A DNA stretch of 64,000 bases from Azolla caroliniana (taxonomy: Eukaryota > Plantae > Polypodiophyta): contig JBHGNT010000004.1 of the NCBI GenBank assembly GCA_043228905.1, forward strand, positions 5,642,001 through 5,706,000, given 5' to 3'. A program made the position numbers and the translations under genes. Shown here in pieces: positions 1 through 64,000 of this stretch. Positions within the stretch are counted from its first letter, which is position 1. Each line of letters begins with the position of its first letter. The notes under the pieces were generated by a model. That model was not told where the DNA came from. It did no database searches and was given only the letters and a program-made list of their open reading frames with translations.

Positions 1-1959
1 GTTATGGGAATAACTCTTCATAACTTCAACTTGTGGTTATGTACATTGTTTTTGTTTCTCCCAAAACTCCAAAAAATGTCTTTACAACATTGACTTTATG
101 TGTGAGACATTTGTTTGCTCCAAAATATAAGAAATCGCTTCACAACATAGGCATTGTCACATTTTACACAATCCAATGAACAGAAATGATAGCATTGTTT
201 TAGATAAACAAACTTCCCATTATGTTCATTTTAATTTTCATAAACCTATTTAAGAGTATGACTTCTTCATAATCCTAACAAGAAAAGCACAAAGACCTAC
301 TTGACAAAGTTCTTTACTAGGATAATTCAAGATATATGTTGACTAAAGTCCATTTGTTCAACAATACATGGGCATGCTTGTTGATTGCATGCATATCTAT
401 ATCACACATTACATGAATGATAACGCAAATGTATAACATGAAATGTTTTTGGATTTGGCAGCATAATGTATACCCTATCTATCTAACAAGCTTTCTTCAA
501 AAGCCTTGAAAGCTACAAATACATTGTCTACAAGCACGAGACATCACAACCAATAGTACACTCACATCTTGATTACATTATTATTGTAAGATTATTGTTG
601 TTCTTAAGAATTGGTTAAGTGGATCACACCAATGATGCAATGAATTCAATGCATGCTATATTTGTATGATGTAATTAATATGTACATCACAATACACGAT
701 GTATCAACAAGTTAGGTAGACATGATAAAATAATTGGGTTAAATAAGGAGAAAGCTGAAATGGAAAAATAGTGATGATGGCCTGTCATTTATCATAACAT
801 GTCCACCAACAACATCCCCATGAAGAAAGCACGCAAAACATCTTTTTTGTTGATACATGCTTTCATAAATCCTTTGTCCAAGGGACATGTAAAGACTACA
901 AGCTTTGTTTTAAATGGGCAATGAATTTTTCGCAATTCTATATGATGTTGTCTATATTCCTCATGCAACGTATTTCGTAAGCATGCATTATGCCCTTTAA
1001 ACATGAGCTAATTTTATGTAGACAAGTAACCTACCAATAGAAAATGATGATCTTAAATTTGTATTATGAATTCTTTTCTTCTTCTTCCTCCTCTTCTTCT
1101 TCTATGATTGTATAATAAGTTATTCCACTTTGCAAACTGCCCATACAAATCATTGTAATATGGTACAACATTTTTCGGAGTAAATATTAAGGTGTGCAAT
1201 CTCAAACTAAATTATTGAAAAAATAAAATTCTATGATAAAAACGAAAACATGTTGCTCGAGACCCGAACCCACATTCTCATGTGACTTTATTAGTACATC
1301 ATCTTGTACATAAAGGCAATGTTTGAACTTAGGTATGAATCTATAAACAATAATAAGGGTGAATGACATAAAGGCAATGATTTCACATTCTGGTTTAACG
1401 CGTATTGTCTTGTCTTGATCCTTGATACCCACTTTAGAGTGGACTTTACAAGACACATGAATTGAATCTACAATCGTTGGTCTGTTTGGCGTAAAACTTC
1501 AACCACATCACGCTTTTATACTTGATTATTTCAAGATTAATACATATTGGGCATTTTTCAAATTGAGCATGGATTTTTCAACTATCAAGGTCTATGATAT
1601 GATATTGTTTTGTCACAAACTATGACGAGAATATATAAAGGGCAACAATGCAACCTTATATACATTTGAAAAGGTGTGCGTAATGTAAACTAGAATTTGG
1701 AATAATATTAATATATTACAATAAGTCAAGTGCTCTTTCCCTATCATAGGCAAGCATACATTTGTATGAAGTTTGTAAAGAATTAGTTGGAGTTAATGCA
1801 AGCAAATTAGCAATGCATTTTGCCATGCCACATGATATTTCTCAGTGGATTGAGTCGAATATTCTACGTGCTTGTTTCATTGTGAGGTTTATTCAACCAT
1901 GAAGTTCCCATATTCTCCTTAGAGGCAAAATGGATGGGTTAGTGACGACGTCCTATTTA

Positions 1960-2040
<81 letters not shown>
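1960..2040. repeat. Compound (TG)n(AG)n microsatellite
   Basis: Seen directly; the same compound type occurs at 55076-55152. Confidence 0.95.
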
Positions 2041-2043
<3 letters not shown>

Positions 2044-2460
2044 TAAGGTTGCCCGATGGAGACCAGGAGGTCATGGTTTCAACCCCCACATTCCATAGTG
2101 GCATCTAGTGAATCAAGGGATATGTATGAAGTATATAATAGAGAGGTGGAAATTTGGGTTTCAAACCCAAGACGTAGTGTGCTTGTAGCATAACAACTTA
2201 CCGATAGGGTAAGCTAATTACGATAAAAAATAATAGAGAGATGGTAAGGTTGCCCAATGGAGACCACAAGGTTATTGGTTCAACCCCCACATTCCATAGT
2301 GGCATTTAGTAAATTAAGAGGATATGTATAGAGTGATAAAGAAGTGCGAAATTTGGGTTCATGAGAGAGATCGAGCATGGTGGCATCGAGTAAATTAAGA
2401 GGATATGTATGAAGTTATAGGGAAGTGAGAAATTTGGGTGTTGAACCCAATACCTAGAGG
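2036..2460. repeat. ~200-bp tandem duplication containing tRNA/SINE-like motifs
   Basis: ATGGTAAGGTTGCCC.ATGGAGACCA...CAACCCCCACATTCCATAGTGGCAT at 2040 and 2241, with a partial third copy near 2380. Confidence 0.7.
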
Positions 2461-2472
2461 TAGTAGTCTAAA

Positions 2473-2620
2473 GAACTTACCACAATGAGATAAGGCAATC
2501 ACAATAAAACATAAAGTTAATAACTTACCACTATGAGACAAGGTAATTACAATAGAACATAAAGTCAATAACTTACCACTATGCGATAAGGTAATTACAA
2601 TAAAACATAAAGTTAAGGTA
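2473..2620. repeat. ~48-bp minisatellite, 3 copies
   Basis: AACTTACCAC.ATG.GA.AAGG.AAT.ACAATA.AACATAAAGT repeated. Confidence 0.8.
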
Positions 2621-2765
2621 TAGTTATAAAACATAATAACAGTTAGAAAAACTACCAAAATTCTCAAAAACATAATATACATTATGTGTGAAAGCCCAAA
2701 GTGAAAACATTGCCTTGTATGTGAAACCCCACATGTGATACTGCAGACATTGTGTATAAAGCAAA

Positions 2766-3047
2766 GTTAGAACTTACTAGGTTAAAATGGTGCTAGTATT
2801 GTTGCATTGAAGCCCATTTTTGAAAAGCAATTAAAATCTCCAATGGATCCACAATGTTAGAACTTACTAGGTTTGGGAAAAAAATGGTGCTAGTATTATA
2901 TCATCAAAGCCCATTTTTGAAAAGCAATTAAAATCTCCAATGGGTCCACAATGTTAGATCTTGCTAGGGTTTGGGGAAAAAAATGGTGCTAGAATTGTTG
3001 CATTGAAGCCCATTTTTAAAAGCAATTCAAATCTCCATTGGATCCAT
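2766..3047. repeat. ~95-bp minisatellite, 3 copies
   Basis: GTTAGAACTTACTAGG...AAATGGTGCTAG...AAGCCCATTTTT.AAAAGCAATT.AAATCTCCA repeated. Confidence 0.8.
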
Positions 3048-4532
3048 AAGTACTCCATAACATTAGATGTATGGTTACTTTCATGTATGGAAATTGGATT
3101 CTAATGATTTTCTTGTGATTCTCCCCATCAATTTGATCTAACAAAATTACAATGGCATATTAATGAGTTGATGCACGAACTCAATGATGTCATGGCCAAC
3201 TTTCCAGTTTGCCACCTACCATCATCATTTGCCTTTGCAACGAAAGATTTCCATGTTTTTTTTTGTTTCACATCATGCAGGTTAAACAATTTGTGCCTCC
3301 AAATATGGATGTTAAAAATTCCATTTTCCCCTTGAAAGTATTGCTTTACAAATTCGCTTTCTTCAACCGAAAAGTTTGAAAACAAAACATTATATACAAC
3401 ACAATGTGAAAACTTTGACTTTAGGCATCTCCACCCAATTGTTTAGAGAATCACATGGCTATTGATGAAAGTTCTAAATTCAAATGTAAAACATGATGAT
3501 GTGAAGGTTTCCTTTTGCGACGTTAAGCTTGTTGGTTCGATGGCTTGAAGCAATGGATTTGATTTATGCTCATTATAAAACCTATTCATAATGTTACTTT
3601 GCAATAATGCACACTATGAATTTGCTCTTTAAAAGATAGCCTCAAGTGGATAATTTTTGCATAAATAATAGGAGTAAAAACGATAGCATCACCCTTCAAA
3701 AGGCAAATGTTATCAATGCACCTCTGTTTTAAGTCAATGCTAATATAGTTTAAACTTTAGCTAAAAGAGAGTGATAATATGTACGTACACTATGAGATTC
3801 CATTCCACTAACTTGGGTCTCGAAAAAGCCCAGAGATTGCTCAACTTGTGGATCCTGTGTGATATCGCTCTTGTAAAACTATGAATGACCAAATATAAGA
3901 GAGGCAACGGCCATAAGAAACAATCATGATTTTGCAAATTGGCATAGAGTCCCCCCATCACTTGCTTGCCGAGAAGAGCTAACACAACAACCTCACTAAA
4001 GTAGATAAATCTTTTGGGATCATAAAATAATCACAATTTTTTATAGCAGATAAATTTATCTCCTTGTAAAGATTGGCAGAGATGAAGTAGATTTAGATGA
4101 TCAACCGACAACATGATATTGTATAACAAAACATACACCTTTACAATTTGTGGCCAAAGGACCGCCAGTGGGTTTTGGACTCCCAAATGTATGTGATTTT
4201 TGTACACAAAGGTTTGGGGATCACACACACACACACAATGTTGTTTAAATCATTAAGAGGAGAGGAGACTAGCTTATCATACCACGGAGGCGTCATTAAT
4301 TTCCATTATGTACTTCATTGTCCTTTTTTATTGGGTTGCATGTGATGAATAGGGGTGGTGGTGTTAGTCAACATGAAGAATATCTTCAATAAAAAGGTAA
4401 GAAAGAAGTCATGCTTTGTGCACCACAAATTCACTTCATTGACTTTGAAGCAATCGATTTAATAGACCCACCCCTTTCCTTTCTCCGCCCACCCCTCCAA
4501 CCTCTCTCCAACACCCTTTCGTGGTCGAAGAA

Positions 4533-4567
<35 letters not shown>

Positions 4568-4748
4568 TTGATGAGATAGTCAATCTAAAACGAAACACAA
4601 TTGACTATAAAAGGGAAAAAACCGAAATCAATCCATGGTTTCTAGGTCAACTAGTGAGCGTGCATGCATGGCCACATATTGAAAGCAAAAAGCAAACGAA
4701 CGTGTAAGTGGGTTGCAAGTTGCAGAAAGGACACCGTGTAACAATTGG

Positions 4749-4784
<36 letters not shown>

Positions 4785-4849
4785 GCATGCACGCACACCA
4801 TCACCATCACTGGCTTGCCGACACCACTAACATCACCAACACATCATGT

Positions 4850-4964
4850 TATAGACATAGACGTACAAATATACATAGACAGAGATAGATAGTAGACACA
4901 GACATATACACATGCACATACAATACACATGACCCGTACACATACACATACACATAACACCTAC

Positions 4965-5013
<49 letters not shown>

Positions 5014-5320
5014 TAGGAGAGGGGGCATGGTAGTGGTGGTGTATGTCTATCATATGTAGAAAAACAAATAAAAAGAACAAAGAAAGAGAGAGGGGGGGAT
5101 ATAAAACAAACATTACATATGTACATACCAACATATTTTTTTAGCTCAATAAACAAAGAAACAAAGAAACAATAAATAAAACAACAAATATAAACAAGTA
5201 AATATGTAAATAAATAAAACAACAAATATAAATAGGTAAATAAATAAAACAACAAGTATAAATAAGTAAATAAATAAAAACAACAAATCTATGTATGTAA
5301 ATACGTAAATAAAGATAGAG
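4850..5320. repeat. Low-complexity (ACATAC)n and (AAAT/AAAC)n tract upstream of MAP3K
   Basis: Seen directly. Confidence 0.85.
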
Positions 5321-5959
5321 CAGAGAGAAGAGAAGAGCTTCTCTCTCTTTCTCTCTCTCTCTCTCTCTTCTCCTCCCCTTCTCTGTCAGTCTCTGCAAGA
5401 CGCGTATCTTCCTTCCTTCGTCTTCTTTGATCTCTGTCTGTCTGTCTGTCTGTTTTAGAAGGATGCTTCTACGCAGGAGAGCCCTTTCCTTTTTGACTCG
5501 TTTCTAGCAGTCTAGCAGGATTCCATTCCCCACCGATCTCTGACGAGGGTGGGGGGGGGGCCGCATATGACCACCTTCAGACCTGATCGATCCGTACACA
5601 AGTGGAGCTTTTCGAAAACCCAATTCGGAGAATTTTAGTTTTCTGTGGGGGTCATGAAGGCTACATGTATACATAGCCTGCGTATGTTATTCGACGAAAC
5701 CCTAGACCTTACTCTGAACAGAGCATCGTCACCATCATTCAACACCATCCACATAGTGAACTCGATCACCATCAGATTGGCGATTGAATTTGATAGACCT
5801 ATAAAAAGTCATTGTTACCGCTGGCCCTCGAATCTGGTAGACCTATTGGAAATCATCGGCAACATTATTACCATTTCCAGGCTGCTCAATTTTGGATAAA
5901 GAAAAGAAAAATCTCAAAATTTGGCTCGATTTTTACAACCCTATTTTCGTCTCTCAACG

Positions 5960-8900
5960 ATGCACCTCTGGTTTGGAGGCGGAGGGGGGGCGAAATCCTC
6001 TCCCTCTTCTACATCAGGGGAGAAGACGAAAGGTGGGCTCTGGATCTTGGATGGTGCCTGGAGGAAGCAAAAATCAAAGAATCTTGAGAGAGAAGAACAG
6101 TTAAGGAAATTCAATCTTGATTCTTTCAATGAAGGATCCTCCACAAGATCATCGGATTCACCCATAACACCCTATCCATTACCATCTGTGCCTTCACCTT
6201 CTTCTTCTTCCTCGTCACAGATGGGCCCAGCTGCACCACAAACTGCAAGCTATTCTACTGTGCCTGTCCAGTCTCCTATGATCGGTTCTTCAAATGCTGA
6301 AGAAGAGGATTTTGACTTTCAATTGGGGTCAACCTCGGGTTCAGGATCAACGTCGAGTGCTGGATCTCAAGAGAGTAGCTTGTCAGCTCCTCCTCGGGAC
6401 CCCTTCTTGCAATCATTTATGGTTACCCCTGGAGCTGATCCCAATGGTCGTGCAGTGGCTGATCTGAGTGGCAGTGCAATTGCCACCCTGAATGGATCTA
6501 GGTACCTTTTTTTTCCTGAATTTTTTGTCTCTTCCTCATGAACTAAATAGAAACCCTGATGGCGTAAAGTAGATCTAGGTGTGCTAGTTTGTATGAGATT
6601 GTGGGGGAGAGAGATTTGTATAAGCACCATGGCAGGCAGCTTGGTAAACATTTGCGGGCATTGGTCAACCGCCACACACCGTCGCCAAATCTGGTGACCC
6701 AGAACAATAAGCATATATAGTGTCACAAGATTTGCATGGAAACATTTATTGAGATTAAATGGAAACTATGGCAGTAGCATTGAGTAGAGGTCACCACTTT
6801 AACAAGCATTATAATGACACGAGCTTAAATGGAAAGGTTATCTGATACCATCATGAAGGTCTCTCTACTTTAACCAGTATGTATAATGACATGAGATTAA
6901 ATGTAAAGGTGATTGGGATTGCATCGCGATGGTCTCTACTACCAAGCATATGTAATGAGATGAGATTAAAGGAGATATTATGTGTACAATACTCTCACAG
7001 AGGTCTCTACCGTATGTGATGAGGAATGTAGAAAAGCTTTTACAATGTTTTTCGGTTCATTGTCCAAAAACCTTGATTTCTATGGAATTCCACCAATTTC
7101 TTAGCTGTCTCTGGCCAAAGATGTTGCTTAACAGTGATTACTATTCTGATGATAAATGTGCAAAAGGTTGTTCCACCTCTGTTTTACAACTGAAAGGGAT
7201 AGTGAGGCCTCACACTGATGTGGTGTTTGAGTGTTTGCTAAGTTAAGTGCTTATCTATATTCTCATTGTAAAGTGTGCTATTCTTGTTGTTTGGACTACT
7301 TTTGCGTGTCTGCATATATTAATCCTCATTGTAAGATGTGCAAGTCTTGTTGTTCAAACTTTGTTTATGATCTTTTTTGGGTCTTACTTTGGCGACAGGA
7401 AAGCAACTGGTGCTACCTTATCTCCGAGGTATGGCAAACAAAGACAAGAGCATTCTCAAGACAATACTTGTGAAAGCCAGCGCCTCCCATCTCCTCTGCG
7501 GGGATCTGGTCCCCATGGAGGCTCTATAATACCAAGAAATGCATCAATAAGCCCTTTGGAAAATCCCATAAGGAGTCCAAGAGGAGCAGGATTCAGGAGA
7601 GAAGAGCCAGTGGGAGCCTCGTATTATGTAAGATCTTCATCCTCATACAATCTTCATTTTAGTTAATAATATTGTTTAGTAGTCTTCTGTACCTAATGTA
7701 TATTCATTAACAGGCACAAAAAAATCCAGATGCATTACCAGTTCATAGTCCAAGGAAGAGTCCTGGACCAACTCCTAAGATACAAAGCACAGCAGCTTCT
7801 CCGCTTCATCCAAAGCTGGGAGTCCAAGACTGTACTAACCTTTTCCAGGATAAAGAATTTCATCTTTTACCTTTGCCCCCGGGTGCCCTCAATGGTTCTC
7901 CACTTCCTTTATCACCTACTTCTTCGCCATACACATCTATCCCTCGCAGTCCAGAAAGATCTACCAATCTTCAACCCAGATGGCGCAAAGGGTCTCCTCT
8001 TGGTTCAGGAACATTTGGTCAAGTCTATTCTGGCTTTCATAGGTAAATATTTATATTTCCTTCCTTTGTTTCCTTTGATGATAAAATGGGAGTTTTTGGA
8101 TTCTTCCCATCTGCAGTTCAGCAAATACAATGAACTTTAAATGTATCTGTCCCTTTCTCTCCATCAAAGACAAGTAGGAAACAATGATTTTAAACAAATA
8201 TATGTAATATGTCCTCCACTTGCACCATCAAGTGGGATTTCCCCCTGCATTTCATTTTGAAAGTTGTTGATGATTTGAACATCCATGATTTAGAAACTTG
8301 CATATTTATACTCATTAATTCATAACCTCTAGGAAGAATGTATACACATATTCACACTCTCACAGGCATTGTCTTTCTGAGTATGCTGGCAGTAATCACA
8401 ATTATTTAAGTCATCAAGTTAATTTTAAATAGATGTTGCAGTTGAGGTTTTAATAATTAGATTTATGTTTGTGAAAATAGTGAAAATGGACAGTCATGTG
8501 CGATAAAAGAAGTGCTAATCATTCCTGATAATGAGTCCTCAGTGGAAAGTGCGAAGCAATTAATGCAGGTGGTTATTATGCTCCGACTCATTACATAATA
8601 GATCTAGACCATACACTACTTAAGTACTTTCTTGGTCTTAAATTATGATCTTTATTTCATTCAGGAAATCTCTCTTCTCAGCCAGATGAAACATGCAAAT
8701 ATTGTGCAATACTATGGATCTGAGATGGTATGTTTCCAGAACTTTTTTGGTGCATATTCTAATGATGTTATATTAGGGTCTTGATACATTATCAAAGTTC
8801 TTTCTCAACTATTGTTGATACCTGTGAATATGGTATTACAGTTTGAAGATCGGCTCTTTATTTACCTCGAGTTCATGTCTAATGGTTCAATTCACAACAT

Positions 8901-10122
8901 TATCCAACAATATGGCCCATTAAGTGAAAGTTGCATCCGTGCCTACACCCGTCAAATCCTCTTGGGGTTATCTTATCTTCATGGAAAACACACTGTGCAC
9001 AGGTGTGTTTGTTTTTATAGGCATAGAACCTTTTTGAAGAAGCATATGCTTAACTTTCATGAATGAAGGATGGCGTTTGGTAGAGCATGAGAGGGAGAGC
9101 TGTCAAGTGTGTTTAATAGGACTTCTACTAATGCAAGAGTATACTGTATACAAACATGAAGGATTGAATTTGGATATTGAGAATTGTGTAGCAGCTGCCT
9201 GGTTTTTACATCTGTTATGACAGTAGGGGGATGAAATTAGTTCTCGATTCTGATGAGATAATAATAAGAACTAGGATGCAAGGAATCATTGCTTCTGGAA
9301 TGGGAAATTTACCATCTTTTCCTTTTAACCATTGCAGATACATGACCAATAGTTTCTGAATATGAAGTAGGCAACATATTTTCTGAGTAGCCAATAACAA
9401 TTACAAGCCTGGACTCACATCGTGCAAACAAGCATGATTCTAGGAATAGGAAGTATGCAACACATTTTCTGAGTGCCCTATAGCAATAAAAAACCTGGGT
9501 TAGTTTTTCCCAGACAAGAATGGTTAGTATATACCCAAACAAGCATATATTCATTGGATCGGTTCTGTTAAATGCTGCACTGAAAATGAAGTAATTGGAA
9601 TTCTCCCCTATATGATGGATTGTTGACAGTGTGTGACAAAAATTCAAGGATAAGAAAGAAAAATCTTCAGTTTAATCTGGTTTTCACGAAATGTGATTAC
9701 CTTATAATCGTATAAATGGAATGGGCAATCATTCAGTTTTGACAATCTTGAGCTTATTAACAGAATGTAGACTTGTGCAGTCTGGATAGTTGTCCTAAAT
9801 ATGATTACTTCTAAGTACTGTACCTTTTCCCAGATATTTTCATGAGATTTACCGGGATGCTCTAAGGACTTGAATTAGAATTAGTGCATTCATTATGCTC
9901 TTGTTATTTGGATGTCTTTGATATGAAATTGTATGGTTGGCTTAACAGAGATATAAAAGGTGCAAATATCCTCGTTGACAAAGGAGGGGAAGTGAAGCTT
10001 GCAGATTTTGGAATGGCCAAACATGTATGGTTTTTTCATCGCATTGTTTTGATACTTTTATATTTATGCAACTGAATGGGAATGATAGTTTGATGGGTAT
10101 TTTTGTAGAGAGATTGTATTCC

Positions 10123-10188
<66 letters not shown>

Positions 10189-13100
10189 ACAAGCATGTAA
10201 AGAACTTTTAACATGGTGAAATCTTGTAAATAGAGTCCAAATTTATATAAATAGAGTCTAAATCGACAGCATATTTATATATTGTTGGGCTCGTGTAATG
10301 TGTATTGCTCGATTCAAGGAGATGAGTTTTCTCCTGTGACAACAATACTTTACATGAGGTAACCCCCTTCTCTAATCTATCATAGAAATCTTAAGCTGCC
10401 TCCATTGTAGTTCTGACATATTTAAAAAGATACCACAAAGAAATATCTCTCATTAAAATGTCATGCTGGAACTTACCAATGATCAAAATAAAATTTGATA
10501 TAAACTTGTACTATCCATGTTCACAATAAATATTTTAAAAACTCTTGAAAAATCTGTTTGCATTTGAATATCGATCTTGTCAAAAGCTTAGAGAAGACCA
10601 TTCACATCAAATATAAAGAGTTTCTCTCATCCTATATGTAACCATTCTAATCCAATGATATACATATTTGGGGTTTTATAATTTAGTCATGCAAGTTGCA
10701 ATGAACTCTTTCAAAATTCCTCTCAATGGTTTGGGGTTGTTGTGTCGAGCTTTATTGAAAGCTTCTTATGAATGATTGGGAAGTTTGAACAATAACGAAT
10801 TACTAGAAACTTTGTATGTTGATAACATTCCATTTAGAAAGCTGCACTACATATGGCCCTCCCTTTGTTCTCCATAAATGAAGATTTGTTTCTTCAAAAC
10901 AACATTAAATAAAAAAATTGTATAGTTTTGCTGGCATGCAAGGCTCCGTCCATTGAGCCTTGAGAATAATAAATGATGTTCACACACACACATAGATTGT
11001 AAGAGGGAAGAAAAAGAGGGCCTTGAAAATTAGGAAGGAGAGGAAACTGGATAAATGCACGGAGAAAAGAAATCACAACAAGATGGAGAATTTGTATTAG
11101 CAAAAATATTTCAGAAAAAAGAGAGTACAAACACTAATTATCTGGAGACAGATGGTTCACCACATGTCTAAAAAGTATCAATTATATTATAGGATGGGTT
11201 CAACAAAGTCATTGTAATTGGAGGAAGACCATGGAAACCTAAATACGTGTACTTGGGTTATAGACAAAGTCATGTAGGATAACGGTTTTGATGAGACTAA
11301 CTTGAACTGAAGTGGATGAAACCAATGTAAAGATAAAGATAACAAATACCTAGACAGTTGCAGCTCAGTCAGTAATACCTAGATAGTTCAAGTTAGTTTT
11401 GATGAAACTAACTTGAACTGAAGTGGATGAAACCAATGTAAAGATAAAGATAACAAATACCTAGACAGTTGCAGCTCAGTCAGTAAGGTTGTTCGGCAGA
11501 AACCAGGCTATTATGCATTCACCACTATATTCTGCAGTGGCATCTAGTAAACTAGTGCATATAGTGAGATTTGACTGTGTGCATGGGATAGTAAAAATCT
11601 GGCTTGCTACTAGTTATAGCCCTATGCAGGAAAAAGAAAAGAAAAGTAGCAAATCTGTTTGTGCTTTCGATGTTGGTGGCTATAGAAGAAGGAGTCTATG
11701 TATTTGTCATACCTGGAGTTGGAAACAGAATATCGAAAAGGCAAGCAAGTTCTACCTGACTTCGCTGGAAAACCATTTTCCTCTCTGTAAATTCTAATGG
11801 CTGATTGGAGACTTGGGTTTATAGCAGAGGCTCTTACATGCAAAGAGAAAGGATATTGTTGTGACTGGTATCACTTTATTTGTGAGGTGGTTGTATATAC
11901 AGATGAGATCCACCTTATTGAGGTATATACAGATGAGATTCTCTGTTGGGTGATGTTCTCTCATAAAATGCTTAAAATTACGTCAACAGTTAAAAAGCAA
12001 AAGTTTTAAAATTATTGTCATATTAGCTGTGATAGTACTTCTTGAATTCTGCTCAAAAACTTCCACATAGACCTCGGGTTTGCTCTTTCTAGCAGCATAT
12101 ACAATGGTTTTCTTCTTAATCATGCATAGGAAAGAACATTAGACTAGGAGAACTTTCACATCCCCTGTTGTTTCTTTTGTTCTTGTTTGTAGAGGATATA
12201 CACTTGGACATGATTTGTTTGATGGACCAATGGTGGCCTTCAGTTGTGAATGACTCATGAGTATAAATGCACTACCGCTGTTCCAATATAGCTTGGACTG
12301 TCCCCACCTAAATATGACCAAAGTGGAAGAGAATAGAGTGATCCGAACTGATATTATTAACTTGGAAAACAAGATAACATGGATCAGCCCCAAAATACCA
12401 CTTGGTACAAAGATGGCCCACTATAAGACACTTCTTACATACATCGGAAGATGGATTCGTCATCAGGCCACCTTATATGGACATACATCTATCCTATGCG
12501 TTGCGTAGTGTGATAGGGCAGCTAAGAACTTCATCACATCAGCTACAGATTGAGATAGGTAGATATACACGACTACCTCTAGAAAAGAGAATTTGCCAAA
12601 TGTGTCATGAAGGAGTGGAATCTGAGGAACACTATGTTTGTCATTGTAGTGTCTTTTATGAAATCAGAGGGAGATACCATTGCCTCTTTAAACAAGGCTT
12701 TGGCCCACTACGCAAGGTAATGGAATATGAGGACCAATGACGCCTAGGACTTTTCTTGCTAGAGCTCAAGAGACATTGGGAAAAGTTGTTGATGAATACA
12801 TCCACACAAGCTCATCCACAAAGAACAATCACAACTTTCTTTAGCCCCATCACTCCTACTAATCCTACGAGTCCATCACGGGATACACAAATGGGCTCCA
12901 GACCAGGACATGACAAAGGGGTTACAATTGATCGGGCAATAGCAATTTGCTGTGCACGTAGGCGCGGGCCGCCCCCATGAACCACGCCCTCGACAGATAA
13001 AAGCCATTATCTCCCGCCATCATAGGTGCTTCCCTTGCTTCGGAGACATTTCCATTCTGGATCGACCTATGTTAGAGATCTTTCGAAGGCAAAAGCTACA

Positions 13101-14526
13101 ATATACCTAACTTGAGAATCTCACGTGTGCCAAAAACCAGATTCCCTCGTTTCTTCTCTTTTCATCTTATTTACTTTTATATTTACTGTGTAGTATTTAT
13201 TTTATTTTGATTTGTTCTCAAAGACGAGACAACACTCAAGATGTAATCTCTTATTTGGTCTTATAGGCCATTTTGGCCTCTTAAAAGACGTTAATATATC
13301 TTTCTTCCTTCCGTCCTTTCTTTCTTGCTCTAAATTGTTTTCTTATTTGTTGGCTTATGGGTTTACATAAAGTGATTGTTCTTATTGTAGATAACAGAGC
13401 AGTCTTTTCTTCTTTCATTCAAGGGAAGTCCCTATTGGATGGCTCCGGAGGTATTATCATTTCTGCCCATGGTTTCAATTGCTAGGACTAATATAATTTC
13501 ATATAATAAACAGTTTCGCTGTCATGTATACAACATTGTAACTCCATTTGATATGTGGTTAATTCTGAAAGTGGACACATTGTCTCATTGAAGGTTATTC
13601 AGAACAAAAATGGTTATGATTTTGCGGTCGACATATGGAGTCTTGGATGTACAGTACTAGAAATGGCTACAGGCAAACCACCATGGAGTGAATTTGAAGG
13701 GGTAAAATATCTTCATTCATACCTACTCTAATGATTTTGAATCATCAACTTGAAATTCTAGACATAATTGAACTATCCCAATTAAAATAAAAACCAAAAT
13801 CATAGAGACACATGATTGAATGGCATTGTTGGTTGTTTTTTCATTTGCTAGATACTTTCTTTATTCATCTTCCATTTTTTCTGTTTATGTTGACATGTTT
13901 TAAACTTACAGATAGCAGCTGTTTTTAAAATTGGCAATAGCAGAGAGGTGCCAAGTATCCCGGAGTTCTTATCAGAGGATGCAAAGACGTTTCTGAGATG
14001 TTGTTTACAACGTGAGCCACGGGCAAGACCAACAGCTGCCCAACTTTTAGAGCACCCTTTTGTTAGATTAGTAGAAAGGTCCAACTCAAATGTATTATCA
14101 GAGGCACTACAGAGGTCTACTCTTAGGTCTCCAATGTCTCCAAGGTCACCGAGGCGAAGTGATACACAGCTGCATATGATCCGGTTTGGATCTGAACCTG
14201 GTCACTTTCAGCAAAGCAGCCCGAGGCATCAAAATTTCACTTTGTGGGATGGTATGCCACTGGTTCAAGATGGAGTGATTGGAGAGTCACATCCAATCGG
14301 GTTTGGAACTGAACCTAGCCACATTCAACATACTCCAGAGAGCAGCTCAAGGCACCGGAATGTTTCTTTGCGGGATGGTTCAGCTCCCATTCAATATACG
14401 CCGGAAAGCAGCCCGAGGCACCGAAACTTACCTTTGAGGGACGGTTTGGCTCCAGCACATGTACCTGTAGATGGTATGATACCTGGAGAGTCGCGAACAA
14501 TGCGATCCCCTCGACGGTATCGATGA
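5960..14526 (+). CDS. YDA: MAP kinase kinase kinase, YODA/MAPKKK-alpha (MEKK) type, ~756 aa, 10 exons
   Basis: Exons with GT-AG sites and consistent phases: 5960-6501, 7399-7627, 7714-8042, 8481-8568, 8665-8727, 8842-9002, 9949-10024, 13391-13450, 13594-13701, 13912-14526 (2271 nt). Kinase motifs: [90 protein letters not shown]-like N-terminal motifs: [25 protein letters not shown]. Orthology (YDA vs MAPKKK3) not proven. Confidence 0.92.
6750..6975. repeat. Diverged ~70-bp tandem repeat in MAP3K intron 1
   Basis: GAGATTAAAT(G)GAAA anchors at ~6751, 6821, 6893 and 6962. Confidence 0.6.
10125..10190. repeat. (CA)n microsatellite
   Basis: Seen directly. Confidence 0.95.
11289..11486. repeat. 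~110-bp tandem duplication in MAP3K intron 7
   Basis: ACTAACTTGAACTGAAGTGGATGAAACC...GCAGCTCAGTCAGTAA appears twice, identical. Confidence 0.85.
12200..13325 (+). mobile_element. 5'-truncated LINE (ORF2 C-terminus and 3' UTR) in MAP3K intron 7
   Basis: [37 protein letters not shown] matches the C-terminus of the intact ORF2. Ends GGCCATTTTGGCC..GACGTTAATATATCT followed by a TTTC-rich tail. Confidence 0.85.
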
Positions 14527-14974
14527 TATCGGCCATCATTCTTTTCCATGCGTGCGCTCCTATGATCCCTCTGTCTGCAGGTTTTCATTTGTAGTTTTTT
14601 CCAGATATTAAAGAAGAGGGTAACAAGATACAACTGTACATCTTGTTGATGTAAATTGATGATATGGGGAAGAAAGAGGATTCTGCTTGCAATGTCGTAG
14701 GGACCTGCCGAGCATAGAACAAGGTAAGTCTTCTTCATTAGTTATCCTTAACCCGAAGAGTTATTCTCGCTGTAAAACACAAATTATGAGGTGGTCTATT
14801 GGTTCTGGCCTTTGCATTGTAAGACACACGTTATCTGTTCAGACTCCTGCTCCTGCTGCTGCCCTCCTATTACGTGAATGACAAGTAACTTTGAAAGAGT
14901 AGACATTGTGACACTCATATGGAAGATCATTTCCTTCACCACATACTGTTTTGTCTTTGTATTGTTCCTCTTCC

Positions 14975-15056
14975 TGAAGACCAGACAAGACAGGGGTGGG
15001 AATTGAACTCTTGACTTGTGGCTCATAGGCAAAGGCCCAATCCACTAGACGAAACT
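14975..15056 (-). mobile_element. tRNA-derived SINE-like head
   Basis: Minus strand AGTTTCGTCTAGTGGA (box A-like) ... GAGTTCAATTCCC (box B) at tRNA spacing. Confidence 0.5.
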
Positions 15057-17344
15057 AACTCACTGAGCCCTTCAAGGAGACAAAAAGAACATGTGAAAAA
15101 ACAGCACACCATACCATTCATTAGTTACCTTGTTTTTACAGTGCCTAAGCATTTTTGATGGTTGATACAGGAATTTTATGGCCCGGACGCTGCCCGCCTG
15201 TATATAGCTCTAACCCATATAAGTGTGTATTGTATTGGAATGGATTGTGAGTGTGCAATCCATTGCCTTTGTATGCTACTCTTACTACTGGTAATATATT
15301 TGTTGATTCTAAAAGCTGTTTCTAGTGCTTCTCACCATCTGGAACTGAACCTTATGTGCTAGGGTTTTTTAGGCGTTTAGTTCATGATCTTCTCAATCAT
15401 ATAAATTCAATGCAATTTGAACACAGCTTGCATTCAGTGCTGCACATTAATGTGAATGCGTAAAAAACAAACTCACATCTATTTTTTGCGTTTTCTTACT
15501 TGATACAAACCATATAGTGAAATGAGAGCTGGCACACTCTAGGTTGAACCTAATCTTCACCCCGTTTATTGATTGTTTGTATTGTACTTGTGCTTTCTCC
15601 GACTTCTTCATATGAATTTGTTGGGAAGCATATATAATCATACCTTAATGAAGTCCATTAATAGTTTATTTGACTGAAGTCCGTTGAAGTCCACATCGTT
15701 TAGATGGATGCAAAAAGCTAAGGTTCTAGGCTTGTTGACTACCCCAAATTTGCATTTCAGCATCTAGAGCTAATGATTCTCTTGTAAATACCGATGATTG
15801 TTCGCCTCCAATGGTATGTGTGGTGACTTAAGATTCTAGGGTGGTTCACTAATCCGGCATTGCATTTGTCATCTAGAGCTCTCAATTCTCTTGTAAATCC
15901 CAAGGTTGTTTCTCTCCAATTTGTATTTGTGTTGAAGTTGAACAAATTTTTGTTCCTAATGATAAAGGCCTCCCCCTCAAAATGGTTCTTCAATCATATG
16001 CCCTCTACTTCATGTGATTATTATTAAAATGCTTCTTCGACATATGCTACATATGTTGGAGCAACATGAAACAATCTTTATGGTAGTGTGTAGAAAAAGG
16101 ATCTTTTTGTTGTATTATGAATTTTTATATATTTTCTCCAGTCCAAGATGAATTTAGGTTCTACACTTCTACCCTCCTTACATATAAATGGGATATTGCA
16201 TGAAGGCCCAAGAGAAGTGGATTTGACTGAGCATGTTCTATTACATGCAAGAAAGCTTGTTGACAATAGGCCTTGTCACATCTGTGTTAATCAAGGGGGA
16301 CTTCCAAACTAATGAAAAAATTCACTGAAAATATCCTTCTTTGGTATAATGTAATCTCCACAGGCTACACTTAATGTATCACAGAAATAATGAATCTCAT
16401 CATATGGCTATAAATGTTAACAAATAACACTTTTTTGTAGGGACCAATGTTTGTTCACATTTTAAAATAATGAAGGTTCAACTTTTTGATGAAAATGAAA
16501 GCAAGTTGAGCATATTACATTGAAAATCATGTCTAAAGACAAAATAAAACTTATGTCATGGAGCTTTGCATCATTACAATGGGACAATAATGTGTGGATA
16601 TCCAATAATCAGGGTATTTTTTGAGCCATGGTAAAGGAAATAAACTCTCTGATGGGATACTAATGATACGTTTGAAGTATGCCATATTACCGGGCTCTAT
16701 GTGTACATTCTTTGGCAGCAAGTAGTGGACATACATATTTTTCATATAAAATAGTCACGATTGATGCTTCTTTAATTAGTCAAGTTACATTACAGTTTTC
16801 AAATGATTCATAATTCTATATTGGTTGAGGATATAAGAATCTAAGATATAGATGTATTTTCGTGTCAAATCAATGTGTATTAGTAGGTGGTTGATGTAAA
16901 AGTGCCTTAACCAAATGCAACAAAGTTACAAACAATAGAAAATAACCAGCTTTTGGAAAAAAAAAAGTACTATGAAACAAAAGCAAGTAGGAAACGCCAA
17001 GGTGAGTAATTCCTTGTGGATAATCCAACGTGGAAGACGAGCTTCATCTTATAGGCATAGAAAAATACTTCTATTCATATCAAACCTTGAAATTTGTGGA
17101 TACATTATTTCCAATAAATGTTGGTCAAATGACAAACAAAATTGGAAAGTCGTATTCTCTCACTTCATCTTACTAATGATCAAAACATTACTAAATTATT
17201 ACTTGTAGATGTAATATTTAATAATGCACTCTCTTAACCATTTAAGGATCACTCTACTACTAAAATCACATGCTAGACTTCCTACTTGATGAATGGCCAC
17301 AATGTGGGAGCTTTGGGTGAATTGCAACAATTTTTTATGTGCTC

Positions 17345-17570
17345 GAGCGTTGAGTGAGCTGCAATACCTTCTTTATCCCATTTGACTCGAGCCATTTCAC
17401 TACCACTAGCTGTTTTGTTATTTGTACCTTAATACACTTATCACTAGTCCTCCCAATGGACTCCATAACCATTTTCATAGTCCTTCGAAAGACAACTCTA
17501 TTTTTTAAATGTGAAGCAATGTGTTCCTCTAGAATATTTGGTGCCCTATATACTTGAATAATGTTATTCG
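17345..17570 (-). pseudogene. rps3: Degraded organelle-type (probably plastid) rps3 fragment (NUPT)
   Basis: YRAPNILEEHIASHLKNRVVFRRTMK...IKVQI, then after a frameshift GSEMARVKWDKEG. Resembles S3 ILAEYIALQLKNRVSFRR..GIKIQIAGRLNGAEIARVEW.REG. Confidence 0.65.
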
Positions 17571-19287
17571 AAGTAATTAAAATTTTCACGGAGCATGAAG
17601 GACCTTTGTGATGTGCACTACACAAGGGGTGCGCTTAAGCTTGACTAGGAAAATAGGGAAAAAGAGAAGATGGTCAAAAGAGGTGGAGAAATCTCACGAG
17701 AAAGGATGTCGAAGGGGAGGTATATACAAAGAGAAGAATTCACTATTGATTAGTGAATTTGGAAAGTCAAAAGGAGAAAAACACATGGTTTTGCACTCTT
17801 GTGAAGTAGTGGTTGTGTTGTCTCAAGGTGTGCACCATCTATTGATCCATGAAGTTCTACCTCCTCGTTGATACTATGAGGCAATGGAGTGTCGTATACC
17901 CAATTGGTAGCGAACCAAGCAAGAGTGGTTATTAATCGCTCTTGAGGTGCGTTTCACAACCATAACCTCACCAACTCTCAATCATACTTCTTTGCGTTAA
18001 CTCTTAATTAAGAAAACTAATTAAACCTTAAATAAAGCTTGGAAGCTGAACATACATACATTGATGTAAAGACAACGACATAAATATTAATGTCTAGCCC
18101 GCCTCTATTAATATAGGAGTCTGCACCACACATATAAGAGGGACTAATTAAGGTATAATTACTTAGTGTTTAACCCTAATAATTCTACAAATTAAAGTGC
18201 AAAATCCGGACTAGTTGAGCTGGAGTGGTCAAATGGATGATGAGCCGGCGAGTAGTGAAGACTCGGCCGTGCACTCCCTACACAAGGAATCGAGGAGACG
18301 GTTCACGCGCAATGAAAAGGGGACATTGGTAGAGATGAGTCGGAGCGGAGCGAATCCGACTCTAGACAAAACAGCGACGGACCTTTGGAAGAGATGTTCG
18401 CGTCGGCCAAGAGGGCCGCGAAATCGGTGAATTAGGAATTGCGCCAATCCACCCGTTAGAAAAACCTCGTGAAGAGGTACAGGTACAATGAGTATATGAC
18501 GCATCATTATGTGTACATGGTGAAGGTGGTCGCCGTGCGTGAGTCGGAGAGCTACGTAGAAGCGGCTAAGGATCCGAACTGGCAGAAGGCCATAGAGGAA
18601 GAGATGCACGTGCTCACGGAGAATGAGACGTGGGACTTGGTGGATGTACCGACATGAGTGATGCCAATCGGTTGCCGATGGGTATACAAAGTCAAATACA
18701 ACACTGATGGCTCCGTTAACCGGTATAAGGCCCAGTTAGTGGCCAAAGGCTACGTGCAGTAGCACGTCATCAATTATGATGAGACGTTCGCGCCGGTTGC
18801 AAAGATGACCGTTCGCGTCTTGCTTGCGGTGGCAACGACAAAGGGGTGGCATCTACATCAAATGGATGTAAAAAATGCGTTCCTACAAGGTGATCTTGAG
18901 GAACAAATATACATGGTTCAGTTCCTTGGATTTCAGTCCGGAATGAACACGTCGGTCATTTGCCAACTAAAGAAGTCCCTTTACGGACTAAAGCAAGCCC
19001 TGTGTGCATGGAATGCGAAGATCACGCAACAACTGTGTCAGATGGGGTTTTCCGCATCAAAGTCGGATTCTCCACTCTTCATCCGGCAAGGTCAGAACGC
19101 GCTGGTTAGTATTATACTTTATGTTGATGATTTAGTCATCGCCGACGCCGACTTGGACGAAATCGACCACATCAAGTCCGACCTCGTGGCATTGTTTGAC
19201 ATGAAGGATCTTGGGGACCTTCATTACTTCCTCAGGATCGAAGCGATCCGCACCCCGGAAGGCATACTGAATAGTCAATGGCATTAT

Positions 19288-19630
19288 TGTAGAGATTTTG
19301 ACACAGGATACAAGATTATGGCAAACGGGAATTATGGAATAACTTGGAAAGCAATAAGAAATTGATTAACAAAATAGGCCAGTAAATACAACAACTAAGA
19401 GTGATGGATAAAAGAAGCAAGGATGCAGAGAGCACACCCAACAGGTTCCCCAACTTCCTCTTCATATAACAGAGGAAGTGGAGGGAAAAATGAGGTAAGC
19501 TTTTTGAAATACAACTAATATGAAAAACTGTTTTCTTTTACTAATAATAACTTGGGCTGTGGGGTTATATTTAGTAATTAACTAAGTAGTTGCTCACTGA
19601 CAACTAATTAGTTAATTATAACTTCTAACA
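19288..19630 (-). repeat. 3' LTR of Copia B
   Basis: Direct repeat of 27339-27680, about 17 substitutions plus 1 indel by eye. Confidence 0.95.
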
Positions 19631-22600
19631 ACCCCCCTTAACACCAACACCACACTTGAGGCCAATGTTTTGACAACATGACTAGTGTTTGAGAGAAGGG
19701 ACTGGTTTTGTCAAAAAATCAGCCCACATGGTAAGAGTGGGAGTATAACTAATATGCAAGACACCATTTTCAGATAATTCACACAAGAAATGATATTGAG
19801 CTTGAATATGCTTATTTTGATCAATGATTTTAGGATTCCGTGAAAGCTTTATGCATGATTGGTTATCACACCAAAGTTGAAATTCGGTTATGTGGATGAT
19901 GTCGAGTTTCGAAAACATTGATTGTAGCCAAAGTTCCTTAGCCACCAAAGTAGCCGCAATATATTTTGCTTCGGTGGAGGATAGTGCCACGATAGCTTGT
20001 TTCTTGGTTCTCCATGTAATGGCACCACCAGCAAAAGCGAAAACAAACCCAAATGTAGACCGAGATGTGTCCTTGTCACCCCCCCCAATCCGCATATGTC
20101 CATCCTTGAAGAACCACCATGTCTCGTTTAGAGGAAGGAGATAAGGCTTTATAGGTTAGTGTCATATCTCTTGAATATTTCAAGTAGCGGAGGACACGTT
20201 TCAAAGCTTCCCAATGACGAGGTCTAGGGTTCTCCATAAACCTAGATAAGAATCCTGTAGAATAGGATAGGTTTGGCCTAGTGCAGCTCACCAAGTATCT
20301 TAAACTCCCTAGAATATGGCAGTAGGGTATACTTTGCATGAAGGATTCCGTCTTCATTTGTAGAGATAGAGTCAGAGGTGGAGAGATGACAAGGGACTGG
20401 GAGGGGAGTGGCAATTGGAGAACAAGTCATCATATCATATTTATGCAAGATATTGTCAACTAGTTTGCATTGAGATACCGATAGAGTGCCAAGACTTTGA
20501 TTCCGGTTGACCTCCAGTCCAAGGAAATATTCTGGTTCACCAAGATGTTTGGTGCGAAAAGTTTGTTGTAAGTCGTTGACAAATTGAAGAATGTCGGCCT
20601 TAGAGGTGCCAACAATAGGAAGGTCATCCACATAGACACCCAAAAGAAGAAAATTGCGATCTTTCTTTCGAACATACAAAGTTGGCTTGGACTATAATTG
20701 AACAAAACTATTTGTGAGAAGAAATCTATGAAGTTTTGCATACCATTTCTTGGGAGAATGCTTTAAACCATATAATGGTTTGTGCAATTTGCAGACATTG
20801 TTGGGACGTAATTTGTCCTTCAAGAGTTATGGTTGCTCCATGTAGATTTCTTCCTTCAAATCTCCATGGAAGAAAGCTGTCTCAATATCAACATGATGCA
20901 ATTCTAAATTTAAGCAGGCAGTGATTGCAAAAAAAAGACGGAGAGAGGTGAGTTTGAGTGTAGGAGAAAAAGTCTCATGATAATCCACACACCGGGAATT
21001 TGAGTAAAACCCCTTGCAACAAGTTGTGCCTTAAAGTGAATATTCCCGTGGGCATCATATTTCTTTGTAAACAACCACTTACAACATACCACATTTGAGT
21101 TAGGTGGCTTTTGAACAACTATCCATGTGTGATTCTTGTATAATGCATCGGCCTCAACTTGTATTGCATCCAACCATTTGTCTTTTTCTGGACTTTGTAG
21201 AACCTGTCTTAGTGTAAGTATGGGAACAAATGCAACAGTATCATTTGTAACACATGAATGTAATGTAGAAACATCTGAATCTACAATAGATATGAAGCAA
21301 TTCTCTATCATATTTGTAGCATCATAGATTTCGTGTAGAGATCAAGTTTTCCATTTCTTTGTCTGATCTTGTGTTGATGTTGCTATCGATCGTGAGCAAG
21401 GTGGTGAGTTTGCCCAAGCATGTACTGCCTGCTTCCCAAGCATGAATCCCTTCCCATGTGGTCTTGTACTCGTTGCGATTCTTTGAGCATCCTTAATTGT
21501 TGTATCTTCTTCGGCACCATAAGGTTGTAATACTTGTATAGATGCTCCTCCATCCATATGTAAGGTTCCTGATGATGATTTACCTTCATCAAATAACCGG
21601 TCTTCATAAAATTTAACAGATCTACTATATACCACCTTACCAGTCTGTGAGTTGTAGATTTTGTATGCTTTCATGCCATTGGAGTCACCATATCCAATGA
21701 ATCTTCCTTTGAAAGATCGATCATCTAGTTTGGATTTGTGGTGCTCATGGACATACACATATGCAACTGCACCAAATACTCTAAGATGAGAAACATTAGG
21801 TGGATATCCATACCATAATGTAAAAGGGATTGCATTTCTTAATGCACTGTGTGAAAATCTGTTTTGCAGGTAGCAAGCAGTGGAGATTGCCTCCTCCCAA
21901 AAGTGTTGCTCCATGTGGCTAGTTTTCAGCATGCAATGAGTTGCATTAAGCAAGGTTCTATTTTTTCTTTCTGCCACACCATTTTGTTGTGGTGTGTAGG
22001 GGAATGTTTTCTAGTGAAGTATACCATTTTCTTGACAAAACTTCTCCCATTCATCAGAGATATACTCCCCTCCATTGTCGTTGCGAAGTATCTTGATGGT
22101 GATTGATGTTTGTTTTTTTGCATATTTTTTATACTTGCAGAATGCTGCAAATGCTTGATTTTTTTTCTTAATAAAGCTTACTAATGTGAATCTGGTAGTA
22201 TGATCTATGAAAGAAATGAAATACCTTGCACCAGATAAGGATGGTATCGGGAATGGTCCACATAGATCTATATGGACGAGTTGAAGTAGACGCTCTGTCG
22301 TTGTACAAATGTCCGTAATTGGTTGGTGTGTCATTTTCCAAATAGACAGCTTTCACACATGAAATCTGAATTGAAGATTTTGGATGGCAATCCTTGAACT
22401 CTTTTTAGTTGTTGGCATTGTTGTAGTGCTTGATAGTGTACATGCCCAAGCCGACAATGCCATGATTTAGTTAGTGAAGATATTTTCTTGTGATGTATTT
22501 GCAAGATTGCTGAGAATACATTTGGAGGATGACTTCGTATTGGATATAAGTGCTTCTCCTTAGGACTCACCAACTGTGTAGTTGTGTTTCCATTTTTGAA

Positions 22601-23205
22601 AAATAGAATTGTTTTCTCTTTACAGAATTGTATTATTAGTCCATCTACAATTGCTTGTCCAACTGATAACACGTGCTTAGCTAGTCCTGGTACATAATAG
22701 ACATTTGGGACTATAATCTTGTGATTACCTAACAATCTGAGTTGAATGCTTCCTTTGCCGATTGCCGTTTTCCGTCCGTTGTCTCCAAAAGTAACTGATA
22801 GTGGATTGGACCGAACCTGATAGCAATTTAACTAGTCCTTCCGATTGTGAGGTGATGTGTAGCTCCAGTGTCTAGGTACCATGTATCATGTTTAGTTTTT
22901 GTCTCTTTTGCAGTGACATGGTATGCTTGCAAAATATTGTCATCTTCTAGTATTTCATCTAAATCTCCAAATTCTGTGTATTCTTCTGACTTCGAGTTTG
23001 ATTTTTCTTCTAATGTTGCATTATTTGCTTGTGATTATCTTTTTTATTCCACAACTTGTTTGAATTGACACACCCTTTCTGTATGCCCTTCTTTCTTATA
23101 GTATCTGCAAATAAATTTGAAACCACCATTGGACTGTTTTGTTGAAGCTTTCCAAGCATCATTTACCTTGCTAGTACTTGATATTTCTGCACTTCTGTAA
23201 GCATT

Positions 23206-26200
23206 TGTTACTCCAAGGCTGGACTAGCCACTAACACAGGTGTCCTTCCGGATCACTTCACCAAAGGGGTGGTTGTGGTAAGGATTTCCGACTCCAATAG
23301 GCTTCAACCAGTTAACGTCTAGTGGAGATCCGACTCACAACACACAGTGTTACACGCGTAAGATCAACACATTAAACATAGGATAGAATAAAGATCAGAT
23401 AGACAATAATAACACGCTCTTATATTAATGTTCCGTCGTTCATACAATGATATCCGGATCCTTTTATAAGCATCCGGTCTGTGCTACAAAACGGTGCCTA
23501 ATCGACAATCGGCTATGAGTCCGTTCGGATCCAAATCAGCATACCTCTTCCGGATCCGTCTATTCCTAACATAATTCTTAGTTATTTAATTATATTTCTA
23601 GGAACCAGCTCGCCTCTTCCTCCGTTCGTACTTGGCCGCCATTGGCCAACACATGGCACGCCCGTGGGACAATACATTGTACGTCGAACCCACGGGTTAG
23701 CTCCACTATTCTTCATCAAGTATGTCCAGAATGCTCTGGTCAAGAGGTTTGAGGGGTTCCTCGCTTTGCCGCTCTTGCTCCGGCGCTTGCTGATGTGGCT
23801 CCTGCCTTCCTTCCTTCCTGCTGCGGCTATTGCGTCTTCTCTAGCTTCATCTGTTCTCAGCTTCGCTCTTGCCGCTTCCGGCTGCTCCTGTTCGACTTCT
23901 GATGGCTATTCTGGTACGGTCTCTCCTGGTTGATCCATTCTAGCTTCATGTGGCTGCATTTCTCTGGCTCCGGCTGGATTTGGTGGTTGCTTCGGAGATT
24001 GCTCTCCATCACTTATGTTGATTGTCGTTTTCCTTTGCGACGCCTCCTGCCGTCTATGCTCCCGTTCGAATCGCTCGAATTGGAGTTGAGTTCAGAGCTG
24101 GTCATCATCTAATTGTTCCACTAACCGTCTTACAACCGCTAGTTGTTCTCCTGCCAGGGACAAAAAATTGTCCGATGTAACTCTTCCCGGATGGTTACAA
24201 TACTCTCCGCATCCATCTTATAGAAGTTGTCACTGTCCTTTCTCCAGTTATCAGCATCCACTCACAGATTCTGTAATTCCGCCGCCTGTTGTGCCCATTT
24301 TGACCACCATTGCACCGAGCTTTCATCAATTATACTCTTTGTCCTTGCTTTCCATGCTACCACAATGGCGCGGATCTGGTCGAGCCCAATCTTGGATTTG
24401 TCCTCCGCGGCATGCTTTTCCTCTTTTAACTTCTTTATCAGGCCCACGGTTGCCTGTGGTTGCACCCCATATTCCAGCAATTGAGTATGATAAGTTGTCT
24501 GAACCCTATTCAGAGCCAAATTTGCTCGTTCCATCTCTTCATAGTGCTGTCCGGTGAGCACCGTCCTTTCCCTTGCTGCTTCCTCTAGCAGCTTTGCCGA
24601 CTCAACTGCCTTAGTTCGTTCTTCCGCTAACGCCTCTGTTTTCTTGGTTACCTCATTCCGGAGTTCTCTAATCTTCTCTTGTGGCTAGCCACATTCCGCC
24701 ATCAACTTCTTGTGCTCCGCTCCACATCGAAGTGCTTGTGATCCCGATGCAGTCTTTCAAAGTCCTCGATCTTCTGATTTAACCTCTGGTTGATTTGACT
24801 TCTTGCTCGGTCTTCTTTGTCTTTCTGTTGTCGGAGGTCTTCTTTCAGTTGTTCAATCTCTCCTTCTGCCATCAGGCGCAACTTGTCTTTCTCTTGTAGC
24901 AGTTTGTCTTTTTCCTCTTTTAACTAGTCGTTGGCTGTCTGAGTCTTTTGAAGGTTTTCTTCTATTTTCCGCTTCTCCTCCTCCGTTGTCTTCTTTTGCT
25001 CCCTTTCTCTGGTTCACAAGGCCTCCTGAGCTGCTAACTCCTCCCTTAGGGTGGAGAGTTCCTGCTCTCGTGCATTATTGCTTTCTGGTTCTATAGAAGC
25101 CACCGATTCAGTGCTTGTTTGTAAATTAACCGGTGCCACCGGTTTTGATATAGTTGGCCTGGTAAAGACGTCCCTGGCCGTGTTTGCCTTGGCCTTCTCT
25201 AGGTCTTCCTCCAAGCTCCCGATTCGTGTCCGGGCCTTCTCCAATTCCTCGGTGGTGATGAACAACCGGTCCCATTGCACATTTTCTTCTTCTTCTATTC
25301 GGCTCACCACCCCAGCCACCTACTCTCTGATTCAACGCGGCCATTCACTACCGGTGCCTTGTTGTCTCGCCGGTTCCGGTTGTGGTGCCGGCTTTGGTCT
25401 CGCCTCAAACCTTTGTTGTACTGTTGGCTCTGACAACAATTCCTATTCTTGCTGCACCTGTCGACGTGGTGAGATGTGTAGTTTTGTCACCGGTTCTGGT
25501 ATAACCAGTGCCACCGCTTCTAGCCGAACAAGCCCGGTCTCCTGCCTTGGCTCTCGTCCCTTGGCGCGGGGAGTTGGTGTGCTGTCCTTGTCCGAATCCG
25601 ATCTGTCCCCATGCTCCTCCGCGTCGCGTCTTCGCTGGTGCCGTTGGAGATTGTCGGCGGGTTCTTCGTCCAACTCCTCCTCCTGGGTTTCAATGTTAAT
25701 CTTTTGAGCCAAGGTGGGTGGCTCTTGCACTTGCTGGCACAGTTTTATTTTTAGGGGCTTCACTGATAGCTTCGTCGGTGCCTCCTTCTCCGCCTGCTAT
25801 TTCCGGCTTGGTTTTTCCTTTTTCGCCTGTGTTGACGGTTCCTGTTCCTTTTGTGCCGATCTTCCCTCTAACCATCCCGGAGTGTGCTTGGCGAGGAGTT
25901 GTTGCCGCTTAGATGGCTTGGTGAGCGTTGTTTTCGTTGTTTGAGCCCACTTCCTGTCTTTTATGGCTAATACCGGGGGTGCGAGAAGGGTGAGCCACTT
26001 CGCTACCACGGTCCAGACCTTCTTTCCATCCACAATCGATTGGATGACCGCTCGCAATGAATCAGCAGTGATCACCGGCCAATCCACTCGAATCCCATCG
26101 TGGTCACCAAAAAGTGTTGTATGTTTTAGGGTTAGGGTTAATACTTATGATAATGATAAAGATAGGAATAGGGTTTACAATGATGGTAGATTGATAATGA

Positions 26201-26557
26201 AGATGTGTGTTGATGACAGATTGATGACAAATATTACGAGGTGATAGCGAGATTGATAAGCATTGCGGGGTGGGGGGTGGTGCCTAGAATGGCTCCACCC
26301 CCCTCCCAAGGGGTTTCAACGTAAGGGAAGAGAGAGAGAGAAAGAGAGATGACAAGAGAGAGAGAGAGAGATTCTGAGAGAACTATTTCTTTATTCTTCA
26401 TTCATTCCCCCTCAGATATTCACACCAATCACTCACTCACACCTCCTCGTATCCGTACACATACGTAAGTACTCACACTCACAATTACATTTACACATAC
26501 ACATAAATGACATTATAACATTCCATCCTCGCTCTCCGTACATCTCGTACGGTAACA
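23206..26557. mobile_element. Insertion C: 3.35-kb non-autonomous LTR-type element in Copia B gag, with a degenerate coiled-coil ORF on minus
   Basis: Termini TGTTAC...GTAACA. Flanks GCATT/ACATC both derive from GCATC by one transition; removing the insert plus 5 bp restores the gag frame (RYRAKSD-AYRSAEISS). Minus-strand ORF pieces 26087-~23700 are E/K/R-rich. tRNA-complementary sites at 23654 (+) and 26109 (-). Confidence 0.75.
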
Positions 26558-27338
26558 ACATCTGATTTAGCTCTATATCTATTATTATAAGATGATTTTT
26601 GTGTTTTGCTAAAAGATGCAGTCATTGCCAAAGACAGAGTGGATTCTTTAAATTGTCATCAAAGTTTTTCATGGCGGATCTTGGTAATCAAATTAGACAA
26701 AGAAATACCGTGGCTATTCATGGTGACAAATGTGCTCCAAGATTCTGGAAATTTACTCAATAGCAGCCCAATCTTCATTTCTTCTGAGATTTTGTTTCAC
26801 ACAATGGTGGCTTCTTCGAGATATGTCTCCCAGGTTTCCAAGAAGGTAAGAACATCTTCTTCTTCCTGCAAAACACACATGTGAAACAGGGTAGCAAGAG
26901 TATGGATTCTAGTAGTTACACCATCTTGTGGTTCAAACATTTATTTTAGTTTGGACCACATTTCTGCTGTAGTTGTGAGTTTTCGAATGGCATTAGCTTG
27001 CTTGTCTTCTACATGTAGCATTATTTCAAGCTTTGCCCGTTTGTCTTTGTTTTTCCAATCTTTCCATGCTTCTGATTGTGTATTTTTCGGTGCTTGACAA
27101 GTTCCGGTAGTGACTTGAAGTAGCTCTTCTAGATCAAGTAGTAACTCCACCCTTGGTTTCCAAATTCTGTAGTTCTTTCTAGTAAGTTTATCTACCGAGT
27201 ATTTCCTTGTCTGAGTGGAGCTTGCCATAATGCTAAGGTGGTTGTCTTTTTGCTATGTATATATATATTTGAACAACAAAAGTAGTGTATGGAGCGGGTG
27301 ATATTTCTAAGCTTCGTACTACTGGCGCTCTGGTACCA

Positions 27339-27680
27339 TGTAGGATTTTGACATAGGATACAAGATTATGGCAACTAGGAATTATGGAATAACTTGGAAA
27401 GCAATAAGAAATTGATTAACAAAACAAGCCAATAAATATAACAACTAAGAGTAATGGATAAAAGATGCAAGGATGCAAAGAGCACACCCAACAAGTTCCC
27501 CAACTTCCTCTTTATATAGCAGAGGGAGTGGAGGGAAAAATTAGGTAAGCTTTTTGAAATACAACTAATATGAAAAACTGTTTTCTTTTACTAATAATAA
27601 CTTGGGGTGTGGGGTTATATTTAGTAATTAACTAAGTAGTTGCTCACTGACAACTAATTAGTTAATTATAACTTCTAACA
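27339..27680 (-). repeat. 5' LTR of Copia B
   Basis: Direct repeat of 19288-19630, adjacent to the PBS. Confidence 0.95.
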
Positions 27681-28980
27681 ATTATGTGTTGAGTATATGC
27701 TCTTCAAATTCAGTATGACGGAATACAAATCTGTCTCGACTCCTCTTGACCAGAATGTGAAGCTTCGCCCCGACTCTGGAACGTCATGCGACCCGAAAAG
27801 GTTCCGACAAATAGTCGGAATCCTTATATATCTGACCATCACCCGACCGGACCTTAGCTATCTGGTCGGATTGATCAGTCAATTTATGGAGCATCCGACC
27901 GTGGAGCACCTTCAGTGCGCGCACCGCATCCTAAGATATGATAGCGGCACTAAGGACAGGGGGGTTGCTATATCGGACCGGTGTAGCCAGACAACTTGTC
28001 GGCTACATGGATGCCAATTGGGCCGGAAATGCTAACGACCGTAGGTCTACATTCGGATATGCGTTTTCACTTGGAAGCGCAACGGTCACCTAGAGCATTA
28101 AAAAACAATTGACATTAGCACTATCGAGCACGGAGGCCAAGTACCGAGGAGCAGTTGTTGCGGCATGAAGGATCTGCGGGTGGCGGTGTCTGATCCGACA
28201 ATGATCTATTGCGACAACCTCAACAACATCTAGTTGGCAAAGAACCCCGTCTTTCACGCCCGGACAAAGCACATTGAGGTGCAGTACCATGTTGTCCGAG
28301 AGCCCGTTATCTCCGGTGAAGTGGAATTGTTGCATGTTCCGACAGATCGGCAAGTAGCTGATATCTTCACCAAACCCCTAGACTTAGACAAGTTGCGGAA
28401 ATTTTCCGGTGCATTGGGTGTGCAACACCTCGATATGCCGAACTTGAGGGGGAGGAATGAAAGGAAGAATGAGGAAGATGACCGAAAAGTTGAGTCGAAA
28501 ATCGATTTCGACTTCGGCCTGACTAAAGAAGTCGGAGTGCACAGGACGACTGAAGAAGCTGAGACCAGACGCAAGGGGAGCCACCAGAACAAAGAGCCCA
28601 AGCTGAAGCCAACTGAAAAAGGGGGAGGCAAAGCCAGGAAGACCAAGACATGGACAGGGTCCGATGTCGTGAAGGGTCTGAAGTTTGAGGACGAGTTGGA
28701 GACAGCCAATTCAGACAAGAGCTGGAACGAATCGGAGGCAACCCATTCTGAAAAGGAGTTCGATTTGGAGGAGCCAAATCAACTAAAGGCTAAGCGGACT
28801 AAAAGGCATCCGAAGCCGACACCGAGATAGAGGAGCCAACGGGCACCAACATCGTGACAACAAGGGAGTTGATAAGGGCCGAAGGAGCAGACAAGCCGAT
28901 CGAGAAGGTCGATGACGCGGAACCGGATGGGTCGAGGAAAGCAGGATCGGACTAGACGAGGAGCGCGAGCTAGGTGGGAG

Positions 28981-29404
28981 TGTTGAGCGAACAAGCTCAA
29001 CCAGATCCGTATCGGCTGAACAAGGCAGAGCTGGATCGGAGTCCAGAATGAAGAACCGGTTCGGATGGTATCTAGAACCAAGAGCCGGATAAGATGGTAA
29101 CCAGTAGGCTGTTAGAGGCCTACGAATCTAGCTTAGTACGTAGGTATATTCTTTGGAGTCAGTGTCAGTCACTCGTATGAGCATTGAAGTACTTGTCAAT
29201 ACTTCTGTCAGTCCGTGTAAGGACTTGTATAAAAGTGCTCTCTAAGCACATTCTATGTACATAGTGTTATTATCTTGAATTGAGTTTGTTCTGTTATGAT
29301 CTCTCAGTCTCTTCCATGTACGGTTTCCATTAAACCTCTGCATGTATTCTTTAGTTATCTGGATGAGCTGGTTGTCTTAGCTTCCGCAATCGTATTCTTT
29401 TATA
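28981..29404 (+). repeat. 3' LTR of Copia A
   Basis: Starts TGTTG right after a purine tract and has TATAAAA at ~29228. Ends where Gypsy RT sequence begins (29405). Partner LTR is absent. Confidence 0.65.
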
Positions 29405-31990
29405 GTGCCCTGCCACTACATCCAACACTCCATTCATAACGGTTGTTGCGTTTAGCTTGCGATAGTTGACACAAACCTATATTTGGCCATTTTTCTTCGG
29501 GACGACGACAATAGGGCTTAACCATGTTGCCCTCTTGACTGGCCGAACGAACCCCACTCAGAGAAGTTTGTCGATTTCCTCCTTTACTTGGCATCATAGT
29601 TGGGGTTCATTCTATAGCGGTGTTGCTGTATCGGTCGTGCATCATGCTGAAAATGAATTTGGTGCTGATAGTATTGAGTATCTATCCCCTTCATGTCGAT
29701 GTACGACCAGGCGAACACATCTTGGTATTCCACGAGCCACCCAACTTTAAATGTTGAACGTTCATCGGAAGCCAGTTCCTTTGCAATTTTTAGGGTGCAT
29801 GGGTCGGTGGTGGAGCCGAGATTGATCTCCTCTAGTGTGGACGCCTTCACACATTTAGAAATAGCCGGTTCATGTTCTAACGAATCTCGAGCATGCCATA
29901 ATTCTTCGATGGACTTCGGATCAAGTTTGTGGTGGATATCTTTCTCTTCGTTAGTTGGTTCAGAAACATAAGGTCCGGCCGCCGTGAGGACATCGATTTC
30001 AAACAGGGGGACAATTATCGGGTGTTCCTCCAGGAAGTGGTCAACTTCCTCGTCGGCGAGTCCATCGAGGATGTGGACACCTTCCGCATATAACGGACTG
30101 GTGTCTTGTGGGCTAGAGATCCGTTTCTCCTTGACGACATGAACATTGGTTTTCCCGTGCCGAAACGAGATCATATTCCGCTGCCAATGTTGCTTGATGT
30201 TGGCCATGCGCAACCACGAACGATTGAGTAGCATCGGGTAGGCATCAGGAGCATCAAGGCGTAACACTAGTAACCGCCGAAATTGTGAAGGTGTGGCCCC
30301 CTAGAATAAAGTCGAGGTAACGAATTAAACCCATTGGTCTGACAGAATGGGTATCGGCCGTTGGGAGCCAAAACGGGCATGGATCCCATTGGGTGATACC
30401 GAGGTCATGGCATGTGGCCTTGTTGATGACGTTGACACCTGATCCACTGTCGATAATGCATTCGTGAGCGTTCCGTCCGTTGATTATGAGTTTAACCACG
30501 GGGTTTTGGGAATCCATTAATGGTGGGCTGGCCCCCATCTCGGCAAGGTGAACGGGCAGAATTGTCGGCTCTTTGCCAGAAGTTAGGGATGCCACCGTAT
30601 CCTTGAATTGTGGGAGTAATTGGAGAAGCTTATGGAAGGGCATGGATATCTAGTAGCTCGTGAGTGCATGCCAAACAGGGTCATCGTCCAACGACCCGAT
30701 GGGTTGTGAGGAGGCCGAGGTACCGATAGTGATAACCTTCATTTCGGTATGCATTCGATCGATGTTGGCGTTATTTGCTTGCTCGATCCACTCCTTTGCA
30801 GTTTGCCAGACGTCATCCTGGATTTCCCATTGCGTGTGTTGGGCCTTACTTCATGTGGTGACCTGCTGGACTTCAGCTGTAATTATATTCATTGCATGTG
30901 CTTTTCCGCGATCATTTGTCGGGCATTGTGTGGCATAATGTCCTGGTTGGTTACAATTAAAACACGTCATTGGCACTGGGTTGCTCGGTTCCCCTTGCTC
31001 GAATTGAGATGTTTGATACGGCTGGGAATTCTCCTCTCTGGCCGGAGAGGCGTATCGTTGCATTCGGTGGGGGTCTTCTCGAGGCTCGGTGTGAGGAGGT
31101 GTTCGGCGATGGTTTGGACACGGGGGATCCCAATGTCGGTTATCTAGATTTCGTCGATTATTGCCCGGTGGCCGAGGACCCCGATTATTATGGGAAGGCC
31201 GTCGATCATGCCGTTGATACCTTGGTTCATAATAGTCGTCCCGATTGTACTCATATTGGTAGTAGTCATCGGCGGGGTGATAGCGGTCTTCTCTGTATCA
31301 GTATCGGTTGCCCTCAGGTTGAGGCCTATTGTCCGGCCGGTAACGTTCTTCCTCGAGTCGGTACCTATTATCCCGACGATAGCGATCGTCCTCAAGCCGA
31401 TAACTTTTGTCACAGCCATTTCGGTCTGCATTCCAGGGCCGCTCGGAATCACGATTTCGGGGAGGTGGACGATCATCCTTTCGAGGGCGATTGTTGTGGG
31501 GCTCGATTTGATGGGCGGGAGCAATAGCGGTGTGGTTAAGCATATTGTATTAACATTGCTCTACCATATGTAGCCGGGAATGGCAAATCGGATAGTGTGG
31601 TCGATGAGGGCAATCCACAGCCGAGTGGCCGAAATTGGAGCATGCCATACACTGGAGAGCCTGCCAGAATTGGGTTTCTTCTGTTAGGAAACCGGATGTG
31701 GAGTACCCGGCTACGGAAGACCCGGTGAGAACCGGATGACGAGTACCCGGCTACGGAAGACCCAGTGAGAACCAGATGACGAGTACCCGGCAAGAGCTGG
31801 ATGGTGAAGGCGCGGTGAGAAGTGCTCACCAGATGAAGGGACATATTCGTAAATATGTTTTCTGAGAGTCCATCGGGGCTACATTTGTAAATAGCCGAAA
31901 AGTCATATTAGTATAAATATGACTTAGGGTAAACTTAGAGTAAGTTGTTGTTGTCATTCTTGTTGGCGCAAGATTAGAGCGCAACAGTGT

Positions 31991-32031
<41 letters not shown>

Positions 32032-32231
32032 AAGAAAGAAAGAAAGATGTATTAACGTCTTCTAAGGCCAAATTTGGCCCATGAGACAATTGGTTTACAA
32101 CAATAGAGTATTTATCCAGTCATCATAACTAAAATAAAATTAAGTAAAAAAAAATAGAACTTAAACTAAAAGAGTTCTAGTAGTGTACAATATGTAGTAT
32201 ACTCGAAAGTGACTATACACTAAGCCTAATT

Positions 32232-35200
32232 TTATTTCCACCCAAGCCTCTCGAAAAGAAGTGGGGGGTCAAAGGGTCTTGATGTGGGTTCCAATGTAGA
32301 GAGTGCCCTAGCCATGGCTTCTAGGCGGTGTAGCTCACGTTCCCTTATTTTCAATATTGCTTCCACCTCACGTTGAGTTGCTTTGAAACCCGACACCCGA
32401 GGACGTCTGGTTCTTCTCTGGTTTTCTGCCTCATCAATGGAAAGGCCGAGTGGTGCAAGTGTGTCGGCATTCGTTGTCTCCTCAGGTTCCTGAAAAACTG
32501 CATTTGTTACATGTTCGTGATCATTAGCAACATTATTGTCAACATTTTGTAATTTATTCTCTCTGTGTTGTTTTAGCTCTAGAATGTATTTGCCTAATTT
32601 CTTTATATCTAGCGTATCTAATAGTTTGGGGAGGGTGGGAGACGGACCAAGTATGTCTTGGTATTTTGCCCTTATCTCGGCATAGGTTGGACACTTGCAT
32701 GTAAAGTGGTACTCATCCTCTATCTCTATGTGACATAACCTACATATCCTTTCCTCCCTAGGGACTCCACTAGTACGGCCATTTTCAATCTCAAGTTGGT
32801 GAGATGATATTCTAAGTTGTCCAATGGCACCCCTTAGTGCATGTGGTAAGAATACATCTAGATATTTTGGCCGCGTGATAAAACCTAACTCAGAGAAGTG
32901 CATGAAGTGTTTCTTATAGTACGACATTTTAGATGGGAGTGGCTCTAGTGGGGTGATCCATTTACACCGAGTGTAAATTTGCCATATTTCTTGGCGTATT
33001 ACTTTATTGCGGTTCTCATGAGAGATTAAGGTGTTATCACTCGTGTGGTTGTACCTAAGGGGAGGTAGGTTATTAATGTCTAGACCATTCGCGAGAAGCC
33101 AAGTCATCATCATGCCATACCATGAGCTAGTATAGCCGTACTCATACAATGATCGAGAGGCCTTAAAGGCTTGATGAGATATTCTATCATGTGGTTGGCT
33201 ATGTATCCTATCAATAAAGACTACAAGTTGAAAAAGTGCCTCTACTAGCATTGGGGGTAACGTGAACTCGGCCCTAATAATGTCATGTGGTACAATCGAT
33301 TTGCTTCGGAGTTGGCGTGATAGCATCATCACCAATGGTCTCTCTAATTGCGTCCACATGAAGGATGGTAATCCTGGAGCCCAAACCGCTGATGCATACA
33401 TGAGGGAGGGGGTCACTAATGAGTCAAAGAGCCACCCTTTAGTCCGTGGCTCTTGAAAGTGTGCTTGGTGGCATTGTCTCTCTAGGAGCAAGAGGGATGC
33501 ATGTCCTCTCGTGAGTCTATCCTTCGCTGCCTGTGTCATCGAAAATTTACCTGAGCGGGCACTAAAAGTGACTCCGAGATAGACGTACGATCCAACCACC
33601 TCGACTGGGCTATGGGAGATAGTTAGGTGACACTTAGCTCTAACTTGGGCCGATGTGTGGAAGATAAGGACTTTCGTTTTCCCTAGATTCACTACCAATC
33701 CTCGTTGTACACAAAAGTCATCTAAGGCATTAAGGTGCCTCTGTAGGTCGTGTTCGGATTCAGAGAGCAAAACTATGTCATCCGCATAGAGCAAGATACG
33801 AACCTGCGTATCCCCAAGGACCACTCCGGTGCCTCCCTCACGAGCAATAAAATCTGTGATCTCATCAATGTAGATCCCAAAAAGCGTTGGTGATAGGGGG
33901 CAACCTTGTTTTACACCAATAGTGCTAGTGAAACGATTGGATAGGCCACCTGGGCATCGGACACACCCGGACACTTGTTCATATAATGCGTAGATGGCCC
34001 ATACCATATCATCTGGTATCCTCAAGCTTTTAAGTCTATCAAACAACCGATCTCTAGGGACTGTGTCAAAGGCTTTGCGGAAGTCCACAAAACAACAATA
34101 TAATCTCTTCTTGCGAGCCTTAGTTTGGTCAATTAGGCATCTAAGTGTGAAGATGTGATCAATAGTGGAGAAGGCTCGTCTAAAGCCAGCTTGTTCAGGT
34201 GCACGAAGGTTTAGGGTCTCCATGTAGTCGCTAAGCTCTGCTTCCATTACTGCACCATATAACTTAGCAAGGGTATGGCCTATCATAATGGTCCTATATA
34301 TATTTGGGCCCATGGGGTCCCCCCCTTTATGTATGGGGGCCACTGTATTCATAGTCCACTGTGGTGGAAAACCCTCCGCAAGGGCACAATTGAAGATTAG
34401 AGTTAGCAAGGGAGCTAGGCACTCTCTCGCATATATAATGTGTTCTGCTCGCAATCCTGTGTGGTCCATGGACTTCCTATGTTGTAATTTCTTTATGACC
34501 TTCATGACCCTAGAGGTCGTGAAAAGTGTCCCCGTGGTAGGCCGGGGTGTGGAAGGCATTGGAAAAGGTGGTTGGTTTGGGATTTGGTAAAGTCTCTTTG
34601 TATATGTCTGCCAAGTTTCGGGATCTTCGATGGGTGTTTGTGGTCTTGGCTCTCGTAGTCTCTTCCATGCCGTGGCGCAATCGCTACTCATGAGCATATG
34701 GTAGAGTTCCCAGTATTGGGATGCCTCCCACGCTCGTCTCTTACGACGTGTCATCTTACGCATTTCTTTGCGAGCTTGTATGGAGGTAATACTACCATTG
34801 AGTTGCGATACTGTAAGTTGTCTATGTAGGTCCCTACAATCCTCGTCATACCATTTATTTTGTGGCATTGATCCTGATCTACCTTGATTTGAGTGTTTTG
34901 TATATGGGAAACTCCTAGCTGCTGCGGAGTGAAGGATGTGTGTGAGTTTTGTACTAAGGCTTTCTAATGGTAGGGAGGGATCAATGGAGGGGAGATGGGC
35001 CTGAACATGTTGAGAGTATATGTCAGAGAGCTCATGTGTGAAATGTATTGTGGTGTGATGGCATGGTTGACTAGACTTGGTGACCTTAGAGATATCACAT
35101 TTTAGCTCGAAGTATAAGAAACTATGGTTTGCGCCAATAGGGCATGGGGCCACTCGGAAGGAGTTAATCATGTGGGTAGCTTCCGGGCGCCCTATTAGAT

Positions 35201-35963
35201 AGTCAATTGTGCTTTCCCCTCCTCCATGTGGGAAACATGTGAGCTCTTCTGAGCCCGGCCACTTAGCTAAACCATTATATATGACCATCTGGTGCCGACT
35301 GCCAAGTTCGAGCAGATGATGGCCAAAGCTCGTGGCGTCCGCACCTTGATCCTTTGATCTACGTGTGGTGCCTATGTCTAAAGGATCAACATTTACCATT
35401 TCTAGGTTTCTATTCATCTGAAATACTGTGCATTGTCGGGATTGGGTTCTCGCATTGAAGTCTCCTACAAGAAATACTTCTCCTTGGGAAGAATATCGGA
35501 TTATGTCATCCGATAGGGGTTCGTATGGAGAAGGCCCATGTGGCATTCCTTCATCGACTAATCTCGTCACGCCACTAATATTATAACGGGATCCTTTTGG
35601 GGGAAAGTAACAAATGGCGAAAAATACTGCATGGTCTTTGCTTGTGGAGACTTTCACCCACATAAAATGAGCTTCTGGGTCTATCTTCATTATTTCTATC
35701 CTATTATGTAGCTCTTTACGAAATAGTATCACGACACCTCCAGATCCCCTAGTAGTGTGTCGACGTGAGGTTTGTCTAAAAGCGGACTCCCAACGGAATC
35801 CTTCGACCCGTGGGAGTCCTCTATTTGGGCTCTGATGTGTTTCTACCAAGAAAAGTATATCAGATACCTTTAGTATCTCCTCTAGGCGGCCGGGGTGTGC
35901 CCAGAGTGCGCCATTATAATTCCATAGGGTCATCCTAAGTGCATTTTCTGTCACATGGGCCAC
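32232..35963 (-). CDS. LINE ORF2: APE endonuclease, reverse transcriptase and C-terminal Cys/His domain
   Basis: 1243-codon ORF. EN motifs ILFLVETH, GDFNART, STIDY. RT motifs QAGFR, FVDFRKAFDTV, GVKQGCPLSPTLF, LLYADDIVL. C-terminal CRLC..EDEYHF.CKCPTY. First ATG at 35933. Confidence 0.93.
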   Translation of the reverse strand: MAHVTENALRMTLWNYNGALWAHPGRLEEILKVSDILFLVETHQSPNRGLPRVEGFRWESAFRQTSRRHTTRGSGGVVILFRKELHNRIEIMKIDPEAHFMWVKVSTSKDHAVFFAICYFPPKGSRYNISGVTRLVDEGMPHGPSPYEPLSDDIIRYSSQGEVFLVGDFNARTQSRQCTVFQMNRNLEMVNVDPLDIGTTRRSKDQGADATSFGHHLLELGSRHQMVIYNGLAKWPGSEELTCFPHGGGESTIDYLIGRPEATHMINSFRVAPCPIGANHSFLYFELKCDISKVTKSSQPCHHTTIHFTHELSDIYSQHVQAHLPSIDPSLPLESLSTKLTHILHSAAARSFPYTKHSNQGRSGSMPQNKWYDEDCRDLHRQLTVSQLNGSITSIQARKEMRKMTRRKRRAWEASQYWELYHMLMSSDCATAWKRLREPRPQTPIEDPETWQTYTKRLYQIPNQPPFPMPSTPRPTTGTLFTTSRVMKVIKKLQHRKSMDHTGLRAEHIIYARECLAPLLTLIFNCALAEGFPPQWTMNTVAPIHKGGDPMGPNIYRTIMIGHTLAKLYGAVMEAELSDYMETLNLRAPEQAGFRRAFSTIDHIFTLRCLIDQTKARKKRLYCCFVDFRKAFDTVPRDRLFDRLKSLRIPDDMVWAIYALYEQVSGCVRCPGGLSNRFTSTIGVKQGCPLSPTLFGIYIDEITDFIAREGGTGVVLGDTQVRILLYADDIVLLSESEHDLQRHLNALDDFCVQRGLVVNLGKTKVLIFHTSAQVRAKCHLTISHSPVEVVGSYVYLGVTFSARSGKFSMTQAAKDRLTRGHASLLLLERQCHQAHFQEPRTKGWLFDSLVTPSLMYASAVWAPGLPSFMWTQLERPLVMMLSRQLRSKSIVPHDIIRAEFTLPPMLVEALFQLVVFIDRIHSQPHDRISHQAFKASRSLYEYGYTSSWYGMMMTWLLANGLDINNLPPLRYNHTSDNTLISHENRNKVIRQEIWQIYTRCKWITPLEPLPSKMSYYKKHFMHFSELGFITRPKYLDVFLPHALRGAIGQLRISSHQLEIENGRTSGVPREERICRLCHIEIEDEYHFTCKCPTYAEIRAKYQDILGPSPTLPKLLDTLDIKKLGKYILELKQHRENKLQNVDNNVANDHEHVTNAVFQEPEETTNADTLAPLGLSIDEAENQRRTRRPRVSGFKATQREVEAILKIRERELHRLEAMARALSTLEPTSRPFDPPLLFERLGWK

Positions 35964-35969
35964 ACGCCG

Positions 35970-36782
35970 TCAGTTAGTAGTGCGATCATTTATGATCACT
36001 CGCCCATCTCGGTAAAAGGCGCGATGGCCTTCTTTACGAGCTTGCATAACTCGTGGCATACAACTCTTGCGATGCTCAATTTGCATCTTAGTGAGGTCTT
36101 CATCGAGATAGATGGGGTCCCCATCCATTCCTCGAAGGATTGGTCTCTTCTTAAAGAAAGTGATTCTAGAGTCTAAGTCTTTAAATTGAAGGACTAAGGC
36201 TCTCTTCCTAGTTGTGTCACGCCCGGCCCTCCATGCTTTGGTGATAGGTAGGGCCTCTGTGTACCCTAACATTTTCCCAAGTGTTTGTGCGTCCTCATTT
36301 GGGGATGCACCTTCCTTGAGCCCAGTGACACGTACATTTAAGCGTCGGGCCTGACGCATTTTCTCTTCTTCAAGGGTGGTATTAACAATATTTTCATCTT
36401 TTATTTCTTTTTTAATGTTTCTTTTAACCACATCTACCCAACCCGTTTTAGCTAACTCTATGTTATTATTAACTTCCTCTTTAACTTTTTTAATTTCGTC
36501 CTTTATATCCTCTATAGAGGATATTTCACCGTCTTCTCGAGATACCTCGATGTCCTTAAGTTGTTTTTTAAGGTCGATGTTTTCTACTTTAAGTTGTTCT
36601 ATTTCGGCCTTGAGGGCGTCTTTTTCCTCTCTATCTTTTTTCTTGTGGGTTTCGGTGTCTTTCACCCATTTTTTCATATCCATCTCTATTTTTGTTAAAC
36701 GATTAAACATATCTAAAAAGTCCTCCTTACTTATAGCCTCGTCTTGTATATCCTTAAGTTCCTTAGTCCGTCTAGACGTCAT
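35970..36782 (-). CDS. LINE ORF1: coiled coil plus RRM/CTD-like nucleic-acid chaperone
   Basis: 270 aa from MTSRRTKEL. Coiled coil followed by RRLNVRVTGLKE ... IYLDEDLT, typical of L1/CR1/L2-type ORF1. Confidence 0.85.
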   Translation of the reverse strand: MTSRRTKELKDIQDEAISKEDFLDMFNRLTKIEMDMKKWVKDTETHKKKDREEKDALKAEIEQLKVENIDLKKQLKDIEVSREDGEISSIEDIKDEIKKVKEEVNNNIELAKTGWVDVVKRNIKKEIKDENIVNTTLEEEKMRQARRLNVRVTGLKEGASPNEDAQTLGKMLGYTEALPITKAWRAGRDTTRKRALVLQFKDLDSRITFFKKRPILRGMDGDPIYLDEDLTKMQIEHRKSCMPRVMQARKEGHRAFYRDGRVIINDRTTN

Positions 36783-37337
36783 TGTGGTGTCAATAAGAAA
36801 AAAAAAGGTAAAATAAATGGGTTCGAGACTTAGCCGAGTTTGTGTGTGTGTCGCAATCACATCGGCATTTTGTAGCACGCGACAAGCACACCAAAAGAAC
36901 CCACCCACGAACTCGTCAAGAAAAAGGCACTTCACCACATCAAGAGAAGACGGAGAAGAAAACACCCCGTGACGGCGACGGTGACGGTGGTAGTCGTCAA
37001 ACGACGGCAGCAGACGGCAGACGGCGACAACAGACGGCAGACGGCGGCAACAGACGGAGAGAATGAGATGAAGAGTTCATATCTCTGTTGTAACCGCCGT
37101 GGACTGCCGTGGTTTTTCCCGTGTTTGGGTTTTCCACGTAAACATTATGTGTACTCTTCTCTCCATTGTGTCGTGCATTCATTCCCGTTTTCTGTGTTTG
37201 ATTCTAAGCTTGGTTGTGGCCGAGCGTTGTTCATCGGGAGCGTGTAGTTCCTGACATCTTCGTGGGTTGGCAAGGTGTTCTTGAGTGATCCCATTGAAAA
37301 CGAGGTATTATGCTCAATTCTGTCGACATCAAGGATG

Positions 37338-37662
37338 TGTTAAGAATACCTGTTTACACCACAAATGATAAAACATGAGTTATGAGGATAAAGACAAAAT
37401 ATGAGTTACAAAACACAATAAGAAAAAGACAAAACAACAGTTACAAAGAAGTAACGGCTAGTTGTTACTTCTTTGTATATATATATATGTATGAAGTATT
37501 GTTTAGAAATGAGTGTGATACTACATGTACAGTTTTCTATAGGTTCTTACATTGTAATACACCTATCTTAATATAATATCTTACCTTGTTCTACATTCTT
37601 TGAAAACTCTCTCTCGTTCTCTGTTGTCAATCCAACCCATTATGTTCTGAACTTTTCTTACA
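37338..37662 (+). repeat. 5' LTR of Copia D
   Basis: Direct repeat of 42828-43124, with ~26 extra bp. Confidence 0.93.
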
Positions 37663-37980
37663 TGGTATCAGAGCTTAGTTCTACATTGTTCTACATTTTT
37701 CGAAAACTCTCTCTTGTTCTCTGTTGTCAATCCAACCCATTATGTTCTGAACTTTTCTTACATGGTATCAGAGCTTAGTTCTACATTGTTCTACATTCTT
37801 CGAAAACTCTCTCTCATTCTCTGTTGTCAATCCAGCCCATTATGCTCTGAACTTTTCTTACATGGTATCAGAGCTTAGTTCTACATTGTTCTACATTCTT
37901 CGAAAACTCTCTCTCATTCTCTGTTGTCAATCCAACCCATTATGTTCTGAACTTTTCTTACATGGTATCAGAGCTTAGTT
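37581..37980 (+). repeat. 4 x 100-bp tandem array of LTR-U5 end plus PBS
   Basis: CTTTTCTTACA-TGGTATCAGAGC recurs with PBS starts at 37663, 37763, 37863 and 37963. Confidence 0.95.
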
Positions 37981-40900
37981 GCATGATCTGAATCTCATAC
38001 TCCCCTATAACCAACAAAACTCACCACAGATTTTTTTTTGTTGAAATAAACAAATCTCAGTACTATCACTATGGCAAGCTCAAGTAGAAAATATACCTTG
38101 GACAAATTAACGGAGAAAAACTACAAAACCTGGAAGACTCGAATGGAGTTGCTACTTGATGTAGAGGAGCTCCTCGACATCACAACTGGCGCTAGTCTAG
38201 AACCTATAAAACGAGAGTCAGATGAATGGCATGAGTGGCGAAAGCTGGATAAAAGAGCTAGACTAGAGATAATGTTAAATGTAGATGAAAAGAAGTCAGA
38301 AATTATTCGAAAACTCACATCTGCAGCTGCAATGTGGGCAAAACTGAAGGAACTATACGAACCTCAAGATGGTACAACTAAACTCCACACCTTAGCTACC
38401 CTATTTAATATGTGTGTTTTACAGGAAGAAGAAGATGTTCCTACCTTCTTATCAACTTGGGAGGCAGCCATGGATGATGCAACTACCGCCGACAACTGCA
38501 TCTCACAAGACATCAAGATTGGATTAGTGCTAAGCAAACTCCCCGAATCTTGGGGAACATTCATCACTATGCATAGTAGCACGACAACATTGTCTGAACT
38601 ACTTACTAAGATCTGCCATGAAGACATTCGACGACAAAAGAAGAATAATGCTCAACTGATCGCAATGGCAGCCTTCATCAATCGATTCCAAAGGGGTCAT
38701 CCAACAAACCAACAAAGGTACAGACCTAAAAAAGTAAGAAATAATGAATCTAATAATGATAAAACATACATCAAGAGTGAAGCACAAAAATACTATGGGA
38801 ACAACTCACGACAAAATGGAAGCTTTAGAATCATCTATAGATATTGCAAGAAGGAAGGACATATTGATCGAGTATGTCGCCTCAAGCAAGCAGAGAAGAA
38901 CTCCAACCGACCCCAGGCACATAATGTGGTTATCCAACAAGAAGATGATAGAAATCCAGGATAATCTTTTGAAGAAGCATCTGAACAAAATGGAGAACCT
39001 GATGAAGAAGAGTACATTCAAGCATATAATGCAAACACATTTGAAGAAAATGAAGATGATAGCACCTGGTTCTTGGATACTGGGGCTACCCACCATCTAA
39101 CATATCAAAAAGACTAGTTGGACAACTATCAAGAGCTCCCAATACCATTGAAGGTCACCTTCGGAGCAAAGGTCAAAAAGTGGCAGTTGGGAAAGGTAAT
39201 ATCAAATTAAGACTCATTAGTAATCATGTTGTACAAATTTCAGATATATACTTTGTACTTGGAATTGCAAAACATCTATTATTTGTGGGACAAGCTATTG
39301 CAAAAGGAATGACAGTCAAATTCAGCAAACAACAAGCTACCCTATACATCCAAGATAATCAACATGAGATAAAAATTGTATGTCCAAAACAAGCGTAACT
39401 ATATCCTGTCAAGGCAAATCTAGGAGAAGCAATCGCTGCTGAAGTACATCAAGGAGGAGTAGACAATGTGTTCCCCACCTATCTATGGCATTGCCGGTTC
39501 GGTCATCTACATACACCAACACTCAAGTTGTGTCAAAATCAGAACCTAGTAAGAGGTTTACCTTCCACAATCTTTAAATCTATTGATATTTGTGAAGGAT
39601 GCATGTATGGGAAAATGGCTCAAAAATCATTCCCACTAAGTAACTCAAAGACAAAGAAACTACTCCAACTTGTTCACATGGATGTATGTGGACCGATAAC
39701 TCCCAACTCACTCTCCGGAGCAAGGTACTTTATAACATTTATTGATAACACTTCGTGATTTACAATGGTTAACTTTCTTAAACAAAAGGGAAATGCATTC
39801 AAAGCATTTTGTGCATATAAGAGCTTTGTTGAAAATCAAACACAACTTAAAGTTAAAGTAATAAGAAGTGACAATGGTGGGGAGTTTGTTTCACAAGAAT
39901 GGGAAGCCTTTAATGAAAAAAATGGTATATTTCATCAAAAGTCAACTGTCTACACACCTCAACAAAATGGGATAGCCGAGAGAAAGAATCACACCTTATT
40001 AAATGCTGCTAGGAGTATGCTGAAGACGAGTGGAATGGCCTCGAGATTCTGGGAAGAAGCAGTCGCCACAACTTGTTACCTACAAAATAGAACTCCTCAC
40101 CAAGGTATAGAAAGACAAGTGCCATACACCATGTGGTATGGGTACCCACCTGAGATATCACATCTTCGAGTATTTGGAGCAAATGCTTTTGCATACATAC
40201 AACCTGCCAAGAGGACAAAACTTGAGGATCGATGCATTAAAGGAAAACTTATTAGATATGGGGAGCCATATGGAGTAAAAGCATACATAATTTACCTTCC
40301 CGATACAGGTAAAATAATTTTTAGTCGTTCTGTGGAGTTTGATGAGAAAAGTCTTTTTTCTAGGTCATCATATGTAATGAAAGAAACCGGGAGTGAACAC
40401 CTTACCAAGGAAATCACAAAGTTAAGACTTCCTCAAGCAACAACAATGGAATTTGAAAATGATGGGACGAACATCATCAACGCCGAACTACACAACAATC
40501 ATGGCGTGCCAACAACTAATGCAACAGAAAACAGAGGAGAGAAACTCAACCAATTACCTCATTCTCATATCTTAACCACTCAAGATGAGGGGTTGGGAAT
40601 CTCTGCTGTGAAGACCGCCACCAAGCCTATGATCACCAAATCAGCCACCCGAAGTCTCGAACCTGAGGATGTGCTAGTGCACTACCAACAACCCAACAAC
40701 TCTTCCTCAGCATCCGAATGTCAAAATTGTGAATCTGAACATAGAAGTTCAGGTCACCTACAACCCTAAACCTCAGAGTATCCTCAAAATCTAAAAATTG
40801 GTAGTCAATTTGTCCGCCAATCTAATGCTCAAAGCCTCGAAAGTGAACAAGTGTATGACCGAAGCCTCGAAAGCAACAATCAATCCACTGCCCAATATAT

Positions 40901-42827
40901 TACTCGAAGCCTTGAACCTAAGCATACGAGTGGCGACCACATTCAACCCTGTGCATCCTCCATGATTGCAAGAAAACAAAGCTCCAGATCTGAGAATAAG
41001 CAACCTCTCCAAAACAACCTTAAAAGGCAAAGAAATTAGGGCTAAAAAGACTAAGGTAAGGTTACTTAGTGATATCTATGATGCAACTAAGGACGAGGTG
41101 CTTGAAAAGTCGACATGTCACTTCGTAACAGAGACAGAGTCCGACATATCCATCTTTGCAGCCATCATCGAAGGAGACAACTACGACACAACTCCGATTC
41201 TCACCTTCAAGCAAGCATTAAAAAGTAAAGAAAAAGACAATTAGGTTGCGGCAATTAATTCTGAATTCTCAGCACTCCAAAAGAATCACACATGGGCATT
41301 AGTATTGCGGCCTTGTCACTCCAATGTCATCACTTGTAAGTGGCTTTTTACGAAGAAATATGATGCCCTAGGTACTCCCGTGAGGTTCAAAGCGAGATTA
41401 GTAGCTCGAGGATTCTCACAAATACCAGGTGTGGACTACCATGAAACTTTTTTACCCACTCTAAAGATCACTGCACTTCGATTGATTCTTGCCATTACGG
41501 CATATTTAAATCTTGAACTTCATCATGTTGATGTTGAAGCAACGTTTTTACATGGTGATTTAGAAGAAGATATATATATATGGAACAACCTCAAATGTTA
41601 GATAATAATATAGACCCTAATTATGTGTGTAAACTTAACAAACCTTTATATGGCCTAAAATAATCCCCTAAACAATGGTATGCCAAGTTTCATAGGTTCC
41701 TCTTATCAATCAAATTTCAACAACTTCAATCGGAACCTAATATATATATAAGGAAAACAAAAACAGAATTCTTACACTTGGGAGTCTATGTGGATGATTT
41801 ACCTATTGTTGGGACATCAGAAGACTTCATAATGGAATTTATTGCAGAGTTACGACAACAATTCCCAATCAAACATCTTGGGCCACTAGAATATTTTCTT
41901 GGGATTCATGTAAAAAGGAATCAAACTCTAGGTACACTCTCCCTATCACAAGAAAACTTTGTTGATAATATACTAACCAAGTTTGATATGTTTGAGTGTT
42001 CTCCAATCTCCACTCCCCTCATAGTACCATGCAAATTATCATCTGAAGATTCACCACATACAACTGAAGAAACTTACTTTATGAAGAATATCCCATATCG
42101 CTAAGTGTTGGGGAGCATTCGATACCTCGTCAGCTACACTCGACCCGACTAATCTTTTGCCACTGGATACCTATCAAGATTCATGGAGAATCCAGGAGTT
42201 AATCATTGCAAAGCACTTAAAAGAGTATTACGGTATCTGAAGTACACAAGGGATATGACACTTACTTACACATCATACTTCAAAGCCCAACATTCAAATA
42301 TCCAAGGCTGGCTATCAACACCACTACATGGTTGGACGGATGTAGATTGGGGGGGGGACAAGGATACCTCTCGATCCACCTCTGGCTATGTATTCCTATT
42401 TGCAGGTGGTGCCATTTCATGGCGAACAAAGAAACAAGCTATTGTCGCCCTCTCTTCCACTGAAGCAGAATATATAGCAGCTACTCTCACTACTAAGGAA
42501 GGAGTATGGTTGAAGTCCATCATTGATAAACTTGCCATCCTCAAAATTTATGAATTCAAGTTATGGTGTGACAACCAATCCTGCATTAAAATCACTAAGG
42601 ACCCCAAGATCACAGAGCAAAACAAGCATATCCGCGCACAGCATAACTTCATCTCAGAACTTCTTGAAGAATCTAACCTCTCGATTGGACATACTTCAAC
42701 ACAAACTATGTGGGCTGATTTTCTTACCAAGCCAATACCCAACGCAAAACATTGGAGTTGCTGCCACCATATTGGATTAAGTATTCATCCAAATAGATGA
42801 GTTGGTGGTGTCACAGCTACAAGGGGG

Positions 42828-43124
42828 TGTTAAGATTACCTGTTTACACCACAAATGATAAAACATGAGTTACAAAAGACAATAAGAAAAAGACAAAACA
42901 ACAGTTACAAAGATGTAATGGCTAGTTGTTACTTCTTTGTATATATATATGTATGAAGTATTGTTTAGAAATGAGTGTGATACTACATCTAGAGTTTTCT
43001 GTAGGTTCTTACATTGTAATACGCATGTCTTAATATAATATCTTACGTTGTTCAACATTCTTCGAAAACGCTCTCTCGTTCTCTGTTGTCAATCCAGCCC
43101 ATTATGTTCTAAACTTTTCTTACA
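42828..43124 (+). repeat. 3' LTR of Copia D
   Basis: Direct repeat of the 5' LTR, preceded by the PPT. Confidence 0.93.
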
Positions 43125-43929
43125 GGACACAGGCGACCACCTGATTGATTGTTTGCTGGGAGAAGTAGGTTAAGGCTAGGGTCATGCGCAGAGGCTCCTG
43201 TAGTCCTGTTAGGAAGGTGTCTTTGAGATGATTCGCAGACACATCTTGGGCGAGCTACCGATAAAGATCTTGGAATCGGATTGTGAATTGTGAAACCGTC
43301 TCATGCGGTTCTTGTGCAATAGCGTAGAATTGGTGGAGCAAATCCTGGTTAGGTATCTCGCGATGAAAAAGTTCGAGGAATTGAGTGCGAACATCCTGAA
43401 ATGTCGCATATTACCTAGGATCATGGTGAGAATACCACCGTGTAGCAGGTCCATCGAGGGACAATGTGAATTCCGTGATTTTGGATGCGTCAACCTTGAC
43501 TGCGGTGAGATGTTGCGTTGAATGGTTGGCTTGCCAAGTCAACACAAAAGCGTAGATGTGTGATTTAGCATCAAGGCCATCCGTATAACGTGGATACGGG
43601 TATGACATAGTGTCGAAATCCGGTTCTTCGGGTAACGTTGTAAATGGGTTGTAGTCGGCTTGGTTAACTTCGGGAGGGCTGTGAGGCGAAATGGGGTCAA
43701 GGCCCACGTTCGATTGAGTGTCTGGTGCTAGTGGCAGAGGGGGTGCAACTCAAAGGGTTCGAGTGATGATTGTTGCGTGAGCGTGGAGTCAGACATGCCC
43801 TTGGCTGGCTCAACGCGGCTCGGTAGTAGCCGAGAACGCGTGGTGCAGTTGGGCATCGTAATGGCGACTGGGGTGTCCTCTTATGTTGTTCGATGTGACC
43901 TCACAGCGTGAACCGGGCGTGCCAAATTG

Positions 43930-44481
43930 TGTTATCTCTTCTTTCAGAGATACACCTTTGATTACCTCCTTGTGAGGGATTGTGGTTACGTAGGAGAGAA
44001 TGTTAGGGCTGATCGCGCCGATTAGTTACGAAGTGGCAGGCCACAATTGGTCTTATGACTTACGATTTATGCATAGGAATAGAACCCAATTGTATAGATG
44101 AATATTGAAGGACATTGGAAATTGACCCGAAACAAAGTATGTATTATAGAATTACTTTATAAATCGGTTACACGGCTCACGACCGAAATTGCTATTCACT
44201 TTCTTACAAAAACAGACATACATATAAAATCCTCTCTTTCTAGCATAATAATTATATCTCTCTATCCCTCGCTGCTATTCTGTTGTTGCTCCCTACTTTA
44301 TATAGCTTTTGTATCCCCTCGGCGCGCTTCCAACCACTTTGATTTTTGGCCTCTATTCTCGGTCGCACGTATTACATTCAACTACTCCTTCCGGCTCAGT
44401 CGTTTCTTCTTGTCACCTACTTTACCTACTCGTCTCTTTAAGTTTGTTTCACACCTCATGCCTTTTGTCCCACGGATAACA
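43930..44481 (-). repeat. 5' LTR of Gypsy E
   Basis: 7-bp terminal inverted repeat TGTTATC/GATAACA, TATA box on minus near 44300, followed after 5 nt by the PBS. Confidence 0.8.
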
Positions 44482-47400
44482 CCTATAAATATAGGTGGGA
44501 GTCATTTTGGACATTCATTTATAAGTTTGGCATGTCCATTATTTAGGCATTTTTTGGAACACCTAAATTTTCGTACATGCAAGAAATCAAAATATATTTG
44601 GGTCGTTTTTTAAAATCCTTTACGCATGCGGCACCCCTGATTGTGAATCAACCTATTTTGTGTAATTTTTTACGGACAGTTTTCAAAATGCGACATATTA
44701 CCTGTTTCAAATGTCCCGGTGTTTAGAGCATTTTGTAAAATTCTAGAAATGTCCTTGTTTACCGTCCTTTCCTCTTTTTTGAATGAAATATCCTTCTCAT
44801 CTCCTCCCCTTTTGACTAATAAACAAACTGTCTATAGTATATACCATTGTTATTCACCTCATGTACTAAACACGACGTGACATCGTTTTATCCCTATGGT
44901 TCAAATTCTTCAAAATAATAACAAAAATTTCATACCACTTTCACATTGCACAAGGTCACTCTTGCACACTTGGTTTATTCGTACTTGTGCACACGCGCCC
45001 CTCTCACTTGGCCCTTCATAGGGATAAAAAACAAATTATAGGAGGAAATAATACAAAATTTCTATGAACATATTCCACTCACATTGGGAAAATCTAGGCT
45101 AGTCGATCGAACAAAAATTGGATAAGCAACTCTTCAAAATGCATTGGAAAGATACAACAATATCAAGCTTCAAATGATTTGGGGAATAATATCCCCTTCG
45201 TCACTAATATCATTGACTATAGAAGCAAATCAAAGTTTGCGGAAACATATGTGACAATGTTCATAGGAAATCATGAACTATACTATGTGTTCATAAAGGA
45301 GCTTAATTTGAATTTTATGATGTAGTTCTTAATTTTGTAAAGATGAAGTTGAAATCAAGAATGTTGTTTTGATTGTGTATGTCTTTTAATCTCTAGATAC
45401 ATCAAGGAGCGAAAGACTTTTTACTTTCTTGCATTCCATGCTTGGAGAAACATTCATTCTTCAAATATGCAACAATTCGAATTAGGCTACTTCATGGTTT
45501 ATTGCATTCGATTGCAATATAAGCAAATTGGACTAATATCACAATTTCAATTTGGAAGAAATGATTATTGAATGATCTTCGTGAATCACAACCTACAACT
45601 TCTTTACATGGTTGCAAATAGAAATCCAATCTATCATGCATGTAGTGAAACATGGTGAGGTGCATCATCATATACAACAAACTTGCAAGCAAAAGGACGA
45701 TATTTTTGGAGTTTTTTGTGTTACTCCGGGGACGTTATCAATAATTTGCCACCTAGTTATGCCCATAGTAACACGAGTGCCGAGATGTATTTGTTGGGAC
45801 CTACTTAGGTAATTTGAACAATGAATTCACCGAGAGTACATTATATACCCTTGGATATTTGGTACGAACATAGTAATTTGTTAGAAAGGCAATATGTACA
45901 ATCATTATTATGTTTCAAAATGCTTGTAAAATACTAAATTCCAATTGTATGGATTGTTGAGCATTATGATGAGACAAGTACAAAAGTATATCTCGCATGA
46001 TTGCGCTTTTCATAGTCATTATGGTACCGATACCATCCAAAACCTATAGAGAACATGTGTGACACCTAGTTATTTTTAAATCGTATACCAAATCAATGAA
46101 CAATATGTAATACCAAATCAATGTTCAATGTGTTCATCCATTTCCTCTCCGTGTAGTTTCTTTCTTTATTAGAGAACATAACATGTCTTGTGAACCTGTG
46201 TTAATATACGCTTCAAGGATATCAAACGCAGCAAGTGCCTAAATGAAGCAAGCCTAAGTTGACAAACTAGAGTTGCAACATGTGCTTTTATTTGTTGGTG
46301 AGTGTTGCAAACATGTGCCAGAAAATAGATGTTGGCACATAAGCAGATCCACACAAAGTGTGTGATCCTGCTTCATGAAGTCTCCTTATAATGCAATAGT
46401 TTCCTTTTATGTTTTTACGTTTTTTGAGCTAGGACGCGTCACTTCATAGTTCAAAAACAACCCCTTTACACTTTTCACATTAGTATTATTTGCTACAAGG
46501 GCGCTTTGTATTTGTTTCGAATTTAGAGTGCACATCTACTTACATTCAAAATTTAATATTGTCACTCGTATTCCTATAACCCTCGCCTTTCATTGCATTG
46601 CTTTCCAGTATTTGACTTATTGTTTCAAATTCCTCACATTCATAGATATGATTTGAGGGCTATACATTCTCTTTATATAATCTCTCTATCATGTTTTAAA
46701 CACATAAACCTCCATAGCTTCTTAATTTTCAATCTCCCTATCAGTCTTTAAACAATAAATCCCCGTAGCTTTCATTTTGGGCCCATTTCAACAAATTTCA
46801 CCACCACTTTTAATGCCATCTTGTTATTTTATCAACCTAGTGTTTTGGCACCTCATTACTATCATGCTTTCCTTTTCATGGTTTCTCTCGATCTATCTCC
46901 ATATCTTTCACATGTTGGCAACATAGTCATCACTAACATCATGTAATAGGTCACAAAAACTAGGTTTGTCATATTTTGAATTGGTAAAAACACACTATCT
47001 CTATGCAATAATGCCCCCATTATCTAATGGGATAAGCTCTGTGTAGACTCCCATACATAAACCTAGATGTTCATGAAATTTATGGACATGGTTCATGTTT
47101 CTAGAAATTCTCTCGATAAAAAAACTTCCCTAGCATCACACAATGCATGTTTGTTTGCATCACCCAAGATCTTGTTTCATTGTATCTAGGGATCATCATG
47201 CTTAGGGGAACGCCATCGATCAAGATTTACTATTATTATTATTATGGGTAAACACATTCATGTAAACTAGGGCCCTTGGTATGCCAAGAAAACTTTAAGG
47301 GGAGCATTATAATTAAGGATTTATTATATAATAACATACATACTAGTACAATAGAGTGGGGCCAATATTGATCTTATCACTTGATGCTCCACCAACCCTT

Positions 47401-47585
47401 GGGAGTGAAAAAAAGTGTTGGAACTGAGTAAGATGATCAATTATCATCATTGTCAAAACATGGACATTTTGCAATAGTAACGAATATAAAGTAGCAACCC
47501 AAATGTGCATGGTTTAGTAAAAAACCATGGCTTACCGCAACCTTAAATACGTGAGTTAAAAAATGTTGGTCACACTCAATTCTTC

Positions 47586-47622
<37 letters not shown>

Positions 47623-47959
47623 GAGTCAATATATGTCTAGTGTTTGTTGTATTCAACCATCTCAAGAAGATTTTTTTTCAATTCATGATCTTCAAGTGAT
47701 CTATGGTATGAAGTATGTATTATATAAGACAAAGAAGCCATATGGCTTCTTTATATCTACATCTTCATCATCATCTTTTGTGATAAATATATTAGACAAA
47801 AGAATCAAAGCTTACTTTGTAAGATTTCACCTCTTTTAACATATTCCGCATCGTAATGACAAAAGTTTCTAGCTATATCCTGTCTGATACTTCAATCACA
47901 ACCGACGAGAGATCCATGGAGAGGGGGAGAGGGAGGAAGATACATGTATATATAGTTTA

Positions 47960-49511
47960 CTAGTTACACCCACAAGATAATGACAAACTCATTTGTTGAA
48001 GGCGTGTTATGAAGAGTTGGAACACCTCGGCATGGTCCACCATACTAATCCTAACATATTGTCGGCTTGATCCGAAATGAACACCACTTCTTGTCAAGAT
48101 TCCATTACTCTTGAAAACACCATGGCAATCAACATCTTTCTCGCACTTCAACCAAGCGAATGCTATTGAAGGACCCAAAAATGATCTCAAAATCAAAAGG
48201 AAAATTCAAAACTCCCAAACCAAATATAAAGAAAAACAAAGCAGTTTGCCTTTTCACTTTGGTGCAATTTACCCTTGTAGTAAATTCACATTTTTTTTTC
48301 TTTACTTTTGACTTACCAGGGTGGATGGTTGTTTCCTTTCGGAAAAAGTTGCAATGATTAGACGGGAAACTTGATATGGTAAAGCATTTGCTTTGATTAA
48401 TGGCTTCTTGTAATCGTCCCCACCGTGACTCCATCTCGATATAGCCAAAATTGAATAAACCAGCCTCATCAAGATCATTGACACCACCTTTCACATTCTC
48501 CATATTATAGTTGGGGAGAGTAGTATATGTCCGCCGAATCGCCCTAAGAACTTGAGAAGCACGAAGTTGTGAATCTTTGGAGACACCAATTGTGTTTAAT
48601 TCGATATACTTAGTCATCTTTTTGGCAATGTCGGCATCTCGGACAAGCGCCCACCTACAATTCGACACCACAAGACCTGAGTAATTGAGAGCTGGGACTT
48701 TGAAATACATCAATGTCAAGAAGAAGCCTTTTGGACATTCTCTCCATGTGTGTGTGTGTGTGTGGAGGGGGGGGGGGGGGGGGAAGGTAGCACCTTTATG
48801 CTTTCTTTTTCCGATGTTGGAAGGATACAAGTACCCATCGGTACGAACAACGTTTCAATTTTATGAGTACCTACCTACATAGGCCAAGCCTAATCAACAA
48901 AAGCTTTTTATTCGGAGAATACGTGACACCATTCAGTCTAACAATGTTTCGAGCAATTCCGAATGTGAAAATGCCTTTTTAGAAGACGCAGACACGGGAC
49001 ACTACCCCTAGGTAGAAACAATGGGCACTACAACCCCCCTAGGAGCGCAACAATGGGCACTGCCCCTAGGAACAACAATTTGCGATATTTGAACTATCGG
49101 GAAAGAGTTTTCCTCACCCGATGCGTGTCCCGGCATAACCGGTACTTTTCGAGAGCGTGAAGAGCATAATGTCGTGGTCAGCGGCATGGGGTATGGGCGT
49201 ATATTGTGGCCAATAGTAAGCTAGATCATAGATAACTGCCCCTGCTCTCCCTTTCATCTTCACCACAGGTGTATGTGTCATGCCATCTGGATTTCCTGGA
49301 GATGTTACAAACTCAATGTAGCTCCTGTTGCCACTCATCATGAGGTTATTATTATAAGTTCCAGCATCCCCTGCCCACTGGTGTAACCCTGATTGAAGAT
49401 AATCTGTCATAGAAGGATATGACTGTTACATATCAATAAGAGAAAAAGAGTTAGAAATTAATCCTTCCATCCTGTGTACAAATAATGATACCTATATATA
49501 CATGTCTATGC

Positions 49512-49561
<50 letters not shown>

Positions 49562-51490
49562 GCATATGTGTGTATATTACATTACAGAAGCTTGGTAGCT
49601 CTAAATTCACAAACATGCTTTCTAACTCTAAATGCCTAAAATTGTCCTCCTTGTGACATATCTGTTCTATCCAACACTATTGATTCAAACCATCTCCACA
49701 CTTTTTAAACATCAAGTCGAGGCAACATTTGCAGATTTCGATGAAGATACTCTCGACAAGTCTAGGTGAAGAGAACCTAATCTAACCAGCGCCATTTCTC
49801 CATATTCAATGCACATTACACATTTCAGTACCAAATTATACGCATTTGTGTCCATATTCAATGCACATTACACAGATTTCAGTACCAGATTATACGCATT
49901 TGTGTCGGCATTACACATACTCGTTATCTCGAATGTAAAGAATTTGAAAGGGATTAACAGCCAAAATCATTACCGAGTAGAATGGCGCCATTGACACAAC
50001 ATCCACGGGTTCACTACTCAATGAAGAAGAGACTGCATACAATGCAGCATGGATAATCTGAGACGATCCCGTGCCCACGATGATTTCATGCCCTTCGGTA
50101 ATGGCATTGCCAACCATTTCGTGTATTAATTTGATTTCCATAGCCAGTGCTGGCTCCAGAAACCAACATATTCCATTTGTATTTGAGAAATAGCTCATCC
50201 GTTCCCCTCCTCGCAACACCGTTGTGGCCAAATCTCGATTGTTCCACCAATAGGGCTCAAACATCTTTGGGTCTCCGCTGCGAGAACAAAATGTACATGC
50301 ATATATTGAATCGACATAATATGCATCGACATAATAAATTCAATGGAAAAGTAGTATAAATTCCACATGTATATTTCATTAGCTGTAACCCAGATAAATG
50401 AATATAATCAAACAATAAAGTGAAGCTTTCAGAATTATTATCCTATGATGATGGACCAATATATGTTTGAACATTTTCAGGGAAAACACAAGGGGAGAAG
50501 AAAAGTGAGGTCTTCAGGCCAACAATCCCTGTGCCCTCAATTGCACTTAGCAATCTGATGTTATTTTGCTTCACCAAGATGTGTATAAGCTCATAATGTT
50601 GAGTCAAATGTAGCAAGAAAATGAATGGTCTCTTTCCCAAATAGGCCCCAAAAAACTTTCCTGAGATCAACTCAATGTGTGTGTGTGACAGAGAGAGAGA
50701 GAGAGAGAGAGCATAGATTAACTTACTGATCAAAGTTGATCGTGCAATCCGACATGATTTCTGAGCAATCGTGACCGGAGAAACACGAGTAGCATCGGCA
50801 CCTAATTCTTCCTGCACCATTAACATTACCATCATCATCATCATCATCAATATACTCATAGCTACCATGGCCAGAGCATGGTTGAGTACTGAGAATGGCA
50901 CCAAGACCCCATTGCATCTTCTTCTGTTTATTGCTGTTGTGATTATCATCATCACCATTAACATTCTTATTTCTTCTTCCTGTAGCTTCATTAGAAGAAA
51001 GGGAGCTTGTATCAATGCTGATCTCTCTACTGTCTGCAAAGAGATGATTCGTTGGGGATGGGCAGCTCCTGAGCAAAACTGATGATAAGAAAAGGGCGTT
51101 GACAATAAGAGAGGCTATCAACCAGTAGTTGATTCTCCTCCTCCTGCTGCTACTGCTGCTGCCTTCATTGTATTGTGGAGCCATTGCATTAAGCTTATTG
51201 GGACAAGAGATGTCCATTGTTGTGGGGCTATGGCTATCGGTCCCATTAGGGATCTTCCCCACTGTGTCTGTTGTGTTCCTGCTTGCATGATTAGGGTTTG
51301 CATGATTCGCATTACATGTGTTCGTGACAGTGTCCACAATCGAATCTGGTGCATCATTCTTCTGAGATCTCTGCAACATCCGTCTGAAACGAATAGCAGA
51401 GATCGTTCCTTCAACACCCATAGCCAAACGGAAGCCTTCTTCTTCTCCTCCTTCTACTTCTTCTTCTTCTTCAATAAATAAGCTGCACAT
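47960..51490 (-). CDS. TAA1: Tryptophan aminotransferase TAA1/TAR (alliinase-family PLP enzyme, auxin IPyA pathway), ~637 aa, 5 exons
   Basis: Exons 51490-50727, 50277-49974, 49422-49118, 48654-48317, 48162-47960 (1914 nt, GT-AG). Hydrophobic TM segment YWLIASLIVNALFLSSVLL. EGF-like PCSGHG...CRCYSCFSGHDCS. Family motifs INFDHGDPKMFEPYW, IIVGTGSSQ, TSPGNPDG, DLAYYWPQYTPI, FTLSK (PLP lysine), IELNTIGVSKDSQLRA, PAFAWLKC. Alternative start ATG at 51421. Confidence 0.92.
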
Positions 51491-54400
51491 TGGTACATTT
51501 AAAAAGATCTCAGAGGGGTCAATATAGAGTTAGAAATAAATAATCAAACTTTAGAACATTTTAGCAGAAACATAGCTTTTCTTCCATTATTGAGTCTAGA
51601 TGATGATTTACTTTAGCAGTAAAAATCGAGAGAAAATAAATAAATAAATATTCATTAAAGCCTCTTCTTCTTTTTTTTTACCTCTCTTTGCCCAGCTATG
51701 GAGGCAACCATGTAATTAACTACAATAACTAAGCAATATCTGTCTCAGCATTGAATACTCTGTTTTTGTTCCAGAGAAATTTAAAAAAAAACAGAAGATT
51801 ACTCTGTTTCTTAATAGATATGATTAGATATTCATCAGTTAGCTATAACCATGAATATATATATATATATATATATATAAGATTGGGGGGTAGCTTTTAG
51901 GGATTTTCCTTTATAGCAGAGTGGGGAAGAAAACCTAATATTACAAATAAGGATGGTGTGTGTGCATGTGCATGACTAATTTAGGGTTTCCAAAGTGGGC
52001 TTTAATTAGAAGTGGAAGCAATGGAGAGTTAGAAACCAAAAACAGAGAGAAAAAAAGGGGATGCCATAGCTAGAGAGAGAGAGACTTATTTTCTGTAGCT
52101 TTTTTTCTTATATATATATATATATATACTTAGCAAAGCTACTACTCTAATACTGATTCATTAAATCTTCTTCTTCTTCCTTCTTCACTCTTTCAATCTT
52201 CCTTCCTCCTCCTCTTCTTCTTCTTCTTCTTTCTTTTCCTCTTCTTGTGCCTCTTCTTCTTCTTTTCTTTTCTTCTTCCTCTTATGTATATTGTTTTTTC
52301 TCCTTACTAGGTAGGTAAGTGAGCTCTCTGCTTCTTTTTTCCTTTTGCTTCTTTTTTCTCTCTCTTCTTAAGTATGTTGTTTAGTTTAATTATATGTTTG
52401 CATGTATGTATGTATGTATGTATGTATGTATATGAATATATGAATGTATGCATGTGTATTTTATGGATTATGTATTTGTATGCATGTGTATTTTATGAAT
52501 TATTTTTGCTACTAATGCTTCTTTTTCATCTCTTTTGTGAGAGCTTAGTATAGTTCATGTGTGTGTGTGCATGTATGTATGTATGTATATGTATGTATGA
52601 GATGGCAGTATGTACTTATGCATGTATTTATATTGTTTTGCTCATCATTAGCTTCCAATCATTTGCCATCCATCATATCAACATATATATATATGTGTGT
52701 GTATGTACACACTTTACCCCCTCTATATATATATATATGTATGTACTTTCTCTCTCTCCCTCTCTCTCTCTATCAATCTATATATATATATATATATATA
52801 TATGATATTATATATTGTAATGATGTTATATACCTTATGTGGCCCATGAGTGAGTGAGTGAGTGAGTATATGCAAGTGAGTAGTGGCATTCACTTCACTA
52901 AACTTCTCAACTCACTTCATCTTTGTTTTGAAAAGAGTGTGGGAGGCCTTAGGACCCTTTTTTGTTCTTTGAAATCGCAACTTCCGAGCTATTTATTCAC
53001 ACGCAAATCCATTTACACGCCAATAGCTCCTCCCCTATACAAATTGGCCCTCATTGTGCCCTTGTACACAAACACACCTCCATGTAAAAAACAAAAACAC
53101 AAATTACAGTAGTGTTGACCTTACAATTGCATATATAGACATGTGTATATATATGTTTGTGTGGGTGCAGATGACTAAATATGTACATATCTTTATGCAT
53201 ACATTTTAACCTACATATTCTATATATATACGTGTGTGTGTGTGTGTGTATAGTCGTGTCGACACTGTCACACCCTTATGTCACACCCTTATGAGTGGTT
53301 ATGATGCAGGTATCATCATACATTTCATGGACAAATAAATCTTGTTTGGATTTGTAGTACATCATGTTAACTCCCAATGATGATGCCCTTATTCTTGCAT
53401 ATGTATTATGCATATACGTACTCCACCTTTTTTTACGGACAAATAACCCTTGTGGGGATTGATTGTAGTACATTTTAACTTCTGATAGTGTCCTAGGCTA
53501 GATGGTAAACAGTTTAATAGTGTTGAGAAAATCCATTGATGCGACATCGCCATGACTAACTTTCAATGGAATTTGGATCCCTTTGGGATCCGAAACATTT
53601 GATGTTTGCAACCTCTCCTTGTATATTTGATTTACGGTTGGAATATATCTCATATGTAATCTTGTAATTTATCTTATCCATAACCGTGCAAACCAAGGCT
53701 TGTAATGGTCTTAGCGCGTTACCTTTGTTTGGAGGACATAAAAGCATGAAAACAAAGGTTTCTCGTGGTCTTACACATTGCCTAGATCTAGACTTATGTC
53801 GTACCAACTTCAAGCATGCAAAACCTTATCCAAAAGACTCCAAACTAAGCCCTCTTATGGCATTGCTTTCATGTAGAGTGATAAAAACCTACTAAGATTT
53901 GTTAGTTTTAGGCGTCTTGTGGAATGTTAGCCAACAAGGTTCAAACATACCGCCTCTTTATAACTTATGCTTCTAGTTCAATTAAACACTTGACTCTACC
54001 AAGATGCCCAATGCATTCCTTTTTTTTATAGAAAATGGGGGGGGGGGGGGGGCACAATTCCCGTAACTTTAGGAAGATGCATGGCGTATTTGTTTTTTTT
54101 TATAAATGTGATGGTTGGGAATGCATTTATTTGTGGCCTCCTACTATGTAGGACCTTGACCACCAACCGCAATTCCCTTGGCCCTACTAGAGTTCACAAG
54201 TGTTTCTTGTTTTCTACACATGGAAAATGTAAACAAGATCATCAATGCTCATATGAAAGCTTTGTGATGGAAACATATGAATGTGTACCTACATATTGTA
54301 GAATTGCATGAGTTTCTGGAGATGGGAGGTCACATGTTCACAAGACACATAGAATTAATCACGTGAATATGGATGAGAGTGGAAGGTGGCTATGATTAAG

Positions 54401-55074
54401 AGTTTGTGGAAAATAAGTTTTCCATCAATGGAACATTGCCATATTGTACTACTATTTTTTTATAGCTACAAATTTAGAATTGCATACAAGTTATTCAAGA
54501 GAAGAGATTGTTGTCCACATGACTCAAAGAGTTAGCCTATTTCAAAAACGATTGGAAAAGGTATTTGTAGAAAATGAGAGTTTATTGGTGTGCCGCCTCC
54601 GATCCACCAAACACATCACATAGTGCTTTGCATGTATTAGCCTTGTTTTCTTTTTAGTAATTCGTGAAATGTTCTCAAATGGATAAATTTCTAATCATGG
54701 GAATGATTTTCAATTTAGGTGAAAGGTATTTTCTATGTACAGCAAGCAACATTGTATATTCCAAAGTGGAAAGTTGATAAACCCCAGTACAACTCTTGAG
54801 CATTAGAAATATGGTTATGCCACTATAATAATGTAATGACCATTGATTCTACTCAAAGGCGCATCCTCTTGTAAAAACCTTGAACAAAACCTTTTCTTTT
54901 TAAAATCTTCTTGCATGGTGGCAAAAAGAATCCAATAGCTCGAAGACAACAAGCTATTGGAATTTGAGAGACGTTGAGGTTGTCTCTTCTTTGTTTTTCG
55001 AATCTTCCCTCATGGTTGCAATTAGAATCCAACAGCTAGATGACAAAATTTGTATACTTATCAATTTCTATCAA

Positions 55075-55075
<1 letters not shown>

Positions 55076-55152
<77 letters not shown>
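55076..55152. repeat. Compound (TG)n(AG)n microsatellite
   Basis: Seen directly. Confidence 0.95.
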
Positions 55153-55153
<1 letters not shown>

Positions 55154-58100
55154 GGCACACTATAGTTGGGATGCATTTGTTAATTGTTTGGAGACCATGG
55201 CATTGTTAGACATGTAGTTCTGGAGAAGTGATAAATAGTGTAACAAAGTTGTGTGGAAGCAGCAATAAAATAATACAAGAAATTATCCCACTGTCATTGA
55301 AAATCCATGCGAACAATCCCTTCTTCTATTCTTAAAAATGCATGGGTTAGTAAATGTGTCACTAGAATCGGTTGCAAGTTCTATTCTTAAAAATGCTACA
55401 AGAGAAGTTGTTGTTGACGAAGAAGTAACTAACTGATCAATCTTTGCATGTAGATGCACATGCCATTGTAGCATCAACATAACGCTTGTTGCACATTTAC
55501 TATATTAACACCCCATAGAAGAATGAACTTCATTTATCCTTATTGGTGCAATCCTCTCTTGAGAGAACATAAAATTGGAGCAATAATCATATGAATGGGA
55601 AAGCAAAAGGAAAGGTTCAAGGTTTTTTCTTATTTGACACCCAAAAAAGGGTGCGAAGGGACAATGAATACCAAATGAAAACTGGAAAATCTCGTGTGAT
55701 GTAATTCCTTGAGCAAATGATCGAGATTCTAAAAATTGAACAAATCAATCTAAAATTCTCATTGGTGATTATTTAGATTATGTGATTTCTCACTATGAAG
55801 CTTCCACTATGCTACTATTTTTGTTCGAATGACCCCTATCTAGTTTGAAAGCAACAATAAACAGCTTTATTACACTTCTCTACCAATATATATTCGTACG
55901 AAATCGGAACGATATACATATTCATATCATTTGTAGATTTTGTGTCACAAAAGAAATCTAAATCTAGTGATGAAAATATTTTCAATGACATCCAATTAAC
56001 TAGTTTGTACATAATACCATGACATAAATTCTAATATGCATGTGCGCAAAATATCAAAATGACAAAATCAAAGCTATGGGATTTTAAAGAAACAAAATAT
56101 GAAAGAAACCAAAGATAACAACAAGAAAACAAGATGGAGAAAAGAAAGGGTGAACATGATGATTCTATGTCTAATTTATTCAGAAGCAAGGCTAACAACA
56201 TAATCACTTAAGCACAACCTAATGATGCAATTCAAATGGGCAATTACGTCTCGAGAATTGAACAAGAAATTGAAGTTTCATACTACACATGAACTCAACG
56301 AATTAATTGGTAGGAATCAAATTGTAGTAGAGACAAAGTTATTGTTGTGCCCTTATTCTACTAAAAAGTGTTCTAATGGCCACATCAATTAAATGAAAGC
56401 TATATAGTTTTGTAGTGGTAGTTACAAAACAAGAGAAAAGGGATAACGCCTCTTCACCCATATGTGGTCCAACCATGATACTCTATTATACACCACCAAA
56501 GTTGTAGCAAAAGAAACTAGGGGCATTGCAAAGAAGAAAGAACCTTAAAATATAGGGATCTCGTCTTTCTTAAACAATTCTCTCGTTCTGATATCAATTC
56601 GATAAAAGATGCATCAAATATCTTTAGTCGAAGTAATGGAAACACTTTTTCATTATTGTATCTAAAAATAGTTTCAAAATAAGGATGCAACTTCTTTAGG
56701 GCCGTAAGTCCACCAATCACTCAAAAATTTGGCATCATTAGGAAGTTTGTTTCAATTTCGTTGACATACCTACTAGACACCAAACTGCACTAAAGTTTCG
56801 ATAAACTATAATTTTATTAACCCACACCTAGATTGTCAAGTTGTTCCCAATTCATTAATCGCACACAAATTGAAGTTCACTATTACAATAAACATCCCAT
56901 CAATGCATGCCTCATAGTCTTCTACGTTAACCACCACCACACACTATATTCTCACCACCATAAGCATATCAACATATTGTCTTATGTGTTGCCACTTACC
57001 TGCAAGTTGTGCCATATATCCATCTTGCAAGATACATTTTTATTGCATTAAATCCATTATTTTAGAATGCAAGGATGTATATTTCAATCTACATCAACTA
57101 TGCATGAGTGGCATTGTTCAAGTTGCAAAGTTCACAACCTTGCACACAAATAGAGTCCTTAGACATCCACGGTTTGGATAATGTTTCTAACATATTGATT
57201 TGTTAGGTAGGCCATTCTCCGAGCTTACCTACATACTACAAGTGTTGATATTGACACCATTAACCTTTTTGCACTCAAAGTGTCATCCATCTAGTTTCAT
57301 GACCTAGCCACCATGATACCAACATGGATGAGTGAACCATTATACCCTAGTTGTTAAAATGGGTGCAACTCATCTAACATAAAAAGGACATGTGTGAAAC
57401 ACCCTCTTCGAGGACAAGTTTGGCATTGTAAGAATGATGGCATGTTCCATATTGAACATGCAGATACAAATATATGGATGTGAAATTTTTACTATCAATA
57501 TTCACTTTTATGAATCTAGATATTGAAGCCAATGATTTTACCCACAATCAATCACTTAGTTAAAAACTCAAGAATTAAGCTCAAGATATTGGAATTAGGC
57601 TTGGGAAATGGAAAAGATGGAATGCTAGTATGATTATTGATGACTGATTTCGATCGAGATTATGACTATGTAGGGATCATCAATGAGTGCCTATGGAAGA
57701 ACTATCCAATTAAAACAGACAAGGTTGGAGATGTCTTTTGCATGGTGAGGAAGTACCTTATATCTCATTTTGCCTAATGGTTAACACCACTGCTTCACTT
57801 GGAGTGATCTCAAAAACAACTCTTGGAGCAACATCTATTTATTACCTTAATTGCCAATTTTCCACTTGATGTGCTTGTTTGTCTTTGTTCTCCAATTGTA
57901 GATAGTTCCCCTCACTAAGCTTGACCCCTCACCTTGAGCTTGAAGCTCAAATTCAATGTTTCCATCTAAGTTAGGTATTTGAGCTTCATTTTGTATTGAG
58001 CATGGTTGGTTTTCAATAAGAGTTTGTTGTTGTTGATTGGTAGTTTCTTGTGTTGTCTTATATTTAATTAAGATGATTAGAAAGTTGTCAATGTATACCT

Positions 58101-59394
58101 TAAAATCTCTTTCATCAACATATTTTTCCATTGTTAGGGTCAAGATTAGAAAGAAATTTAGCCATCAATAAGAGTGTGTTGTTGGTTGATAATTTCTCAT
58201 GTTGTCCTAACTCAAACATCTGATTTCAGGTTTTCTAGTGGGTCTTTTCATTTTTCCCTTATGGTACTTGGGGTATGCTATCGGTCATCGAGGAATACTT
58301 AGGCACGGGGGTGGTCCTCCTTTAGTGACATAAACCAATAATTGTTCAAACATAATATTGGCAATGATACCCAAACTTTATCACTTAGTTAAATTACAAT
58401 ATATACCCACCATGACCTTGCATAACCGTATGCACACAAGAAAGGATAGATCTTAAGTGCTTAAGAAGAAAACTTACGATAAGCTTAACCTAGTAGAGTT
58501 GGGTTTGATAATGTAAAATAGAAAGAGAAAAAGTGAGGTATAAGGATGGAGAACTTCGGCTTCAGGTAGGATAAAAAAATGAAGATGTAAAACACATTTT
58601 ACTTTCACATTTTTACTTCAATACATTTTATTAATCATACTTTAGTTTCATTATACATCTTTGAACATTAGGCTCTTATCTTAGGTTTACAAATAGCCTC
58701 GCACTATAGTTGGTATCGCCAATACCTTAACACATACACTTTCACTTCTTTATTTTGTATACATTTTATTATTCGTACTTTTGTTTCATTATATATATTT
58801 GGATGTTAGGCTCTCATCCAAGGTTTACGAATAGTTGTTGGTATCACCATTTCATCCTTGTATCTCGTAAAATTTGCATTCGTATGGTGAACCGAGATGC
58901 ACTTAATTGATTAAAAAATGTATTGTTATGTGATCAATCCCAATATTGAAGTTATAAATCACATCCAATGCATTACATTTCATCGACGTATAATCACAAT
59001 GGCCCAATTATTTGTTAGTGAATCAACCTCAACAATAAATTTCCATATTTAAGTTATAAATTATATCCAGTGCATTAAATTTCACAAATGTACAATCACA
59101 TTAGGTCAATTTGTTGGCACCTGTAATTTGAGTTGGAGGATGCTCATAGAGTTTCACCATTATGTACCATGAACATCTAATATGAAAACATGTAAGCATA
59201 TCCCATTCTCAACTCAAGCTTCCACGCAACATTTGTGCTCACACTAAAACATAATACCTTTTTCCCAAGGTAATCAAATGCATACACCTTTCTGGGAGGT
59301 TTAATATCATTTTGTGATAGTTTCTTCCTCTTTTGTAGTTTTCAAAATAGAGTTTCTTATCACTGATGCAACATTAATGGTCATTTTGAATTTT

Positions 59395-60260
59395 CCTTTA
59401 GAATTAGAATTAGAATTTTTATCGTCCATAAAGAGGCTAATTTTGACCTATGGGACCAAAGTATACATGTGTTCTTGATATGCGTCTCCTTCCTAAGAAG
59501 GGGTATTCATACACTGAAGCACAAAGTCTTTATGTGTGAATAAAGCACACACATATGGTTCAACCTTCTCGGTGGTGTCTTAAGTATGGCACTTAAGTTA
59601 TCACTCCCTCTTAGTATGTCAACATATCTTGAACAACATGTGAAGAGCAAGTGACGTTCATCCTCTACAATGCCTTCATTGCATACTTTGCATGTCTTCA
59701 ATACCTAACTACCATAATGCAACGTCAATACCTAACTTGTGAGATCGAGTGCAAAGTAGTGTAAGGGCTCTACGAACATTACTACTCATATTGGTAATGA
59801 GATAAGGTTGGATACGATCAATAGACATTCTTGCTTTATATTGAGACCAACATTCAGGGTTGACATTTGCAATGTTGTATTCTAGCTTTGTCCTTTTAGC
59901 ATCTTCTCACTTCATCCTTAATGATTCCACTAACCTTTCCTCAATCATTACACACTGCATATCATTGCTCAAAAGCTCTAAAAGATCATCGAAACCCCAT
60001 CTTCTAAACCATTTCCTTATGTCAACAACCCAACCGAATGAGAGAATCTTACTTTTATGATTCTTTTGCAGCTTACATCCAACATTCCAAGCAAGATATG
60101 GTAATCTATGATTCAACATATTCTTGACTTTTGTAATGTATTTATATACTCTTTGGAGTGCCAATAGTTCTATGGGTCAAACACTTGTTCCCAAGAGCTT
60201 AACCTGGTAAGAGGTAGTGCATTTAACTCCTAATTGCCTCCTTAAAATCATGAGAATGCT
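59395..60260 (-). mobile_element. 5'-truncated degenerate LINE of a different subfamily
   Basis: CKVCNEGIVEDERHLLFTC and upstream ORF2-like fragments, 3' hairpin-like GGTCAAAATTAGCC, (ATTCTA)n tail. Confidence 0.7.
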
Positions 60261-60807
60261 CTTTCACAATCACACCTCTGTAATAAAACAAATCGTCCTA
60301 TAAGTAGCATATGGTGCTATATTAAGTAGGAATAGAAATTTGGGAAACTCCTAAAATAATCAATGTACACATCTTTCATCCATTCAAGAGGTAGAAAAAA
60401 CTGTTCTAAGCAACTGAACTCTGCTTTTTCATTATACACTCGAATTTGCGAAAAATGCAAATATTGAACTAAATCAACATACTTCAAAATATTTGAGCTC
60501 TATATTGCTTTTTTGTGGACAATAGAATAACCAGATTCGGAATGTCTTTTCAAAAAATATATTGCCAATATACAAACTTCATTACACCAGTCACATTGGA
60601 CCTCCAAGAATTCAGAATGTGTTTTGGCTGTGTATACATCAGCAAAGATTGAAACAAATAGATTTACTGATTAATATCTTCATAATGTGCATAATGTGGC
60701 TACATACATGTTTGGACCAAGATTGATGATCAACAGCATGGACTGCGGAACTTCTATCACTCATTTTGTACAAGATTCTGATGTTTATGAGATTCCCCAC
60801 ACCATGT

Positions 60808-62195
60808 TCAATCCTTGCTCCTGGTTAGAGGACGTAAACTCAGACCCAGAATGAATTCTCCATTCACATTTTTAATGAACTCATCATCTTTGCGAGCTCT
60901 GGACTGAAACAATTAATTGGTGGCTATTGCCCGAATGATGATTCTCCCCTTTATTAAATACCTGCAAGCCAACTCCCATCTCAGGCTACGACAATCAACA
61001 CTGAAATTTTCTCCATAGTTCTCTAGCTTTACCTCAGAGGAGGTAGAATCTGAAGAGAACCAGCCCATTAGAATGCCAAGTTGCATAATGACAGGAATGA
61101 ATTTGAACAGTAATGGAGTTGTCACCTGTGAAAAGACCACCCCATATACACATATTAGCAAGTTGTTTTACATATGGAAAATAGAGTTTATGCAGTGCAA
61201 ACAATGCAAGAATATACCAGACTTAGCGCTGTAGTTCCTAAGAGGAGTAGATATAGCTTGTCCTGTGAATCAATAAAAGTCAACATCATTCAAATGGCAT
61301 CAACATATTCATTAAGTAAAAGGTTGCCATTCATTGGAGTTTTCTTAATTTTTGACCAATGCAGACCATCTCACTTCAATATCTCAGTACTTGTGTGCAT
61401 GTCAATTATTTGTGTACGGCAGTGTATCGATAAGAATGAAAATCTCATTACGAACTAGTTTCATTCTTATTTCCATAAGCTTTCTTATTTCATTACGAAC
61501 TCTCTTCTATTGCAACTAAACAAAATTATTGTGGAACTTTATAAGAGTGAGGCGGTTTTTAAAATATGAGCTGGTAAAGAGTTTACCTGCACTAAATGCA
61601 TGTTTGAAGCACGGCTAAGGAGAACAAATGCAAATTCTCCTATTTGAGCAAGAGACATGCCAACCTGTCGAACAAAAAATACTGTCTTGTTACTTCAATG
61701 TGAAACAGAAAATAAAGGAAATGTGGGAAAACTTCTGAACAAAAGTTTTCAACAATGATATTAAGAAGGTGCTCATTCATAGATCTAGCGCTAACCTCTA
61801 GCACTATCAAGTACAGGGGCATGGATTAACCATTTTCTTCAATTAACCACAATTTGTCCCAATGATATTTCAGCACAACCAAAAGACAAATTCACACCCT
61901 AAGAGACTATTTTTAAATCTCTAATTATCAGCAGACAGAACATTTTCTACCATTACTAGCAGACTAGGCTTCATATTCCAATTTTTCACATCCAGAGAGT
62001 GCTTACCAAGAAGGAGTTTTTGATGCTGTAGCCAAATACTCGTACTACAAGAGTCACAAGAATAGTCTTTGTGACGATCACAAGGATAACAGAAGCCAAT
62101 AATATATCCATGTGGCTCAGTAAGAACTGCACATTTATGAGCATCCCAATGCTAGAGAGAAAAAGAGCAGCAAAGAGATTTCGAATTGGCTCCAC
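60808..62195 (-). CDS. KEA: K+ efflux antiporter KEA4/5/6-type (CPA2), last five exons; 5' part lies beyond the window end
   Basis: Phase-0 exons: 62195-62007 (VEPIRNLFAALFLSSIGMLI), 61664-61587 (VGMSLAQIGEFAFVLLSRAS), 61262-61218 (KLYLLLLGTTALSL), 61125-61033 (VTTPLLFK), and a probable terminal exon 60903-60808. The terminal exon is less certain. Confidence 0.88.
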
Positions 62196-62834
62196 CTTTT
62201 CAATCAACAAGAATTACGGTTAAGCAGTGGAACTTCCAGAATGATTTTGCAAAATGAACTTAATGCAGGTAGAGATTAGACGAGGATAGCCATGAATTAT
62301 AATCAAAATTCAACTTCACAAACCTGAGGTTATAATATTTTTCTATAACTGTCTTTCAAATGGTTAAAAAATCAAAAGCTGCTTTCCTTAAAACAAGAGA
62401 TCATTTGCCTATGCGTTGGTGAATTAAGATTGATAAAGTAGAGATAAAATGAGAGCAATATTCAAGCGAAAGCAAGTAAGAATAATAATTATCATATCAT
62501 TACAAAAAGTAAAGTTAAAAGTAAAACAAAAAGGCAGCTTAAAAGACCCTATTAATAACCAGATCAGAAAACCATAAGAGGAATAAAAACAACAAGAATT
62601 ATTAGGCAATGAAGAACTGCAGTAATCACTCTAAAAAAACATCCCTCATGGAGAGAATTGCTTTGATGGTTTAACATAACAGCTAAGCATAATTTCAAAA
62701 CGTTCACAGCACTACAATGATTGCCTAACCCTCAATAGATAAAAGAGACCATTAACAGTCAGATGATTCAGCATAGACTACATGGTTCTCAAAAGAAACA
62801 GGACTTGTTTCTGGCGCACTGAGTTTTAAGCAAG

Positions 62835-63290
62835 GGCTACACAAATGGGCTCCCAACCAGGATATTGCAAAGGGTTACAATAGATTGAGAAATAGCAATT
62901 TGTCATGCACGTAGGCCTCAGCCTCATGGACCATGATCTCATCACCAATGTCATCGACAGATAAAGGCCATTATCTCCCACCATTGCAGGTGCTTCCCTC
63001 ACTTCAGAGCCCTCTACATTCTGGATCAACCAGTGCTAGAGATCTTTGGAAGATAAAATTCACAATATATCTGATTTGGACTCTTGCATCTATAGATGAC
63101 GAGATTCTTCAGTCATAGTCTATTTCAATTTACTTTTTTGTTTAGTTACATTTGTTTATTTTGGTTTGTTCTTTATGAAGGGCAAGACAACATTTTATGA
63201 TGTAATCTCTTGTTTGGTCTTATTGGCCATTTTGGCCTCTTAAAAGAAGTTAATATATCTTACTTTCTTTCCTTCTTTCATTTCTTGCTC
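62835..63290 (+). mobile_element. Short LINE 3' fragment in KEA intron, same family as 12200-13325
   Basis: ACACAAATGGGCTCC..ACCAGGA..AAAGGGTTACAAT matches ~12885. Near-identical 3' end GGCCATTTTGGCCTCTTAAAAGA.GTTAATATATCT followed by a pyrimidine tail. Confidence 0.85.
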
Positions 63291-63294
63291 CCAC

Positions 63295-64000
63295 TGTTAG
63301 GGTCTAGGGTTCAGGTTTGGTGCTACAATCTATTTGACATAGATTACACATATCCTTGAACATTGATGCCAACTAAATATGAGGGCTGGATGTTGCTTGA
63401 ATAGCTTTGCTCAAACTGTGTAGTGTGTTATCCATGGGACAAAGGAAAAAGGTGTGAAAAGGATTGAGAAGGACAAGTACGAAAGGGACGCATAGGACAA
63501 ATGTGAAAACAGGTAAAGAAGCCGAGCACTAACAGCCAAAGAACAGGCAGCCAAAGGTAGAGGTTGATTATCAGGATGAAGTAGCTGGAACATGCTAAGC
63601 GGTAAAGAAGCTATATAATCATGAAGTGGCGAACACAGGAGGGGACGGAAGATATCATATAGGAATCCCAAAAGTCGACAGAGCTAGTTCTAGATTAGTG
63701 CTGTGTGAGTGAGTGTCTCCGACTCTAGTGGGTCGTGTACTATTATTGTATTGCATGCTAGTAATCGAGTACATATACTTGTGGGTCAATCTCTGTGTCT
63801 GTCTCGTTTTCAATTTATCTCTACTTATTGCTGTTCGGTCTATAAGACGTAATTATGAATCGGTTGTAGCGGATTCTCTGAGTGTCAATCGCAATGGGGT
63901 GTAACGGTTCAACCCCTACTCGGATCCCCTAGTTTCTTACGCACGACGATTCCTTGACCTGATTACTCAGGAGGAGCAATCAAAGGTGTTCTCCAGGAGG
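63295..64000 (+). mobile_element. LTR of a Gypsy-like element in KEA intron, running off the window
   Basis: Starts TGTTAG; GCTATATAA at ~63610. The terminal AATCAAAGGTGT motif is shared with the U5 end of the Gypsy E LTR. Confidence 0.55.

What the first reader, a model, noticed from the sequence alone, without database searches (positions are those of the whole stretch)
23206..26557. Integrase-type insertion with two dissimilar ~445-bp ends, each followed by an inward-facing tRNA primer-binding site
Seen: the element has TGTTAC...GTAACA ends and a reconstructable 5-bp TSD (GCATC; removal restores the host gag frame), so it appears to have inserted as one unit. Its terminal blocks (23206-23651 and 26115-26557) are similar in length but show no similarity by eye. 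Each block ends in ..CAACA and is followed by a tRNA-3'-complementary sequence pointing inward: TGGCACGCCCGTGGGAC (+, 23654) and TGGTGACCACGATGGGATTCGA (-, 26109-26088; the + strand reads TCGAATCCC...CACCA, a tRNA T-arm and CCA end). The left block has its TATAAAAGG on minus, so on that strand a tRNA-sense sequence ending in CCA sits where a polypurine tract should be. Established: LTR elements normally have identical LTRs, one PBS and one PPT; both motifs resemble Arg-tRNA PBSs of Tat/Ogre Gypsy lineages. Inference: this is either a non-autonomous family using tRNA priming on both strands, a template-switch chimera of two elements that was still integrated, or a very long solo LTR with internal rearrangement.
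Basis: partly seen in the sequence, partly recalled or inferred. Interest (0 to 1): 0.8.

Follow-up and report, generated by a model that had tools for sequence, protein, structure and literature searches.

The report
Hybrid retrotransposon with two tRNA sites
This insertion joins the front end of one plant jumping-gene family to the back end of another, likely through a one-off slip during reverse transcription, and related elements carry a copy of a tRNA's tail where the usual second-strand primer signal should be, so host tRNAs likely start both DNA strands.

Summary
(1) The dissimilar ends are a hybrid. Read on the minus strand, the 3,352-bp insert is the 5' LTR and 10-nt primer site of one family (B), joined at 26097-26100 to the last three quarters of an extra ORF, a tRNA-end cassette and the 3' LTR of another family (A). 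Empty sites confirm one insertion with a 5-bp duplication. None of 24 listed contig pieces crosses the junction, and relatives on both sides continue into other sequence. The junction lies in tRNA register, which fits a plus-strand strong-stop DNA of B jumping onto the minus strand of A (inferred). Such a copy is predicted to be a dead end. (2) The two inward tRNA sites are a clade feature. Related paired-LTR elements have a tRNA CCA end two bases from both inner LTR boundaries and no purine tract before the 3' LTR, so tRNA priming of the plus strand is likely but unshown. The scan reported this cassette three times before on other DNA of this genome (unreviewed notes); nine literature searches did not find it.

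The parts
23201..23205 (.). Left copy of the 5-bp target-site duplication (GCATT; empty site GCATC)
23206..23651 (-). Block L: 3' LTR of family A (starts TGTTGG, ends GTAACA on the minus strand; TATA-like motif at 23468-23462)
   Evidence: inner end homologous to L007 (z 5.4)
23654..23693 (-). 40-nt tRNA-end cassette at the polypurine-tract position: T-arm 5' strand and loop, a 13-nt insert, T-arm 3' strand, acceptor strand and CCA, 2 nt before the LTR; predicted plus-strand primer site
   Evidence: identical in L007 while the flanks differ
23706..26099 (-). Broken extra ORF of family A (coiled coil; stops and frameshifts), lacking about the first 190-245 codons; stop codon 13 nt before the cassette
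26088..26100 (-). Chimeric junction (26097-26100) and the ORF stretch that continues in tRNA register
   Evidence: hand comparison with the tRNA fragment in PMC3221849
26100..26109 (-). 10-nt primer-binding site of family B (TGGTGACCAC), 5 nt after the LTR
26115..26557 (-). Block R: 5' LTR of family B (starts TGTTAC, ends CAACA on the minus strand), with a G/C hairpin near 26268-26313 shared with related LTRs
26558..26562 (.). Right copy of the target-site duplication (ACATC)
19288..27680 (-). Host Ty1/Copia element (LTRs 94.8% identical, perfect ATTAT duplication); the insert sits in its gag

Best explanation
The insert is a hybrid of two related LTR-retrotransposon families that went in as one unit, likely made once when a plus-strand strong-stop DNA of family B jumped onto the minus-strand DNA of family A, and both parents likely belong to a Gypsy clade in which a second host tRNA replaces the polypurine tract. 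Shown: one insertion with a 5-bp duplication; L, cassette and ORF end occur together in an independent copy; R belongs to an LTR group whose primer site continues differently; a sharp junction at 26097-26100; tRNA CCA ends two bases from both inner LTR boundaries in paired-LTR relatives. Inferred, step by step: (1) RNAs of A and B were packaged in one particle. (2) In each, a tRNA primes the minus strand at the short site after the 5' LTR. (3) The minus-strand copy of the cassette is a two-part tRNA-binding site (17 nt, a 13-nt loop, then 10 nt against the T arm), so a second tRNA primes the plus strand two bases before U3. (4) B's plus strong-stop DNA copied about 18 nt of its primer tRNA, of which only 10 match B's own site. 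(5) Its tail instead paired with a chance tRNA-like stretch inside A's extra ORF, and synthesis ran on. (6) The linear product had B's U3 end and A's U5 end, both TG...CA, and integrase inserted it. With two different R regions the copy is predicted to be unable to reproduce its own structure.
For: Single insertion: empty-site joints skip 3,352 + 5 bases in 4 of 4 runs. A side: L007 has an L-like LTR end, an identical cassette and the same ORF end at 74% identity over 660 bp. B side: contigs that share R leave the window sequence at 26100 (10 contigs in X1, 15 in X4). Junction: 9 of the 24 listed pieces reach 26088-26096 from the ORF side, all stop there, and 7 of them run on for 10-107 unlike letters; summed contig depth in X1 steps from 779 to 5,742 to 22,473 over 26080-26124. 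All 9 homologues that hold this motif read A-[TA]-[YF]-E-G where the window reads G-D-H-D-G, so the ORF is cut at the primer site. By hand against the Arabidopsis tRNA-Arg(CCG) fragment printed in PMC3221849: positions 1-10 match 9 of 10, positions 11-22 match 8 of 12 (P = 0.003 at random), and family B's own tail matches 2 of 12. In Ty3 the first plus strong-stop DNA carries a tRNA copy, is displaced and accumulates in particles (PMC5371799, passages). Clade feature: the short inverted site, which was not part of my search pattern, lies 2 nt before an LTR at 10 places in 9 of 14 loci (8 exact). The longest purine run in the 50 nt before the 3' LTR is 3 at 19 of 19 sites. Orientation: TATA-like motifs only on the ORF strand in L and in 3 of 3 related LTRs tested; a Gypsy remnant in the window has the same 10-nt site followed by a gag-like frame on the same strand.
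Against: No whole genome was held, so single copy is not proven: one search lists 24 of 2,712 pieces, short-read contigs break at repeats, and several of the 9 pieces are probably the same genomic copy seen in different runs. No element with pol and the cassette together was in my hands. Family A's 5' end and family B's 3' end were not seen, and the 14 loci are a third family group only distantly related to R (0 of 14 carry B's site). The loci were chosen by the long cassette pattern, so its conservation among them is partly by selection. R has no TATA-like match on either strand, and the Gypsy remnant's LTR has matches on both. The cassette also folds into a hairpin on the RNA strand (96 of 96 cells pair), which fits the self-primer rival. 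The organism's own tRNA set was not available; the tRNA used for comparison is from Arabidopsis, and the same 10-mer also begins a human tRNA-Trp site (PMC4724089). No priming step was measured.
Confidence: 0.6

Rival explanations
1. Same hybrid, but the plus-strand primer is the element's own RNA: the cassette folds into a tRNA-like hairpin ending in CCA, survives RNase H and primes like a polypurine tract.
For: It folds at -17.8 kcal/mol with the last 7 nt and CCA free. All 96 cells pair on the RNA strand, with one two-sided change and variation otherwise through G-U pairs. The stem extends 3 bp beyond the tRNA-like part.
Against: The fold is only modestly better than shuffles (z -1.9, -0.8, -1.9) and covariation is not beyond the control (60 of 500 shuffles). 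A self-primer needs no match to a host tRNA, yet the cassette keeps the T-arm sequence seen in a real plant tRNA-Arg and, in family C, the same 10-nt end as the minus-strand site.
Confidence: 0.2
2. The hybrid arose at the DNA level: either two finished cDNAs were joined by microhomology before integration, or nested copies recombined and deleted after integration.
For: The window is a stack of nested elements, and chimeric non-autonomous elements with LTRs from other families are reported in sugar beet (PMC13570524, passages).
Against: One 5-bp duplication abuts both outer ends, which a deletion between nested copies would not be expected to leave. Joining at random would not be expected to fall at the end of the 10-nt primer site and continue in tRNA register.
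Confidence: 0.1
3. The orientation is the reverse: the long site is the ordinary minus-strand primer site, the ORF is antisense, and the short inverted site (or the G-run 19 nt before the LTR) starts the plus strand.
For: The long site looks like a canonical 17-18-nt primer site, and an AAGGGGGG run lies upstream of the short inverted site. Antisense extra ORFs are common in Ogre and Retand (PMC6317226, supplement 3).
Against: The G-run is not adjacent to the LTR, whose start is fixed by the outer end in L005, so even this reading needs a tRNA-like end at both boundaries. TATA-like motifs and the gag-like frame after the short site point the other way. Two unlike LTRs joined at the short site are simply made only if that site is the plus-strand transfer point.
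Confidence: 0.06
4. The 3.35-kb unit is itself a mobile family with two different ends, or the solo LTR of a very long-LTR family.
For: All parts are repeated in the genome (depth in 30 of 30 bins), and the outer ends are a perfect 6-bp inverted repeat.
Against: No listed piece crosses the junction, and both sides continue into other sequence in other copies. The ORF is cut mid-domain and carries stops and frameshifts. No joint linking the two outer ends is among the 15 listed (196 not shown).
Confidence: 0.04

Closest known systems
Plant non-chromovirus Ty3/gypsy, OTA superclade (Athila, TatI-III, Ogre, Retand; Neumann et al. 2019, PMC6317226)
   Same: TG...CA LTRs, 5-bp duplication, tRNA-Arg-type primer site (dominant in Ogre and TatIII, 30% in Retand; supplement 3), a long extra ORF whose N-terminal part resembles Transposase_32 and ATHILA ORF-1 clusters (scores 0.86 and 0.85, leads only).
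   Different: No polypurine tract before the 3' LTR; a tRNA-end cassette instead. This copy has LTRs from two families and no gag or pol.
Ty3 and Ty1 plus-strand strong-stop DNA with a partial tRNA copy (review PMC5371799)
   Same: Short genomic primer site; the first plus strong-stop DNA copies part of the tRNA, is displaced and accumulates in particles. This is the molecule the junction model needs.
   Different: In Ty3 it is a dead-end product and the plus strand starts from a purine tract; here it appears to have been captured by another family's cDNA and integrated.
Retroviral second-strand transfer through the tRNA copy (HIV-1; review PMC13191261)
   Same: The plus strong-stop DNA copies the 3' 18 nt of the primer tRNA up to m1A58, with minor products reaching position 55 or 54, and transfers by that copy.
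   Different: There the copy matches the genomic site perfectly and both LTRs come out identical.
Chimeric non-autonomous LTR elements (sugar beet TRIMs, PMC13570524)
   Same: Non-autonomous elements reshuffled between families, attributed to template switching.
   Different: Those are described as elements with additional LTRs from another family; the passages I read give no junction at a tRNA-like microhomology and no tRNA end at the PPT position.

Membership tests
LTR retrotransposon (canonical structure) | TG...CA ends and a 4-6-bp target-site duplication | tested here: met
LTR retrotransposon (canonical structure) | Two near-identical direct LTRs | tested here: not met
   L against R is at shuffle level; paired LTRs are present in the relatives L002 (86% over 441 bp) and L004 (79% over 583 bp)
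LTR retrotransposon (canonical structure) | tRNA primer-binding site after the 5' LTR | tested here: met
   26109-26100, 9 of 10 against a published plant tRNA-Arg(CCG) end
LTR retrotransposon (canonical structure) | Polypurine tract before the 3' LTR | tested here: not met
   longest purine run 3 in 50 nt at 19 of 19 sites
Ty3/gypsy OTA superclade | RT-RH-INT phylogeny and domain order | not testable with these tools
   no pol in the insert or found in L001-L014; no genome held
Tat clade (Ogre, Retand, TatI-III) | Additional archaeal-type RNase H | not testable with these tools
   no pol available
Ty3/gypsy OTA superclade | Extra ORF with a plant mobile, Transposase_28 or Athila ORF-1 domain | tested here: inconclusive
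   no Pfam family above its cut-off in 12 of 12 homologues; language-model leads under 0.9 to Transposase_32 and ATHILA; structure model too poor (mean pLDDT 50)
Mobile non-autonomous family (LARD/TRIM type) | Many copies of the same overall structure with independent target duplications | tested here: not met
   0 of 24 listed pieces bridge the junction (2,688 not shown)
Long solo LTR | The whole 3.35 kb recurs as a terminal repeat | tested here: not met
   copies diverge from the window at the internal junction on both sides; no genome for a full search

The most novel reading that the evidence does not exclude
An abundant plant Gypsy clade has dropped the polypurine tract and primes both DNA strands with host tRNAs, the second on a two-part site in minus-strand DNA, and this hybrid is a fossil of its plus-strand transfer step that fixes which site starts which strand.
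Probability: 0.5. Interest if true: 0.85.

Novelty: new variant of a known kind. Interest (0 to 1): 0.62.

Why it matters
Plus-strand priming from a purine-rich scrap of the element's own RNA is treated as general for retroviruses and LTR retrotransposons (PMC5371799, PMC7197481, passages). A successful, high-copy clade that puts a tRNA end there instead would be a new priming route, testable in vitro, and would be mis-oriented or missed by tools that look for one primer site and one purine tract. The hybrid itself is a dead end, but it is a rare record of an intermolecular plus-strand jump between families. It suggests that the families share particles and that integrase accepts mixed ends, and it gives evidence on orientation that does not depend on finding pol.

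Tried and rejected
Whole-genome search: none held; the loci lie in no held genome. ARAGORN found no tRNA gene in the window and Rfam gave only 4 weak unrelated matches. Viral contigs gave nothing, prokaryote genomes nothing, and the protein-based metagenome scan nothing. No RNA holder was listed, so expression is untested. AlphaFold of the ORF homologue was too poor to search. Circular permutation of one L+R LTR was dropped: R-like LTRs are complete units flanked by tRNA sites on both sides. An early idea that the long site is the 5' primer site with an antisense ORF was dropped after (kept as a rival). The rest of the Gypsy remnant at 43124-44481 could not be followed to a 3' LTR. Literature: 9 searches (terms on two or inverted primer sites, missing polypurine tract, tRNA-primed plus strand, non-identical LTRs, fern/Athila, and the motifs themselves); no listed title or abstract start describes a tRNA end in place of the PPT. 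The library lacks most subscription journals. Supplement 1 of PMC6317226 (element list) was too large to read and may bear on this. Earlier-finding look-ups by sequence and by nearness were empty.

Full report
Setting. The window is plant DNA (Alliinase_C and kinase exons, Copia, LINE and Gypsy remnants); I did not determine the species, and no whole genome was held. The insert at 23206-26557 lies in the gag of a Copia element at 19288-27680 whose LTRs are 94.8% identical and whose own ATTAT duplication is perfect. The insert is therefore younger than about 5% LTR divergence, and its two end blocks cannot have drifted apart in place.

L and R align no better than shuffles in either orientation. 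The duplication is real: in 4 of 4 runs laid, paralogues of the host skip exactly 3,357 bases, and the joint 23201 to 26559 reads GCATC. The two mismatches are transitions at CHG sites created by the element's ends (read from the sequence); two mismatches in five would otherwise have P = 0.024 at 5.2% divergence.

The inside is one broken ORF on the minus strand. Searches found 12 near-full-length homologues of up to 1,117 aa and 310 representatives at E up to 0.001, mostly fragments. The window matches them from 26111-26099 down to 23930 in three frames and ends in the same LDILDEE motif, 13 nt before the left tRNA motif. About 190-245 N-terminal residues are missing. No Pfam family passes its cut-off in 12 of 12 homologues. 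The missing N-terminal part gives weak language-model leads to Transposase_32 and ATHILA clusters (0.86, 0.85).

The junction. Laying contigs on 25900-26330 shows a sharp step. Nine of the 24 listed pieces come from the ORF side up to 26088-26096; all stop there, and seven run on for 10 to 107 unlike letters. Some are probably the same genomic copy in different runs. From the LTR side, 10 contigs in X1 and 15 in X4 leave the window sequence at 26100 and continue into a different tail. Summed depth in X1 goes from 779 to 5,742 to 22,473 across three bins; the tool warns that this is no copy number. No listed piece bridges the junction, but 2,688 pieces were not shown. The other inner boundary is native: L007, an independent copy 74% identical over 660 bp, has an L-like LTR end, the identical cassette and the same ORF end. 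So the insert is LTR-B plus a 10-nt primer site, joined to ORF, cassette and LTR-A.

The junction is in tRNA register. PMC3221849 (one passage, Table 1) prints a 33-nt Arabidopsis tRNA-Arg(CCG) 3' fragment. Compared by hand with its complement, the window's 22 nt match at 17: 9 of the first 10 and 8 of the next 12 (P = 0.003 for 8 of 12 at random; 10 of 12 if two likely misread bases in the printed fragment are allowed). Family B's own tail matches 2 of 12. Positions 14-22 are ORF sequence in other copies, so the ORF happens to hold a tRNA-like stretch, and the break fell on it. Such stretches are expected by chance somewhere in a long element; what is unlikely is the break falling there in register. 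The caveats are that this is another plant's tRNA and that the same 10-mer begins a human tRNA-Trp site (PMC4724089, one passage).

The clade feature. A scan of metagenome contigs for the long left motif returned 14 loci. In 10 of 14 the LTR is homologous to the core of R (26268-26367, 72-87% identity); whole-LTR alignment gave z 6.1-7.5 for R and 0.5-2.2 for L against 6 of 6 LTRs. One LTR end is followed after 2 nt by the long motif, as selected. The other end is preceded, again at 2 nt, by GGGCGTGCCA or a one-base variant at 10 places in 9 loci; this was not in the search pattern. In the other 5 loci no such LTR end was found. Outer ends lack the motifs, as seen in L005 and L013. Family B has the corresponding tail beside a different tRNA end. 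Whatever the orientation, both inner LTR boundaries abut a tRNA CCA end. On the ORF strand the 50 nt before the 3' LTR hold no purine run over 3 at 19 of 19 sites. The cassette's T-arm part is the same GUGGGUUCG seen in the published fragment; that its acceptor part is another arginine tRNA is recalled, not tested.

Orientation. TATA-like motifs occur only on the ORF strand in L and in 3 of 3 related LTRs tested; R has none on either strand, and the LTR of a Gypsy remnant at 43929-44481 has them on both. That remnant has the same 10-nt site followed by a gag-like frame on the same strand, but I could not show that it belongs to the cassette clade. The hybrid adds an argument: unlike LTRs joined at the short site arise simply if that site is where the plus strand transfers. 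I therefore read the short site as the minus-strand primer site and the cassette as the replacement for the polypurine tract.

Mechanism. In canonical elements the plus strong-stop DNA copies the primer tRNA's 3' end and transfers by it (PMC13191261 and PMC7197481, passages). In Ty3 the first such DNA carries 12 nt of tRNA copy, is displaced and accumulates (PMC5371799, passages). I infer that such a molecule from B, whose tRNA tail matches only 10 nt of its own site, paired with the tRNA-like stretch in A's minus strand and was extended, giving B's U3 end and A's U5 end for integrase. I put the hybrid origin at about 0.9, its formation during reverse transcription at about 0.8, and host-tRNA priming of the plus strand at about 0.55-0.6 against about 0.2 for a self-made hairpin primer (full pairing but covariation within the control). 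These are judgements, not computed values.

Comparison and novelty. The parts fit the OTA superclade by primer type, duplication length and extra ORF (PMC6317226: passages and supplement 3 read, supplement 1 not readable), but membership is untested without pol. Chimeras between non-autonomous families are known (PMC13570524, passages; PMC6894440, three passages). Nine searches found no description of a tRNA end replacing the purine tract (listings only for papers not named here; PMC5381547 passages were irrelevant). I reached the clade reading and then saw that three unreviewed notes on other pieces of this genome say the same; they are not independent support. One claims gag-pol on the strand opposite the long site, which agrees with my orientation but which I could not check.

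Verdict. The two-different-ends insertion is most likely a one-off and not a new kind of element. The clade it comes from is a real departure from the standard design. Novelty: new variant of a known kind. Interest 0.62.

Noticed in passing
window 43124-44481 and 29400-31560 (minus): A Gypsy remnant (LTR 44481-43929, 10-nt primer site at 43924, gag-like frame, zinc knuckle, protease) that appears to be split by a Copia (37330-43124) and a LINE (32232-37076); its 3' end was not found.
   Followed up: partly
window 26268-26313: G/C hairpin in the LTR (z -3.1), shared with related LTRs and carrying the highest summed contig depth of the stretch (about 650,000 in X1); a candidate packaging or dimerisation signal.
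   Followed up: partly
L001, L002, L004, L008: Apparently non-coding 2.2-2.6-kb units in tandem, sharing LTRs that are flanked by tRNA sites on both sides; in L002 the next unit carries the extra ORF beside an R-like LTR, so the ORF travels with more than one LTR type.
   Followed up: partly
L008:4757-4795: A cassette variant beside a different LTR end, with a different sequence after the first 18 nt; possibly a further family.
   Followed up: no
window 32232-37076 (minus): LINE with a 1,245-aa open endonuclease-RT frame and a 368-aa upstream frame; looks young.
   Followed up: no
window 37478-37980: The left LTR of the second Copia holds four tandem 100-bp copies, against one in its right LTR (43044-43124).
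   Followed up: no
window 48129-48854 (minus); 8785-14526; 61989-62213: Host gene exons: Alliinase_C (TAA1/TAR-like by recall), protein kinase and Na+/H+ exchanger matches.
   Followed up: no
window 2034-2359: Two short repeats that look tRNA-derived by eye (SINE-like) after a GT/GA microsatellite.
   Followed up: no
window 12877-13330 and 62831-63290: A 450-bp repeat pair, 75% identical and 50 kb apart.
   Followed up: no
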